A stretch of DNA of 62,323 nucleotides, counting the filler. It is 10 parts of 10 records of this genome, joined end to end, with 100 filler letters (N's around TTAATTAATTAA, not from the genome) between each part and the next. Parts side by side here need not be neighbours in the genome. Positions count along the whole stretch, not along the records: positions 42,045 to 48,304 come from SRR31147125_139144; 9 more parts are not named here. One strand, written 5' to 3'. The notes under the pieces are model-generated. The model saw nothing but the letters and a program-made list of their open reading frames with translations. It was not told where the DNA came from and did not search any database. Position numbers and translations under genes: made by a program. The stretch's first letter is position 1. Every line of letters begins with the position of its first letter. This document shows positions 1 to 62,323 of this stretch, piece by piece.

Positions 1-465
1 TTCTTCGTTGAGATACGATTTGTAGAACAAGTCACTGGAGTCCATTGACGCTCATTTAGAGAGTCTTTTCCCATATATTAGCATCTCAAAAAGGTGGCAT
101 GAGGGAAGTCGAGGGTAAGGTTCATCGTTGTTTTCAGTGTTTCAGTTCAACAAAAACGGTGACAAGCTGGTGGCAAAACGCCATAGCACACCGTTGTCAC
201 TGGTGTTGGCATTGCTAGGAACAGCTTGATGAACGGTAACTGCCGGACATTCCGTAGAATATCGAAAAAGTCGCTTACAGCCCTGCTTGTCCCGCAACTC
301 TTCGCAAAACCCCGGTTCTTAATAGAACGTAATGTGATCTGCATGCGACGGGACACTCAGATCAATCTGGATCCTTGTTTCTCGCTCACCGAATGTTATA
401 CTATCATGCAATTCTCGTTTCGGGACACGAAAGCAGATCACATCTGCCAACGGAGAAGCCTTCAA

Positions 466-1143
466 ATGACAGATAGCACGGAAACCGGGCTTCGTACAAT
501 AACCATCTCCAGAGCAGCTCTTCTGGAGAAAGCTGATCGATTTGTCGGGGCAACAACAACAAGCGAGCTGGAAGATTTGAAAAGTGCTGAGAATCGTACG
601 GTATGGCATCAGTTCTCTGACCGTTATCGTCCGATGATCATGAGTTTCGCCAGAAACCAGTTCGGTTTTTCAGAAGCCGACGCAGATGAGGCTGCCCATA
701 CCACCATGATTGCTTTCGCCGAAGAATACCAGAAAGATAAGTATAACCGTGATAAAGGCAGACTTCGCAGCTGGCTTTTCGGGATCGCGAAAATGCAGAT
801 TAAAAACCTCATCAGAAAACAAGCCCGGATTCGAGAACGTCAGGAACCTTGTGACAACTCAGGATCAGCGTTTTTTGACCAGATCGCATACTCGGATGAT
901 GAACTGGAGAAAGCCTGGGAGGAAGAATGGCGCCAGGCGATTTATCGCCAGTGTATTCAGGAGGTTTCTGTGCATTTCGACAAGAAGACAATAGAGGCTT
1001 TCGACCTGTTCGCAAGACAGGGTATGTCGGCAAAAGATGTGGCGGAAAAGCTTGATATGTCTCAAAATGCAGTCTTCCTTGCGAAACACAAGATTCTAAA
1101 GCGTATTCGCGAACTGGTACCATTAATGGAAGAAAACTGGTAG
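466..1143 (+). CDS. ECF-family RNA polymerase sigma-70 factor (planctomycete, kinase-associated type)
   Basis: Region 2 (VWHQFSDRYRPMI...YNRDKGRLRSWLFGIA) and region 4 HTH (SAKDVAEKLDMSQNAVFLAKHKILKRIRE). ATG 466 follows a GGAGA RBS; the ORF-track start at 226 is probably too early. Confidence 0.92.
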   Translation: MTDSTETGLRTITISRAALLEKADRFVGATTTSELEDLKSAENRTVWHQFSDRYRPMIMSFARNQFGFSEADADEAAHTTMIAFAEEYQKDKYNRDKGRLRSWLFGIAKMQIKNLIRKQARIRERQEPCDNSGSAFFDQIAYSDDELEKAWEEEWRQAIYRQCIQEVSVHFDKKTIEAFDLFARQGMSAKDVAEKLDMSQNAVFLAKHKILKRIRELVPLMEENW

Positions 1144-1378
1144 ACACCGGCACGGTTGTCCGCTCAAACAAATCCAAAGAAAAACCTGCGCGGGAGAAAG
1201 ATTGCAGAGAAAAAGAACCAATATCATTCGACCTGACTGGCAGGAGAATTATACTTTCGTGCGATCGAATATGAAAAGAGTGTAACGGGAAGCTGATCAT
1301 TATACTATTGAGCTTCAGATTCCCGGATCATTACTCTCCGGCCCTCGTTGCGATTCGTAGCTTTAAAGGAATTGTTCG

Positions 1379-4300
1379 TTGAAAGGCAACCCTGACTGCT
1401 CATCCGAAGAACAACTAGCCGGCTTTGTTGAGGGAATGTGCTCCGAAGAGGAAACTGCACGGATCAAAGCACACCTTCGACAATGCAATCGTTGCGCTCA
1501 ATGGGTCCAGGAGGCAATGGCCAACGATGCGTTTCTTCCGAGTGTACTCAACGCTTTGATTTCCGGGTGTATGGAAATCTCTCCCGGGACGACTGCTACT
1601 GCCAAACAAGGCGTTTCCCGAACCCATTCCTTCTCTTTCCCCAAACGTTCTTTCGATGAATTTACCATCCTTGACGAGATTCACCGGGGAGGTCAGGGGA
1701 TTGTGTACAAAGCGGAGCAGAAATCGACAAATCGTATTGTCGCGCTGAAAGTTCTACTGTCCGATACATTCGCCTCAAGCAGACAGCGGCTTCGTTTCGA
1801 ACGGGAAATATCTCTCGTAGCGGCCCTGAACCATACCAATATTGTTACGATATTTGACAGCGGTGTAACAACAGATAATCGCTATTTCTTCGTGATGGAG
1901 TACATTGAGGGAGCCGATCTGAATGACTTTCTTAGGGTTCAGAATCCGGACATTCCTGAAGCCTTGAAGTTATTCTGCACAATCTGCAGTGCTGTTAGTT
2001 ATGCACACAACCGAGGCGTCATTCACCGCGATCTCAAGCCAGGGAACATCCGTATCGACTCAAAAGGTCAACCACAAATACTCGACTTCGGGTTGGCAAA
2101 AGCGGATGGATTGCATCTGGGGAACCGTGCCGGAACGATGACTATTGAAGGCGAGTTTATGGGAACGCTTGCGTATGCGTCTCCTGAGCAGGCACAGGGT
2201 GATCCGGGGTTGATCGATGCATTAACAGACATCTATTCGCTTGGCGTGATATTGTTTGAGATGCTCTCAGGAGAACATCCAATCGAGGTGAAGGGTCGTA
2301 TCCCGGAAGATCTTCAACGAATCATAAATGACGTTCCCAAATGTCCATCCAGCGTAAAGCCTGAAATTGATGAGGAACTCGAAACGATCATCCTCAAAAC
2401 CCTGTCCAAAGAAAAAGAACGACGTTATCAATCCGTGGCGGCTCTTGCAGATGATGTGGAGCGATATCTTGCAAACGAGCCGATTCAAGCCAAGCGGGAC
2501 AGTCGGCTTTATGTGTTGAAGAAGACACTTTCTCATTATAAAAGGAAGATTGCATCAGGAGCGATTGTAGTGACTGTGGTATGTGTGGCAGTCGGTGTCG
2601 GCACCCATTTCTGGCTGGAATCGAATCGCACCAACAGGGCAAGAAGACTAATCAACGATGCCGTACCGCTACTTGAAGAACGAACCCAACTAGATACAGC
2701 AGAAGAAAAGCTGAATAAAGCTCTTGAAAATTTCCCCTGAAGATGAGATGGCCCTGTTTCTTCTAGGCCAGCTCAATACCATACATGGGCTCAGGGCACC
2801 CCTTGAAGACAAAACGGATTACCTCCAAAAAGCAATCCAGTCCTATTATGATGCGCATCTGGCAGCCGGCGGCATGTCCCTGGAACAACTGAAAGGACAG
2901 CAAATTCCCACCGACCCACAGGAAGGCATGGGCCGAGCCCTGTTGCTTGCAGGAAAGTTGAGTCTTCTTGCAGGAGAACGCGACAAGGCAGAATCCTATT
3001 TCGCACTTGCCCGCACTACGATGGGCGAGGAGGAGTGGAAACACACACGGATTTATGACGAAACAAAAGATCCACTCATTGATGATTCATTCCCCTACTC
3101 AGATTCTCCGGAAGCCGCTCATCAGACGCCGAACCTGAATGCGGTACTCCAATGGGGATTGAAAGCGAGTGTGTCGAGCCTCGATCCACGATACCCCAAA
3201 GGAAAAGATGATGCGATTCATGCATTCCTGTTTGACTGGTTCTTTCGAATTGAGCTTGATAATGGGCAACCGGTTCCAAAGCCAAATCCCGACATCATCG
3301 CGGGTCCAATCATCAAATCTGATGACAAAAAGACATGGGAGATCAGGATTCGTGATGATGTTCAATGGCATGATGGACATGCATTGACTTCAGAAGATAT
3401 CGTTTTTTCATGGGAACAAGCCCCTGAAAGCGACACGACGGTTGAAAAAGTCGATGAAAATACTGTCCGGGTAACATTCAGCGATCCGTCCCGTGCTGTC
3501 GAACGTGATCTGAAATTTCCTCTGCTCCCAAAGCATCTTTCTGATGAGTGGGGCGATGAGTTCGATGTGCTTTTCAGCAGGAACCCCATTGGCACAGGTC
3601 CCTATCGATATAATCCCCAAAGCTCTCAGGACCATATTATCATTGAAAGGCAGGATGATTGGTCCATCTCTGATTCACCTGCCTATTTTGCCCGTGTAGA
3701 GTTTCGTGTGTTCAAGGATCGCACAGAACGTTTACAGGCTCTTGCGAATGGTGAGATTGACATCGTTGAGCTGAGTGCAGATGAATTTCGATGGCACGTG
3801 AACGGTGAATCATTTCGCAATCATGTTCGAAAGATCAAACATCCTCAGTGGGCATATGAATATATCTGCTGGAATGCGGATGGGTCCAATCCTTTCTTTA
3901 TTGATGTCAACGTTCGACGTGCGATGGCGTATGCCATGGACCTCAATCGAATCGTCGAAGGAAGGTTTGAGGATCTTTACACTCGCTCTACGGGGATTTT
4001 TGCCAATGGATCGTGGATGTTTAATCCCGACATCGAGCCGATTGACCAAAATCTGGAAATTGCCAGCCAGTTGCTGGATGAAGCAGGATGGAAGCTTCAA
4101 GCACCATCAGGCACTATCCGGACACGTGATAAAGGAAAACTCTGTTTTTCCCTGCTTGTGCCCGAGACGTCCAACGACTTCCTCGACCTCGTATCAGATC
4201 TACAGGAAGACCTGCGTAAGGTGGGCGTTGAAATGATGGTGGAGAAAATTCAGACGAATGAATGGGCCAAGCGGATGAAAACTCGAGATTTTCAGGCATA

Positions 4301-4630
4301 TGCCAGCCGGGTTCGCACCGGGTTCCACCCGAACGAAGCATGGGAACGATGGGCGACAGGTACAGTAAAAACTTTGGAGCTTTCAGCAATTCCGAAGTCG
4401 ACGAACTTTTTGTACAGGCGAGAGAAGAAAAAGACGAAACACTTCAGCCGAAGCACTACCGGAAGATTCAGAGATTAATCTATCATGACCAGCCTTACGC
4501 CTTCCTCTGGCACACGCCGACACTTCTGGCAGTCAACAAAGAGCTGCGTGGCATCCAGCTCGGACCCCTCGGTATCACCCGTTTTTCGCCCGGACCTCGA
4601 AGCTGGTGGTTCAGAGCGGATGCCGACTGA
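1379..4630 (+). CDS. Membrane receptor Ser/Thr kinase: ZAS zinc finger + Hanks kinase + TM + TPR + family 5 (OppA/DppA-like) solute-binding domain; two compensating frameshifts (ORF pieces 1379-2740, 2724-4478, 4262-4630)
   Basis: HLRQCNRC (HxxxCxxC); GGQGIVY, VALKVL, HRDLKPGN, DFGLAK, GTLAYASPEQ; TM IASGAIVVTVVCVAVGVG; SBP5 motifs IRDDVQWHDGHALTSEDIVFSW, PIGTGPY, VRRAMAYAMD, NSEVDELF...DQPYAFL. Removing one A at 2727-2730 gives TPR-like KALEISPEDEMALFLLG; adding one base near 4367-4371 joins the SBP C-terminus. First and last pieces share the same frame. Confidence 0.8.
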
Positions 4631-4998
4631 CTTAAAGCAGTCTTGGTCATCTGGACATGAAGCTGGTTTCCTGACAAAAAAACACCACTACCCGGAAAGA
4701 TCGAACAGTCGGAATACCAACTTCTATCAGACAAGAAAAAAGGATAAGCGAAGCGAAAGTATTGATCCTTCTTCATCAGGTATCGAAGAAGCTTTTCAGG
4801 TGTTTCGTTGCATCCAGACAGGTTTTTTTGTAACATTGTATTATTGCCAAATGGAAGGGGTTAGGGGTTATTGCGTAGTTCCTCAGGCACGCGAGGGGAA
4901 AACACCTTCATTTCGCTGATACAGGGTTTCAAAAGCAAAGCTGACACAAATTCACTTTTTCGCTTCCAGTTGGTGTTCAACTTGAAAGGGACATGGCT

Positions 4999-5334
4999 AT
5001 GAAAAAACAGGAATACAATGTGCGTTTTCTGCTGGCAGGAGCGGCTCTGATCTTTCTTACTTCTCACGCTGTTGCACTCGCAGGGATCATTCATGTAGAC
5101 GACGATGCCCCCGCCAGCGGCAATGGAGTAACCTGGGATACTGCATTTCGCTATCTCCACGCACTTGATGTCAGCACGAATGGGGATGAGATCCGCCTTG
5201 CTGGGGGAGTATACACTCCTGACATGTCCGAGGCCGGACAGGTTGCACCAGAAGAGCGTCGTGGAGCGACTTTCGTTCTGGTCAATGGCGTGAAGATATA
5301 TGGCGGCTATGCGGGTATCGGGGCGAACAACCCG
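4999..5334 (+). CDS. Secreted protein, N-terminus of a probable parallel beta-helix/pectin-lyase-fold protein (partial)
   Basis: Signal peptide (LLAGAALIFLTSHAVALA) then IHVDDDAPASGNGVTWDTAF...GDEIRLAGGVYTPD...ATFVLVNGVKIYGGYAG, a motif I associate with Phycisphaerae surface proteins. Cut by contig end. Confidence 0.7.
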
Positions 5335-5434
5335 NNNNNNNNNNNNNNNNNNNNNNNNNNNNNNNNNNNNNNNNNNNNTTAATTAATTAANNNNNNNNNN
5401 NNNNNNNNNNNNNNNNNNNNNNNNNNNNNNNNNN
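5335..5434. other. Artificial contig linker (N44-TTAATTAATTAA-N44), first of nine
   Basis: Identical 100-bp spacers with stops in all six frames also at 10613-10712, 16830-16929, 22029-22128, 27927-28026, 35471-35570, 41945-42044, 48305-48404 and 56590-56689. Gene content and composition change abruptly across each. Confidence 0.99.
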
Positions 5435-5439
5435 AAGGC

Positions 5440-6306
5440 CTAAAGAGCCTCAATCAGTTCGTCCACGTAGGACGGGTCCACCTGGTCGGGATAACTGTAG
5501 AGCTTTTCGTAAAACTCCCGGGCCGGTTCCTTACGGCCCAGCTCTTCATAACAGTTGCCGATGTTGTGGATGATGATGTAGTCATCGGGGAAGAGGGTAT
5601 GGGTCTCCAGGAGCACCTCCAGGGCGGACTCGTACTCGCCGGTTTCCAGGTAATAGAGGGCGTAGTTGCTGTAGCCGAGGATGATATCGGGGTAGAGCCT
5701 TTTTTCCGCCTCGCTGAAGTTTTTCAGGGCGGCCAGGGAGGCATCGGTGCCGATGTTTTTCCAGAGCATGATGTAATCCTGGATGCTGCCGAGGAGGATC
5801 TCCTTCGGATCTTCCCTGGAATCGGTAAGTCGTTCATTCCTCGACCAGTACCAGTCGTGTTCGATTTCGATGGAACGCTCCATGAGTTCGGCCAGGAGGG
5901 CGCTCTGCTCCCCGTATTCGCCGAGTTCGGTCAGGGCCCGGATCTTCCCGAAATGCATGTCGAGTCTGGTTGGAGCCAGTTCGATTCCCCTATCGAGGTA
6001 CTCAATGGCTTTCCTGACATTTTCCGTGTCATAATGGGTTACGGGCGCCAGAAGATAGCGGCCCGACCACGGATCCTTATGGGTGGAGGTGACAGTTGTG
6101 CTGTCGAGCCTCAGGTAGTAGTTGAACCAGGCGATGTAGAGCTCCGGATCCGCCGGGGCGTCGTGCTCCCACTCTTCAAGGTAACTGTGGAGCTTTTCAA
6201 ACTCATTCTGCTTCAGCAGATTCTGGTAGGTTTCGATCCGGTCCTTCGCGGAAAGGCCCGCAGCGGAAAGGATGAGAATCATCAGAAACAGCAGGGCTTT
6301 TTTCAT
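5440..6306 (-). CDS. Exported tetratricopeptide-repeat protein
   Basis: Signal peptide MKKALLFLMILILSAAGLSA; TPR-like helices (AIEYLDRGIELAP, NIGNCYEELGRKEPAREFY). Confidence 0.8.
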   Translation of the reverse strand: MKKALLFLMILILSAAGLSAKDRIETYQNLLKQNEFEKLHSYLEEWEHDAPADPELYIAWFNYYLRLDSTTVTSTHKDPWSGRYLLAPVTHYDTENVRKAIEYLDRGIELAPTRLDMHFGKIRALTELGEYGEQSALLAELMERSIEIEHDWYWSRNERLTDSREDPKEILLGSIQDYIMLWKNIGTDASLAALKNFSEAEKRLYPDIILGYSNYALYYLETGEYESALEVLLETHTLFPDDYIIIHNIGNCYEELGRKEPAREFYEKLYSYPDQVDPSYVDELIEAL

Positions 6307-6308
6307 AT

Positions 6309-7280
6309 TCATCTCTCAGACCGTCCCAGTCGGACAAACAGGTTATCGGGAGTCCCGTAAACTCCGGCAATTCTGACAAACTCGTCATCCGTTTCTACGG
6401 GAATCTCTTTGACCGGTTCTCCGTCGGGATCATAGATCGCGATCCGGCTGCTGGTTTGATATCCCAGGGCGGCGAGGATCTGCCTGCCGTCTTCCGAATA
6501 GGAGGCGAAACGGGGCTCATTGTCGAGATGAATGGTTCCGGTCTTTTCAAAGCGGCTGTCATAAATACTGATGGAACTGTCGGGGGCCAGGTAGCTGTTG
6601 TGGCTCCAGGCGATAAACTGATCCTCTTCCCGGCTGTAGTTGATCGTGTATTCACCCGAGGGAAAGCTGACGCTGTTTTCAACTTCCAGGCCGGCGTTCA
6701 GGTACTTCACCGAGTGTTTCCCTTCCTGATAGTTGTCACAGCCGTAGACCAGGATGGAACCGGAATTGAGGGCTTCGACGTAATAACACTGAAAATCATA
6801 GATTTTGGCGCCCCCGGAGGCCATCTGAACCAGGTCCAGGTTCAGCACCGCCCCCATATTGTGGAGGCTGACCAGGAGCCGGGTGTCGTCTGTCAGGGAC
6901 AGGCTGCTGACAAAGTCTCCGCCGAGCTGATAGGACCAGTTCGGCAGCCCGGTGGCTGTATCGTATTCGATGATGGACTTGGGATTGTTTGCTGAGCGGC
7001 CGCCGGCGACGATGTAGAGTTTTTCCGCGTTATCGGAAAAAAGGGAATCATGGATGGGCCAGAATTCCAGAGGAGAAAGGGACACATCGGCTCCGGGTCC
7101 GTTTATGGACTTGATGACGGCGGTCCTGTTTTCACTGTCCCTGTAGAGGATCTTTCCGTTCCGGGGAGTGACTGTCAGGAAGCTGTCATCCCTGATGATT
7201 GTCAGATCGTCCGAAAAGCCCCGGGCAGTGAGGGTAAAAAGAAGCAGGGCTGTAATTTTTAACAGTCTATTTGTTTTCAT
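6309..7280 (-). CDS. Exported hypothetical protein, possibly beta-propeller
   Basis: Signal peptide MKTNRLLKITALLLFTLTARG; beta-rich with SYSEDGRQIL and IYDPDG turns. Abuts the downstream TPR gene. Confidence 0.6.
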   Translation of the reverse strand: MKTNRLLKITALLLFTLTARGFSDDLTIIRDDSFLTVTPRNGKILYRDSENRTAVIKSINGPGADVSLSPLEFWPIHDSLFSDNAEKLYIVAGGRSANNPKSIIEYDTATGLPNWSYQLGGDFVSSLSLTDDTRLLVSLHNMGAVLNLDLVQMASGGAKIYDFQCYYVEALNSGSILVYGCDNYQEGKHSVKYLNAGLEVENSVSFPSGEYTINYSREEDQFIAWSHNSYLAPDSSISIYDSRFEKTGTIHLDNEPRFASYSEDGRQILAALGYQTSSRIAIYDPDGEPVKEIPVETDDEFVRIAGVYGTPDNLFVRLGRSER

Positions 7281-7490
7281 AAGGGAAGGATACAGGAATC
7301 GTTCTGAACGTACAAGTTTTTTTTGAGGGCAGAATCGCTGTGTATTCATAGGGCCTCCCTGTGTGAAATGACTCTTGATACTGTGATATACGGAACCGGG
7401 CGGTCTGCTGCTTCAGAAACAACAAGTTTCAGAACACTTTTTATTGTTTTCCCTGTTTCGATCTTTTTTAATCAATAACAGGAGCGAATC

Positions 7491-7775
7491 ATGAAAAAGT
7501 TTATGCTACTGCATTTTGGATTTACACAGCCTACTCCGGTAATCATGGCAGCCTGGAACAGATGGTTCGAGTCGGTCGGAGACAGGATGGTCGATATGGG
7601 CGGGTTCAGCGGCGGCCGGGAGATTTCAAGCGGGGGAACCAGAGAGCTTCCCTGGGATATGGAAGCCATCACAGGCTATAACATCATCGAGGCGGAAAGC
7701 CTCGATGAGGCCGAAGAGATCGCCGGGAGCAATCCGTTTATTGCGGGGATCCGGATTTATGAGATACGAAGATAA
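7491..7775 (+). CDS. YCII-related domain protein
   Basis: MKKFMLL...AWNRWF...ITGYNIIEAESLDEAEEIA..NP...IRIYE pattern; AGGAG RBS. Confidence 0.75.
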   Translation: MKKFMLLHFGFTQPTPVIMAAWNRWFESVGDRMVDMGGFSGGREISSGGTRELPWDMEAITGYNIIEAESLDEAEEIAGSNPFIAGIRIYEIRR

Positions 7776-7838
7776 GAAACGCCCGGTACATTTTTCCTGA
7801 ATTTTCTTCCTTTTTATATTTTTACAGCCCTCTCCCTA

Positions 7839-7879
7839 TTGCACACTTAGCCTTTCCTTATATACTTAGGCATAGCTAA
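7839..7879 (+). promoter_or_regulatory. Sigma70 promoter of the tro operon overlapped by two DtxR/MntR/TroR-type boxes
   Basis: TTGCAC (7839)-16 nt-TATACT (7861). Boxes TTAGCCTTTCCTTA (7847-7860) and TTAGGCATAGCTAA (7866-7879) fit TTAG-N6-CTAA. Confidence 0.65.
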
Positions 7880-7926
7880 TCTTCGGTTGGCTTGAAACAG
7901 AAACTTAAGAATGTGAGGAGACACGA

Positions 7927-8856
7927 ATGAAACTTGGTAGAACCGTTATATTGATGGCCGCAATCGTTCTGATTCTGGCAGGATGCAGCAAAAAAGAATC
8001 TGTCCGGGAAGGGGACAAACCCCTTTCTGTCGTATCAACCGTCGGCATGATTGCCGATATTGCCTCGGAAATCGGCGGCGACCGGGTCGAATCAGTAGGA
8101 TTGATGGGCCCCGGGGTCGATCCTCATCTCTATAAAGCCAGTGCGGGAGATGTCCGCCGCCTGCAGGAAGCGGATATCATTTTTTACAACGGTCTTCATC
8201 TGGAAGCCCGGATGGGAGAGGTCCTGGAAGAGATGCGGTCCAAGCCCGTCTATGCCCTGGGAGAAAATCTGTCGGAAGAACAGCTCATCAGCGACGAAAG
8301 CTTCGGCAGCACCCATGATCCCCATATCTGGTTTGATGTGACCCTCTGGCAGATCGTCAGTAATGCCCTGGCGGAGGCCCTTATCGAAACAGATCCCGAA
8401 GGAGAAGAGGTCTACCGGGCCAACCTGGCGGAATATCAGAAAAAACTGGATGCCCTGGATAAGGAAATCCGCAAAACACTATCGTCGGTGGGAGAAAAGC
8501 AGAGGGTACTGGTCACAGCTCATGACGCCTTCGGCTACTTCGGACGGGCCTACAGCTTCAAGGTGATGGGCCTTCAGGGAATCAGCACAGCCAGTGAAGC
8601 CGGAGCCAGGGATGTACAGGATCTGGCCGACTTTATAGCGGAAAACAGAATCGGCGCCATCTTTGTGGAAAGCTCGGTGCCCCGGAAAAACATCGAAGCC
8701 CTTCAGGCTGCCGTTAATAGCCGCGGATTCTCCGTCGAGATCGGCGGGGAGCTCTTCTCGGATGCCATGGGCGATACGGGTACGGAAGAAGGAACCTACA
8801 TCGGTATGATTCGTCATAACGCCGAAATCATCGCGGGAGCCCTGGGAGGCGAGTAA
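7927..8856 (+). CDS. troA: Mn/Zn ABC transporter substrate-binding lipoprotein
   Basis: Lipobox LAGC; metal-ligand motifs GPGVDPHLY, DPHIWFD, HDAFGYF, ELFSDAMG. Confidence 0.93.
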   Translation: MKLGRTVILMAAIVLILAGCSKKESVREGDKPLSVVSTVGMIADIASEIGGDRVESVGLMGPGVDPHLYKASAGDVRRLQEADIIFYNGLHLEARMGEVLEEMRSKPVYALGENLSEEQLISDESFGSTHDPHIWFDVTLWQIVSNALAEALIETDPEGEEVYRANLAEYQKKLDALDKEIRKTLSSVGEKQRVLVTAHDAFGYFGRAYSFKVMGLQGISTASEAGARDVQDLADFIAENRIGAIFVESSVPRKNIEALQAAVNSRGFSVEIGGELFSDAMGDTGTEEGTYIGMIRHNAEIIAGALGGE

Positions 8857-8908
8857 TGAGAAAGAATGCGGTTCCTTCTGTATACCGAAGCTCGAATCGG
8901 AGGATGCT

Positions 8909-9645
8909 GTGATCCGGGTGGAGGATCTGACCGTATCCTATCATGAGAAACCGGTCCTCTGGGACCTGGACCTTGCGGTTCCTCCGGCGGTCCTGATGGC
9001 CATCGTCGGCCCCAACGGCGCCGGAAAAACAACCCTGCTCAAGGCCATGCTGGGATTGATCCCGGCCACGGCCGGGGAAGTAAATGTCTTCGGCGGTCCA
9101 TTGAAGGCCAATATGAAACGCATCGGTTATGTACCCCAGAGGACGGCGGTAGACTGGGATTTCCCCACCACCGTTATGGATGTGGTTCTGATGGGCTCCT
9201 ACGGCCGGCTGGGCTGGATCAGACGGCCCGGACGGGACGACCGGGATGCCGCCCTCTCCGCTCTGGAGAAGGTCGGCATGACCGAGTTTACCCACAGGCA
9301 GATCAGCCAGCTTTCGGGAGGGCAGCAGCAGCGGGTCTTTCTGGCCCGGGCCCTGCTGCAGGATTCTGACATCTATATGATGGACGAGCCCTTCCAGGGG
9401 TGGATGCCACCACCGAAAGGGCCATCATATCTCTGCTGAAAGAGCTCCGCGGGACGGGCAAAACGGTGATATGCGTCCATCATGATCTGCAGACCGTCCC
9501 CGAATACTTCGACTGGGTGACCCTTCTCAATGTCCGCAATATTGCCAGTGGACCGGTCCGGGAGACCTTTACTCCCGACAACCTCCGCAAAGCCTTCGGA
9601 GGACGCATCTCCTTTCTGCGGGAAACACAGGAGGCGGCGGTATGA
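8909..9645 (+). CDS. troB: Metal ABC transporter ATPase (one G missing in the run at 9397-9400)
   Basis: Walker A GPNGAGKT, signature LSGGQQQR. Walker B/D-loop MDEPFQG continues as VDATTE in the other frame; H-loop VHHDL. Confidence 0.9.
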
Positions 9646-10612
9646 TGGAACACCTGTTCTCCGACTATACCATCCGCAGCGTCATCCTGGGATCGGCGGT
9701 ACTGGGTGTCGTCTCAGGCGCCCTGGGCAGTTTTGCCGTATTGAGGCAGCGCAGCCTGCTGGGAGACACCATGTCCCATGCGGCCCTGCCGGGAATCGCG
9801 CTGGCCTTTCTGCTGACCGGGAGCAAGTCTCCCCTGATCATACTCACCGGAGCGGCCCTGACAGGCTGGCTCGGTACCCTGGTGATACTGCTCATCACCG
9901 GAAAGACCTCCATACGGGAGGACAGCGCCCAGGGGATCGTGCTGAGCGTCTTCTTCGGTTTCGGACTGGTTCTCCTGTCAAAGATTCAGAGGATGCCCAA
10001 TGCCGCCAAAGCGGGGCTGGACAAATTCCTCTTCGGCCAGGCCGCCACACTGATGACCGAAGATATTGTGGCCATGAGCATCGTGGGGAGCATCGCCTTC
10101 GTGATCATGATCCTCTTCTGGAAGGAGTTCAAACTCCTGTCCTTCGATGCCGACTACCTTTCTGTTCTGGGATTCCCCGCCCGCAGGCTGGAATACCTTC
10201 TGACCTTTCTGATCGTCGCAGCCGTCGTCATCGGCCTGCAGACCGTCGGGGTGGTACTGATGAGCGCCATGGTGGTAGCCCCGGCCGCGTCGGCCAGGCA
10301 GTGGACCAACCGCCTGGAAGGGATGGTGGCCCTGTCCGGATTCTTCGGAGCCCTGGCGGGCATCACGGGAGGTCTGATCTCAAGCATTGTACCCAGGCTC
10401 CCCACAGGACCCGCCATCGTTATCGTCCTGGGTCTGATATCCGGGATCTCCATCCTCCTGGCCCCGGGCCGGGGGCTGGTCTCCCGGGCCCGCCTGCGGG
10501 CCCGGAACAAAAGGACCTATGCGGCTGACAGGATTTTTGAAAATCTCTGGATACTGGCGGACAGGCATGACAGTTACGACCATCCCCACTCCCTGAAAAC
10601 CCTGCGGGGGCT
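9642..10612 (+). CDS. troC: Metal ABC transporter permease (partial)
   Basis: [50 protein letters not shown]-3 motifs. Confidence 0.9.
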
Positions 10613-10823
10613 NNNNNNNNNNNNNNNNNNNNNNNNNNNNNNNNNNNNNNNNNNNNTTAATTAATTAANNNNNNNNNNNNNNNNNNNNNNNNNNNNNNNN
10701 NNNNNNNNNNNNGGTAAATTGAGCGCTGCTGAGTCCCTAAGCACTCAAGCTCTATCTCTCCTCTCAAGCCTCTTTAGAACCACCGGTGGTGGACCGGTAA
10801 ATTTTGCCAACGACATGCGTCGA

Positions 10824-12541
10824 TTACAAATAATCCATCAAACTCGTGTTAATTATCTTTGACGTGGCGCTGAGTGCCGCTTCATAGGCCGTCTGAATCG
10901 ACTGCAGATCCATGGCCGCTTCAACGATATCGGCATCCTCGATGTTGGACCTTCTTTCGGTAAGGTTGAGATCCAGCTCCGAAGTGATGGTGTCCCGAAT
11001 TTCAAGTCGGTTGTATTTCATCCCCACATCGGCGATCACCGAGGTGGTATGATCGTAGCTGGTCTGAAGACGGTCAATGGTTCGTTGCACTCCGTCCACG
11101 TCGTTATCTTCCAAATAGCCGCGAAGATCGATCAACGTCTCGAATATTCCCCACGCCACCGGCTCTTCACCGGTCATGGGGGATTTTAGATCATCTTCCG
11201 TCTCAAACCCCAGGATCTCTCCCATGCTCTGGCCGGTCCCCCCTCGTCAACCGGCGCGTTTTCACCGGATTGCCACAACAGATTGAATTGGGAGAGCTCA
11301 GTGCCGTTCTCTTTGATGGTGAATTTTTGTGTGGTGTCGTCCCATGTCACCGAGTAGTCGATTTCGTTGCCGTTATAAAGGGATTCGGCTTCCATGGCTT
11401 TCTCGATTTCCGAGGCCAGCTCGTCATAGCTGTAGTAATCTTTTTCTTTGACGGTGGCCGTCAATGTACTTGAAATGGAACGGCTCATTGTGGATTGACT
11501 CATCTCCTCTGTTTCATCGTTCACCCGGATGACCTCTTCAAAATCAATTTTACTGTTACCGGCATCGATGGTCAACGGTGTGACGGAGATATCATCTGTC
11601 ACCGCTTGGTCGGATTGATGGGGCGCAGAGACAATATTCTCTTCTGAAAAGCCGATTTCATTTCCGATGGAACTGTTTCCCACTTCGGTCTCTGATTCAT
11701 ACTTCCACAAAAATTCCGTGGCCATGTATCCTTCATAAGCGCCGTCCTCCACAATGGAGAACCGTTGACTCTCTTTATCATATGACACATTATATGTGAC
11801 GCCGTAGCCGGCTTCCGACGACGCGCGATTCAATTCATTTTCAATGGTTTGTCTCAGGGTTTCCACATCGTATTGCCCATCCGGAATCACGGCACATACC
11901 GTTTTGAGATAATCCTGCCCATGTCCGGGATCCTCCGTGAAATAGAGGGTATTGTTGGTACTGTTGATGGCCACCTCGTCATCCCAAAATACGGTTGAAG
12001 CGACCTGCCCCACCGGTACTTCACTGTTTTTATCCGTTCGGATGGAAAACTCGGTATCATCTCCGGCATAGGTGATGGTGGGCGGATCGGTGGTGTTGTC
12101 ATAAACAATGGGAGCCGTATCGGTGCTGTTTCCGCTGAAAATGTAGTTCCCGCTCAGCTCGGTGTTGGCCAGACTCACCAGTTGTTCGATCACGTTATCC
12201 ACATTCTCCACGGCATCGGCCCGGTCATCGGCGTTCATGGTGGCATTGGAGATCGCCAACACCGAGGTCTCCATCTCCAAAATGAGATCGTTTGCACTGG
12301 AGAGCGCCGTCTCCACACCGGTGAGCCAGGCGCGTCCCATATCCACATTGGTTTGAATCTGCTCCAAGGATGAGATGGTCTCGCTCAAATCCAACACCTG
12401 AGTCAACCCGACGGGATCGTCGGACAGGGTGTTGATCACCTTCTGGGTGCTCATCACCTCGTTGCTCTCCTTGAGGCTTTCAGTGTGAACACCCAGCTGA
12501 TAAATGGCACTGGAATAGATGGAAATAGTCGGTACTCTCAT
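10824..12541 (-). CDS. flgL: Flagellar hook-associated protein 3, ~570 aa (frameshift at C-run 11238-11243)
   Basis: N-terminal MRVPT...SDDPVG...SLANT...YIFSG; C-terminal EDADIVEAAMDLQSIQTAYEAAL...TSLMDYL. One added base joins ORFs 11186-12541 and 10824-11225. Confidence 0.9.
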
Positions 12542-12614
12542 GATGAACTCCTACGTTTATGGGAAATCCCCCGCAACATGCCGACATCTATGGGCTCTCA
12601 AGTATCGTTATAAT

Positions 12615-12641
12615 ACGTCGGCAATCATGGCGGTTTCTATA
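12615..12641 (-). promoter_or_regulatory. Candidate sigma28 (FliA) promoter for flgL
   Basis: Minus strand TATA-N15-GCCGACGT versus consensus TAAA-N15-GCCGATAA, ~75 nt upstream of flgL. Confidence 0.4.
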
Positions 12642-12663
12642 AAAATCCCTTTTCTATTATTCT

Positions 12664-12705
12664 TTCCCTCTCCATTCATGGAGAAGGGATTGGGGGTGAG
12701 GGGTT
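12664..12705. repeat. BoxC-like extragenic palindromic element
   Basis: CCCTCTCCATTCATGGAGAAGGGATTGGGGGTGAGGGG: pyrimidine/purine hairpin with a GGGGTGAGGGG tail, just downstream of the flgK stop. Confidence 0.5.
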
Positions 12706-12710
12706 AAAAT

Positions 12711-15700
12711 TTACCGCATGGAAATGATCGTGTCGAGCATTTCATCGGCTACGGTCACCAACTTTGATGCGGCATTGAATGCCTGCTGATATTCGATCAA
12801 CTTGACCATTTCCTCATCCAAAGAGACGGCGGAAACGGCATCCCGTTCCTCCGTGATGTAGTTGACCATCAACTCGGCAAACTCCGTGGCACTCCGGATA
12901 TTGCTGGAATCCACCCCAAGGGCGCCCAGCATGGTGCTGTAATAGCCATCCAATGTGACGGTGGTGATATCCGTGCTTGCCGCCTCCCCCCGGCTGAAGT
13001 CCCACTGTTTCATCTCCAGGGACTGGTATTGCACCTCGGCCAGGGCCAGGGCGTTGCTGTTGTCGCCGGAAGCGATCTCTCCGCTGTCGGAATCAATGGT
13101 GGCGGCGGCCAGAAACCCGGTATCTTGGATCACCTCGTTCACCGCCATGTTTGTTGCATCCTCGCCGGTAAAGAAGGTGTTGATGCCGGCGGCCGCCATC
13201 ATGCCGGATTCGTCGGAAAAGGCAAAACCGATGTCATCGGCATCATGCTTCATCAGATCAAAGGAGAGGCTCCCCTCTCCTGTTACCGATTGGGTAAATT
13301 GAATGGTCATGTCGGCCAGGCCGTCGCCGGAAAAATCAATGCCGAATCCGTCGTCGTCGCCCCCTTCGGGGATGAGCACGGCATTTCCGCCGGTAGGGTC
13401 GTTGATCACCAGCCATTCACCATCGCTGTTTCGGGACAATTCCAGCTCCGTTGCTTCGAAATTGAGGGCACTCCAATCGGTGATCTCCATGGTGACGTTA
13501 TCCTCGGTAAATCCGTTCTCTTGGGAATAGGTGATGTTCTCCATGACATGATAGCTCTCGGAAGCGGCAATAACGAGCTGATTTTCCGAATTGACGGAGG
13601 CACTCAGACCGGCGGCATCCTTATTGAACTGATCGGCAAATGTCTCCAATGTCCAGTGCCAGTCGGACATGAGTTCTCCTGTGGCCTCTCCGTCTGCATT
13701 GGTGGAGACGGGATTCCCGTCGGAGTCGGTGGTGATGGTGAAAACATCCCCTTTGAACAGGGTGCCGCTTTCAAAGCAGAGGGTCATGCCGTCCACCTCG
13801 ATCTCCAGGGGAATCTCCGGGGTCAGCGGCGGATCCGGCTCTTCAAGAACAATGGTGCCGGAAGAGGTGCCGTTGCTCCACTCGATGGTGATGAATGGGT
13901 CATCCTCCTCCGGTAAACTCCCCACTGTACCGCCGGTGAGCACATTGAACGTGTACGTCGCGTTTTGACTGTTGGCATCTCCCCGGATGGTAAAATCAAG
14001 GGGATCCACCGCGCCTTCGTCGTTTCCCGCTTCGTCGGTTACCTCATCGACGGTGATGCTGAGGGTATTTCCCGCCACCAGGGAGCCGGCAGAGATATCG
14101 AAGGTGAGAAGTGCCTGGCCCTCTTCATCTGTGACGGAAATATTTTCCGCATCCGCCACCGTGATCAAGCCGGTTTTCCCGGTGGAGATGCCGTTGGTAT
14201 CGAACACCTCCCACCGGATGATCCCCTCGTCATCAAAGAGTGATGAGGTGACGCTGTTTTTAAGGGGATCCGACCCGGAGACCAGGAGATCGTTTTCCGG
14301 CTCGGCCGTTTCGGAGCCGGTGCCGGTACGGGCCGCCAAGGTGGCATCTCCTGAACCTGTGATTTCCATGAAATTGGTGATCTCGATGGGATCTTCCAGA
14401 TCCTCGGCCTTGATGATGGAGATGGAAAGCCCGTTTTGAACGATACGATACCCCTCGGAATCAAGGGGAGGCGTTGTCGACGTCAGTCCGACGTAAAGGG
14501 CATCCGCCATCTCCTGCTCGGTGGCGGCGGCGGCCGGAATGGTGATTGTGGCGTCGTAGGTGCCGTCAATGGTGAAGGTGACGGTGTCCCCGGCGTCAAA
14601 GCCCCCATATCCTCCTTCTCCGCCGAGGGTGAGGATGGCGCTGCCGAACTCGGCCCGGCGGTTCTCAAAAAGTCCGCCCGACGTCCCCTCCACCGATGAG
14701 GTGATGGAGATCTCCGGCGCCGCCTCAATGGTGAGGGTGCCGGTCACAACAGCGGAATCGACAATGGTGGCGGCTGATCCCCTTCCCACTTGTTGCACCG
14801 GTTCCGCACCGTTTCCGCTCACCTCGATATAGTGATCCGCCGTAAGGGGGTGCCGCTGCTGTCCTGAATCTCGACCCCCTCGATGCCGATGGTGCGGCCG
14901 GAGCTGCTGACCAGGGTAAAGGCACTGGTGGCAGCGCTGGTGGCATCGTATTCCAAAGAGAGGTCATCGTCCCCGTAAACCTCGTTGAGCGCTTCAGCCG
15001 CCGAAAGAAACGCATCTTCAAACTGTTCTTCATATCCGCCCAGGGTGCTGTCCAAGGTAAAGGTCTCATAGTGGGTGACGCCGTCCACGTAGATCCCGAA
15101 TGTGACGGTTTCATTGGAGAGTCCCAATGGGGAAAGATCACTCACATCCAGCGTCATGCGGCTTTCCGATGCATAGGCGGAGACGCCCTCCACCTCATTG
15201 AGGGCGTCGGCAATGGAGGCGGCAGACGGCTTGGCGTCGCCGCCGGCATAGGCGATCTCGATCTCCGTCGTGCTGTAATCGCCTCCGCCGATCACCAGGA
15301 CCTGCTCGGCAATGGGAGCCTGGGTGTTGTCCTGCATGACTGTCGCAACCGTGCCGCTGCCCGAAACGGCAACCCCGAGATTGTCGCCGTCGCTCTGGGT
15401 CACCACCTGATCCCCCACGGTGGTGCCGTCCATCACCGTAAACACGTAAACCGCCTCGTCTGCGGGGAGATCCGCCCCGGCCGCCCAGTTGGTCAAACTT
15501 GCTTCCGAAATGCCCATGTCCATCTCGATCTTTGTATAATCGGTCTCCGAGTCGGTGGTGTCCTCGATCCAGAGGGTGAGATCCGACGTATAGTCGATCC
15601 TATCTCCGTAACTGAGACGACTCAGCCATCCGCTGTTGTCCACGGCATAGGTTCCGGTAATCTCCTCCGAAAAATACGACAGTCCTGCGCCCTGGGCATG

Positions 15701-16615
15701 CTGTTCATTCAATGCCCAGATCAGCTCATGGGCCAACTCATCCAGCTCAGCCTGATATTTGGGGAGGATCTCCTCCCGGATATCCAGCCATCCGGCAATC
15801 TGACCGCCGGTGATATCGTCGGAGATGGTCTGGAAGCCTCCGGCGTTGTTCACCCACACCACTTCGCTATCCTTTACTCCCAGAGTGTAACTGCTCTCGC
15901 CGCTCACCATGGGTAGACCGTTTCCAGAGGTGACCGTCACGGAACCGGAGGGATCTTCCAGTATCTCAATGTCGATGAGCTCTCCCAGTTGATCCAAAAG
16001 GGCGTTTCGCTGATCCCTGAGATCATTGGCGGTGCGCCGGGTTTCGTTTCCCATGATCTCGACATTGAGTTCGGCGATCTCCTCGGTCAAAAGGTTGATC
16101 TGATCCACGGCAGTGATCAACTTGCTGCTGATTTCGGTCTCCACCTCATCAAGATAGCTGTAGGCGGTCGTAATCCTTTCGGAGAGCTCCTGACCGCTCT
16201 CGATGACAATGAGCCGTTCTGAGTCGTCGTCGGGATTGTTGGAAAGGTCGTTCCAGGCGTTCCAGAAGGTGTTGAGACTGTTGCTGATACTGTTGTCCGA
16301 CGATTCGTTAAAGAAATCTTCGATAATCCGGATATAGTTTTCCGCCTCTTCCGACGCCGACAGGGCGGACTGCTCCGTGGTGAGACGGTTTTCAAGCAGC
16401 TGATCCACCGATTGGGTGACCTGCTCGGCCTGGACGCCGGTGCCGAAGAGATAACCGGAAATCTTCAATGAAGCGCTGTTTTCAAGCTCCATGGTCTGCC
16501 TGCTGTAGTCGGCGTTGTTGACATTGGCGATATTGTTGCCCGTTACGGAGATGCCGTATTGCTGAACGAGCAGAGCGTCTTTTGCCGTGTTCAAGGTGGT
16601 TAAAATTCCGGTCAT
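12711..16615 (-). CDS. flgK: Flagellar hook-associated protein 1, ~1300 aa (frameshift at G-run 14846-14850)
   Basis: N-terminal VTGNNIANVNNADYSRQ, NDLRDQRNALLDQL, GGQIAG; C-terminal GDNSNALALA and VSAVSLDEEMVKLIEYQQAFNAASKL. One added base gives ...TPLTADHYIEVSGNG. Confidence 0.9.
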
Positions 16616-16929
16616 GGTAGATTCCTTAATTTGGGCGATTATTTCCGATTTCCGTGCTGTTTCGGCAAGAACATCGGAAAGCCTTTTGCTTCCGGATTGT
16701 CCAGACGAGGTTTCGCTATTTGCTGTTTTTATTCGTCCGTTTCCTGTCCGTCGTTTATCCGTGCCTGTCCACTATTGCCAAGGGAGTCGACGATGATCGA
16801 TTACCCACTTATGATCCTACCTCCTCCCCNNNNNNNNNNNNNNNNNNNNNNNNNNNNNNNNNNNNNNNNNNNNTTAATTAATTAANNNNNNNNNNNNNNN
16901 NNNNNNNNNNNNNNNNNNNNNNNNNNNNN

Positions 16930-17166
16930 GCCGTGTAGTCGACACGAAACGTCTCCACCATTTCCTCACTCACAGTGGCAAGTGCTGGGGATCGGCCAGG
17001 CACGCGCACCCTCGTTCAATACCATATCTACATTCCCGTCGTAAGGGGACAACACGAGGCTTGTGGAAGGCGCGCACTTCTCCAGGTACGTGTCAGGGAC
17101 GTCGGCCGAGATGTCGAGAAGGGGATTTCCCATGCCTAAGAGAATGTGCTCTCGTGGGGCACTCAT
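16930..17166 (-). CDS. ADK: Eukaryotic adenosine kinase, 5' exons (partial)
   Basis: LLGMGNPLLDISA motif. Removing GT-AG intron 17028-17077 gives LEKYGIERGCACLADPQHLPL, followed by EEMVETFRVDYTA. Confidence 0.8.
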
Positions 17167-17202
17167 TGTCGCCGGTTGTCACGGAGGCAGAGGAGAGGAA
17201 TT

Positions 17203-17238
17203 GTGGAATGTGGAAAGTGGAAAGTGGAAAGTGGAAAA
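17203..17238 (+). repeat. 7-nt tandem repeat (GTGGAAA), about 5 units, first imperfect
   Basis: gtggaat gtggaaa gtggaaa gtggaaa gtggaaa. Confidence 0.85.
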
Positions 17239-17260
17239 ACCACCTCATTCCTCCTCCTCT

Positions 17261-17320
17261 CTTGTGAGATCCTCCCTCGTGAGATCCCCTCTCGTGAGAT
17301 CCCCTCTCATGGGATCCTCT
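17261..17320 (+). repeat. 15-nt tandem repeat x4 (CTCGTGAGATCCCCT-like)
   Basis: CTTGTGAGATCCTCC / CTCGTGAGATCCCCT / CTCGTGAGATCCCCT / CTCATGGGATCCTCT; reads [20 protein letters not shown] in the MetRS frame. Confidence 0.85.
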
Positions 17321-19132
17321 CTCATCACAACACCCATCTTCTATGTCAATGGAGCCCCACACATTGGGCATTTGTACACGTGCGTCTTTGCCGACGCAGC
17401 CGCTCGATGGAAACGCGCAGGCGGGACACGCATCTCTCTTGTGACGGGCACCGACGAATACGGACAGAAGGTGGAAGAGACAGCACATCGTTGCCACATG
17501 CAACCACACACATTCGTCGACACTTGCTCGGAACGTTTTCGGATGTTGGCAGACGTTGCAGATGTTGGCTATGATGACTTCCTTCGTACGACCGAGTGGC
17601 GTCACAGGAAGGCCGTGGAAACGTTGTGGACACAACTCCTTTCAACGGGTCTCGTCTTCAAGGGACTCCATCAAGGCTGGTACTGCGACGTAGAGGAGGT
17701 GTTTCTGCCTCCCATGCAGGTTTGTGTTCATTCTTCATCATCGTCTTCATGGACGTTCATGGTCGTGATCTGTGGGGAGGGAGAACAGGTGGAACGGAGG
17801 AATGATGGCACAAGGATCTCAGTCCGCGGCGGATATCCGCTCCGATGGATCACGGAAGAGAATTACAAATTCCGTCTTGGAGCCATGACACCACGGCTCA
17901 AAGAGTGGCTTCGTATCCATCCGCATGCGATTTCTCCACCTCAACGATACAACGAAGTACGAAACGGATCTTTTTTTGTAGTGGTATAGAAGGATCTGTC
18001 TGATGGAAATGAGTGAGACAGACGTGGGAGAATCTGTGTGGGGGACTTGATGATCTTGCCATCTCACGACTGCGTGCACGATCGTCATGGGGAATTCCTG
18101 TCCCTAATGATCCCGATCAAGTCATTTATGTGTGGATTGATGCCTTGACAAACTATCTGACTGTTTGCGGCTTCCCGAACACGTTGGGTCCATGGCCACG
18201 TGTTCATCACATCATTGGAAAGGATATTCTCAGATTCCACACCATCTACTGGTCCGCAATGGGGTGTTGTATTTCCGCGCGCGGATCCTCCTAATCATGC
18301 AGGAAACAGGCCTGCTCTACTCATGGCTGTGGGTTTGGATCCCCCTGAACGCATCACAGTCCACGGCCATTGGACGATCCGAGGTGAAAAGATGTCCAAG
18401 AGCAAAGGCAACGTTGTGGATCCGTTTCTGCTTTTTGAACGTATGGGCGTTGATCCCACTCGCTACTACCTCCTCCGAGAGGGACCCTTTGTGAATGATA
18501 GCGACTACTCGGACGATCGTGTTGCCCTTCGCTTGAACGCAGATCTTGCTGACACACTGGGAAACTTGGGGTCACGGGCGTTGAGCGTGCGGCTGAATCC
18601 AGAAGGTGTGCTTCCTGCATGCGGTCCCGTCGAAGAGGACGATCGAACACTGGCTGAGGAGTGGAGACGAGTTCCCGAGCAAGTAGATACGCTCTTTCGT
18701 GCAATGAATTTTGCCCAGGGTCTGAATGTGATCTTCACACAACTCCGCGCTACCAATCGGTACACCACGGTGTTCGTGGCAAGTGTTGCGTGCTTAACAT
18801 CCCTTCATGAAGGTATTTCACACGGGCGGAGCCGTGGGTCCTCTGCAAGACGAATCCTCTACGACTTGGGACGGTGCTTTTTCACACAACCGAAGCGCTT
18901 CGTGTTGCAGCACTTCTCCTAGCACCCATTATGCCACAGTCCATGCAACAGTAGGGAAAGCGGTGGCAGAGGTGTGTGCGACGGACTCACTTCTCTCCTC
19001 CATAGATTGTTGTTCGCGTTGGGTGTCGAGGCGCCCGAGCGTACCCTCAACCATGCCGTTTTCGGATCCCGAGCCCCTGGTGCCCCGTTTGGGGCTTCAC
19101 GCAAGGGGCTCATTCTGTTCCGCAAGGTGTAA
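17309..19132 (+). CDS. MARS2: Methionine--tRNA ligase, mitochondrial/bacterial type, spliced eukaryotic gene
   Basis: [51 protein letters not shown] introns at 17720-17788, 17957-18021, 18252-18309, 18760-18812 and 18951-19005 restore one frame ending ...LILFRKV-stop. Confidence 0.88.
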
Positions 19133-19177
19133 GGTGCACAAGGGACAACGTGTATAACCAGACAACTGTACAATGGA

Positions 19178-22028
19178 TCACTGTGGATGTGCTGCTTGGT
19201 GAATGGCGGATGTCCATCGTTCAAGCTCCTCGGCCGTGTCAGCAGCCACCAAGAGGGGCTGTCTCTTCTCTGTTCCGCTTCCACCAAACATGATACTCAG
19301 ACAGTGTGTCTTCCCCAGCGCACTCGTCGGGGAGACCCCAACCACCTCTCGCAAATGAAAGGATCGAACATGCGTTGACTCGTCCTTCAAGGCTCAGTGA
19401 ATGAACGAACAAGACCACCTGGGCTCGGGGATACGCACCTCATTGTCTTCAACCATGTGTAACGAACCAAGAGACAAGATGCAATAGCGCGAACGCCATC
19501 TGAACCCTTCCTTCACGTGCAGAGATCCTTCAATCTTTCAATACGAGGGATCCATTAGGTGTCTGCATACCCAAGAAACAAAGAGAGAAGAAACGCATAC
19601 CACACTGAGCGGAGAAAGGGGCCATGCATCTCGTTGAACAAGTTCAAAGAAGTGCACCCCACCCTCGGCATCACCTGCCGTGAGAATGTTTGGGTATGTC
19701 ACGTCTCGGGAACAACACAGGCTGAGCACAGGAGTGGGGAGCGAGAAACACGCCACCAGACTCCCATCGTCGACATGCAGCACACTGATTCGACAATCAT
19801 CGCCTCCGGCCACGACAAATGCCCCGTCCGGAGTGCCACAAAGACATCGAATGGCACGCCCCGCTCCCACGTCCACAGACCACACAGCCGCTTGTTTTTC
19901 TATGTTCCACAGCTTCACCGTTCCTTCTTTCATGTATCCAGCTGCCAAGCGTCCATTTGGAAGAGAAACGACAGCCAACACCCAATCGTCGCTTTGCCCT
20001 TTCAACTCGGCCCACAAACTCTGATTCTCAAGCGACCAAATGGCAATTGTTCCACTCCGTGTACCTGCCATCACGGATCTGCGCAGGCAAGGGGGTCAAC
20101 AGATACACGAGGGGCAGTGTCCTTATCGTACCCGGCATCGTTGACCGTAACAGCATCAATGTACGCGTTGGAATCACGGAGTTCCACAATATCTTTGCCC
20201 TTGTCCAAGGACCATAGGCGAACCGTACTATCGCGGGAACCACTAGCAATGATCCGACCGCTGGTGACGGCGACACACATTACAAAGTCGCGGTGACCGG
20301 TTAACATGCGTGAGTTCTGACTCCCCGTCGAGATATCGGTGATCGCCACGTTCTTGTCTCTGCACGAACCAAACAAACGTAAGGGAAGAGGTGTTCACAC
20401 AGAACCGATACAAACCGAGAAGAAGATATGATAAGATTGTCATTCGAACAGGCAAGATCTGTGATCTATGATGGTGTGTGTATCAATCAGACAGAACAGG
20501 AGAACCGAGACGGTGGCGAAAAACACACTTGGCGGGTGTGTGGATTGGAAAGGGTTTTCAGGACTCGTTGCCCACTGGGGGACCACACCATCAACTTGCG
20601 TCCGCCTGTAACCACTGTACCGTTGGGAAGACAAATACAACCCATCACGGCCGAGGCGTGTCCCATTGGTCGTTTCACATTAACAGGAAAGATGTGAACC
20701 GTGTTCCCCACTCCACACGCCACCTGAACGAACAACTCTGAATTAAACGCAACAAACACACCATACCTGTCTTCCTGTACGCACACGCGTTCCATCGTTT
20801 GTCACATCAAGGCAAGTAATGGGTCTATCGAACGACCAGAGCAGCTGACCCGTCTTCGTGCCCTCCTTAAACACTCGAACCTACACAAAGCCGAGTCATA
20901 CAAATGCGCACGAACCCTTTCCTACCAAACCTTTTTGTCAGCCGATCCGGTGAACACGTCTCCCTTGGGAGATCTTGCCACAGCCTGAAGCATCCCAAAA
21001 TGTCATCAAGATCCACTCCCAACCAACCCACTTACTTACCTGGACCCAATCCGTGTGTCCACCAAACCGTCCCAATAGTGTACCCGTATCCAAACAACAC
21101 AATGCAACAGTGCCATCCTCAGACCCCGACACAGTCCTAAGAGTTGTATCGTCGAAGGCACGCAGGGATGTCACTTGGAGAGTGTGGGCCGGGACATAGC
21201 CCGCTTCGGTGCCTTTGCGCATATTCCATGCCCGAATCATTCCATCCCTGTTCATCAAGGTGAGAAGCGTGAAAAAGGACGTGATGAAATGCCCACTTGC
21301 TTCCAGTGATCGCAAAGAGACTTCTCGAACACACATCCAACGAACTAACGGACTTAGCCGCTTGGGAAAACATTGTTCGCAGAAGGGTACCCGTGGCCAC
21401 TCTCCAAACAAGAATCTCAGCATCCCAACTTCCTGATACGACACGAGTCCCATCAGGAGTGAAGCGGACACAGCTGACAACCCAGTTGTGGCCTTTCAAT
21501 CTAGTCATGTTCGGAGTGAGGAAGGGTGTGCACAGAACCAGAAAGAGCATGGGACACACCGATGAATCAGCTTACGGCTTGCAAAGTCATGGATCAATAC
21601 AGTGCAATCGCGTGACCCTGATGCAATCTATGCACAAACCAAATCAGTCGTGGCATAGCCGCACCCATCCCACCACGCACCAGCTCCCCGCCAGGTGAAA
21701 CGTCGAGGCACATTATGTCCTCTTCGTGCCCCTCTAGTGTTCCCACCTCCAGTCCCGTCTTCAATTCGAAGATCCGAACTTCTGGATCGCTCCCTCCACA
21801 CAAAACAAAGTGTCCACATGGTGTAAAACGCACAGTCGATGTGAGGTCCCCTGGACATTCAAGGTGCAAGATTCCTCCCATGAGGCTTCGTCGCAGTGGA
21901 CGCAGCCAAGGATGGGTTTTGGGACCATCAGCATCTTGCAACAAGGCTCGCAGTCGAGGGGATGCAGAAGGATCATCCGTGTTCAGGTGAATGAGAAGCT
22001 GGCCACCGAGTTGTCTCACGTCTTGCCA
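19178..22028 (-). CDS. Spliced WD40-repeat protein with C-terminal PH domain (5' partial), possibly STAND/NACHT-WD type
   Basis: Many GH...WD units (LEGHEEDIMCLDVSP, LKGHNWVVSCVRFTPDG..VVSGSWD, LTGHRDFV..ASGSRDSTVRLWS) separated by short GT-AG introns (e.g. 20079-20131, 19563-19600). PH-like ends WRSRYCIL and LVAADTAEELERWTSAI. Exact exon structure not fully resolved. Confidence 0.72.
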
Positions 22029-22128
22029 NNNNNNNNNNNNNNNNNNNNNNNNNNNNNNNNNNNNNNNNNNNNTTAATTAATTAANNNNNNNNNNNNNNNN
22101 NNNNNNNNNNNNNNNNNNNNNNNNNNNN

Positions 22129-22732
22129 GGCGGCGGTTGTTTTTTCGACGATCGTGGTCATGAATCTGTTGAACGGACGCCTGTTTCTCGGCTCGCCGAT
22201 GGAGTGGCGTGTCCTGCTCGGTGGTGGCGCAGGCCTGAGCGGTTTGATTCTACTCTTCTGGCCAGAGATGGTCGCGGTGAATTTCAGTGGTCCGATCCTG
22301 CTCGGTCTGCTTCTCAGCTTCGGAGCAACCTATCTGGCGTCACTCGGCAATATACTTTCGGCGCGCAATCAGCAAAATCAGCTGCCGGTCATCCAGACAA
22401 ATGCTTACGGGATGAGTTACGGTGCGCTCTGCATGCTTCTGGTCGCAACCTTCAGCGGCGATCCACTGACTATCGAGGCGACGCCCGCCTATCTTGGATC
22501 ACTGATCTACCTGGCGTTCTTTGGATCGGTGATCGCCTTCGGCTGCTATCTCAGCCTTGTCGGTCGCATCGGCGCGGCAGCGGCCTACGCGACCCTGCTC
22601 TTTCCGATCGTCGCCCTGCTCCTGTCAACCATCTGGGAGGATTACCACTGGACCTTTCCCGGCCTCGTTGGCATTCTCCTGATTCTCTGTGGCAACTACC
22701 TTGCCCTGATCCGCAAACCCCGGCCCGCATGA
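22129..22732 (+). CDS. EamA/DMT family transporter (5' partial)
   Basis: Hydrophobic helices; YLASLGNILSARN, YLAFFGSVIAFGCY, YATLLFPIVAL. Confidence 0.85.
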
Positions 22733-22830
22733 TAAGCATACAACCCCTTTCACCTTAAGTTCTGGATTCTTCCTCTGACATTCGATATTCTGACCCGAGC
22801 GGCACCTCTCAGACCAAGGGATCTATCTCA

Positions 22831-23676
22831 ATGAAGAATTTCCTCTCGCCACCGGAACTGGCGGCAGAATTAAGCGCCTGGGGTGAAAGCAAAGCACAGC
22901 GCTCTATCCTGCAGCTGTTGCTGCTCGGCTTCCTGGCCGGAGCCTACATCGGCTTTGCCGCACATCTGGCAACAATTGTCGCGACCGGTGACTTCGCCTG
23001 GACCGGACTGAAGAAATTCTTTGTCGGGGCAGTTTTCAGCGTTGGTCTGATGCTGGTGGTCATCCCCGGCTCAGAACTCTGGACCGGCAACACCATGATG
23101 ACCACGGCGCTGCTGGAAAAGCGGATCACGCTCGCGGGAATGCTGCGTAACTGGTTCTGGGTTTACCTTGGAAACCTGATCGGCTCGGTTTTTCTCGCCT
23201 GGATGATCGTCTCTCAAACCGGGATTCTGGACAGCAGCTTCGGTGGAACCGCTCTCTCCATTGCCTCGGCCAAAATCTCAACAGAGGTTGCCGGAACCTC
23301 CCATAACCTGGCTTATTTCTTCCGCGCCATCGGCTGTAATTGGCTGGTCTGCCTGGCCGTCCTGCAAGCGATGGCGGCCAAAGAGATCAGCGGCAAAGTG
23401 CTCGGGATATTCTTTCCGATCATGGCGTTCGTCGCAGCCGGATTCGAACACGCCATTGCCAATATGTACTTCATCCCGGCCGGGATTTTTGCCAAGGGAT
23501 TGCAAACCGCCGTCGCCACGTCAGGCCTGTCGACCGAGCTGCTCCATCAGCTCAACTGGGCGTCCATGTGGCACAGCAACCTGATCGTTGTCACCCTCGG
23601 TAATTTCATCGGCGGCGGATTGTTCGTCGGCATGATCTACTGGTGGATCTATCTGCGAATTGAAAGATCAGCGTAA
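22831..23676 (+). CDS. Formate/nitrite transporter (FocA/FdhC/NirC family)
   Basis: LGFLAGAYIG, FSVGLMLV, GSELWTGN, GNLIG, AIGCNWLVCLA, GFEHAIANM, VTLGNFIGG. Confidence 0.93.
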   Translation: MKNFLSPPELAAELSAWGESKAQRSILQLLLLGFLAGAYIGFAAHLATIVATGDFAWTGLKKFFVGAVFSVGLMLVVIPGSELWTGNTMMTTALLEKRITLAGMLRNWFWVYLGNLIGSVFLAWMIVSQTGILDSSFGGTALSIASAKISTEVAGTSHNLAYFFRAIGCNWLVCLAVLQAMAAKEISGKVLGIFFPIMAFVAAGFEHAIANMYFIPAGIFAKGLQTAVATSGLSTELLHQLNWASMWHSNLIVVTLGNFIGGGLFVGMIYWWIYLRIERSA

Positions 23677-23859
23677 CCATTTCCGGCACAAGCCCCGCTC
23701 TCCCCACATAAACCAGCCAACCAACCCCCACTACACAAAAAGGAGCATTTAAGTGCTCACCTGTTGCTTTTTCGCCTGAAGCCAAAGTACTATATTTTGT
23801 GTTGTTTTTTGTATTCTATTTTCTCTGTATTTTTTGTTCATATTAAGACAGGAGGTCTT

Positions 23860-25371
23860 ATGAAAAGAATTTATCTCTATCTGGCAATACTGCCCAATAT
23901 TCTTCTGGCTGTTGTTCTCCTGGCCTCTGCCCCTGCGATTGCAGCTGAAATCAGCGACGATACTGAAACCTGTATTGGCTGTCATTCAATGGTAACTCCC
24001 GGGATTGTTTCTGATTGGCAGGCTAGTCGTCACTTCAAGATCTCCCCAGCAGAAGCTCTACAGAAAGAAGACATCGAGAGGAGGATGTCCTCAGAAAAAG
24101 TGGCTGAAGAATTCGCCAAAGTTGCCGTCGGCTGCGCCGAATGTCATATGATGAACGCGGACAAGCACCCTGACAGTTTTGACCACAACGGCTTCACGAT
24201 CCATACCGTCGTTTCGCCAAATGATTGTGCCACCTGTCACCCCACAGAAGTAACCGAGTTTTCCGAGAACCTTATGGCTGAGGCCTATGCCAGCCTGATG
24301 CACAACCCAACCTATGCGAATATGATTGAGAGTACGAACGGCAAGCATGAATTTGACGGCCAAATGATTAAAATTCATGGCTCAGATCCTATGACAGATG
24401 CAGATTCATGCCTATCGTGCCATGGAACCGACGTGAAAGTGACGGGGACCAAAACGCGTGAGACCGATATGGGAGAAATGGATTTTCCGACACTGTCCAA
24501 CTGGCCTAATTCTGGTGTAGGTCGCTTGAATCCTGATGGAAGTGTCGGGGCCCGTTCCTCCTGTCATATGCGCCACCAGTTTTCCATTGAAGTGGCTCGT
24601 AAACCCTATACATGCGGACAGTGTCATAAGGGCCCTGATGTCCCAGCGTACAAAGTTTACTCTGTCAGCATGCACGGAAATATTCAGAAATCTGTCGACA
24701 AAGACTGGGACTACAAAGCGGTTCCCTGGACAATCGGAAAAGACTTCAACGCCCCAACCTGTGCAACCTGTCATGCAAGCGAAATTGTCGATGAAAACGG
24801 AGAAGTTCTCGCGACCAGAACACACCGATTTAATGACCGTCTTCCATGGCGTATTTTCGGACTGCCATACGCCCACCCACACCCGATTGAGGCAGATACT
24901 TCGAAAATTATTAATCAGGGAGGATTACATCTGCCAACTGAGTTGACCGGAGAATATGTCAGCAAAGCACTGATCGATGACGCTGAAATGGCAAAACGTC
25001 AGGCTGCCATGGAGGGTGTTTGCTCAGGGTGTCACAGTGACCAATGGATTGAAGGACACTTTTCGCGCCTCGACAAATCGATCGAAACCACGAACCATAT
25101 GACCCTGCAAGCCACAAAAATCCTTGCCCAAGCCTGGGAAGAAAACCTGGCCTCCGGACTGCCACAGGGCAAAAACCCGATGGATGAAGCCATTGAGTTA
25201 AAATGGGTCGAGCAGTGGCTCTTCTTTGGAAACTCAACACGCTTTGCAACGGCGATGGGTGGTGCCGACTACGGAGTTTTTGCTGACGGCCGTTGGTACC
25301 AGGCCAAGAATCTTCAAGAGATGTCTGATTATCTGAAGTTTTTACGAGCCTCCCAGGCACCAGCTCAGTAA
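23860..25371 (+). CDS. Periplasmic octaheme cytochrome c, hydroxylamine oxidoreductase (HAO) family
   Basis: GGAGG RBS, signal peptide; CIGCH, CAECH, CATCH, CLSCH, (R)SSCH-MRHQFS, CGQCH-KGPD, CATCH, CSGCH in HAO-like spacing. Confidence 0.88.
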   Translation: MKRIYLYLAILPNILLAVVLLASAPAIAAEISDDTETCIGCHSMVTPGIVSDWQASRHFKISPAEALQKEDIERRMSSEKVAEEFAKVAVGCAECHMMNADKHPDSFDHNGFTIHTVVSPNDCATCHPTEVTEFSENLMAEAYASLMHNPTYANMIESTNGKHEFDGQMIKIHGSDPMTDADSCLSCHGTDVKVTGTKTRETDMGEMDFPTLSNWPNSGVGRLNPDGSVGARSSCHMRHQFSIEVARKPYTCGQCHKGPDVPAYKVYSVSMHGNIQKSVDKDWDYKAVPWTIGKDFNAPTCATCHASEIVDENGEVLATRTHRFNDRLPWRIFGLPYAHPHPIEADTSKIINQGGLHLPTELTGEYVSKALIDDAEMAKRQAAMEGVCSGCHSDQWIEGHFSRLDKSIETTNHMTLQATKILAQAWEENLASGLPQGKNPMDEAIELKWVEQWLFFGNSTRFATAMGGADYGVFADGRWYQAKNLQEMSDYLKFLRASQAPAQ

Positions 25372-25387
25372 ACGAATCAGGCTGTGG

Positions 25388-25416
25388 AAAAGAGCCGGGA
25401 AGTCCCGGCTCTTTTT
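25388..25416. terminator. Bidirectional intrinsic terminator
   Basis: AAAAGAGCCGGGA-AG-TCCCGGCTCTTTTT between convergent genes. Confidence 0.85.
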
Positions 25417-25424
25417 GAATTAAT

Positions 25425-25979
25425 TCAGATAAACCCTTTGAGATAACCCTGATAAAGGACATCGTAGCGCACTCCGGAAGGGTCCAGGCGACTGCGGAAC
25501 AGGGTGATACCGGAAACGGTAAACGCCGCATTGGCCTCCTGACTTTCCAATTCACTTTTTAATCGAGGCAGGTGGCGGGGGCTTTTGATCCGCGCCAGGG
25601 TAATATGCGGGACAAAGTTCAGTTCCCGTTTAAAGCCAAACGGTTCAAGGGCCTCATCGACACACGCGACCAATTGCCGAAACAACCGATGCTGATCGGT
25701 CGCGGCATAAAGAATCCGTGGCCTCCCCCGCAAGGGGAAGAACCCGAATCCATCCAGAGATACTTCGAATCCTGTTAAACGCTTCGCTGCCCGGTCAAGT
25801 TGATTCTGAATTTCCGGGAGTAGAGCGTCATCAACCTCGCCGAGAAATTTCAGAGTCACATGCAGGTTGTCCCGTTTCACCCAGGACGCCCGAACACCGG
25901 TACGGCGCAACGTCTCCGTCACCATCTCAAGCTGGGTGCGGACACCATCATTTAATGTCACCGCGACAAAAGCACGCAT
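25425..25979 (-). CDS. thpR: RNA 2',3'-cyclic phosphodiesterase (2'-5' RNA ligase family)
   Basis: MRAFVAV, two HxT motifs (HVTLKFLG, PHITLAR). Confidence 0.92.
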   Translation of the reverse strand: MRAFVAVTLNDGVRTQLEMVTETLRRTGVRASWVKRDNLHVTLKFLGEVDDALLPEIQNQLDRAAKRLTGFEVSLDGFGFFPLRGRPRILYAATDQHRLFRQLVACVDEALEPFGFKRELNFVPHITLARIKSPRHLPRLKSELESQEANAAFTVSGITLFRSRLDPSGVRYDVLYQGYLKGFI

Positions 25980-26013
25980 CCTTGCCCCATAACCACGCTG
26001 GCTGCCGTTGGAA

Positions 26014-27057
26014 CTACAGGTTCTCTTTCAACGCGTTGATGAACAGGTCAATCCGCTCGCGATTGATCCAGTGGTGAAGAACCAGACGGAACTTGCGATC
26101 ACTGCCATGATACGGACTGATCCGGATCTTCTCTTTTGCCAAATGCGCCATCAACGCCTTTGAATCAATCTTTGCACTGGCATCCAGCTCAAAAAAGACA
26201 AAATTTGTCTGCTGACTGAGAACCGTTAACCCTTTCATCGACCGCAATTCCTGAGCCAGATAGACGGCGTTATCATGGTCCTCCTGCAGCCGCTTGCTCA
26301 TTGTGTGCAGAGCGATCAGACCTGGCGCCGCGAGAACACCGATCTGACGCATTCCGCCCCCCAGAAGTTTACGATTGCGGCGCGCTTCACGAATGAAGTC
26401 ACGCGTTCCGAGCAGCACGGAACCGGCCGGGGCACCGAGTCCTTTCGAGAGGCAGAAGGTTACACTGTCGGCCCCTGCCACCACGTCGCGCACGGGCTGA
26501 CCGAGAGCTGTCGCCGCATTGAAGATCCGCGCCCCGTCGATGTGCAACTTCAGGCCATGATGATGAGCAAGGTTGGCAACCGAACGGATGTAACCATCCG
26601 GCAGTGCGATCCCTCCGCAGCTCCCCTGGGTGTTCTCCAGACAGATCAGACGGCTTCTCGGAAAGTGATCATCGTTCCCCCGGATCGCTCCTTCAATCGT
26701 CTCCAGATCAAGGGTTCCATCCTCCTGAACCGGAAGGGTATGGGGGATCAAGCCACCAACGGCAGAGAGCCCGCCCTGCTCGTAGAGGAAAATATGGGAA
26801 CGGTCGCCGAGGATCACTTCTGAACCACGTGGACAATGCGTCAACAGAGCGATCAGGTTCCCCTGACTGCCGCTGGAGACAAACAGGCCAGTCTCCATCC
26901 CGAACATATCGGCCGCATCCTGCTCCAGGCGTTGAACCGTCTGATCTTCACCATAAACATCATCACCAACGACCGCGTCAGCCATCGCCTTGCGCATCGC
27001 ATCCGTTGGTTCAGTCACCGTATCACTGCGCAGGTCGATCCATTCCATAGGGGGCAT
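26014..27057 (-). CDS. ltaE: Low-specificity L-threonine aldolase
   Basis: IDLRSDTVT, GDDVYGED, HIDGARIFNA, PLP lysine CLSKGLGAP, GGGMRQ; CAGGAGA RBS. Confidence 0.93.
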   Translation of the reverse strand: MPPMEWIDLRSDTVTEPTDAMRKAMADAVVGDDVYGEDQTVQRLEQDAADMFGMETGLFVSSGSQGNLIALLTHCPRGSEVILGDRSHIFLYEQGGLSAVGGLIPHTLPVQEDGTLDLETIEGAIRGNDDHFPRSRLICLENTQGSCGGIALPDGYIRSVANLAHHHGLKLHIDGARIFNAATALGQPVRDVVAGADSVTFCLSKGLGAPAGSVLLGTRDFIREARRNRKLLGGGMRQIGVLAAPGLIALHTMSKRLQEDHDNAVYLAQELRSMKGLTVLSQQTNFVFFELDASAKIDSKALMAHLAKEKIRISPYHGSDRKFRLVLHHWINRERIDLFINALKENL

Positions 27058-27073
27058 CCTTTTCTCCTGGATT

Positions 27074-27926
27074 TTATTCCGTTCCAACGATCTCAATAAC
27101 CTGTCCACTTGCCGTCTTCAGGTCTTCCAGAGCGATCTGATAATTGATCCGACTGTAAGCCGTCAGCCCGGCCATCTGGACCAGATCCCTTTGTGCTTCA
27201 TTCAGGCGCGTCAGGGTCGTCACTCCGGCACGGTACGCCTTTTCAATATGATCGCGGATCCGGAACATCATTGTCAGGGCCTCTTCCTGCCGCTGGTACA
27301 TGGCCCGAACACTGGTCGCCCGCTCAACCGCTTGGGTCACCTCCGATCGAACAGCCAACTTTGCCTGCTCCAGCTGCGCCCTGATCTGGCGTGTTTCCGC
27401 TCTGTTCTCCCGAGTACGCGCCGAACGCTCGCCACCGCTGAACAGATTCCATGACAGGTTGAGCCCGACGTAGGCATCATGTTCCTCCTGGTCAACCGGG
27501 TCGATATCACGCAACATGCTGTAATCATAACCGCCATTGAGGACCACTTTGGGAAAATAGTCAGCCCGCGCCACGTTCTCCTGCTGCTCGGCAGCGACAA
27601 GACGGCTTGTAAGGACCTGAAGATCAGAGCGGTGCTGAAGCACATCGACCAGCACCACATCCAGATCAGGAATAGGGGCAAAGCTGTCATTGGTCATCGC
27701 AGAGACCGGATGCATGCGTGGGGACAACTTCCTGTCCGGAAGAGCCAGTAACTCGGCGAGGACGACGCTGACAACTTTAAAATTCTGGGCGTCCGCAAGA
27801 TAATCACTCTCAGCCTGGAGCGCCCGGACAGAAAAATTCAACTTTTCCGCCTCGGCAATGGTTCCGGCCCGCCAGCGCTTGTCCGCATCCGATTCCAGGA
27901 GCCGATTGAATTCCTGGTTGTTGCGG
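27074..27926 (-). CDS. TolC family outer-membrane efflux protein (5' partial)
   Basis: ARADYFPKVVL, VGLNLSWNLFSGG, YRAGVTTLTRLNEAQ, LKTASG. Confidence 0.82.
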
Positions 27927-28026
27927 NNNNNNNNNNNNNNNNNNNNNNNNNNNNNNNNNNNNNNNNNNNNTTAATTAATTAANNNNNNNNNNNNNNNNNN
28001 NNNNNNNNNNNNNNNNNNNNNNNNNN

Positions 28027-28375
28027 TCTCCATGCGGCTGATCGCCTCCTCCATACCGCTGCCCAACTCCATACCGGTCATATCGGTCAATTTGCGCATC
28101 AGGCCGGCTGCCTGGCGCGGATCGTCCTCATCGATCTTCTCCGCCTCACCGGCGAGCATCTGCATGGCCTGTTCCATCTTCGACTCATCGAAGGGTAGGT
28201 CGTCCATATCCCCATCCTCCTTGGCGCGTCCAGTGACGGCAAAGGCGGACATCTGGCGGGACAGGGTTTTGCTTTTGCATCGGGGGCATTTGGGCTTCTT
28301 GGATGTATTGATCGCTTTTGAAAAAAAATTGAATATCGTATTGCACTGATCGCAGTAAAATTCATAAATGGGCAT
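28027..28375 (-). CDS. FmdB-family zinc-ribbon protein (3' partial)
   Basis: MPIYEFYCDQC...CPRCKS..L.RQMSAF, followed by DEDDPRQAA. Confidence 0.85.
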
Positions 28376-28630
28376 GGTTCTACCTCGCGAAACATATTCG
28401 TCTGAAAGCCTGATCCGGTCTCATTTAAGGTGTCAAATAAGATGTCTGCCCGCTTTTGTCAACGGACGGACAGGACCGTGCCCGAGTGGAAAGCGACAAC
28501 CGGCCGCACGCCATGGAGAGCGCTCCAGGGCGACATGCCGACGGGGTGGAGCGTTGACTTGCACGGGGCCTTCTGCTATGGCAGCCGCAACATTCCAACA
28601 TCCGCAAAGAACAGAAAGGAAATAGATATC

Positions 28631-29044
28631 ATGGAACAGACACTGGCCATCATCAAGCCCGACGGAGTGGCCCGGGGCCTCATTGGAGAGGTGCTCATCC
28701 GCATCGAACGTGAAAAACTCGCCATCAAGGCCATGAAGCTCATTCACATGTCCAAACCCCAAGCGCAGGGTTTTTATGCCGTGCACCGGGAACGCCCCTT
28801 TTTTAATGACCTGACCGATTTCATGTGCTCCGGTCCGGCCCTGGTGATGATATTGGAAGGCGAGAACGCCATTGCCCGTTGGCGGGACATGATGGGCGCC
28901 ACCAATTTCAAAGATGCTGCTGCAGGCACCATCCGGCGCGACTTCGCAACGGACATCGAGAAGAACGTGGTTCACGGATCGGATGCAACCGAAACCGCCG
29001 CCTTTGAGACCGGCTACTTCTTCAACGCCCTGGAACGGGTCTGA
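28631..29044 (+). CDS. ndk: Nucleoside diphosphate kinase
   Basis: [30 protein letters not shown], catalytic NVVHGSD. Confidence 0.97.
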
Positions 29045-29826
29045 TGACAACAGGCGCTCGCCTTGAGAACATCACCATAGTATTGAACCGGCCCCGATTC
29101 CCTGAAAACATCGGAGCCGCGGCACGCGCCTTATGCAACATGGGCATGAGGCGCCTGGTGGTGGTATCCCCCGAACAATACGATCTCACCCGGGTACTGC
29201 GCCTGGCGACCCACGCGGCCGGCGATGTGGTCGAACAGATGGCCTGTTTCGAAGATCTGAAAGAGGCGCTCTCCCCATTCAACCATGTCGTCGGCACCAC
29301 CGCACGGCGGGGACGTGAGCGTCAATTCGTCATGCAGCCGCAACAGATGGCGGAACATCTGATCCCGATCTCCCAGAACAATCACGTCGCCCTGCTTTTT
29401 GGGCCCGAAGACAGGGGCCTGACCAATGAAGAGCTTCGTCTTTGCCACCATCTGGTCACCATCCCCACCGATCAATTTTCATCGCTCAACCTGGCCCAGG
29501 CGGTGATGGTCATCTGTTATGAAATTTTCAAGAGCGGCAAAAGGAAGTCGAACCATCAGATGCCGCGCCTCGCTTCGCGGATCGAACTGGATGGGATGTA
29601 TGACCAGGTCAAGGATCTGCTCGTTCGTATCGACTATATTCTACCTGACAACCCGGATTACTGGATGAACAAGCTGCGCCGTTTTTTCACCCGGCTTCAA
29701 CTGCGGGCGGGCGAGGTGAGCATCATTCGTGGCATCTGCAGACAGGTCGACTGGTACGCCGGCAAGTGTTACCGTGACGGCACAACCGGGGCTGAACCGC
29801 CCAAGCGATTTTCTTCATCCGATTGA
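29044..29826 (+). CDS. trmJ: TrmJ/LasT-family SPOUT tRNA methyltransferase
   Basis: PENIGAAARALCNMG, VGTTAR, FGPEDRGLTNEEL, SLNLAQAV. Confidence 0.9.
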   Translation: MTTGARLENITIVLNRPRFPENIGAAARALCNMGMRRLVVVSPEQYDLTRVLRLATHAAGDVVEQMACFEDLKEALSPFNHVVGTTARRGRERQFVMQPQQMAEHLIPISQNNHVALLFGPEDRGLTNEELRLCHHLVTIPTDQFSSLNLAQAVMVICYEIFKSGKRKSNHQMPRLASRIELDGMYDQVKDLLVRIDYILPDNPDYWMNKLRRFFTRLQLRAGEVSIIRGICRQVDWYAGKCYRDGTTGAEPPKRFSSSD

Positions 29827-29917
29827 CCCCCGAATGCTAACCCGGGCCATAAGGCGGCCCTTTAAATCTTTACACTGAAAAAGATGTAGTATCGGGTGAC
29901 TTTTTCCAGCTCTGTTC

Positions 29918-29944
29918 TAATCTTATTTAAAGAGAAGCCGATAC
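29918..29944 (+). promoter_or_regulatory. Candidate sigma28 promoter
   Basis: TAAT-N15-GCCGATAC ~110 nt upstream of the single-domain response regulator. Confidence 0.5.
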
Positions 29945-30053
29945 ATAATGAGGAGCCCGTCCGGTGCGGCGCTGGCTGTCTGTTGTTGATGACCGGATAT
30001 TTAGGAAAAGATCTTAGTTAGTTAAGCGCCATCAGGCAAAGGAGAGCCCAATC

Positions 30054-30443
30054 ATGGACAGTGTTCTAATTATCGAAGACGATGATTTTGTCCAAAAGAT
30101 GCTCAAGCAGACATTTGAGCGTGCGGGGTATGAGGTGGCTACCGCCGAAAACGGTGCGGTGGGAATCAAACTGTACGACTCAAAGCTCAATTTAATGGAA
30201 CCGTTCGATGTAGTGATCACCGACCTGATCATGCCTGAAATGGAAGGCATTGAAACCATATCAAAACTTCGCAAACGCGATCCTAAGGTCAAGGTCATCG
30301 CCATCTCCGGTGGCGGACGGAACAAACCGGAAGATTACCTTCAGTTGGCTAAAAAACTCGGCGCCCTGCGCACCTTTACAAAACCGGTGGATCGCGAGGC
30401 GCTATTACTGGCCGTCACTGAATTGGTCTCATCAGCAGAATAA
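30054..30443 (+). CDS. Single-domain response regulator (CheY-like)
   Basis: VLIIEDD, DVVITDLIMPEMEG, IAISGG, FTKP. Confidence 0.92.
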   Translation: MDSVLIIEDDDFVQKMLKQTFERAGYEVATAENGAVGIKLYDSKLNLMEPFDVVITDLIMPEMEGIETISKLRKRDPKVKVIAISGGGRNKPEDYLQLAKKLGALRTFTKPVDREALLLAVTELVSSAE

Positions 30444-30634
30444 TCGAGGCCGGACAGGAAACCACAATACCTGGGTGTTTCCGCGCGCCTCCTTGCCAAG
30501 TCGTCATGAACATCCTATCTTAGGGCCGTCATATTCGCAGAAGGCCAATAAACCGGGGATCGAACCGGCGAGTGCGATCACCTGGAGGCACCAACGCAAT
30601 TCCCACGGAATGAACCCACATAGGGAGGTTTCTC

Positions 30635-31030
30635 ATGCGAGGTCTGGCACTGCGATGGCTCACACTGACGTTTGCCATCGTACTGGCTTCTTACCTTTTG
30701 GACGGTATACGGATCAGCGGCTTTTTTTCCGCCCTTGGTGCCGCTGCCATGCTCGGTATCCTAAACGCATTTTTCAGGCCCATTGCCCTGATCCTCACCC
30801 TGCCGATCAACATCCTTTCGTTCGGCCTTTTCACTTTCGTCATCAATGCTGTCATGCTGAAAATGGCCTCCGGTGTCATCGGAGGATTTGACGTTTTCGG
30901 ATTTTGGACCGCGGTTTTCGGTGCCCTGATCATCAGCCTGGTGAGCTTTGGGCTCAATACGCTCATTGGTGAAAACGGTCGTGTCGACGTAATCGATCTG
31001 AAGCACAGGGGTGGGAATCGATGGGAGTGA
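30635..31030 (+). CDS. YvlD/DUF360 membrane protein (phage holin family IV-like)
   Basis: LGILNAFFRPI..ILTLPINILSFGLFTFVINA. Confidence 0.88.
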   Translation: MRGLALRWLTLTFAIVLASYLLDGIRISGFFSALGAAAMLGILNAFFRPIALILTLPINILSFGLFTFVINAVMLKMASGVIGGFDVFGFWTAVFGALIISLVSFGLNTLIGENGRVDVIDLKHRGGNRWE

Positions 31031-31069
31031 AAGCACCCTTCCATGAAGACCATTGAAATGGACTAAGTC

Positions 31070-31485
31070 ATGTCATGGATCTGGATCATTCTTGGGCTTC
31101 TCTACCTAATCTCGCCATACGATCTCTTTCCCGATTTTTTCCCGATCCGCGGCTGGATTGACGATGCTGTCATCTTGATTTTGCTCGTACGTTATGTCAT
31201 GCGTATCAGACAGGCGAAGCGATCCCCACGGGGCAACAGCAAGAGAAAAGAGACGATACCCGTCGGACAGCAAGCCGGGAAGTCGACTCGGATGAAGCGG
31301 ACCCTTACACGGTTCTGGGCATCTCTCGGGAGGCAAAAAAAGATGAGGTTCAAAGTGCTTACCGCCGACTTGCAAATCAGTATCATCCGGACAAAGTCGC
31401 CCACCTCGGAGCGGAATTACAGGAACTTGCCGAAAAACGATTCAAAGAGATCCAGCACGCCTACGAGAAAATTATTAACAGATGA
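31070..31485 (+). CDS. DUF1232 (YkvA-like) + DnaJ domain protein; frameshift in linker ~31225-31290
   Basis: YLISPYDLFPDFFP..GWIDD; in the -1 frame DPYTVLGISREAKKDEVQSAYRRLANQYHPDKVAHLG...FKEIQHAYE, stop at 31483-31485. Confidence 0.8.
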
Positions 31486-31525
31486 CAATTGATGATTGAC
31501 CCTATTCGTTTTGAAAGTTACCGCC

Positions 31526-31915
31526 ATGCCACCCAAAAAACAGTCAGCTGACAACCAGCGCCTCGCCCGGATTGTCTCCGAGGCACGCAGCCGCCGTGAG
31601 ACACTGGAGAAAACCTATCGTGAACGCGCGTTGAAGCTTTTCCCCCGGATTTGCGCCCGCTGCGGCCGCGAGTTTTCAGGGAAAAAGCTGCGCGAGTTGA
31701 CCGTTCACCATAAAGACCACGACCACAACCACAACCCGCCTGATGGCAGCAATTGGGAACTGCTCTGCCTCTACTGCCATGAAAATGAACATGACCGTAT
31801 GTCCGTAGCGGAAGCTTACGACCACCATGCAACGGATCAGGAGCGACCCTCCGATTTAGACAACAAACCGTTGGCCGGTCTGGCCGAGTTGCTGAAAAAG
31901 AACAAAACTGAATAG
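31526..31915 (+). CDS. yajD: YajD-family HNH nuclease
   Basis: YRERALKLFPRICARCGREF..LRELTVHHKDHDHNHNPPDGSNWELLCLYCHENEH. Confidence 0.9.
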   Translation: MPPKKQSADNQRLARIVSEARSRRETLEKTYRERALKLFPRICARCGREFSGKKLRELTVHHKDHDHNHNPPDGSNWELLCLYCHENEHDRMSVAEAYDHHATDQERPSDLDNKPLAGLAELLKKNKTE

Positions 31916-32258
31916 TGTATTATTTGGCGCAAATAACTTTACCAAACCAACTTCGGCCGGGCGGTGGATCGATCAAATGCACAACCATCGACCGACGTCA
32001 GCACAATCAATAATATATATTATATATTCAAATATTTATTCAAAATCTAAAACACCATTCCGCACTGCCCCCCAATTTATGAATGTCCCTCATTTATAAG
32101 ATCTTGAAATATCAAATTAAATAGAAAATAGTGCTGGCATGTTTTTTTATTTATTGATATAGGTTTCCGAATTTTGCTTAAAGTTAGGGAGATAGCGCTG
32201 CTTCAGCGCGACGGAATTCGATAGAACAAAAATCTATTTTGTGAGGACGCTTCTGGCC

Positions 32259-34439
32259 ATGGAAAACAAAAAACCTTTATACCTTAATGTTGAACAAACC
32301 GTAGATCACATCATCAAACTTTTCGGCAACGAAATAAAAATAGGCATGCCACTCGGCCTGGGGAAACCGGTGCCACTGATCAACGCCTTGTACCGGCGCG
32401 TGAAAAGCGATCCAAAGCTCAACCTTACTATTTTCACCGCCCTCTCTTTTGAGAAACCGATCCCGGCCAGCGATCTCGAACGTCGCTTCATGGGACCGTT
32501 TTTGGACCGTCATTTCGAAGGCGTGCCGGATCTGGACTACATGATCGACCTCAGGACAGAGGGACTTCCCGAGAACGTGACCATTCGTGAAATCTTCTGC
32601 AAAGCCGGCGCCTACCGTAAAGACCCGAAGATGCAACAGAACTGCATGAGCACAAACTACACGCATACGGTTCGAGACTGCGACAGTGGCTACGACAATG
32701 ACATCTTTACCCAGATTATCGCCAAAAAAGAGACCGAGAACGGTCCGGTTTACAGCACCAGCTGCAATGCGGACACCGCCCTGGAGACATTGGGCCTGTT
32801 CGAAAATTTGCAAAAAAAAGGCTTAAAGAAGCTCAGTATCGGCATGGTCAACTCAAACCTGCCTTTCATGTTGGGCGACGCAGAGGTACCGGCGGCGTCT
32901 TACGACGTCATTATTGACGACCCTGACCCCGCCATGAACTACCCGTTATTCGCCACACCGCGACAGCCTGTATCGGTGCCGGACTTCATGATCGGCCTGC
33001 ATGTCAGCACACTGATCAAGGATGGGGGCACCCTCCAGATCGGCATCGGCGCCCTGGGGGATGCCATCGCCTACGGTTTGAATCTGCGCAACAATCAGAA
33101 CGATGCCTACAAGAAGCTGATCGAAGAGAGCGGTATCGGTGCCACCTATGGCCCTCTGATCGAAAAGGTCGGCGGCACAGACACCTTCGAGGAGGGGCTT
33201 TACGGATCTACCGAGATGCTGGTGGACGGGTTCGTACAGCTTTACAAGGGCGGCGTGATCAAACGTAAAGTCTACTATCACGAAGGCGTCCAGAAATTGA
33301 TCAACGAAGGTAAGCTCAAAGATGCCATCCCATCGGACATCCTGAAGCAGATGATCGATGCAGAGACCATCCATCCCTATCTGACCGAGAAAGACTTCGA
33401 TGCGCTCCAGAATGTCGGCGTCCTCAAAGAGGGCGTCACCTATGAAAACGGCTTCATCGCCGATGGGGACAAGCGCTACTCAGCACTTCTGGCAGATGAA
33501 GCCAATCTCAAGGCCGTCAGTGAAAACTGTCTGGGCAAGGAGCTTAAAAACGGTATCGTCCTGACCGGCGCTTTCTTTCTCGGCCCCGCTGATTTCTATG
33601 AAACCTTGCGACAGATGCCGGACGAGGAGCAACGCCAGTTCGAGATGACCGGTGTCGAAGTTGCCAACCAACTGTATGGCAATGAAACCCTGAGGAGCTT
33701 GCAACGCAAAGATGGCCGTTTCTGCAATACGGGAATGAAAGCGACCCTTCTGGGACATGTCTCCTCTGACATGCTCGAAGACGGAACGGTTATCAGTGGT
33801 GTGGGCGGACAATACAACTTTGTCTCGATGGCCCACGCACTTCCCGACGGCCGCCTGGTGATGATGATCAAGGGAACCCGGCAGGAGGGTGGCAAGGCCC
33901 TCTCCAATATCGTTTACAACTATGGAAATGTGACCATTCCGCGACATCTGAAAGACATCATCGTCACTGAGTACGGCATCGCCGACCTTCGAGGCAAGTG
34001 CGACCAGGACGTGATCAAGGCGATGCTCAATGTGACCGACTCCCGCTTTCAGGAGGAGTTGTTGGCCGAGGCCAAGAAGAACAACAAGATCCCGGAAGAT
34101 TATGAGATCCCGGAGCAGTTCCGGAACAACGCACCTGAAAAGCTTGCCGCAACACTTCAAGAGTACAAGGCTCAGGGACTCTTCCCCGACTTCCCTTTTG
34201 GAACCGAGTTCACCGATGTAGAGCTGCTCATCGCCTACGCCCTCAAGGTAATGAAGGCCAAGGCCGCAAGTCCAGAAGCGGCTGAATTTCCGAACATTAT
34301 GAAAGAGTTGCCAAACGAGATCCCGGAGAACCTGATCCCCTTCATGGAGCGCATGGGGCTAACCAACCCATCGGGAGCTGAAGAGATTCAAAGCCGGAAG
34401 ATGATGATGCTGGCCTTCAAATTGGCGGGATTTTGCTAA
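32259..34439 (+). CDS. Acetyl-CoA hydrolase/transferase family protein (long form)
   Basis: PLGLGKP, DGGTLQIGIGALGDA, ISGVGGQYNFVSMAHAL, IPRHLKDIIVTEYGIADLRGK. Confidence 0.9.
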   Translation: MENKKPLYLNVEQTVDHIIKLFGNEIKIGMPLGLGKPVPLINALYRRVKSDPKLNLTIFTALSFEKPIPASDLERRFMGPFLDRHFEGVPDLDYMIDLRTEGLPENVTIREIFCKAGAYRKDPKMQQNCMSTNYTHTVRDCDSGYDNDIFTQIIAKKETENGPVYSTSCNADTALETLGLFENLQKKGLKKLSIGMVNSNLPFMLGDAEVPAASYDVIIDDPDPAMNYPLFATPRQPVSVPDFMIGLHVSTLIKDGGTLQIGIGALGDAIAYGLNLRNNQNDAYKKLIEESGIGATYGPLIEKVGGTDTFEEGLYGSTEMLVDGFVQLYKGGVIKRKVYYHEGVQKLINEGKLKDAIPSDILKQMIDAETIHPYLTEKDFDALQNVGVLKEGVTYENGFIADGDKRYSALLADEANLKAVSENCLGKELKNGIVLTGAFFLGPADFYETLRQMPDEEQRQFEMTGVEVANQLYGNETLRSLQRKDGRFCNTGMKATLLGHVSSDMLEDGTVISGVGGQYNFVSMAHALPDGRLVMMIKGTRQEGGKALSNIVYNYGNVTIPRHLKDIIVTEYGIADLRGKCDQDVIKAMLNVTDSRFQEELLAEAKKNNKIPEDYEIPEQFRNNAPEKLAATLQEYKAQGLFPDFPFGTEFTDVELLIAYALKVMKAKAASPEAAEFPNIMKELPNEIPENLIPFMERMGLTNPSGAEEIQSRKMMMLAFKLAGFC

Positions 34440-34650
34440 GCGCCTCTCCACCGGGCTGCTACGGTCAGCAGCTGCGGCAAGGGAAGCAACATAGACCGAA
34501 GAAATAATCAAGCGCCATAAACCGGCCGAACGGATCGTAACGATTCGCTCGGCCGTGTTTTTTGGTTCGTCCAAGGAGAGGACTTGACCCGGATAACTTT
34601 TGCCCGGTATGACCGTCATTGAAAATGTTACCAGAAAGATGTGCTCGCAG

Positions 34651-35422
34651 GATGGGTATGGCATTCAGTCAATATAAAACCTGCATAGGAAGCGGCATTC
34701 TTCTTTTGGCGGCCTCACTTTTGTCTGCCGACTCCGGCAACTGTGGCACTCCCGAGGAGACCCGTGAATGCGTTGTACTGCTGCATGGATTGGGCCGGAC
34801 CAGTCACTCGATGGATCATATGGCCGAAGCGTTGGAAGCGACAGGCTACCGGGTCCTGAATCCCGACTACGCCTCCCGCGAATTCCCGGTCGAGCATCTT
34901 GCCATGCAAGTGCTCCCAAAGGCGGTGCAGCAGTGCCGTGACGAAGGGTGCACAGCGATCCATTTTGTGACCCACTCCATGGGCGGCATTCTGGTCCGAT
35001 ACTACCTGTCTCAGGAGCGGCCGAAAGAGCTGGGCCGAACGGTCATGCTCAGCCCGCCCAACCAAGGCAGTGAGGTGGTCGACTACCTGCGCGACAACAT
35101 CTTCTACCGCTGGTATAACGGCCCGGCGGGTCTCCAATTAGGTACGGACAAAGAGGGCATTGCGGCACGGTTGGGGCCGGTTGATTATCCTGTCGGGATC
35201 ATCACCGGCCGGGTACACAGCTTTTTTGACGGGTGGCTTTCTGAAAAGATTCCCGGGGACGATGACGGCAAAGTCTCAGTGGAGCGCGCCAAGGTGGACG
35301 GCATGGCCGATTTTATAGCCGTAGCCCACCCCCATCCATTCATCATGGATCAAGAAGATGTCATTGACCAGGCGCTCCACTTTTTGCAATCGGGCCGGTT
35401 CTCTCACCACGGCAAAAAGTAG
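34651..35422 (+). CDS. Exported alpha/beta hydrolase (lipase/esterase-like)
   Basis: VVLLHGLGR, nucleophile elbow THSMGG, PPNQGS, DDGKVSV, H-x-FIM. Start uncertain (34619-34660). Confidence 0.85.
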
Positions 35423-35570
35423 AGCCGGCGCCACAATCTACGGGTACTAGCTGCGGAGTCTATTTCTACCNNNNNNNNNNNNNNNNNNNNNNNNNNNNNN
35501 NNNNNNNNNNNNNNTTAATTAATTAANNNNNNNNNNNNNNNNNNNNNNNNNNNNNNNNNNNNNNNNNNNN

Positions 35571-35596
35571 GCAGCCTTTCTGATCTTTCTACTCAT
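35571..35596 (-). CDS. First codons of a probable 3-hydroxyacyl-CoA dehydrogenase (FadN-like), cut by contig end
   Basis: GGAGG RBS then MSRKIRKA(A), resembling the start preceding the Rossmann motif. Only 8 codons visible. Confidence 0.4.
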
Positions 35597-35636
35597 GACT
35601 ACCTCCTGTATATGATTAATAAAATCTCAATCGACT

Positions 35637-35652
35637 ATGAATGATAATTCAT
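35637..35652. promoter_or_regulatory. Palindromic operator, TetR/FadR(YsiA)-like
   Basis: ATGAAT-GATA-ATTCAT, between a minus-strand TTGACA (35680-35685) and the ATG at 35596. Confidence 0.45.
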
Positions 35653-35970
35653 TTCTGCTTAACAGAAGGGGTTGGCCAATGTCAAGCACTTTTATTAATA
35701 TTATTTTTTTGTTAAGTCGAAAAAATCAATGTTTAATTTTTCAATAAATTTAAGTAGAAGTGTCATTTCAAAAAATAAACTCAAGCATATCGGATCCTAT
35801 GGGGATGACCGCAATACAGGTGGATGAACAAAGATTTATATGGGGAACGATAAAATCAATTTTTGAATTTCTACTCATATTTTTTCTGATATCTTGCCAT
35901 TGAAGTGATCTTTATGATAGGTATGGCCACGTCTTTAAATTGATATGAACCCAACGGACGGGAGAGATGA

Positions 35971-37023
35971 ATGGAGCCTAGCCCCCTGAAATTAGACGCA
36001 CGCCCAGCTTTGAATGTCGAACTGTTAGCCGGCTTCATCGCCGATCTGCAATATGATTCCGGTGAAATCCCCTGGCACGAGGGAGGAAAGACAGATCCCT
36101 GGGATCTTGTGGAGTCCGCCATGGGACTCAATATCGGGGGAGAATTCGATGCGTCCGAGCGGGCATTCGAGTGGATGATCGCAAACCAAAATGATAACGG
36201 CTCGTGGTTTTCTTCCTATATGGAGGGCGTGCCTGAAGATCGGACCATGGAAAGTAACATGTCCGCCTATATTGCCGTAGGGGTGTTGCACACTTGGACT
36301 ATCCGTAAGGATACGGCATTTTTAGATAAGATGTGGACCTGCGTCAGACGGGGGATTGAATATGCCCTCAGTCTTCAGACCGAACGGGGGGAGATCTACT
36401 GGGCCAAGAGCCCGACAGGCAAGGTCGACCCCATGGCGCTCTTGACCGGCTCCAGCTCCATTTTCATGAGTTTGAAATGCGCTCTCTCCATCGCCCATAT
36501 CTTAGGCGTTGCCATGCCCCACTGGGAAGACGCATGGGAGCGGCTCGGCACCACCCTTCGGGACAACCTTCATATATACAATATCAGTAAATCCCGATTT
36601 TCCATGTACTGGTTCTATCCGATTTTATCCGGTGCCCTGACCGGATATGCCGCTGAACGACGGCTCGAGAAATATTGGAAAAAGTATGTGGTGGAAGGGC
36701 AGGGGGTTCGATGTGTTTCCGACCGCCCTTGGGTCACCATGGCTGAAACATCGGAGTTTGTGCTTGCCTTGGATGCCATGGGAAGCCGTGAGATTGCCAA
36801 GATTGTCTTTTCCTGGATTCAAGAGCGTACCTATGAGGATGGGATATTCTGGTGCGGGTATACCTTTCCCGATATGGTGGTTTGGCCGGAAGAGAGGATT
36901 TCCTGGACCAACGGGGTGGCCCTCATGGCCGCAGACGCCCTTTACGGATTGACACCGGCAAGCGGGCTGTTCCGGCATGGGTCGTGGGATGGGTTTTTGT
37001 TTACGGGAATTTCAGGGATTTGA
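35971..37023 (+). CDS. Prenyltransferase/squalene-cyclase-like (alpha/alpha)-barrel protein
   Basis: QW-like repeats (LQYDSGEIPW, NQNDNGSW, LQTERGEIYW); DPWDLVESAMGL, FSMYWFYPIL, VSDRPWVTMAET. Confidence 0.7.
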   Translation: MEPSPLKLDARPALNVELLAGFIADLQYDSGEIPWHEGGKTDPWDLVESAMGLNIGGEFDASERAFEWMIANQNDNGSWFSSYMEGVPEDRTMESNMSAYIAVGVLHTWTIRKDTAFLDKMWTCVRRGIEYALSLQTERGEIYWAKSPTGKVDPMALLTGSSSIFMSLKCALSIAHILGVAMPHWEDAWERLGTTLRDNLHIYNISKSRFSMYWFYPILSGALTGYAAERRLEKYWKKYVVEGQGVRCVSDRPWVTMAETSEFVLALDAMGSREIAKIVFSWIQERTYEDGIFWCGYTFPDMVVWPEERISWTNGVALMAADALYGLTPASGLFRHGSWDGFLFTGISGI

Positions 37024-37028
37024 TTTAA

Positions 37029-37751
37029 ATGAGGCGGGATCATCGACCATACTTCATCAAGAAGATCTGGTTCGCTTCATTGAAGTTCTATGTACGGCAT
37101 TATCTGGCGCCCCAGTTGGAAGCGCTGGGTGCCAACTCCTATGTGGTGAAACCGTGGCATGTGGAGATCTTCGGAGAGCCCATCTCCATTGGAGATAACA
37201 TCACATTACTGGCGGCTTCGGACAAGAGAACACGGCTCACGGTCTGGTCGGACAAGCAGGATATCCCCGGCATCCGTATCGGGGATCATGTGTTGATATC
37301 ACCCGGGGTGAGGATCAGCGCGGCGCAGGAAATCGTCATCGGCGATAATTGTATGATTGCAAGCTCCGCCTACATCACCGATTCCGATTGGCACGGTATT
37401 TACGATCGAAGTCTGCCGCCGGAGACGGCCTCTCCGGTGAGGCTGGACCCCAATGTTTGGATTGGAGACAGCGCCATTATATGCAAGGGGGTGACCATTG
37501 GGGAAAACAGCATTGTGGGGGCAGGGGCGGTGGTGTCATCGGATATTCCTCCCAATGTGATTGCGGTGGGGAATCCGGCTAAAGTGGTGAAGGCGCTGGA
37601 TCCGAACCGGCCCATCACCACACGAAAAGACCGATTCGGAGATACGGATCTGGTGAATTTGAATCTGGATTTACAAGAAAAAGCGCTACTTAAAGAAAAC
37701 ACGTTACTGGGATGGCTCCGCCATTTAATCAAACCGTCAAAAAAAGATTAG
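37029..37751 (+). CDS. Left-handed beta-helix (hexapeptide) acyltransferase
   Basis: IGDNCMIA, ITDSDWH, VWIG...KGVTIGENSIVGAGAVV..DIP...GNPAKV. Confidence 0.9.
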   Translation: MRRDHRPYFIKKIWFASLKFYVRHYLAPQLEALGANSYVVKPWHVEIFGEPISIGDNITLLAASDKRTRLTVWSDKQDIPGIRIGDHVLISPGVRISAAQEIVIGDNCMIASSAYITDSDWHGIYDRSLPPETASPVRLDPNVWIGDSAIICKGVTIGENSIVGAGAVVSSDIPPNVIAVGNPAKVVKALDPNRPITTRKDRFGDTDLVNLNLDLQEKALLKENTLLGWLRHLIKPSKKD

Positions 37752-37755
37752 AAAA

Positions 37756-38703
37756 TTAATTCATTCCCGGGTTGATTCCTGATTTGTTTAAATTGAGAAA
37801 GGGAAGGGGAGAGGCGGCATTGGGATCGATGATGAACATGTGATTTCCCTTTTGCAGCTCGGTCAATGCCTTCATGCTTTCCAGTTTGATGTAGCCGTCG
37901 ATTCCCACGGCATTGATAATCTTTCTTTTCGCTTCCGCTTCTGCTTCCGCTTTTACCAGGACCGCTTGGGCATCGATCCTTGCCGCTTCCAGTTTGGCAT
38001 TTGCGGCAATCAGCAAGACCTCTTTCTTTTTCTTGGCTTTAATGATCTCGGCCCGCCTTTCCGCTTCGGCCTGTGCTTCTTTTCGCTCCTGATCCACCTT
38101 GAATTTCTTCAGCTCTTCCTTGGCTTTTTCAGCTGCCTGGGCCGCCTCTTTTTTTCTCACCACGGCATCGGTGATGATTTTGGGTAGAATCACGTCCCGG
38201 ATCAACAATTTGTCAATCTTGATCCCTTTTTCCCCCAGGGGGCGCATGCCGCTTAGAAGTTCCATCTGTATCCGTTGCTGTACTTCCTGGTCATAAAACA
38301 TCTCGGCTGTGGCAACGCTTTTTCCCAATTCCCGCATTTGGCTGCGCAAAAGCGGAATCATGTGTACCTCGATGACTTCCTCAGGCGTGCCGGTCTCCAT
38401 AAGCATGGAGGGTGCCTTTTCCTTGATCAGACGATACTGAATGGAGATGTCGAACCGGGTCAACAGCTGATCCCGACTGGGAACCGCCATGGACTCTTTG
38501 TGGGTTTTTTGTCTGCCGTCAAACCACCAGATTTCCAGCAAGGGATTGATAAGGTGGAGTCCTTCCGAGTAAACATCCTGTTTCACTTTTCCAAAAAGTG
38601 TTGCCACGCCGACGTATCCGGCAGGAACGGTCAAAAGGCAGCTTTTCACCACTATAAATAGTACAACGCCGATTAAAACAACTAAAACAATTGTCTTTTT
38701 CAT
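37756..38703 (-). CDS. Prohibitin/SPFH family membrane protein
   Basis: N-terminal TM, VPAGYVGV..LFG..EGLHLINP, Ala/Glu/Lys coiled coil. Confidence 0.88.
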   Translation of the reverse strand: MKKTIVLVVLIGVVLFIVVKSCLLTVPAGYVGVATLFGKVKQDVYSEGLHLINPLLEIWWFDGRQKTHKESMAVPSRDQLLTRFDISIQYRLIKEKAPSMLMETGTPEEVIEVHMIPLLRSQMRELGKSVATAEMFYDQEVQQRIQMELLSGMRPLGEKGIKIDKLLIRDVILPKIITDAVVRKKEAAQAAEKAKEELKKFKVDQERKEAQAEAERRAEIIKAKKKKEVLLIAANAKLEAARIDAQAVLVKAEAEAEAKRKIINAVGIDGYIKLESMKALTELQKGNHMFIIDPNAASPLPFLNLNKSGINPGMN

Positions 38704-38983
38704 GCTTCGTCCTCCGGGGGGGTCGTTTGAAGGGTTTTTTCAGTTACCAACGCGTGATCTTCTTTACCCATTTTGCCTCCTTTCATGGAATCGGCAGAGT
38801 TGACATTCAGTATAGAAATCTCGGGCTTGGAAGTCAAATGAGTGTTGCGGATATTTTCATGGCGGCTATTTCAAAAAATGTTTGTGAAAATATATTTGGG
38901 GGTGTCTCAAATTTGTCTCTACGGTCAACATTACATAAAATCAACAGATGTGAGACTCATCATATATTTTTTATATCAACAAT

Positions 38984-39010
38984 TAATTTTTTTTGATGGT
39001 CAGCCGATAG
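38984..39010 (+). promoter_or_regulatory. Candidate sigma28 promoter
   Basis: TAAT-N15-GCCGATAG upstream of 39173. Confidence 0.55.
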
Positions 39011-39172
39011 GAATATCAATACCTGCGTTTTCTCAACCGATGCATGGAGGCATTGTCTAAAAAAGCACCCATGGCAGAGCGTCTATTCCGGTATTTATCC
39101 TAAAAACCAAAAAGCAAAACTTTGCGTATTGATCCAGAATGTAAATCCATGACCGATTGAACAGGGGGATCT

Positions 39173-40378
39173 ATGAAAATCACATCATCCAATATTTCGT
39201 TTCAGACAGACCGAAGCTATGAAAAAAAACGGTTTTCAGCCCGGACGATTGAACGTATGGAAAACCGGATTTCACTGACACCGCAGTCTCCGGACACGCT
39301 GAAAAATGGCGTCGAAACGGAATGGGGAGGAAACGGGAAGAGCGCCGATGACACCTCTTTGTTTTTCAAGGTAGCTGACTTGGCTGCGCCGAATGTGGAA
39401 AACGTGATCGGGGACGATCCGAAACTTGCCGTCATGAAGCGAATGATCGAGACGCTGACAGGGAAAAAAATCAAACTCAGTCAAATATCGGAAGGGACCC
39501 CGGAAGCACAAGAGAAGAGTGGAAGTGCGCGTCGGCGGTATTGGAGAGAAGACAACTCCCTGAATACCATTCTTTCAACAAGGCTGAATCGATTTCCTCC
39601 CAACTCCTCTCTTTTCAGTGTGAATAGTCCGGCCTCACTTTCCATTCGATTGGATGAAACAGGGCGTCAATCATTGAAACGCGTTGACCTTTCAGATATT
39701 GAAATTCCGGCTCAAAAAATGCGTATCACCGAAGTCAACTCATTATATGAAGCCGAGCATACCCGGTTTGCCGGCCAAGGGACGGTTAAAACGGCAGACG
39801 GAAAAACCATCAACTTTGCACTCGATTTGGATATGTCCCGGGAATACTACGAGGAAGAGCGTACCCAAATGACCGGGGAGGCGGTTCTGGTGGATCCCCT
39901 TGTGGTCAACTTCGGCGGAACCGCTGCCGATCTTACCGATGTTCGATTCAAATTCGATCTGGATTCCGATGGTCAAGAGGAAGAGATTCCATGGCTTTCA
40001 TCCGGAAGCGGTTTCCTGGCGTTTGATAGAAATGAAGATGGGGTTGTCAACGACGGATCGGAACTGTTCGGCCCCCAAAGCGGAAACGGATTTGATGATC
40101 TGGCAGAGTTGGACGATGATGGGAACGGCTGGATCGATGAAAACGATTCTTCATTTGAAAAGCTGGCGGTCTGGTCCGGTGAGAGTCCCGAGGATGCAAC
40201 GTTGCAATCCTTGAAAGAGGCGGGAGTGGGAGCCATCTATCTTTCCAATGCCGACACGCTCTTTTCAGTCAATGATGTGGAGACCAACGAAACCAAAGGA
40301 CAGATTCGGCGTACCGGTATTTATCTCAGTGAAGAAGGGAAGGCCGGCACGATTCAGCAGTTGGACCTATCTGTTTGA
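39173..40378 (+). CDS. Conserved hypothetical protein with DxDxDG calcium-binding loops
   Basis: GTVKTADGKTINF, DPLVVNF, FDLDSDG, FDRNEDGVVNDGSELFG, DDDGNGWIDE, GAIYL; no Sec signal. Confidence 0.75.
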   Translation: MKITSSNISFQTDRSYEKKRFSARTIERMENRISLTPQSPDTLKNGVETEWGGNGKSADDTSLFFKVADLAAPNVENVIGDDPKLAVMKRMIETLTGKKIKLSQISEGTPEAQEKSGSARRRYWREDNSLNTILSTRLNRFPPNSSLFSVNSPASLSIRLDETGRQSLKRVDLSDIEIPAQKMRITEVNSLYEAEHTRFAGQGTVKTADGKTINFALDLDMSREYYEEERTQMTGEAVLVDPLVVNFGGTAADLTDVRFKFDLDSDGQEEEIPWLSSGSGFLAFDRNEDGVVNDGSELFGPQSGNGFDDLAELDDDGNGWIDENDSSFEKLAVWSGESPEDATLQSLKEAGVGAIYLSNADTLFSVNDVETNETKGQIRRTGIYLSEEGKAGTIQQLDLSV

Positions 40379-40418
40379 GGGCACCTAGTTTTTTCAACCG
40401 ATCGTCGAGGGCGAACCG

Positions 40419-41792
40419 TTAGACAAACTGTCCGTGAAGGGCTTTCATGGTTTTTTCCAAGTCCTTCTCGTTGACGAGGAAATAAAGCGCGGCTTTGGAC
40501 GGACCGAATGAGATCATTTCAATGTTTACATTGACCTCCGAAACCGCTGTGAAGCATTTTGCGGCAATTCCCTGATGACAGTGCAGCCCGTCACCCACCA
40601 CACTGATCAGTGCCCAATCGGTTATTTTCTCGGATTCTCTGTAAAGGCGCGGGGTCATGGTTTCAATCACGGTATGTGCCCGGTCAATGTCCTTCCTGGA
40701 AAGAAGCAGGCTGATACAGGTCTGGGACGTTACCACGGATTTAATATTGATGCCGTCATCTGAAACGGCGCCGGCGATATGGGCCAAAATGCCGTGACGA
40801 ACCCCGACACCGGAGGCATAGACTTTCAGTACGGCAATATCCTTTGAGTGGGAAACGCTTTTGATTATGTTTTCCGTGCAGACGGCCTGTTCGGAAATTA
40901 AGCTGCCCGGACCGTCAGGGTTCAAAGTGTTTTTAATGGCAATGCTGATGCCGGATTTCCGTACCGGTTCCACTGTCCTCGGGTGAAGAATGGATGCACC
41001 GGAGTAGGCCAGCTCCGATGCTTCATCATAGCTGAGAAGAGAGATGAGCTCCGCTTCGGGAATGACCACCGGGTCGGCTGTCAGGAACCCTTCCGTATCT
41101 TTCCAGATTTCCAGAATATCGGCTTGCAAAGATGCGGCAACAACAGCGGCGGAGTAGTCGCTACCGCCTCGACCGAATGTGGTGATCTCACCGGCCCGGC
41201 TGATACCGAAAAATCCCGGTACAAACAGTATGGTCTCCTCCGTCATGAGGGGGCGAATGGTTTTTTCCAGGTTGGCGGATGTCACCGGTATGTTGGCTGT
41301 TGCATCGCCATGTCTGCCGTCGGTGACAATACCGGCCGCTTCCGGCATGATGGTCAGTGCCTTTTCCCCACGGCTCTTCAACGCGTTGGCCAGCAGAATG
41401 ACGGATAGACGTTCGCCGTAACTGATGATGATATCCTTCATCCTCGGCGTAATTTCCCTGGTGAAGTTGATGCCGTAATAATAGCGCTCCAGCGTCAGAA
41501 AGTGGGCATCCAACGTCTTTTTCAAGGCGTTGAAATGGGAGTCGTCTGAAATGATTGCCCGGGCGGTTAACAGATGGGCCTGCCGGATGTCATGGATAAT
41601 CGAGGGGATATGCGCTTCATCTTCCATGGCAGCCTGGATGCCGTTCATCAATTTATCCGTAATTCTGGAAAGCGCGGATAAAACAAAAATATCTCCCCGG
41701 CCTCTTTGAGCGATGAGCGCTACAATGCTTGATACGACCGCTTCCCCTTTTAAACAACCGCCACCGATTTTAATTACTTTCATGGTTGACAC
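40419..41792 (-). CDS. lysC: Aspartate kinase
   Basis: VIKIGG, SYGERLS, TTFGRGGSDYSA, TADP, ILHPRT, two ACT domains. Confidence 0.93.
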   Translation of the reverse strand: MSTMKVIKIGGGCLKGEAVVSSIVALIAQRGRGDIFVLSALSRITDKLMNGIQAAMEDEAHIPSIIHDIRQAHLLTARAIISDDSHFNALKKTLDAHFLTLERYYYGINFTREITPRMKDIIISYGERLSVILLANALKSRGEKALTIMPEAAGIVTDGRHGDATANIPVTSANLEKTIRPLMTEETILFVPGFFGISRAGEITTFGRGGSDYSAAVVAASLQADILEIWKDTEGFLTADPVVIPEAELISLLSYDEASELAYSGASILHPRTVEPVRKSGISIAIKNTLNPDGPGSLISEQAVCTENIIKSVSHSKDIAVLKVYASGVGVRHGILAHIAGAVSDDGINIKSVVTSQTCISLLLSRKDIDRAHTVIETMTPRLYRESEKITDWALISVVGDGLHCHQGIAAKCFTAVSEVNVNIEMISFGPSKAALYFLVNEKDLEKTMKALHGQFV

Positions 41793-41841
41793 TCCCCTCT
41801 GTTGTTTTCTTCAAGCTCCCCTTCAACACATTTCAAACGCA

Positions 41842-41875
41842 AAAAGGCTTCCAAATATAATTTTGGAAGCCTTTT
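41842..41875 (-). terminator. Intrinsic terminator downstream of tRNA
   Basis: AAAAGGCTTCCAAA-loop-TTTGGAAGCCTTTT. Confidence 0.75.
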
Positions 41876-41903
41876 GTAACGACTGAATATTTATGACTTT
41901 AAA

Positions 41904-41944
41904 TGGTGCCCGAGACAGAATCGAACTGCTGACACGGGGATTTT
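41904..41944 (-). tRNA. tRNA 3' half, probably tRNA-Phe (cut by contig end)
   Basis: Minus strand AAAATCCCCGTGTCAGCAGTTCGATTCTGTCTCGGGCACCA: TTCGA T-loop, CCA end, Phe-like context. Anticodon only partly present. Confidence 0.75.
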
Positions 41945-42894
41945 NNNNNNNNNNNNNNNNNNNNNNNNNNNNNNNNNNNNNNNNNNNNTTAATTAATTAA
42001 NNNNNNNNNNNNNNNNNNNNNNNNNNNNNNNNNNNNNNNNNNNNCAATGAGGTCAAAGAATCTGAGACTTAGCACCATGCCAGAAAGTCCTTCTGAAAAG
42101 TCCCACAAGCTACCGTGGTCAGAAGCCACGGGAACCGAATCTTTCGAGGTGGAGCTATTCCGCCCTCAAATTTAAGATATCATTACGATCCTGACCGGAT
42201 CAAGAACATTGTGAAGCAATCACACTTATTGCACCCAGGGTGTAATAAGTCCTCTCCCATGCCCCTACCCAAACGGCGGATTTTGCAAAATTAGCACTTT
42301 TCAAAAAACTGGTAAGTGCTGGCCGTGAACACTCCGATACCCGCACCTGATACGATTCTGGCCGGTGGTAGTTTTTCGGATTTCAAATCCAGAAACTATT
42401 CGATATGGAGACGGGCGCAGTTTTGCGCCGGTTGAAGTGTGGTACCTGGCAGGGGTGGAAATCAGTTTCCTATCCCCTCTTTTTTGAATGAGAGGGTCGG
42501 GGATCTCATCATTGAAGGAGCCCCCCTCCAACTGCTCGGTAGATTTTTACCGGATGGTATCGATGCTCTCCAAATCTGGATAATGCCGTGATCACCGGAT
42601 CATGTGGCCGTGGGTCCTCCCTGTGTGATCCGTTCGGATGGTCGAGCATATGCAATGGGCAAAGCTACCCCCATGCATGAGCATCATACCCACGGGCCGG
42701 AGAAGTGAAGCTCAATGGCCTGCCGATCCACAGCACCCAGACCATCAAATCCGCGGAATCCGAGTTTTTCCCTTTCCTGCTCGGTATCCCCATGGTGGTG
42801 GTTGTTAGAGTTTAAAATCGGTCAAGATGGCTGTCAATGAAGGAAAGTAGGTGGTGACCGGGCTCAATGGTGCTTGAAAACCAAAGGGTGGGGA

Positions 42895-42994
42895 TCGCAC
42901 CCCCTACAACCGGCTTACCCCTCAGTCCCAGGTTATCCCGCTGCTCAACCGAGGCGTAGAACGCATCCATGTCTATATGAATTATCTTCCGCAT
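42895..42994 (-). pseudogene. dinB: DNA polymerase IV 5' remnant
   Basis: [30 protein letters not shown], then similarity is lost and a stop follows at 42812. Confidence 0.85.
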
Positions 42995-43228
42995 ACTGAA
43001 GCAGGATTCTTCCAAAAGACTGTTTGGTAAGGAAAGGGTGAGCCGGTGGCTAAGTTTTTGGGACACCATCAGTTTTTGGTTGGAGTTAGATAATTTTTTT
43101 TCTAAATTATAGTATTTTGTAATTTTTTATGATAAAGTTTTAAATAGATGATAATGGGATTTTTTATACAAAAGAAATATAAGTGCTGATAGGTGATTTT
43201 TTTATGTATTTCAACGAGTATCTAAATA

Positions 43229-46200
43229 ATGAGGGTAAGCGAAATGAGTCATGCGATAAGAATCATCATGGTATTGATAGGCTTGATTATGCCGATGAAG
43301 AGTTTTGGGGAATCACTATATCTTGTGCATAGTAAGGGGACTGAATATCCCTGTTGCAAAGACCCCTGGTCTGATCGTCTACCAATGCGATATATTGGAT
43401 ATGTAAAATGTCCAGATCTTGAGAGTTTATTTGAACCACTTTCTCCATCGTGTGACATTTTGTACGAAGGTTCTTTGGTAAATATATCCTGGTTCGAGAC
43501 TGTTGCACTAGAAAATGATAGTATTTCTCATGACTATCTAGGAACCCCTCCTTTTTATTATTCTTGCGGCAATACTGATAATTGTAGACCGAGATTTACT
43601 TTTTTCGCTCAATATTCTCAATCTTTGATTGATGACTTATTTTCAGATTCTCGGGTATATTTTCGATTTTATCAAGATTGGAATGAATTCGCGTATGATA
43701 ATACTTATTCTCAATCAGAATTTGATGATTTACTTATCGAAAGACAAGAGAGCATTGATGACTGTGATTGTGACGGTTTCGCTATACTTACTGAAGGATA
43801 TTGTGAAAGCACATCTGGAGAGGAAGAGCTAAAATACATTGAGTATAAGGACTGTAAAAAAGGAGATATAATAGGATATGGTCCAAAAGATCATGTCACA
43901 AGATTTGAATATCCTACTTCCACTTGTTCATTGACTTCAAATGATATTGATTCTTTTCGGACTCAAATTAATAATTCCGATCCTTGCGCCAATCAAATGG
44001 TGCTCAGTTATAATTTGGGAACAGGTCCAAATTCGTATGGTTTGCCGACTAATCCTATTGAAAATTCTTCCAACACTTGTAATCCAATCAATTTTGCCAC
44101 CGGCAATAAATACAGACAAGAGAGAGATTTTTTTATTCCTGATTTGGGAATTGGGCTAAAATTTACGAGACATTACAATAGTCAGAACGATAGCATTTCT
44201 TGTCTCGGTTATGGTTGGACAGGGTCTTTTTCAGAGTCTCTCAGTGTATCGGAAGACAACCTTATTCTTCATCAATCTGACGGTGCTGACGTGGTTTTTA
44301 CCTACAATGACGATCAGAATTATTTTGTTTCCGAAACAGGCCAGAGCAGAATAATTGAAGCGATCGGTGAAAATTGGCGTTTGACCGAACCCAATTCCAT
44401 TATTCTTGAATTTGATATTGAAGGGAAGTTGATCCAAATCCTTGACCGTAATGGGAATTATCTGGTTGTACAGTATGATGGAAGCAATCTTTCATCCGTG
44501 GAAGATAATTTTGGAAGAAGAATCGATTTTTCTTATAATGAAGACGGATTGCTTGAGTTTTCAGACACTCCGATCGGTAGGTTTGAATACCGCTATGATC
44601 AAGTGGCCAATTTGATTCTGGTAATCAAACCGGACTCGACACAGAGAAGCTATTCGTACGAGGCCCCCCATGACTCTCACAACCTGACAGGGATTACGGA
44701 TGCCAATGGGCTTCAGGCTCTCTATGAATATGATGACCAGGATCGGGCGATTTCGTCTGAACGCATTGGCGGTACGGATCGCTTAACGGTCAGTTATGAA
44801 GATGGGTTAACCCGAACAATTACGGATTCGGCAAACAATACCATTTCTTACGAACTTCAGGCAGAACATGGTATCGGTCGCATTCGTTCATCCTCTGGTT
44901 CATGTAGCAGCTGTCCGAGTGCTTCGGGAACGACATATGAAATGGATGATCGTCTAAACATTCAAAGCAAAACAGATGCTTTGGGGAATGTGACGCTATA
45001 CACATATGACAATAAGGGGAATGTCCTTATCAAAACCGAAGCCTCTGGAACCTCGGAAGAACGAACAACTCTTTATACATGGCATCCGGAATTAAATCTC
45101 ATCACCTCTGAAAGCCGTGAAAGTGTTTCTAACCCGGGACAAATTAATAAAATTGAGTATGAGTATGATGAGAATGGCAATTTAATTCGTCAAATAGAAA
45201 CCGGCTTTTCAGAAACAGAAACAATTTCTTCCGAAATCCTATATGCCTACAATGATTACGGGCAAATCATCCAGGTTGATGGCCCCCGTACAGATATTAC
45301 CGATATCTCCTCTTACGAATATTACCCCAACAATTCGTCAGAAGGGCTGAACCGGGGAATGCTGAAAAAGAGCATCGACTCGATCGGTAGTGAAATTTTG
45401 TATGGAGATTACAATGCCTGGGGAAAACCCGGAACCATCACGGATCCAAACGGTACGGTCACAACCCTTGGTTATGATGTCATGGGCCGCCTGCTTTCGG
45501 AAACGACTTCGACTTTAGGCATCACCAAATCATATGAATACAATCCGGTCGGACAACTTACAGCCATACATTTACCTGAGAATATCGATATCCTTTACAC
45601 TTACGGCAACAATGGGTTGTTGGAAAAGATGACGGATGGAAAGGGTAATTATATTCACTATTTTTATGATAGTCGAGGCAATCGGACTCGTGAGGAAATC
45701 CGAGATGCTCAAGGCACTCTAAAAAGATTCAAAGATTTTGAATATGACAGTTTCTCTCGGTTAAAAACCATCACCCACCCGGATGGCACTGACGAAGAAC
45801 GGATTTACGATGACAACCATAATTTGATCCGGAGTGTCAATGCTGATGGTAACTCCGTTTCCTATGCTTATGATGCCTTGAATCGGCTCATTCAGACCAC
45901 TCAACCCAATAATGTCATCACGCTATTCTCTCATGACAATCATGACAACTTGATTCAAGTTACAGATGCGGAGGGCAGAATCACCGGTTTTAACCATGAT
46001 GACTTTGGAAATCGGATTTCCGGTGTATCCCCGGATACCGGCACGACTTCATATAGTTATGATAACACCGGCAATCTCATTTCAAAGGTCGATGCCGGCG
46101 GAAATGTTGTCTCTTATGCCTACGACGCTTTGAATCGGATTACAGCCATCCATTTTTCCGATCAGGATATCCTTTATACGTGGGATCAAGGCCCCAACGC

Positions 46201-48304
46201 CCAAGGAAGAGTATCAGAAATCAGTGACGCATCGGGTAACACCATCTATGGGTATGATCCGCTGGGACGTGTAATTCTGGAAGAAAAAGAGATTCAAAAT
46301 CTTTCGTTTGCAGTCGAGTATTCCTATGATGATAACGGCAACGTCACCGACATGGTCTATCCTTCAGGCCGTATTGTCAGCTATGAGCTGGATAGCGTTG
46401 GGCAAGTTGTCAAGGTCACGACTGAGAAAGACGGTGACGTACAAATCTTGGCTGAAAATATCACTTATCTTCCCTTTGGGTCTACCACAGCGGTCGATTA
46501 CGGAAATGGCTCTGCTCTGACATATGGGTTTGATCAGAGGTATCGTCTTACCAATATTTCCGACGAAAATTTGCAGGACTTGAGCTATGCATATGATCCG
46601 GTAGGCAATATCACATCAATCACGGATGGAATAGACCCATCGAAGAGCCAGGCGTTTGTCTACGACAACCTATACCGCCTGATGGACGCCGACGGCGTTT
46701 ATGGAAGTCTCGGATACACCTACGACAAAACCGGTAATCGTTTGACCCGCACTGAAAACGGGCAAACCGATACCTATCTTTATGAATCCGGAACAAGTCA
46801 TCTGATCGAAATTACCGGTGTCGAGCCTCGAGCTTTCTCTTATGATGCCAACGGCAATACCGTAGGCTCGGGGTCTCAAGAGCTTGTTTACAGTCAAAAC
46901 AACCGGCTCATCAGTGTTTCGAATAACGGAAACCTCGTCAAAGAGTATGTCTATAATGCCTTGGGACAGCGTGTCATCGAGCACATCGGGGAGACCACAA
47001 CCATTTTCCTATACGATCAAAGTGGTAATCTGATTGCCGAGAGCGATGATGGGGGAAATTCATTGCGGGAATACGTCTGGTTGGGCAACCGCCCACTGGC
47101 GCAGATTGCTTTTGGCGATGGCACTTCCAATCCTGATCCCGAATCCCTGATTTTGGACAATGACGCCCCCGCCACTCAATATATCGGTACCTGGACGAAC
47201 TCCACAGTAGTTTCCGGCCATGAGGGTGCAGACTATCGGTATCATGCCGCCAATGGCGCTTCCCCGGAAACCATACAAATCGACAATGGCGATTCCGGTT
47301 TCAACGTCACCGGAACCTGGGAACATTCCACGGCTGTCAACGGACATGAGGGAACCGACTATCAGAAGCATATGCCCAACGGCTCATCGCCGGAGGCTCT
47401 GCTGTTTGACAACGGCGGTGTTGGCTTCAATGTCACCGGCACCTGGACTCATTCCATCGTTGTAGATGGTTACGAAGGATCAGATTACCAATATCACGCC
47501 TCAAATGGCACTTCACCGGAGGCGACCATAATCGACAATACCGATCCCGGATTTGCCGTGATCGGCAACTGGTCCACTTCAACCAACACTTCGGGTTATG
47601 CAGGAAGCGATTACTTAGCCAAAGCTGCCGGAAACGGCGATGAGACCGCCACCTGGACTTTTACAATAGACAAAGCCGGAGACTACCATATTTTGGCCCG
47701 CTGGAGCGCCCACGCCAACCGTGCCACCAATGCGCCGTATACCATCAGCCATGACGACGGCTCAGGGAGCGCCGTAATCAGCACAGTCACGGTTAGCCAG
47801 CAGCAAAACGGCGGACAAAACAATCTATTGGGCACCTACAGTCTGGAACCGGGCACCCTGTCGGTGACCCTGTCGAACGATGCCGATGGCTATGTCATTG
47901 CCGATGCCATACAGATAGAACCGGTCGATGCAGCGCCCAACACCGCCACCTGGACGTTGGAGATCCTCAGCGCCGGAGACTACGACGTGTATGCCAAGTG
48001 GCCTGCGCATCCCAACCGCGCCGGAAACGCACCCTTCACGATTCATCATGCGGACGGCGAGAGTACGGTATACGTCGATCAGCAGCAAAACGGCGGAGAA
48101 TACATTCAACTGGGTACCTATACGTTCAATGCCGGGAGCGATCACTCCGTCACTCTGACCGATCAGGCAGACGGCTATGTTATCGCCGATTCCATCCTAA
48201 TTGTTCCAATCGGTGCCCTGCCCAATACCGCCACATGGGCACTCAATGTACCTTCAGCCGGTGAATATGAAATTTATGCCAAATGGACGTCCCATTCCAA
48301 CCGT
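43229..48304 (+). CDS. Secreted RHS/YD-repeat protein with Cys-rich N-terminal domain and nested golvesin-like (CBM-fold) domains (3' partial)
   Basis: Signal peptide; DUF6531-like NPINFATGNKY/FTRHYNS/LGYGW; many YD repeats (YTYDNKGN, YAYDALNR, SPDTGTTSYSYD); EYVWLGNRPLAQI followed by golvesin-like motifs (DN..W..S..G..G.DY; ATW...GDY...W...NRA...NGG...LGTY...VIADAI). Confidence 0.92.
47144..47644 (+). repeat. Four 126-nt (42-aa) coding repeats: N-terminal halves of golvesin-like domains
   Basis: Units start at 47144, 47270, 47396, 47522; consensus xxxDNxxxGFxVxGxWxxSxxxxGxxGxDYxxHxxNG(SPE). Confidence 0.9.
47645..48304 (+). repeat. Three (last truncated) 95-99-aa coding repeats: C-terminal halves of golvesin-like domains
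   Basis: Units start with TATW at 47645, 47942, 48227. Confidence 0.9.
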
Positions 48305-48404
48305 NNNNNNNNNNNNNNNNNNNNNNNNNNNNNNNNNNNNNNNNNNNNTTAATTAATTAANNNNNNNNNNNNNNNNNNNNNNNNNNNNNNNNNNNNNNNN
48401 NNNN

Positions 48405-48596
48405 AAGACCCTCAAGATCACCCCCCAGATCAACGAGGAACGCATGGTGCGCCTGAATCTTTCCATTGAGGAAGCCACCACCCTGTTCGAATCCAAGAAA
48501 GGCAAGATCGATCAACTGCGCGAATGCCAGATCAACCTCCACCGGGGCGGCCTGGACGCGATCGAACCGCCGTCCATGGAAGCGGAGTTGCCGTAG
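48405..48596 (+). pseudogene. 3' end of a secretin (GspD-like) gene, apparently internally deleted
   Basis: KTLKITPQINEERMVRLNLSIE resembles the secretin barrel motif, but the expected later strands (LGGL, P.LG.IP.LG.LF, FLTP) are absent before the stop. Confidence 0.45.
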
Positions 48597-48686
48597 CCCC
48601 GTGTCCCGGCATGGGCGAACGCCTTGGGGCCAGCTTTAACATCCGATCAACGAAGGGGATGCCCACAGGATGGAATTAAGCGTTGG

Positions 48687-50015
48687 CTACGATTCAGCCG
48701 GCGTCCCGGCAACATCGTGCCCCCGAGGTGCCGCCAGCCCCGTATAGCGCCCCGGATCTTTCAGCGCCTGCCAGTCGACGGGGTGGTCCACGGTTTTTGC
48801 GAGGACATCGACGACATGGATGCCGGTCCGGCGCGACTCGAGGCAGGCACGTTTCACCAGGGCCTGGGCATCCGGTTTGGGCATGTAGGTTGACAGGGCA
48901 AACACCGCTGCTTCGGCCAGGGCTTGGCCGTTGGACTGATCGAGGGTGGCACGCATCTGCCGGACATTCACCTCGATGGTCGAAAAGAGCAGCGCTGCAT
49001 GTTTCAGGGCACCGGCGGCAGCCGAGACCATTTGGGGCAGGGTCAGCCATTCAAGCATCCAGCCGGATCCTCCCCGTTCGTGTTCCTGGATCTGGGCCTG
49101 ATGCATGATGCCCAGCAGGCCGGCATTCATACGGGTGAGCGTAACCAGCACCTCGGCCCCGATTGGATTGGATTTCTGGGGCATGGTGGAGGAACCGCCG
49201 CCGGAGGAAAAGCGAACCTCGGCGATTTCGGATTGAGCCATGAGCAGCAGATCCTGGCCGATTTTGCCCAGGCTGCCGGTAAGCATGGAGAGCCAGCCGG
49301 CGAACTCAACCATGCCATCCCTCTGGCTGTGCCATGGTGTCCTGGGAAGACCAAGATTCAATTCCTCGGCCAGCTGCCGGGCCGTGTCAGGGCCGTTATC
49401 TCCCATGGCGGCCAGGGTTCCGGCGGCGCCCCCCAATGAGAGAACCAACAGCCGCGGCTTGATCCGTGACAAGCGTACCAGGTGGCGCCGCATCGGTTCG
49501 GCCCACAGGTTGATCTTATGGCCCAGGGTCGTGGGAATGGCCTGCTGCCACCTTGCCCTGGCCACCATGAGGGTCCTCTCGTGAACGGTGGCCAGCGCCT
49601 GCATGGTTTCCAAGAGCTTGCCAATCCGTTTTTCCATTGAATCGATGGCCTGTCTCAATCGCAGAACCAGCGCGGTATCCACGATGTCCTGGCTGGTAGG
49701 CCCCCAATGCAGGTAGTAACGCCCCTGTTTATCGATGACCGCCCGGGCGGCATCGAGCAAGGCGGGCACGGGGACCCCGGATTCCGCCGTGCCGCGGGAA
49801 AATTCCGCCGGATCGGGGGCAAAATCCGCAAGGCCGTCGGCAATCTGTTGGTAGGCGATGCGTGGGATGCTACCGTTGCCGGCCTGGACCTTGGCCAGGG
49901 CCACCTCGACCTTTAACATGGCGGCAATGGCCGCTTCATCGGAGAAGCAGGAAATCACGTCGGGATCGCAGAAAAGCATGGAAAACAGCGGTGAATCAAA
50001 AGGGCTGATGGACAT
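48687..50015 (-). CDS. pcaB: 3-carboxy-cis,cis-muconate cycloisomerase
   Basis: HWGPTSQDIVDT, GGAAGTL, signature GSSTMPQKSNP, HERGGSGWMLEW; pca context. Confidence 0.92.
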   Translation of the reverse strand: MSISPFDSPLFSMLFCDPDVISCFSDEAAIAAMLKVEVALAKVQAGNGSIPRIAYQQIADGLADFAPDPAEFSRGTAESGVPVPALLDAARAVIDKQGRYYLHWGPTSQDIVDTALVLRLRQAIDSMEKRIGKLLETMQALATVHERTLMVARARWQQAIPTTLGHKINLWAEPMRRHLVRLSRIKPRLLVLSLGGAAGTLAAMGDNGPDTARQLAEELNLGLPRTPWHSQRDGMVEFAGWLSMLTGSLGKIGQDLLLMAQSEIAEVRFSSGGGSSTMPQKSNPIGAEVLVTLTRMNAGLLGIMHQAQIQEHERGGSGWMLEWLTLPQMVSAAAGALKHAALLFSTIEVNVRQMRATLDQSNGQALAEAAVFALSTYMPKPDAQALVKRACLESRRTGIHVVDVLAKTVDHPVDWQALKDPGRYTGLAAPRGHDVAGTPAES

Positions 50016-50190
50016 GTTAACCTCTACTTTAGTTTCAGCCAGGACGATTTATATCTTAAGCCGAGTGGGAAAAAAGTTTTCGCCCCCACACCTCGAACTC
50101 GCATCATGACGTGTTCCTCGTAAATGAAACCGCACGACCTTGCAGCCCTGTTCGGATCGATTCTTGCCCGGCGGTAAAAATAAAATAACA

Positions 50191-51021
50191 CTATTCGGCC
50201 GGCGGCAGCGAGAGCATCCGCCGTGCCTCGGCCGGTGCGGCCGGCCGGCGATCGTATGTCTTGCACAGGTCGGCAAGACGCGCCACCAGTTCGGCGTTGC
50301 CGGTGGCCAGCCGGGTTTTATCGAAGCGGACGTTGTCCTCCAGGCCGGTTCGGCAATGACCGCCCATCTCCAGGGCCCAGTGGTTGATCTGCAACTGGCT
50401 GCGGCCGATGCCGGCGGCAGTCCAGGTGGCGTCGGGGAGCAGCTTCAGCTGGGCGACTTCAAAGGCCAGGATATCCTTTTCCGGCGGCAGCGCATTTTCC
50501 AGGCCAAAGACAAATTGCACGTGCAGGGGCCGGGCAAGCTCGCCGGCCTTGGCCTTGCGCACCGCCGTATAGAGCATGGCCAGGTCGAAGACCTCGATTT
50601 CCGGCTTGACCCGGCGAGCCAGCATCTCACCGGCCAACTGGTCGACCAGCTCCGGCGGGTTCTCGTAAATCATGGTGGGGAAATTAACCGAACCGGTGGT
50701 CAGCGATGCCATATCCGGCTTGATATACAGCATGGCGCCACGCTCATGGGCGGCCCGGCCCCGGCCGCCGGTGGAAAACTGGACGATCATGCCCGGGCAC
50801 TGCTCGCGCACCCCCTCGAGCACGGCCTTGAATTTGGAAGGATCCGATGAAGACGACTGGTCTTCCTCCCGAACGTGAACATGAACGATCGACGCCCCGG
50901 CGTCAAAAGCCTCACGGGTGGAGACGATTTGCTCCTCGACGGTGATGGGCACGGCCGGGTTGTGCTCCTTTCTGGGAAGCGATCCGGTGATGGCCACGGT
51001 TATGATACATGGCATGGGCAT
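50191..51021 (-). CDS. Beta-keto acid cleavage enzyme (BKACE/Kce, DUF849)
   Basis: IITVAITGS...NPAVPIT, HVHVR, QFSTGG, PDMASL, GGHCRTGLEDN. Confidence 0.93.
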   Translation of the reverse strand: MPMPCIITVAITGSLPRKEHNPAVPITVEEQIVSTREAFDAGASIVHVHVREEDQSSSSDPSKFKAVLEGVREQCPGMIVQFSTGGRGRAAHERGAMLYIKPDMASLTTGSVNFPTMIYENPPELVDQLAGEMLARRVKPEIEVFDLAMLYTAVRKAKAGELARPLHVQFVFGLENALPPEKDILAFEVAQLKLLPDATWTAAGIGRSQLQINHWALEMGGHCRTGLEDNVRFDKTRLATGNAELVARLADLCKTYDRRPAAPAEARRMLSLPPAE

Positions 51022-51083
51022 GGAGACAAGCCTTATCTGTTTACCGGTTGGCGGTGGATCGGCAGACGGTTGGAAAAATCCGC

Positions 51084-51662
51084 TCAGACATCGAAGAACA
51101 CGGTTTCCGACGTGCCCTGCATATGAATGTCGAATCGGTAAACCGTTCCGCCGGGCGTCTCTTCCCGCGTGGCGATCAACGTCTGCCGGCGTGCCTCATC
51201 GACGCTGCCCAGCACCGCATCGCCGGCGTTCAGCGCATCCTCGTCGGAAAAGTAGAGGCGCGTGTGGAGGTGGCTCAGCAGCCCTCTCATGAACACCATT
51301 ACGTTGAGGTGCGGCGCCTGGCCGTCGGCCGTGGCGCCGGGTTTGATGGTGTCGAACCAGAACCGGTTGTGGGGGTCGGTGCCGGTGCCCACGCGTCCGA
51401 ATCCGGTGAACCCGTCCTGCCGCGAGGCGTCGGGGTATCGCCCGGTTGCATCGGCCTGCCATACCTCGATCATGGCATCGGACACAGGCACGCCGTCACC
51501 GTCGAGCACCCGGCCGGTAATCCGGATGCGCTCGCCCTGAATCTTCTCGTCCACCATCTGCGAAACTGCGAGACTGGCAAAGTCATACCCGTATTGCGTG
51601 GGCGTCAGGGTGTAGGCGAAATAAGGACCGACGGTTTGCGAGGGGGTTTGCTCACTGCTCAT
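51084..51662 (-). CDS. pcaG: Protocatechuate 3,4-dioxygenase alpha subunit
   Basis: QTPSQTVGPYF, EVWQADATGRY, QAPH...RGLLSHLHTRLYF, FDIHMQG..ETVFFDV. Confidence 0.95.
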   Translation of the reverse strand: MSSEQTPSQTVGPYFAYTLTPTQYGYDFASLAVSQMVDEKIQGERIRITGRVLDGDGVPVSDAMIEVWQADATGRYPDASRQDGFTGFGRVGTGTDPHNRFWFDTIKPGATADGQAPHLNVMVFMRGLLSHLHTRLYFSDEDALNAGDAVLGSVDEARRQTLIATREETPGGTVYRFDIHMQGTSETVFFDV

Positions 51663-51695
51663 GAGTCGTTTCTCCTTGTGGATCGGCAATGGAAG

Positions 51696-52391
51696 TTACT
51701 GTTGCACCGGCATGGCGGCCTTGCCGCGCAATACGATGTCGAAAACATAACCCAGGGCGAAATCGGGTTCGGTCACCTCGATGGAAAAGCGGCTGACCAG
51801 CCGATGCCGGGCGGCAGCGGGTGCGCCTTGGAAGATGGGATCCAGATCCAGGAGCGGATCGCCCGGGAAATACATCTGCGTCACCAGCCGGGTAGCCATG
51901 ACCGGTCCCAGCAGGGAAAAGTGGATGTGGTTGGGCCGCCATGCGTTGTGATGATTCTTCCAGGGATAGGCACCGGGCTTGACAGTATAGAACCGGTAAT
52001 TGCCGTGTTCATCGGTGACGCAACGGCCGGCCCCCATGAAATTAGGATCCAGCGGTGCATCGTGGTTGTCGACCACGTGAATATAGCGACCGGCGGCATT
52101 GGCCTGCCATACCTCAATCAGGGTATTGGGAATCGGGTGGCCTTTTTCGTCGCGTACCTGACCGGTGACGACGATGCGCTCTCCAAGGGGCTGGCCGTTG
52201 ACGCGCGCGTTTCGGGTGAGGTCATGGTCCAACGGCCCAAGGCACCGGGGATCGAACGCCGGACCGGTGGTTTCACAGCCGCTCTGCCGGATGGGCACCA
52301 GCGATTGGGTGGGCCCCCGCAGATTGGTGGACTTGTAGTCGGAGTAGATCAAGGGGGGATGGCTATCCCAGTCTCTGGGAAGAAACGTCAT
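51696..52391 (-). CDS. pcaH: Protocatechuate 3,4-dioxygenase beta subunit (in frame with upstream pcaC)
   Basis: HPPL...YKST.LRGP, WQANAAGRY, PGAYPW.N..NAWRPNHIHFS (Tyr/His Fe ligands), TQMYFPGDP. Confidence 0.95.
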   Translation of the reverse strand: MTFLPRDWDSHPPLIYSDYKSTNLRGPTQSLVPIRQSGCETTGPAFDPRCLGPLDHDLTRNARVNGQPLGERIVVTGQVRDEKGHPIPNTLIEVWQANAAGRYIHVVDNHDAPLDPNFMGAGRCVTDEHGNYRFYTVKPGAYPWKNHHNAWRPNHIHFSLLGPVMATRLVTQMYFPGDPLLDLDPIFQGAPAAARHRLVSRFSIEVTEPDFALGYVFDIVLRGKAAMPVQQ

Positions 52392-52790
52392 GGCTCGCAT
52401 CCTTTCCGGTGGCGTATCATCGGTTTGCGCGTAATGCGTCCTGGCCACCCTGAATGCCGCATTGGCTGCCGGGATACCGGCGTATACGGCGACTTGCATC
52501 AATACTTCCCTGACATCGGCCATACTGGCGCCGGTGTTGGCCGTGGCCTTGAGGTGAAGGGTCAACTCCTCCAAGTGGCCCAGGCTGGCCAGCATGGCAA
52601 TCGTCAGCATACTGCGTTCGCGGCGGGTCAGGTGGTCCCGCGCCCAGATGGATCCCCAGGCCGTTTCGGTGATGAACCGCTGGAAGTCGGCGTCCAGTTC
52701 CGTCGTGTTTTTCTCCGCCCGGTCCACATGGGCATCTCCCAGCACTGCCCGTCGAACGGCCCGGCCTTTCTCATGGGTCGGCTTGGTCAC
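52392..52790 (-). CDS. pcaC: 4-carboxymuconolactone decarboxylase (no stop before pcaH in this assembly)
   Basis: GAGGAG RBS, GTG start; RRAVLGDAHVDR, FQRFITETAWG, RRERSM, VAVYAGIPAANAAF. Confidence 0.9.
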
Positions 52791-53577
52791 GATTCGTCTC
52801 CTCGATGAATGTGCTGATGGCCGAAGCCAGCTGGTCGGCTGCCTCGATGCAGGGCAAATGCCCGGCACCCTCCACCAGCTCAAAACGGGACCCGGTGATC
52901 AGGGCGCTCATGGATTGCACCAGCTCAGGCGGGGTGGCGCCATCCTCCGACCCGCACAGGCAACGTACCGGCAGTTTCAGGTTGTTGGCGGCGGCCGTCA
53001 GGTCGGCGTCTCGCAGGGCCGCGCAGGTGCCGACGTACCCCTCCACGGGGGTCCGCACCAGCATATTGCGCCAGCCGGCCACGGCTTCGGGCACGGCCTG
53101 GCGGAAGGATTCGGAAAACCACCGTTCGAGAATGGAATCGGCAATACTTTCGATCCCGTGTTGGCGGATCGCTTCGATGCGTTGATTCCACAGATCATCC
53201 GATCCGATCTTGTGGGCGGTATCGCACAGCATCAGCCCATTAACCATGCCCGGTCGGCGGGCCGCCAGTCCCAACGCGATCATGCCGCCCACCGAAACGC
53301 CGCAAAACAGCGCCTTCTCGACGCGTATATGGTCCAGCAGGCCGGCCAGATCGTCAATGTGGTTGTCCAGGGTGTAGGGTGCCGGCGGTGCATCGGAAAG
53401 GCCGTGCCCTCTCTTGTCGTAGCAGATGCTTTGTATCCTGCCGCCCAGGCAGTCGAGCACACCATTCCAAATTCTCAGGTCCGTACCCAGAGAGTTAAGA
53501 AAAACCACCAGCGGCGCACCGGGATACCCCTTGCGCCGGTAGTGAATATGAAGTCCGTCGATCAAATCAACCTGCAT
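52771..53577 (-). CDS. pcaD: 3-oxoadipate enol-lactonase
   Basis: NSLGTDLRIW, YDKRGHGLS, GVSVGG, RDADL, GSEDGATPP, GHLPCIE. Confidence 0.93.
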   Translation of the reverse strand: MQVDLIDGLHIHYRRKGYPGAPLVVFLNSLGTDLRIWNGVLDCLGGRIQSICYDKRGHGLSDAPPAPYTLDNHIDDLAGLLDHIRVEKALFCGVSVGGMIALGLAARRPGMVNGLMLCDTAHKIGSDDLWNQRIEAIRQHGIESIADSILERWFSESFRQAVPEAVAGWRNMLVRTPVEGYVGTCAALRDADLTAAANNLKLPVRCLCGSEDGATPPELVQSMSALITGSRFELVEGAGHLPCIEAADQLASAISTFIEETNRDQADP

Positions 53578-53701
53578 AGAAAATGCCTCCGGGTAAAATC
53601 GACACCATTCGACCGGACTGACCGTTTCAGCCGTTTTAAATCACAATCAGCATAACATCTTTTCGGCATTCCTGATATTGCCAGGAATGGAAACACTCAG
53701 T

Positions 53702-53932
53702 TCAGGCAAAGGGTTCGAAGGGCAGTCCCACATAATTCTCGGCCATAACCGTCTTGGCGGCGGTGGAACCGGCCAGGTAGTCCAGTTCGGCAATCTGAAG
53801 GCGGTATCCCAGCGGATCGTCACCGGGTTCGTGCATCAGCGAGGTAAACCACCATGGGAAATGGAGCAACTGGGAAAGCAGCAGCCCCGATGGTCCTGAT
53901 CCGATGATGCCAACCTGGGTTCGTTTCTTCAT
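53702..53932 (-). pseudogene. pobA: 4-hydroxybenzoate 3-monooxygenase with large in-frame internal deletion
   Basis: RTQVGIIGSGPSGLLLSQLLH (PobA N-terminus) joined directly to FPWWFTSLMH...QIAELDYL...AENYVGLP (PobA C-terminus); 76 aa versus ~390 aa normally. Confidence 0.88.
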
Positions 53933-54443
53933 ATCCGCGACCCTGGTTAAGGGAACCGATCCAATGGGAATCCGCCGCCGGAGGCCAGCGGCACTCAAAA
54001 AACGAGGCAGCCGACCTGTTCAGCATGGCGAACCACCATCGCCTTGCCGCACAATGGCCCACCCTCCCCCAAAAAAGTATCAGACATCCTCATGCGTGGT
54101 GTTTGCGAAAAATAGGAATCTCGACAGACATTGTCAAGAAACGACCGGGGCAAACCGTTGCGGCCAACAGGATGAACAATTCCATGGGTTCTTTATCTGG
54201 AGATTGCCCCATAAGCGACGCGAGCTGATTATTTTGCCGGGCGCGGCGGCTATTTCTTCGTCCTGAGCGGTCATCACCATTTTCGATCAAGTTTTTGGCT
54301 GCTTGTGCGATAATTATTCTATGAACCGTCGCGCCAGACCATTCAACCCAGGCATCATCGATTGAAGATAGCCGCAGCGACCATCGTCGCCGAACGAATA
54401 CCAGGAAACACCGTGGTGCAGACATCCGATGGGGGCAAATAAA

Positions 54444-54785
54444 ATGGACCGCAGCGTTGAACATGTCAATGAAAAAAGGGGGGTGCCACGTCATCCCGCG
54501 GAGATGGAAATCGTTTATCAGCCGTATTCCAGCAGTGGATCCGTCCGCCAGTCAATAGGGATGCTGCGCAATTATTCAAATGAGGGCATCTATATTGAAG
54601 CGCCCCATGGATACAAGGCCGGCACCATCCTGATCATCCGCACCGCCCACTGCGCACCATCATCTTCCTCGATTGTTTGCGGAGAAGGGTTGCGAACCAT
54701 ATGCCTGGCCGAAGTCAAATGGCGGCAGGAACTGCCTGACCCCGAAGTGGCCAGCTTTGGGATGGGGTTGAGTTACCTTACTTAG
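54444..54785 (+). CDS. PilZ-like domain protein
   Basis: EKRGVPRH (RxxxR), NYSNEGIYI ([D/N]xSxxG), AEVKW, FGMG. Confidence 0.7.
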   Translation: MDRSVEHVNEKRGVPRHPAEMEIVYQPYSSSGSVRQSIGMLRNYSNEGIYIEAPHGYKAGTILIIRTAHCAPSSSSIVCGEGLRTICLAEVKWRQELPDPEVASFGMGLSYLT

Positions 54786-54952
54786 GGACCGTCCACCACC
54801 GACCGATTTGCCCGCTATCGGCGGTATACGAAAAATTTTATCCTCCTCGCAAAACAGGCACGGCGCCATAGGGCATTGACAGTTCCATCGCCTTCCGCTA
54901 TGGCCCCTTTCTGAACAACCCGACCACTTCCTGCGTAAAAGGGGAGACCTGA

Positions 54953-55495
54953 ATGCCAGTCGCTCAGCCAACCGTTATTGTGGTGACTTCTCCGCCGCAC
55001 ACCGGCAAATCATCGTTGATCGCCCGCTATTTGGAATTGTACCGTCAACATAATCCTCACCTGGCCGGAATTCTTGCCGAAGGATTGTGGAAGAACAATC
55101 AGCGATCGGGGTTCAACCTGGTCGACTTATCATCCGGAGACCGCGTGCCCCTGGCCGCTCGCTGCACGCCGCACGGCCGGGCGCGGATCAGTTTTGAATT
55201 CAACCCGCAAGGGATCGAGGCCGCCCGGATCGCCTTGAGCGCGGACCGCTGCGCCACGGCGGATCTTATCGTCGTCGATGAGGTGGGCAAACTGGAGGTC
55301 ATGGGCGACGGATGGGCGCCGCATCTTGCCCCCCTGCTCGCATTGCCCGGTAAAACGCACATCTGGGCGGTCAGGCACGGCCTGGTGGACGCGGTTGCCC
55401 GGCGATGGGGATTTACCCCGCACGCCGTGGTGGACGCCAGGTCCCAGGATGCCTTGAACAAACTGATCGCCGCCTGCGCGCTGTTTGACGGTTAA
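54953..55495 (+). CDS. NTPase_1/THEP1-like (DUF2478-like) P-loop protein
   Basis: Degenerate Walker A SPPHTGKS, RSGF, Walker B IVVDEVGKLE. Confidence 0.78.
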   Translation: MPVAQPTVIVVTSPPHTGKSSLIARYLELYRQHNPHLAGILAEGLWKNNQRSGFNLVDLSSGDRVPLAARCTPHGRARISFEFNPQGIEAARIALSADRCATADLIVVDEVGKLEVMGDGWAPHLAPLLALPGKTHIWAVRHGLVDAVARRWGFTPHAVVDARSQDALNKLIAACALFDG

Positions 55496-55520
55496 ACCGA
55501 CAACAGCAACTCATCGGCGG

Positions 55521-56589
55521 TTACTTTCCCGCCTCAAACGCCGCGCCCACGATGGCCTGGGCCTCTTCCTGAATGCGCTTGAGGTGGGCCTTGCCCTTGA
55601 AACTTTCGGCGTATATTTTATAGATTTCCTCGGTGCCCGAGGGCCGGGCGGCGAACCAGCCGTTTGGGGTGGCCACCTTCAAGCCGCCAATGGGCGCATC
55701 ATTTCCCGGTGCCCGCGTGTGCGTGGCAATGATCGGCTCGCCGGCCAGTTGCGTGGCGGTGATCATCGCGGCGGAAAGCCGCTTGAGCGCCGCCTTTTGC
55801 GCCATGGTTGCCGGTGCATCGATACGCTCGTAGACGCAAGCGCCGAATTGCTCCTCCAGGGACCGGTAGAGTTCTCCCGGATCCCGGCCGGTTCTGGCCA
55901 TGATTTCCCCGGCCAGCAGAGCCATGATGATGCCGTCCTTGTCCGTGGTCCAGACCGATCCATCCCGGCGCAGAAACGACGCGCCCGCGCTTTCCTCGCC
56001 GCCAAAGGCAATGCTGCCGCCCATCAACCCATCCACGAACCATTTGAAGCCCACAGGCACTTCACAGAGCCGGCGATCAAGATGCGCCACCACCCGATCG
56101 ATGATCGATGTGGAAACCAGGGTCTTGCCCACGGCGGCCGATGCGGGCCAGTCAGGCCGGTTCTGGAACAGATACCAAATGGCCACGGCCAGGTAATGGT
56201 TGGGGTTGAGCAACCCGGTGCTTTTGGTGACGATGCCGTGGCGGTCCACATCCGTGTCGTTGCCGAAGGCGATGTCGAACTTGTCCTTGAGCATGATCAA
56301 CCCTTGCATGGCATAGGGTGACGAGCAGTCCATGCGAATCTTGCCGTCCTTGTCCAGGGCCATGAACCCGAATGTCGGATCCACCACCGGATTGACGATT
56401 TCAATGTTCAGTCCGTGGCGCTCGGCGACCGTAGCCCAGTAATTCACCGCCGCTCCGCCCAGGGGATCCACGCCGAGTTTGAGGCCGGACGCGGCGATGG
56501 CATCCATGTCGACCACCGTGGCCAGGTCGTCCACGAACGGGGTGATGTAGTCATAGGCGTGGGTGGTGTCGGCTTTGAAAGCCTTCTCG
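55521..56589 (-). CDS. pgm: Phosphoglucomutase (5' partial)
   Basis: [59 protein letters not shown]. Confidence 0.96.
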
Positions 56590-56689
56590 NNNNNNNNNNN
56601 NNNNNNNNNNNNNNNNNNNNNNNNNNNNNNNNNTTAATTAATTAANNNNNNNNNNNNNNNNNNNNNNNNNNNNNNNNNNNNNNNNNNNN

Positions 56690-56714
56690 GATCCCGGATC
56701 AAGTCCGGGATGAC
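56690..56714. repeat. REP-like palindromic repeat fragment at contig start
   Basis: GATCCCGGA-TCAAG-TCCGGGATGAC hairpin with GATGAC tail; likely cause of the assembly break. Confidence 0.6.
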
Positions 56715-56811
56715 AAAGAGTTAAACCGGAGTCCAAAGAGATAATCCGGGATAACATGAAATCACTCTAACCTATTGACTATCCCTTCAACATAAGAGAT
56801 AAAAGTTATAT

Positions 56812-57795
56812 ATGAATAATGATTATCTTAATGACAACCCCCTACATGTACTTGTCGTCGATGACGACAGAACTAATTTAATTTTAATTGAGAAGATACT
56901 CAAAATTAATAACTTTGATGTAACCTGTGTTCAATCAGGTCGAGAAGCTCTCGAAGAGATAAAATCAGATCGTTTTGATATCATACTTCTTGACGTAATG
57001 ATGCCGCAACTAGATGGCATAGAAGTATGTAGAAGAATTAAAGACAATGAGTCGACAAGACTAATCCCCGTCATTATTATAACAGCCCTCACAGAAAAAG
57101 ACGACAAACTTAAAGGAATTGAGGCGGGATGCGATGACTTCCTGACTAAACCAATCGACAAAACAGAACTAATTGCTAGAGTCAAGGCCCTCGGAAAAGT
57201 AAAACGTCTTAATGACGATCTTGAAAAGGCTGAATCTATTATTATGAGTCTAGCGAGAGCGGTAGAAGCGAAAGATGATACAACCGGTAATCACTGCGAC
57301 CGTCTAATAGATCTTTCACATGCTTTTGGAAGGTATTTAAACCTAAGTAATCATGATCTTAAAATTTTAGAAAGAGTCTCTGTTCTCCACGATGTTGGGA
57401 AAATAGGGATGCCAGACTCCATCCTTTTGAAACCAGACAAACTTACTGAAGAAGAATGGATAACAATGAGAAAGCATGCAGAGCTTGGTGAACAGATATG
57501 TCGTCCCCTAAGATCACTTAAGGGAATATGTCCAATTATCAGACATCATCATGAAAACTGGAACGGCTCCGGTTATCCTGACGGCCTAAAGGGTGAAGAA
57601 ATTCCATATCTCGCAAGAATGTTTCAGATTGTTGACGCCTTTGATGCCCTAACAATGAAAAGACCATATAAAAAGGCCTTCTCCACTACCGACGCAATCA
57701 ATATTCTTAAAAGCGAAAGTGAAAAAGGCCTCTGGGATCCAGAACTAATTTTAGAGTTTATCAATTTTATTTCTTTGCATCTAAAAAAGGCTTAA
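56812..57795 (+). CDS. Response regulator with HD-GYP cyclic-di-GMP phosphodiesterase domain (RpfG-like)
   Basis: REC (VVDD, LLDVMMP, FLTKP); [24 protein letters not shown]. Confidence 0.95.
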
Positions 57796-58522
57796 GCAGA
57801 TCAATCGGAATCGGAAAGAGAGTCGTTGTATTATTCTCACTCGATATCTCTGTTAGCGTTTGAAGATATCTCATCTGCAAAGCCATTGGATGAGCTTCCA
57901 TTTTCTGCGCAGCTTCAACTAACTTAGTAGCAGCCTGAAATTCACCCTGTGCACTAATTATTTTTGCTCGTCTTTCTCTTTCAGCTTCGGCCTGCCTTGC
58001 CATTGCTCGTTTTAATTCTTCTGTAATATCGACATGCTTAATCTCAACATTTGCAACTTTGATTCCCCAAGGATCGGTCTGTTTGTCCAGAATCTCCTGA
58101 ATCTGTGAGTTGATTTCATCTCGTTCTGACAAGAGATCGTCTAGCTCCCTTTCACCAACAACACTTCTCAATGTTGTCTGACTCATCTGTGATGTAGCAA
58201 ATCCGTAATCTTCAACTTCTGTCACAGCCTTGTTAGCATCCATGACTCTGAAGTAGACAACAGCATTAACATGAACTGAGACGTTGTCTTTTGTAATGAT
58301 ATCTTGAGGAGGAACGTCTAAAGCTATTGTTCTTAAATCAATTCTCACAATCTTATCGATTGGCTTGAATACAAAGATAATACCAGGCCCTTTGGGTTTG
58401 GATAAAAGGCGACCAAGTCTAAAAATAACTCCTCTTTCATACTCCTTTAAAATCTTGATACAGGACAAAAGATAAATAACAAAAAGTCCTATTAGAATTA
58501 ATGGAACTGGCAACTGAAACAT
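57767..58522 (-). CDS. Slipin (stomatin/SPFH) protein
   Basis: [62 protein letters not shown]. Confidence 0.95.
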
Positions 58523-58532
58523 ATTTTCCTCC

Positions 58533-59890
58533 TTATGATTGATTATCTAGTTTTTTTACAATTAATGTCATCCCCTCAAAGTCCGAAACAGCAACCTTGT
58601 CGTATTTAAACAAGTTTGTCTCCCCCTTGGCATTCCATATTTCTCCGTGCACAAAAACCTTTCCTTTTTCACCACTCCACTTTCTAACCTCTGCTATAGA
58701 GCCGATCAGACCTTCTTTTCCCGTCACCGCTTTTTTCCTATGAAGTTTTGCAACAAGCGTTACGAGGAATATCGTAATCACCAATGTAGCCAGAGTAAAG
58801 CCCAACACGAGTGGAAGAGAGACTCTCATAAATTCATACGGTGAATCAAAAAGCATCAGGGAACCAAGCAAGACAGAAATAATCCCCCTAGCGTCAATAG
58901 TCCATAGCTTACAATTTTCACTTCCATAATAAAGAGAATTATTCCAAGTGCAATCAAAGCAACACCAGCATAATTGGCATCAATTAAATGCAATCCATAA
59001 GAGGCAACTACTAGCGATATAAAACCTGCTATTCCAGGAAAACCAATACCTGGATGCGTGAACTCAAATAGAAGTCCATAGAAACCAAGCATCAAAAGTA
59101 TATAAGCAATATTAGGCATAGCCAAAACTGAAAGGATTCTATATCTCACATTTTTTGGAATCTCTACTACTTGGACATTCTTTGTATCAAGAACGACCTC
59201 ACCTACTGAGGTTTCAACTTTTTTCCCATCAATTTTTTTCAAAAGGTCATCGACATCTTTCGCAATCAGATCGATCACATTCCTTTTGAGAGCCTCCTTG
59301 GCAGTAATCGACGAACTCTTAACAACTGACTTCAAAGCCCAAGAGACATTGCGCCCTCTCTTCTCAGCAATAGTGGTTACCCAAGCTTTTGTGTCATTAA
59401 GAATTTTCTCCTCCATCGGTTCAGGAGCATCATCTCTTCGTTTATCTTTCTTTAGTTTTTCAGTATATTGATCAAGTTTATCACTAAATGATTTTTTGTC
59501 TCCCAAGGTTACCGGATGAGCAGCGCCAATATTGGTGGATGGAGCCATTGCAGCTATATTTGCAGATAAGGTTATAAAGACCCCAGCAGAGCCCGCTCTG
59601 GAGCCCTCTGGAGCGACGTAAACAACCACTGGAACACTTGATGCCATTATCTCTTTAACAATCTCTCTGGTCGTCGTGAGAAGACCTCCGGGAGTATCGA
59701 GCTGAATAATAAGCCCTAGAGCCTTTTCATCTTCTGCTTTTTTTAAGGCATCCAGAAGATACTCACTTGAAACTGGATTGATAACATCTCCGTTGAGCTT
59801 AACCATGTAAATAATATTACTCTCTGATGCATGACTATTAACAAAAGAAAAGGTTAACAGTAAGACTAAGATAAATAGAATCTTTCTCAT
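58533..59890 (-). CDS. nfeD: NfeD long form, membrane-bound ClpP-class protease (frameshift at C-run 58884-58888)
   Basis: [29 protein letters not shown]-terminal OB fold [12 protein letters not shown]. One added base gives [14 protein letters not shown]. Canonical partner of slipin. Confidence 0.92.
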
Positions 59891-60098
59891 CTCTCCTCCC
59901 AGAATTCACGTTCTTAGCATATGTTTTATCGATATGTCATTATCTTTCCGTTAAGAACCAGCAATTCAGGAATAACAACATCTCCTGTCTTCAAAATACC
60001 TTTTGGCAAATTAATTCATACATAATTTTGGTCGTTGACAGAGATCAGCGGCTAAACTATAGATTCTCTATTCCGAAAAAACCCTAACAGGAGGTATT

Positions 60099-62099
60099 AT
60101 GCGACTGAAGTATTTCTTACCACTATTTGCCCTACTTCTGATCTTTACAGGATGTAAAGGAGGAAAAGTGAACGCAGTAAAAATCGAAGCTAAACCAACA
60201 CCTATTGATAACTTTATGATTGCCCGCCAGGTTTTTAATAAGAAAGCATCACAAATGCAGATGCCGATTAAGTGGGTAAAGGGTGATGAGATTACTATTG
60301 AGAATGTTGAAATCACTGATGATGGAAAAGCGAAATATAAGATCACCGAAGAGACAACCTCAATCCCACCAGCACTTAAAACAGACATTGCCACAATAAA
60401 AAAATATCTCGCGAGTGATAGAGACACTTTGATCAAAAAAGTACTAAAAGCAAAGAAAGATTATAAAACAAATTTTGATCTAAGCAGTCTTCCAGCTCCG
60501 TATCAGCCAATTGCAAAAAAATTACTTAAAATTGGCCCGCACATAAGGCATCTATTTCAGCTTCAAACAAGTAGAGACTTTGATGAATACGCAAAGAGAA
60601 TCAAAGCCACAGGCAATAAAGATGCCGTTAGACTTCTTGAGCGTAATTCAGATCCAACATGTGGAATGTTTGCGGGAAAGGAATTTCTAGGAAACAGATC
60701 TGAAGAATGTGCTTTGCATCAATCATATCCAGATAATGAATGTGGACGCTCAATGTGGCCAGAAGGCATGAACAAAGAGATTTTTGAGGAATTAAAGGCC
60801 AATGCGTCAAAGAGTGGCAACCCTCAGGCAGACCCATTCTTAAGTCCTTTTACATCGGTATACTGGGCTGACAAGGACAAGACAAAGGTTGCATGGAGAA
60901 CTTTCTATAATGATCCACTCTTCCATAAGGATTTAGAAGCCATTGTGAAGCTTTTGAATGAAGCAGCAAAGATTGGTGAAGATGAAAACAAAAAAACTGG
61001 TAGAGAAGTTGTTGATGCTGGCTTTATCAACCAATTAAAAGCTCAAGCAGTCGCACTAAAGAGTGACAAGCCTTACCCATACAAAGATAGTGATGCTGCA
61101 TGGATGAAAGCCGGGGGGCCACTTAAACTCTGTATGGGCCCTTATGAATCCTATGAAGATAAAGATTTCGAAACAAAAGCCTTCTTTCAATATATCCTAG
61201 CTATGGAAGATCAAAAGAAGACCGAGGAAGTTAAAAAACTAACAACCTACAAACAAAGACTTGAAGATATGGTTACAAAGATTATTAATCTCAGTAGCTA
61301 TAAAGCAAGATCACTTGAAGGACACGATACAGCAACTCCATTTATTAAAGTTATTATGGCTGAAGGCGACATGAAAAACGGTAACCCAACGGCTATTGCG
61401 CATAACTTGCCAAATCTATTTAGAGATGAAATCGGTTTTATTATAGAAACGTTTTCAAACCACTATGCGGCTAAGAAGGCCATACTTGAAGATATAGCTG
61501 CAATTGTAATTGTTCCTGAACAACAGAAGTATATTGATTTCAATTCATTCATAGATATTGGTCACTACCATGAATTGACACATGCTGTTGGGCCCAACGG
61601 TGACTTTGTTATCACATCACCTAATGGAGCCAAAACCACTGTTAATAGTGCTCTAGGCGACACATACTCTGCTATTGAAGAAACAAAAGCAGATACAGGA
61701 ATGGTCCTCTTCTCAGACATGGTCTATGGTAGAGATAGTGAAAAATACAAAAAGGATGTTGTAACAGCAATAGCCTCTTTATTCCGTTCAAGCCGCTTTG
61801 GACTAGATTCGCATGGGCAAGCCGGTCTAACAAGACTTGCCTTCTTTATTGATAATGGCGCGGTTGAATACAACGATGGACGTTTCAAAGTCGATTTCAA
61901 TAAAGTCTATGATGCATCGATTGCTTTGATGAATAAAGTCGGAACAATTGAAGCAACAGGAGATAAGAAAGAAGCCAAAAGATTCCTCAAGAAATATATA
62001 GCACAAGGCAACAAAATCCTTGATGAAGTTAAGGCAAAAATTGAAGCTGCGAATATACCAATCGACGTAGATATTCATTATAATGTTGCTGGGATGTAA
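60099..62099 (+). CDS. Lipoprotein zinc peptidase, M49 (dipeptidyl peptidase III)-like
   Basis: AGGAGG RBS; lipobox FTGC; GPYESYED..TKAFF, AHNLPN, HELTHAVGP, AIEETKAD, SSRFG..HGQA. Confidence 0.8.
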   Translation: MRLKYFLPLFALLLIFTGCKGGKVNAVKIEAKPTPIDNFMIARQVFNKKASQMQMPIKWVKGDEITIENVEITDDGKAKYKITEETTSIPPALKTDIATIKKYLASDRDTLIKKVLKAKKDYKTNFDLSSLPAPYQPIAKKLLKIGPHIRHLFQLQTSRDFDEYAKRIKATGNKDAVRLLERNSDPTCGMFAGKEFLGNRSEECALHQSYPDNECGRSMWPEGMNKEIFEELKANASKSGNPQADPFLSPFTSVYWADKDKTKVAWRTFYNDPLFHKDLEAIVKLLNEAAKIGEDENKKTGREVVDAGFINQLKAQAVALKSDKPYPYKDSDAAWMKAGGPLKLCMGPYESYEDKDFETKAFFQYILAMEDQKKTEEVKKLTTYKQRLEDMVTKIINLSSYKARSLEGHDTATPFIKVIMAEGDMKNGNPTAIAHNLPNLFRDEIGFIIETFSNHYAAKKAILEDIAAIVIVPEQQKYIDFNSFIDIGHYHELTHAVGPNGDFVITSPNGAKTTVNSALGDTYSAIEETKADTGMVLFSDMVYGRDSEKYKKDVVTAIASLFRSSRFGLDSHGQAGLTRLAFFIDNGAVEYNDGRFKVDFNKVYDASIALMNKVGTIEATGDKKEAKRFLKKYIAQGNKILDEVKAKIEAANIPIDVDIHYNVAGM

Positions 62100-62122
62100 C
62101 TGATATTTACTTTTAGTATGTT

Positions 62123-62156
62123 AAAAGCCGGGTTTGCTAATGCAGACCCGGCTTTT
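62123..62156 (+). terminator. Intrinsic terminator
   Basis: AAAAGCCGGGTTTGC-TAAT-GCAGACCCGGCTTTT. Confidence 0.85.
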
Positions 62157-62278
62157 CTTATTGCGAAATGAATTTGTAGTGGTTCTTCGGAGACGCAGAT
62201 TTTCCTTCGGTAAATCTGCATAGTATCTTGTAAGATCTGAGAATCGCTTCCAGCGCCCCTCAAATCTAACAATCTACT

Positions 62279-62301
62279 AAAAAACCGCCATAAGGCGGCT
62301 T
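62279..62301 (-). terminator. Intrinsic terminator after the terminal tRNA fragment
   Basis: Minus strand AAGCCGCC-TTAT-GGCGGTTTTTT. Confidence 0.6.
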
Positions 62302-62307
62302 ATTATG

Positions 62308-62323
62308 TCGGGGTGAGAGGATT
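62308..62323 (-). tRNA. 3' end of a tRNA, probably tRNA-Pro
   Basis: Minus strand AATCCTCTCACCCCGA resembles the T-arm/acceptor end of bacterial tRNA-Pro; followed by a terminator. Only 16 nt visible. Confidence 0.45.

Follow-up and report, generated by a model that had tools for sequence, protein, structure and literature searches.

An ECF62-like sigma factor gene beside a predicted receptor kinase that ends in a family-5 solute-binding fold

In the planctomycetal sigma factor group ECF62 (Jogler 2012, as cited in Casas-Pastor et al. 2021, PMC7826278), the portion of the description available places at position +1 the gene of a Ser/Thr membrane kinase with one helix and an N-terminal zinc finger, and reports no characterised member. 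Receptor Hanks kinase genes also adjoin ECF genes in two ECF43 pairs, PknT/EcfP of Vibrio parahaemolyticus and PknS/EcfK of Xanthomonas citri, in which, according to the accessible sections of the literature, the kinase controls the ECF and its extracytoplasmic domain modulates the kinase (PMC13147305). In ECF43 sigma factors, uncharged residues take the place of the DAED-type acidic motif in region 2.2, and phosphorylation of a Thr there is activating (PMC13147305, PMC8999054, both in the parts available).

Binding proteins and kinases have been connected in other ways. One-polypeptide ‘SBP kinases’ were noted by Krupa and Srinivasan (2005), whose available text includes a Glu/Gln-type protein of S. 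coelicolor and one with an ANF receptor domain in Nostoc, and Bhattacharyya et al. (2018) cite, in the part at hand, about 260 of them in InterPro. In the mycobacterial GlnH/GlnX/PknG system, a solute-binding protein reports the state of an extracellular nutrient to a Ser/Thr kinase; this was the only characterised case according to a 2021 review.

Here we describe a locus that combines elements of these systems. The window, a 62,323-nucleotide stretch of DNA joined from ten parts, carries in its first part an ECF gene followed by three overlapping or adjoining ORFs (Table 1). We propose, with a probability of about 70%, that the locus encodes a single-pass receptor Ser/Thr kinase with anti-sigma and kinase domains inside the cell and a stalk and family-5 fold outside, and that this kinase controls the ECF. 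The design of a kinase tipped with a solute-binding protein is real and recurrent, but of kinds already present in databases and papers: kinase–SBP chains are in print, the ECF62 pair is published and the ESM Atlas contains Pkinase and SBP_bac_5 clusters of 71–154 members, including ones from Actinomycetota. The first-pass annotation knew of no characterised system with the full architecture, and we found none in the literature searched; a survey of kinase ectodomains outside that literature (Iyer et al. 2020) may list binding-protein domains, and one supplementary file from a survey of Planctomycetota kinases contains no SBP_bac or zf-HC2 term.

Table 1. Features of the sigma factor–kinase locus, in window coordinates.
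Feature	Position	Strand	Details
ECF-type sigma factor gene	466..1143	+	225 aa from ATG at 466; open frame back to TTG at 226
Intergenic spacer, sigma–kinase	1144..1378	+	235 nt; TATACT-like boxes 1249-1257, 1300-1308
Whole receptor kinase gene	1379..4630	+	3252 nt = 1083 codons + stop, two indels set aside
ORF1, kinase part	1379-2740	+	453 aa
ORF2	2724-4478	+	584 aa
ORF3	4262-4630	+	122 aa
Zinc-binding anti-sigma (ZAS-type) domain, putative	1379..1558	+	residues ~1-60; Cys7, His32-x3-Cys36-x2-Cys39
Hanks-type Ser/Thr kinase domain	1667..2446	+	residues 97-356; Lys, HRD, DFG, SPE motifs
Single transmembrane segment, predicted	2543..2623	+	residues ~389-415
Extracytoplasmic helical linker, partly TPR-like, predicted	2640..3044	+	ORF2 model helices 8-107, pLDDT mostly >90
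First break	2727..2730	+	A4 here, A3 in Logan contig (lacks one A, at 2727)
Complete family-5 (cluster C) solute-binding fold	3144..4627	+	SBP_bac_5 E = 1e-59, 203 bits vs cut-off 32.4
Second break	4367..4371	+	A5 here, A6 in Logan contig (extra A behind 4366)
Downstream gene start, signal-peptide-like N-terminus	4993..5334	+	ORF, runs off contig end

The first-pass annotation had read the three ORFs as a single polypeptide of 1,083 codons plus stop, disrupted by an indel at each of two named sites, and had advised a check across both; each of these points was upheld. Stop codons leave the kinase frame open over 1367–2737, the next frame over 2715–4475 and the kinase frame again over 4262–4627, which confines the first shift to 2715–2737 and the second to 4262–4475. 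Two homologues encoded by single ORFs, P0001 (1,084 aa) and P0002 (1,176 aa), each aligned to the window by tblastn in three collinear pieces (for P0001, residues 86–454 at nt 1661–2737, 450–995 at 2724–4361 and 999–1079 at 4370–4612). The pieces place the breaks at the two homopolymer runs listed in Table 1, in agreement with the first-pass annotation. All three pieces are 35–57% identical to intact homologues, each frame lacks internal stops, and a read-through with X at both breaks comprises 1,083 residues, as the length of the whole gene demands.

An independent assembly, the Logan contigs of run X1, was compared with window positions 1300–4700, giving eight pieces, seven of them at least 99% alike, with contig cover absent in two bins (1756–1869 and 3580–3693). 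The contigs differ from the window at just two places, at 2727 and after 4366, where the runs are A3 and A6, with no other letter changed. Both differences restore the frame; the gene is thus intact, and the three ORFs are confirmed as one gene whose architecture had been masked because a low-depth assembly contained two errors in homopolymer runs. This evidence comes from contigs rather than raw reads and at low depth, each correction lying in one contig (word depth 5.4 and 6.1), and run X1 may be the window’s source sample.

In order, the product comprises a zinc-binding anti-sigma motif, an active-looking Hanks kinase, one membrane helix, a helical linker and a complete family-5 solute-binding fold. 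The three Pfam domains first assigned to it were all recovered: SBP_bac_5, zf-HC2 at the N-terminus (30.4 bits, cut-off 22.2) and Pkinase (158.4 bits, cut-off 31.7; E = 3e-46). The N-terminus is predicted to be a short helical domain with the class I zinc-binding anti-sigma signature, His-x3-Cys-x2-Cys plus an upstream fourth ligand, and the ZAS ligands are conserved in 11 of 12 aligned kinases; a PDB search with this region returned chance-level matches only (E = 0.6–0.95). Judged by its motifs, whose positions are invariant in all 26 of 26 homologues, the Hanks domain is catalytically complete. The membrane segment is the sole stretch of the read-through whose Kyte-Doolittle mean over 19 residues exceeds 1.6, which fits the single-pass kinase originally described; with positive charge on both sides of the helix, the topology is argued from the need of the kinase for the cytoplasm. 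The linker had been taken for a TPR region: its helical character held, and its TPR character proved only partial, with TPR_11 matched in 4 of 26 homologues at E ≤ 0.01 and scoring below the Pfam cut-off in both rows with printed scores.

The binding-protein fold is complete. Two structure models that support it have a pLDDT of 83.9 and 89.6, the latter for ORF2, in which confidence falls after residue ~548, at the frame break. With Foldseek, the cut ORF2 matched AppA (1xoc), CtaP (5isu) and NikZ (4oet) at TM-scores of 0.70–0.75, and a full-length homologue matched them at 0.78–0.86 over ~515 columns. These proteins have the same two-lobe cluster C fold at 21–25% identity, but they are free exported components of ABC importers, whereas in the window a kinase carries the fold as its C-terminal domain. 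Among relatives with solved structures, the nearest take oligopeptides, nickel-histidine or similar chelates as ligands. What marks a family-5 transporter component is missing here: the domain is internal to a 1,083-residue chain, where it has no signal peptide or lipobox of its own, as first noted, and importer genes are absent nearby.

In a FastTree phylogeny of binding domains, in which the window’s protein was entered as a read-through row, the kinase-borne domains group in a clade of 34 rows (SH-aLRT 100) that has conserved motifs of its own. A larger tree places 33 of the 34 kinase-bearing rows within one 41-row set (support 99); P0074 is a kinase-bearing row that falls outside the fused clade. 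For 13 of 15 free-standing planctomycetal relatives a permease gene comes next, and an ABC permease or ATPase gene occurs in none of the seven fused loci examined; the contig that carries the window’s locus is just 5.3 kb long and says little on the absence of transporter genes. The separation of the kinase-borne clade from permease-linked, free-standing relatives supports the earlier suggestion of co-option, and these comparisons of sequences show a binding fold descended from transporter binding proteins and now encoded without a transporter.

A search for further single polypeptides with Pkinase and SBP_bac_5 yielded 30 distinct public proteins. The fused form is present in 2 of 401 sampled Phycisphaerae genomes and was not found in a phylum-wide Planctomycetota sample (15 matching genomes among the 401 searched). 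Metagenomes were scanned on the basis of a three-sequence alignment; a scan of contigs with kinase motifs gave 78 generic kinase loci, with the binding domain in none, together with two relatives of the ECF (L066 and L048). An ECF gene lies immediately upstream of the fused kinase in five of the seven loci, and the other two (L096 and L098) have no ECF within 6–8 kb. Outside the window, L096 is the only one of these loci with a ZAS motif in its kinase. The ECF-linked fused kinases of L097, L099, L110 and L111 have no ZAS motif, and the ECFs of L097 and L099 are 20–21% identical to the window’s ECF where aligned, so the coupling mechanism may differ within the family.

The sigma factor gene encodes an ECF by its match to TIGR02937 (sigma70-ECF, 59.5 bits, cut-off 42.9), with Sigma70_r2 at 34.5 bits (cut-off 24) and Sigma70_r4_2 at 18.7 bits, under its cut-off. 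Acidic residues of region 2.2 are kept (D-A-D-E in the window’s ECF, D-A-x-D in its two closest ECF relatives), and membership of ECF43 is ruled out by this motif. Of 401 Planctomycetota genomes, 51 have homologues of the ECF. In 21 of the best 30 loci the very next gene encodes a kinase, and 15 of these 21 kinases have HxxxCxxC. Relatives of both the ECF and the kinase are found in Planctomycetota genomes and, on homology, the ECF is a member of a planctomycetal family.

The surroundings of the two genes gave little regulatory signal. One sigma-70-like match at 1228–1255 agrees at 9 of 12 positions, but the scan that gave it counted no more matches overall than shuffles did, and scans for consensus promoters and terminators did no better than shuffles. 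The regions upstream of the ECF genes of the window, L066 and L048 share no promoter pair (0 common pairs; shuffled mean 0.03), Rfam had no match over 1–5334, and no RNA run was listed as containing the stretch. The downstream ORF has no Pfam match and a 37% identical relative in locus L096; its gene could conceivably be a target of the sigma factor.

Set against the described systems, the sigma–kinase pair appears to match ECF62, as judged by the published description rather than by classification models. It shares the +1 kinase, the one membrane helix and the N-terminal zinc finger supported by zf-HC2, and the loci of the window’s ECF homologues conform in 15 to 21 of the best 30. The domain added to ECF62 kinases consists of WD40 repeats, however, and the available description (PMC7826278) includes no solute-binding domain. 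In contrast to the ECF43 pairs, the window’s ECF keeps its acidic residues and its kinase carries an anti-sigma motif, and the sensor is a binding protein where that of PknS is TPR. The ‘SBP kinases’ (MSMEG_1200/StpK7 and those of S. coelicolor and Nostoc) have in common with the window a Hanks kinase, a membrane helix and a periplasmic-binding-type ectodomain; those named are actinobacterial or cyanobacterial, and the passages available mention no ECF partner, anti-sigma motif or characterised ligand. GlnH/GlnX/PknG is divided among three proteins, its kinase being soluble and its binder of family 3, and its output is GarA phosphorylation rather than a sigma factor.

The kinase probably controls the adjacent sigma factor, a link that the first-pass annotation had drawn and that adjacency in five of seven loci and the anti-sigma motif support at the level of sequence. 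Binding of a small periplasmic ligand would bring the two lobes of the fold together, and this closure would be relayed through the stalk and membrane helix to alter how the kinase dimerises and autophosphorylates. The neighbouring ECF would be held by the anti-sigma domain at the N-terminus until kinase activity releases or activates it, and the freed sigma factor would turn on its targets, perhaps including the downstream secreted-protein gene. The module may thus be ECF62-like, with the usual WD40 or TPR sensor swapped for a solute-binding domain. Rather doubtful is a fuller version in which the protein is a three-in-one transducer: on binding its ligand, the transporter-derived trap outside the cell would drive a kinase that has the anti-sigma factor built in as its N-terminus, and the ECF would be freed once the kinase phosphorylates, in cis, either the anti-sigma domain or the sigma factor bound there.

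Several other explanations were weighed against this scheme. It is unlikely that the kinase instead phosphorylates the ECF directly, as in PknT–EcfP and PknS–EcfK, with the zinc motif acting as a docking or redox element and not as an anti-sigma domain. Direct phosphorylation is the sole mechanism demonstrated for ECF–kinase pairs in the sources as available (PMC13147305, PMC8999054), and the lack of a ZAS motif in four ECF-linked fused kinases would suit it. The window’s ECF, however, is acidic where ECF43 members have uncharged residues with the target Thr; the acidic motif is retained outside ECF43, in groups that may operate in another way, according to the part of PMC8999054 at hand; and all four ligands of the ZAS signature are conserved. 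As to the ectodomain, the fold may have given up free solutes and instead recognise part of the envelope, a cell-wall peptide for example, or serve dimerisation only. The murein-tripeptide binder MppA is a family-5 protein and one of the structural matches, an N-acetylmuramoyl-L-alanine amidase gene lies ~3.7 kb away in L110, and the clade-specific conserved motifs could reflect such a role; with the whole two-lobe fold retained at high model confidence, we regard it as quite improbable.

Very little probability attaches to a tethered domain that continues to feed an ABC importer whose genes lie elsewhere, combining delivery with signalling: an OPT oligopeptide transporter gene close by in L096 speaks for it, but all seven loci lack an ABC permease or ATPase gene, and the kinase-borne domains occupy a clade separate from the permease-linked ones. 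The most improbable of the alternatives is a truly broken gene, in which the first frameshift leaves a membrane-anchored kinase without its sensor and the binding part is a decaying remnant. Both indels are present in the window’s own record, and the independent evidence is one shallow contig per site; against this, the two contigs restore the frame and alter nothing else, the pieces retain their identity to intact homologues with frames free of stops, and the ORF2 model keeps its high pLDDT as far as the break, so the pseudogene was rated unlikely. The receptor kinase with an external binding fold remains the reading we prefer.

Sensing by bacterial Hanks kinases is largely obscure, and no planctomycetal ECF–kinase pair has a known signal. 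The sensor described here belongs to a family with screenable ligands (peptides, metal chelates, oligosaccharides and opines), which makes the input of the system directly testable. Annotation based on sequence can mislabel such receptors; one member of the fused family is named “ABC transporter substrate-binding protein” at NCBI. Should the transducer reading be true, it would establish a route from solute to sigma factor without regulated proteolysis or a two-component system, and would provide the first mechanism and the first class of sensed ligand for ECF62-type systems.

The window is built from ten short contigs with paired 44-base N runs between them. Its GC content per kilobase varies between 0.34 and 0.63, so more than one organism may be represented and the record could be a mixed bin. 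Gene-level results concern contig 1 only (1–5334), where an ECF sigma factor gene precedes three open reading frames (ORFs) that are pieces of one receptor kinase gene.

ORFs of the sigma-kinase locus on contig 1
Feature	Position	Strand	Source
ECF-like ORF	ends 1143	+	ORF listing
ORF1	1379–2740	+	ORF listing
ORF2	2724–4478	+	ORF listing
ORF3	4262–4630	+	ORF listing

The sigma factor matches Sigma70_r2 (Pfam) and scores above the threshold of the NCBIfam ECF superfamily model. ORF1 encodes zf-HC2 (30.4 bits; cut-off 22.2) and Pkinase (3e-46), and ORF2 encodes SBP_bac_5 (1e-59); ORF3 on its own had no Pfam match. The kinase has Lys, HRD, DFG and SPE motifs, at positions invariant in 26 homologues, and its N-terminus bears the zinc-binding anti-sigma signature (Cys7 and His32-x3-Cys36-x2-Cys39), a feature that 11 of the 12 kinases aligned retain. 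The sequence TTATACTAT precedes the starts of the ECF gene (396–404) and the kinase gene (1300–1308), and a near copy, TTATACTTT, lies at 1249–1257; these may be -10-like boxes.

A stop map confined the first frame change to 2715–2737 and the second to 4262–4475. The three pieces align, collinear and non-overlapping, with two public single-ORF proteins of 1084 (P0001) and 1176 residues. Residues 86–454, 450–995 and 999–1079 of P0001 fall on nucleotides 1661–2737, 2724–4361 and 4370–4612, placing the breaks at the A4 run 2727–2730 and the A5 run 4367–4371. Reading through with X at each break gives 1083 residues with one hydrophobic segment (residues about 389–415). The first-pass annotation had located both breaks and derived this length by codon arithmetic, correctly in each case.

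The indels could be errors of the record or marks of a true pseudogene. A public run, X1, contains 0.76 of the sampled words from 1300–4700, and its Logan contigs on this interval form eight pieces, seven of which are at least 99% alike. The only differences from the window are one base fewer at 2727 and an extra A after 4366, both of which bring back the frame required by homologues. Support is at low depth (5.4 and 6.1) and from contigs, not reads; X1 is perhaps the window's own source, and it therefore offers an independent assembly, not an independent sample. Each ORF piece is 35–57% identical to intact homologues, and the AlphaFold2 model of ORF2 is confident as far as the frame break, at about residue 548, and poor beyond it. 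Taken together, the Logan contigs, these identities and the model lead us to attribute the two indels to errors in the window's record; that the kinase gene is a true pseudogene is very improbable.

AlphaFold2 models of P0001 (mean pLDDT 83.9) and ORF2 (mean pLDDT 89.6, pTM 0.87) are alike, with a long transmembrane helix, a linker that is helical and partly TPR-like, and a binding fold of two lobes. Top Foldseek matches were the oligopeptide binder AppA, CtaP and the nickel-histidine binder NikZ, with TM-scores of 0.78–0.86 for the full-length homologue against 0.70–0.75 for the C-terminally cut ORF2, a drop that fits the earlier proposal that the third ORF completes the binding fold. Ligands of the nearest solved relatives, at 15–25% identity, are oligopeptides, nickel-histidine, opines, microcin, sialic acid or EDTA-type chelates.

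The architecture recurs. All six matches among longer proteins in a word-indexed search carry Pkinase and SBP_bac_5, and an exhaustive representative search recovered 82 proteins at E ≤ 1e-30; the strongest are mostly 1048–1176 residues long and match at about 450–1000. Pfam found both domains in every one of the 26 long homologues aligned and in four shorter proteins (965–1005 residues), a total of 30 distinct proteins; among the 26, zf-HC2 was detected in six and TPR_11 in four (E ≤ 0.01), and by a simple motif scan seven have HxxxCxxC close to the N-terminus. One fused protein, P0150 (986 residues), bears the NCBI name 'ABC transporter substrate-binding protein [Phycisphaerae bacterium]', likely an annotation error for this family. 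The fused form occurred in two of 401 sampled Phycisphaerae species-representative genomes, and in none of the 15 matching genomes of a phylum-wide sample of 401 Planctomycetota species representatives. ESM Atlas clusters of 154, 111, 81 and 71 members were 100% Pkinase plus SBP_bac_5, with Actinomycetota the commonest phylum where known, so the pair extends beyond the window's clade.

Transporter context has been lost from the fused loci. No ABC permease or transporter ATPase gene was found at any of seven (the window, whose contig is too short to say much, metagenome contigs L096–L099 and Phycisphaerae genomes L110 and L111). The 15 best free-standing relatives, from Planctomycetota genomes, are frames of 559–779 residues, and a BPD_transp_1 permease gene directly follows 13; one of the others runs off its locus, and the chosen frame of the second gave no match. 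A maximum-likelihood tree built from 91 binding-domain rows places the window within a 34-row clade (SH-aLRT 100). In that clade are 28 kinase-bearing rows, together with five short records, probably truncated gene calls, in which no kinase is visible; the 15 permease-linked rows all lie outside it. In a larger, 100-row tree, one 41-row set (support 99) takes in 33 of 34 kinase-bearing rows, the exception being an N-terminally cut record, P0074. Both trees were quick, unrooted searches with SH-aLRT only, and another fused protein, P0083, was left out of both; they favour, rather than prove, one main co-option of the binding domain.

Several neighbouring genes were also recorded. An ORF cut by the contig end (4993–5334) has a signal-peptide-like start and no Pfam match; a relative lies near the L096 fused kinase (17065–17352, −; 37% identical, E = 1.4e-12). 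Upstream of a TPR protein and that kinase is an OPT oligopeptide transporter gene (1327–3314, −) in two overlapping ORFs, which may be another assembly frameshift. L099 and L111 have downstream genes in common, among them one for a 474–475-residue protein with a weak CsgG-like match, and are probably orthologous loci of related Phycisphaerae. A Zeta-toxin/AAA_33-like gene (663–1334, −) and a DNA methylase gene lie near the L098 kinase.

Pairing with an ECF is conserved. An ECF gene lies directly upstream of the fused kinase in five of the seven loci (the window, L097, L099, L110 and L111), and none was found within 6–8 kb in L096 or L098. Homologues of the window ECF occurred in 51 of 401 sampled Planctomycetota genomes (E ≤ 1e-15); 21 of the 30 best loci have a same-strand Hanks kinase directly after the ECF, 15 of these kinases having HxxxCxxC in the N-terminal region by a crude motif scan that may miss some. 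Two further relatives (L066 and L048) are arranged likewise, with TPR sensors. According to the supplementary text of Casas-Pastor et al. (2021), ECF62 is planctomycetal; its +1 neighbour is a one-helix kinase, often fused to WD repeats and in three subgroups bearing a zinc finger at the N-terminus. The window matches that description in all but the sensor. ECF43 was rejected because region 2.2 of the window ECF retains acidic residues, contrary to the criterion taken from passages of PMC13147305 and PMC8999054.

Krupa and Srinivasan (2005) listed a kinase with a solute-binding domain in Streptomyces coelicolor and one with an ANF receptor in Nostoc. The window system combines two already catalogued kinds, an ECF62-type sigma-kinase pair and a solute-binding-protein kinase, and no published description of the combination was found within the searchable literature. 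Searches pairing SBP_bac_5 with Pkinase, and Hanks-type with OppA and solute-binding, returned no description of the window's architecture, and the term SBP_bac is absent from one supplementary file of a Planctomycetota kinase survey.

The first-pass annotation had read a transporter binding protein as co-opted to sense ligand for a single-pass kinase controlling the ECF; that overall reading is supported, and the finding is real. Ligand would close the lobes of the binding fold, and closure would be passed on to the kinase; the ECF, presumably sequestered by the kinase N-terminal domain, would be released on phosphorylation and act on target genes. Several findings speak against one uniform mechanism. 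The zinc motif is absent from four ECF-linked family members, and the ECFs of L097 and L099, whose kinases lack it, are only 20–21% identical to the window's where aligned; L096 has the motif, yet no ECF nearby. N-termini of fused kinases are of at least three types (zinc anti-sigma motif, longer helical without Cys ligands, and short), and the mixing of these types across the binding-domain tree suggests module swapping. For the window's sigma-kinase system, the input may be unusually easy to identify.

Follow-up and report, generated by a model that had tools for sequence, protein, structure and literature searches.

A nested array of Golvesin_C half-domains in an RHS-family protein, a possible glycan-targeting arm

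The RHS-family protein encoded in a 62,323-nucleotide window (the whole stretch of metagenomic DNA analyzed here) carries, behind its RHS repeats, an insert that is very probably a recursively nested array of Golvesin_C domains, in the order A1-A2-A3-A4-B4-B3-B2-(B1), where each N-terminal half (A_i) folds with the matching C-terminal half (B_i). The explanation as a whole, namely a nested arm on a Sec-exported RHS toxin for glycan targeting, is probable, the chances of the glycan-targeting role taken by itself being about even. Such arrays are a regular, widespread and, it appears, previously undescribed way to build a long arm with its two ends together.

The RHS-family protein and the half-domains of its insert

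The window consists of ten contigs with nine joints, neighboring contigs being separated by a spacer of the form N...TTAATTAATTAA...N, and the GC content of the contigs is widely spread, from 0.39 to 0.60. The RHS-family open reading frame starts at 43229, with only 1.2 kb upstream of it on the contig, and is still open at 48304, where the run of Ns begins. Three Pfam families in all are detected in its product, RHS_repeat (PF05593; E 1.3e-82, 11 stretches), Golvesin_C (E 3.8e-72) and DUF6531 (E 2.8e-19); both the RHS repeats and the N-terminal DUF6531 region of the RHS/YD-repeat polymorphic toxins are thus present. The features are as follows.

43229..48304, + strand: RHS-family ORF, 1692 aa translated; lacks its 3' end because the contig stops at 48304
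43229..43309, + strand: signal-peptide-like hydrophobic N-terminus MRVSEMSHAIRIIMVLIGLIMPMKSFG, read off the translation by eye
44081..44299, + strand: DUF6531 (PF20148), residues 285-357, by Pfam
44300..47068, + strand: RHS/YD repeat region (shell), approximate boundaries; 11 Pfam RHS_repeat stretches, YD repeats visible in the translation
47069..47107, + strand: EYVWLGNRPLAQI, the final RHS strand ahead of the insert; in homologs, too, the array comes after this motif, (E/Q)Y(V/I)(Y/W)L.G.P(L/V)A
47108..47143, + strand: entry linker AFGDGTSNPDPE, 12 aa, between EYVWLGNRPLAQI and A1
47144..47269, + strand: A1, three-stranded N-half of the outermost domain, 42 aa; partner B1 beyond the contig end
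47270..47395, + strand: A2, N-half of the second domain, 42 aa; partner B2 only partly present
47396..47521, + strand: A3, N-half of the third domain, 42 aa; pairs with B3 in the model
47522..47644, + strand: A4, N-half of the innermost contiguous domain, 41 aa; full-length Pfam match together with B4
47645..47941, + strand: B4, C-half of the innermost domain, 99 aa; Pfam; 6f2p_A E 1e-19
47942..48226, + strand: B3, C-half of the third domain, 95 aa; sequence identity to B4 and AF2 model
48227..48304, + strand: B2, C-half of the second domain, of which only the first 26 aa precede the contig end

The first-pass annotation of this DNA described four A halves followed by B halves after EYVWLGNRPLAQI, with dedicated linkers, and the translation bears this out: four A halves (A4 of 41 aa, the others of 42 aa) are followed by two complete B halves and 26 aa of a third, NGxSPE joins successive A halves on the way out, PxxAxPN precedes each later B half on the return, and the innermost A-B junction reads GNGDE-TATW. 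The golvesin-like identity proposed at that stage is confirmed by a Golvesin_C score of 241 bits against a curated cut-off of 31.6 for the window protein, and all A and B halves are parts of one Golvesin_C (PF25275, CBM35-like) domain. The sole full-length match covers residues 1434-1564, that is, A4+B4, and positions 2-131 of the 132 in the profile. Pairwise identity is 45-62% among the A halves and 62% (58/94) between B4 and B3; in tblastn comparisons, the E-values are 1e-5 to 2e-15 for A against A, 2e-30 for B4 against B3 and 1e-6 to 3e-8 for the B2 stub, and the same searches detected no further A or B halves in the other nine contigs of the window. The family motifs GY.G.DY, RW..H.NRA.NA and DGYVIADA are conserved in all layers. 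Tandem Repeats Finder detects no tandem repeat in the array at the DNA level, which indicates that the copies are old rather than a product of assembly stutter.

Structure models and the pairing of the halves

The pairing was read from the ranges of structural alignments, together with pLDDT, on AF2 models, and AF2, being familiar with the CBM fold, may bias these models toward its completion. The model of the window's own, 3'-incomplete sequence has a mean pLDDT of 85.8, with values of about 70 for A1, about 87 for A2 and about 95 for A3, A4, B4 and B3; A1, which is without its partner, loses its strands. On this model, the CBM35 structure 4qb2 (129 aa) aligns over 124 residues (VIA-align; rmsd 2.8, Z 12.5) in the range 129..401, which corresponds to A3+B3, and 2vzp_A, 5f7u_A, 9h6f_A and 6kka_A span the same two halves. 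The model of a complete homolog with n=4 (P0004, residues 630-1262) has a mean pLDDT of 86.5 and a pTM of 0.62; averaged in blocks of ten residues, pLDDT is 82-97 over the A and B halves. Here, 7ay3 (124 aa) aligns over 119 residues (rmsd 3.0, Z 10.7) in the range 88..494, that is, A2+B2, and 2dck over 114 residues (rmsd 2.7, Z 10.5) in the range 131..395, that is, A3+B3, while 1w99 and 2zew span 126..400 and 128..397, respectively. Single solved CBM chains of about 125 aa thus align over 114-124 residues of the AF2 models, skipping the inner domains; none of the VIA alignment rows spans A1+B1.

The A/B pairing anticipated in the first reading is accordingly recovered for A3+B3 in the window model and for A2+B2 and A3+B3 in the P0004 model, each as one CBM fold, and for A4+B4 as the full-length Pfam match. 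The innermost domain resembles the C-terminal module of xanthan lyase both in structure (6f2p_A; Z 23.3, rmsd 1.3, 134 aligned residues, 40% identity) and in sequence (E 1e-19), and the CBM35 chains align to the models with Z 12-14 and rmsd 2.5-2.9 over 119-128 residues. The predicted fold is therefore a beta-sandwich (jelly-roll) like that of the solved Golvesin_C and CBM35 members, and the models suggest recursive nesting of one fold of the type known from Si3 of RNA polymerase, with domains assembled from distant segments and each hosting the next copy.

A balanced grammar of half-domains in relatives

The order of A and B halves was scanned in 249 relatives (the best 150 of 8454 representative hits were examined). 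It forms a balanced-bracket word in 170 of them, 66 with depth 1 and 104 nested to depths of 2 (2 proteins), 3 (65), 4 (20), 5 (8), 6 (6) and 7 (3), in agreement with the expectation that homologs would show equal but variable numbers of the two halves. Branched forms are found among the nested arrays, and all seven mixed strings of depth at least 2 are balanced: A6B3A2B2A2B5 in P0003, A6B1A1B6 in P0012 and P0123, and A3B3A1B1 in four proteins. Fragments or missed halves account for 70 of the 79 unbalanced relatives (the array touches the protein end in 48, and gaps of at least 40 aa, compatible with a missed half, are present in 22), which leaves 9 unexplained. Two proteins, P0002 (A6B5) and P0017 (A4B3), are unbalanced and yet have the RHS core behind the array; these could be either tolerated intermediates or near-identical repeats collapsed in metagenome assemblies.

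The nearest neighbor of a half is of the same layer in 76 of 95 cases for the outermost A, 84 of 95 for the innermost A, 90 of 95 for the outermost B and 82 of 95 for the innermost B, and the layers are orthologous between proteins. A mirror-tree comparison of A_i and B_j divergence (61 proteins with n=3 and 20 with n=4) did not discriminate between pairings, and the near-identical middle layers of P0005, compared by eye, gave no consistent pairing signal.

The insertion site

Among the 104 nested arrays, 79 lie directly before the xDHLGTP core (67 placed by regular expression and 12 by eye), and DPxG follows within 200 aa in 64 of the 67 placed by regular expression. In homologs, the last B half is followed by (F/Y)Y.H.DHLGTP ... 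DPIGL.GG and then by a variable tip; in P0008, PF03527 starts 6 residues after B1. Resumption of the RHS core and DPxG behind the array, as foreseen in the first-pass annotation, is thus seen in homologs, whereas the window gene itself ends within B2, and its PF03527 core, DPxG and C-terminal toxin domain, all present behind the array in homologs, would lie beyond the contig end at 48304. By extrapolation from homologs that are 46-58% identical, the gene would complete B2 and then continue through B1 and the RHS core to DPxG and a toxin tip.

The remaining nested arrays are located at the C-terminus of Ig-like/TSP3 proteins (23 of 104) or at an N-terminus (2 of 104). With 25 of the 104 arrays at protein termini, the joined ends cannot be the sole advantage of nesting. 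A search for related loci with the window's own segment gave 78 pattern matches, none of them from a relative. A complete homologous locus, L001, found via P0086, is on a 4.35-Mb chromosome record, and the nested order also occurs in records of named strains (Pelagibius, Methylicorpusculum).

Alternative readings of the array

Two of the alternatives deny the nesting itself. An assembly error in a metagenome contig, with its repeats wrongly joined or scrambled, might be suspected from the break of the contig within the array, from the GC spread of the contigs in the window and from the two unbalanced relatives with near-identical repeats. However, the copies are only 45-62% identical as proteins and form no tandem repeat in the DNA, so that no identical repeats were there to confuse an assembler, and the same order recurs in 104 proteins of independent sources, including the chromosome record L001 and the named strains; such an artefact is extremely unlikely. 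It is also highly improbable that the A repeats form a small structure of their own, with the B halves left incomplete, or that A and B halves are matched in the order in which they are read, A_i to the i-th B. The shortness of the A halves and the contiguity of A and B in the innermost domain alone would be compatible with either arrangement, and the mirror-tree result is neutral. The last A is nevertheless joined to the first B by a loop of native length (5-8 aa), such that pairing in reading order would require a link across the whole array. Furthermore, the A and B counts are equal at depths 2 to 7, with the branched strings balanced as well, in the AF2 models A2+B2 and A3+B3 each make up one CBM fold, and the loss of confidence in the window model falls on A1 rather than on A4.

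A third possibility accepts the nested rod but not a receptor for target glycans: the rod could be a rigid spacer or an anchor to the producer's own envelope or exopolysaccharide, or a lever that sits beside the autoproteolytic plug at the C-terminus and links contact with a surface to release of the toxin. The position of the insert, immediately ahead of PF03527 and the DPxG cleavage region, as well as the presence of the same array at the ends of large Ig-like/TSP3/FN3 surface-type proteins, fits this possibility, which we nevertheless consider unlikely: fold and family are those of carbohydrate-binding modules, with proven lectins among the relatives, and the conservation of the family motifs in all layers suggests that each domain has a function beyond spacing.

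Proposed architecture and role

Under the favored scheme of nested carbohydrate-binding domains, each Golvesin_C domain would be split after its third strand, with the next domain inserted whole into that loop, such that every level has two short covalent links, NGxSPE out and PxxAxPN back. An array of doubly linked levels would start and end at the same point at any depth, and with coincident ends an insert of 400-1000 aa would fit into a tight hairpin of the RHS core, leaving the shell closed. The host hairpin would be the one that connects 'PLA' to 'YY.H.DHLGTP', the latter strand being the start of PF03527. Located, by this model, outside a Sec-exported RHS toxin, the array would be a multivalent carbohydrate-binding arm that tethers the toxin container to glycans of the target cell or surface, and its depth (4 here, 3-7 in relatives) would set reach and valency. 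A bolder extension, which we regard as possible but somewhat doubtful, is that the bracket grammar builds lectin rods that are rigid and doubly linked, or in cases such as P0003 even 'trees' with branches, which are tunable in length and valency layer by layer and can be plugged into any hairpin, and that Sec-exported RHS toxins use them as length-tunable targeting arms to contact glycans on a surface across capsules or S-layers.

As natural recursive self-insertion, the architecture is very regular: across more than 100 proteins, the layers keep their identities and the branched forms are balanced. It offers a tractable system for the evolution of matched gains in separated half-domains and for the folding of such chains. 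For toxin biology, a large subgroup of signal-peptide-bearing RHS proteins would have a lectin-type arm at a fixed site beside the release machinery, which points to glycans as a targeting cue. Annotation is affected as well: callers return 'Golvesin_C x n' plus partial matches and offer no account of the stacked A halves, a situation that a grammar-aware rule would mend. For protein design, a doubly linked multi-domain rod with coincident ends would be a ready-made insertable scaffold.

Comparison with known systems

Searches of the literature on golvesin, nested domain insertion, matryoshka, beta-sandwich and Rhs turned up no description of a nested array in RHS proteins; the text of a survey of domain insertions does not contain 'carbohydrate', 'galactose-binding' or 'jelly', and its supplementary tables could still list such proteins. 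Within this literature, the claim of the first-pass annotation that no such array had been described in RHS proteins holds, and the general principle has a precedent in Si3 of the cyanobacterial RNA polymerase beta' subunit, where nested sandwich-barrel hybrid motifs (SBHM) form a 150 A arm (PMC10895346); a further report describes a 6-level recursive insertion in rpoC2 (PMC13114784). One small beta fold is inserted into itself in both Si3 and the RHS array, with domains formed from distant chain segments. Si3 is an elongated arm with entry and exit via one host loop, and the RHS array would likewise be one. The two differ in fold (a CBM35-like jelly roll in the RHS array, SBHM in Si3) and in host (an RHS toxin shell and the trigger loop, respectively). 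Unlike Si3, the RHS array follows a strict A^nB^n order with one fixed split loop and fixed outward and return linkers, and arrays of its type vary in depth from 2 to 7 between relatives, include branched forms and also occur at protein ends.

The RHS protein with its insert resembles mosquito SGS1, teneurins and TcB in being a decorated Rhs/YD shell. The solved structure of SGS1 has a CBM and a lectin-CRD, formed from segments inserted in the Rhs/YD repeats; these putative receptor domains decorate the shell on its outside (PMC9935623). In SGS1, single unrelated domains are inserted mid-shell, whereas here 3-7 self-nested copies are found at the last hairpin before the core. The insert belongs to the same domain family as the Golvesin_C / CBM6-CBM35-CBM36_like_2 modules of xanthan lyase (6F2P), Cbeg4, Cbeg5 and the amidase tandem arrays, but in those proteins the domain is present once or in ordinary tandem (ABAB), in contrast to the nested copies in the RHS insert. 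The Bacteroides lectins Cbeg4 and Cbeg5 bind defined N-glycans on a 609-glycan array and carry the CBM6-CBM35-CBM36_like_2 domain, which is common to golvesin and a xanthan lyase (PMC9166713). By likeness to these distant family members, the RHS insert may bind carbohydrates as well.

The insert region is matched by 6f2p only, with no match in the bacterial Rhs structures 7q97, 8h8a, 8qja, 8cp6, 7pq5 and 8uy4. Classical Rhs effectors (RhsA 7Q97, Tse5 8CP6, Tre23 7PQ5) share with the window protein the RHS repeats and DUF6531 and, in its homologs, the PF03527 core, DPxG and variable C-terminal tips, but those solved are without a large nested insert. The PAAR/VgrG-linked N-terminus or T6SS neighborhood of T6SS-delivered Rhs effectors was not found: in Pfam searches, the window protein shows neither a PAAR nor a VgrG-type domain, and the nine ORFs tested within 8 kb of the complete homolog at locus L001 match no T6SS family. 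Unlike the classical effectors, the window protein has a signal-peptide-like N-terminus, and a comparable hydrophobic start is present in 27 of 39 full-length RHS homologs with nested arrays (counted by hand from the listed values).

The split domains of the RHS gene

The half-domains carried by the RHS gene of the window very probably form a nested architecture of the order A1-A2-A3-A4-B4-B3-B2-(B1), where A and B denote the N-half and the C-half of one Golvesin_C domain and each A folds with the B of the same number. The ten contigs of the window are separated, at 9 joints, by N...TTAATTAATTAA...N spacers, and contig 42045-48304 carries one long ORF that begins at 43229 and is still open at the contig end, 48304. 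The product of this ORF, P0001 (1692 aa as far as the contig end), has a hydrophobic N-terminus that, read by eye, resembles a signal peptide. No further A or B half was found in the other nine contigs of the window.

Features of the RHS gene (43229-48304, +) and its product
P0001 residues 285-357: DUF6531 (Pfam)
P0001, eleven matches: RHS-repeat (Pfam, E 1.3e-82)
P0001 residues 1434-1564: sole full-length stretch of Golvesin_C (Pfam PF25275, 241 bits against a cut-off of 31.6)
47069-47107: RHS sequence EYVWLGNRPLAQI, ahead of a 12-aa linker and the array
Starts 47144, 47270, 47396, 47522: four A units of 41-42 aa, mutual identity 45-62%
Starts 47645, 47942, 48227: B units of 99, 95 and 26 aa, the first two 62% identical

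Of the Golvesin_C profile, A covers the first third and B all that follows; A4 and B4, the only contiguous pair, are seen by Pfam as a whole domain. The likeness among the A halves (E 1e-5 to 2e-15, tblastn) and among the B halves (B4 against B3, E 2e-30, tblastn) is far above chance. Because no DNA-level tandem repeat was detected in the array, the copies must be old and cannot have arisen by assembly stutter. The unit coordinates of the first-pass annotation all proved correct on re-reading, and its observation of four N-halves followed by C-halves in an RHS gene is confirmed.

The GC content climbs along 43229-48304, from 0.39 in the first 1.8 kb through 0.45 over the RHS repeats to 0.53-0.56 across the nested insert. 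The rise could mark a module acquired separately, or stem merely from the Gly/Ala/Thr/Asp-rich composition of the insert.

Balanced arrays among the relatives

A word-based search with P0001 residues 1295-1692 yielded 442 proteins at E<=0.001 among 8000 scored candidates (best 120 of 442 used), and an exhaustive search of cluster representatives yielded 8454 proteins at E<=0.001 (best 150 of 8454 used). The order of the halves was read with A-half and B-half profiles in 249 proteins, with A taken as an opening and B as a closing bracket. The strings are balanced in 170 of the 249 proteins, so that the equality of A and B halves predicted at first pass holds among the relatives, the window gene itself ending inside B2. 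Plain tandem arrays (ABAB...) account for 66 of the 170 balanced strings (amidases, PKD proteins and others) and nested ones for 104, with a maximum depth of 2 (2 proteins), 3 (65), 4 (20), 5 (8), 6 (6) or 7 (3). The mixed strings of depth at least 2, seven in number, are balanced without exception, namely the branched A6B3A2B2A2B5 (P0003), A6B1A1B6 (P0012 and P0123) and A3B3A1B1 (four proteins).

Residues 1217-2641 of P0003 (2881 aa) comprise a depth-3 stem bearing three sub-arrays; the whole is balanced, and the RHS core comes after it. Judging from the order of its halves, this array appears to be a lectin "tree" rather than a rod. A contiguous piece duplicated in tandem would produce such branched words; for deeper linear nests, the A run and the B run would have to gain halves in step, or the innermost loop would have to take up a whole domain.

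Among the 79 unbalanced proteins, 48 have an array that reaches an end of the protein and are fragmentary, as is the A4B3 of the window itself, and 22 contain a gap of at least 40 aa in which a divergent half escaped detection. The other 9 are without explanation, although in one of these, P0103, a divergent fifth A is recognizable by eye. P0002 (A6B5) and P0017 (A4B3), also among the nine, have one half in excess, an intact RHS core behind the array and near-identical adjacent repeats (two A halves of P0017 are 100% identical); their imbalance may reflect collapsed metagenome repeats or real, tolerated evolutionary intermediates.

The identity of the layers was assessed by the nearest neighbour in other proteins, using the 95 pure AnBn proteins with n>=3. 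Outermost A halves have their closest match in another outermost A in 76/95 cases, and innermost A halves in another innermost A in 84/95; for B, the respective values are 90/95 and 82/95. Since nearest neighbours mostly share the layer, the nested architecture is ancient, with depth changing mainly in the middle layers.

Pairing of the halves in predicted structures

The complete n=4 insert of a homologue with short RHS flanks (P0004 residues 630-1262) was modelled with AlphaFold2 from a 23-row alignment (mean pLDDT 86.5, pTM 0.62; ten-residue block means of 82-97 over the A and B halves), with three or four strands predicted per A and seven or eight per B. Pairing was judged from the aligned ranges in structural comparison with solved chains. 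Most solved CBM chains match the contiguous innermost domain, the best being 6f2p_A (Z 23.3, rmsd 1.3 A, 134 residues, 40% identity), which is a C-terminal xanthan lyase module; CBM35 chains reach Z 12-14. The CBM36 chain 7ay3 (124 aa) aligns over 119 residues (rmsd 3.0, Z 10.7) to model positions 88..494, exactly A2 + B2, and 2dck over 114 residues (rmsd 2.7, Z 10.5) to 131..395, that is, A3 + B3; 1w99 spans 126..400 and 2zew 128..397.

In the model of the truncated window sequence (47009-48304; mean pLDDT 85.8), five single CBM chains align over 126-129..398-401, again A3 + B3, with 4qb2 covering 124/129 residues (rmsd 2.8, Z 12.5). Thus, the anticipated pairing of A3 with B3 is found in both models and that of A2 with B2 in the P0004 model. 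No row of the structural comparison covers A1 + B1, which would pair by elimination and on the basis of pLDDT. In the window model, pLDDT is ~70 for the partnerless A1, ~87 for A2, whose partner is present with 26 aa, and ~95 for A3, A4, B4 and B3, a ranking that nesting predicts; in the complete n=4 homologue, A1 reaches ~89. Pairing of the halves in file order would orphan A4, yet A1 is the low-confidence half in the window model, and would require a link across the whole array, but only a native loop of 5-8 aa is present.

Insertion site

Residue-by-residue inspection of eight homologues showed that the array is preceded by (E/Q)Y(V/I)(Y/W)L.G.P(L/V)A and followed by (F/Y)Y.H.DHLGTP ... DPIGL.GG.N.Y.Y and then by unrelated C-terminal tips. 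In P0008, PF03527 starts 6 residues past the last B, and solved Rhs proteins align only from the PF03527 start onward (e.g. 7q97_A residues 1184-1290 to query residues 1694-1797). Nested arrays occupy this RHS site in 79/104 proteins (67 by regular expression and 12 by eye, with variants such as ADQLGTP), with DPxG within 200 aa downstream in 64 of the 67 regex-placed arrays. The predicted resumption of the RHS core, the DPxG motif and the variable tip are accordingly all seen in relatives, the window contig ending before that point. The remaining nested arrays end Ig-like/TSP3/FN3 proteins (23/104, e.g. Thiodiazotropha and Sedimenticola records) or stand at the start of large PKD-RHS proteins (2/104). 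The RHS insertion site is constant, and the nested module moves between protein contexts. In the P0014-P0040 group (e.g. P0020, 1663 aa), an A4B4 nested module makes up the C-terminal ~545 aa of large Ig-like/TSP3/FN3 proteins.

Comparison with known systems and proposed role

Recursive nesting of one fold is already known from the Si3 insertion of cyanobacterial RNA polymerase, where four of the eight SBHMs are assembled from segments far apart in the chain. In the solved structure, this insertion makes an arm of 150 A within the trigger loop (PMC10895346); a 2026 survey terms it a six-level recursive insertion (PMC13114784). In the main text of this survey, "carbohydrate", "galactose-binding" and "jelly" do not occur, and literature searches found no description of nested architecture in RHS or CBM proteins. 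The principle is known; new are the fold, the host and the strict AnBn regularity with variable depth and branching, as well as the breadth, with 104 nested proteins among only 249 examined.

The Golvesin_C-type domain family is carbohydrate-binding: on an array of 609 glycans, a defined N-glycan motif is recognized by Cbeg4 and Cbeg5 of Bacteroides, whose CBM6-CBM35-CBM36_like_2 domain is assigned by the authors to golvesin and a xanthan lyase as well (PMC9166713). The closest solved relative of the array domain is likewise a xanthan lyase module, and the conserved motifs of the family are kept in all layers. Of the full-length RHS proteins with a nested array, 27/39 begin, by our own count, with a hydrophobic, signal-like stretch; Pfam detects no PAAR in P0001 and no T6SS family in nine ORFs around L001, the complete n=3 homologue locus on a 4.35-Mb chromosome record. 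Segments inserted in the Rhs/YD sequence of mosquito SGS1 make up a CBM and a lectin-CRD, both on the outer side of the shell (PMC9935623). On this evidence, the array could serve a Sec-exported RHS toxin as an arm outside the shell that binds glycans multivalently. The architecture in the first-pass interpretation is supported and the arm function plausible, and we give the glycan-binding role roughly even chances. Nesting would hold entry and exit together, so that a very long arm could fit one hairpin, and would give two covalent links per joint. If, as we presume for the CBM35 topology, the split loop lies at the same sandwich end as the termini, the loop-end binding sites of all layers would be left free.

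L001 contains a candidate immunity gene at 13861-14535 (+), a 224-aa ORF without Pfam match that overlaps the n=3 RHS gene at its end.

Other observations in the window

Contig GC ranges from 0.387 (56690-62323) to 0.602 (48405-56589); the bin may mix genomes, and the neighbouring contigs therefore say little on the organism of the RHS gene. Two adjacent ORFs at 12711-16615 (-) both match FlgK. The match of the 598-aa ORF lies in the N-terminal part of the profile, at positions 2-351, and that of the 703-aa ORF at its C-terminal end only (304-437); the two could be a pair of hook-associated proteins that is split or unusually long.
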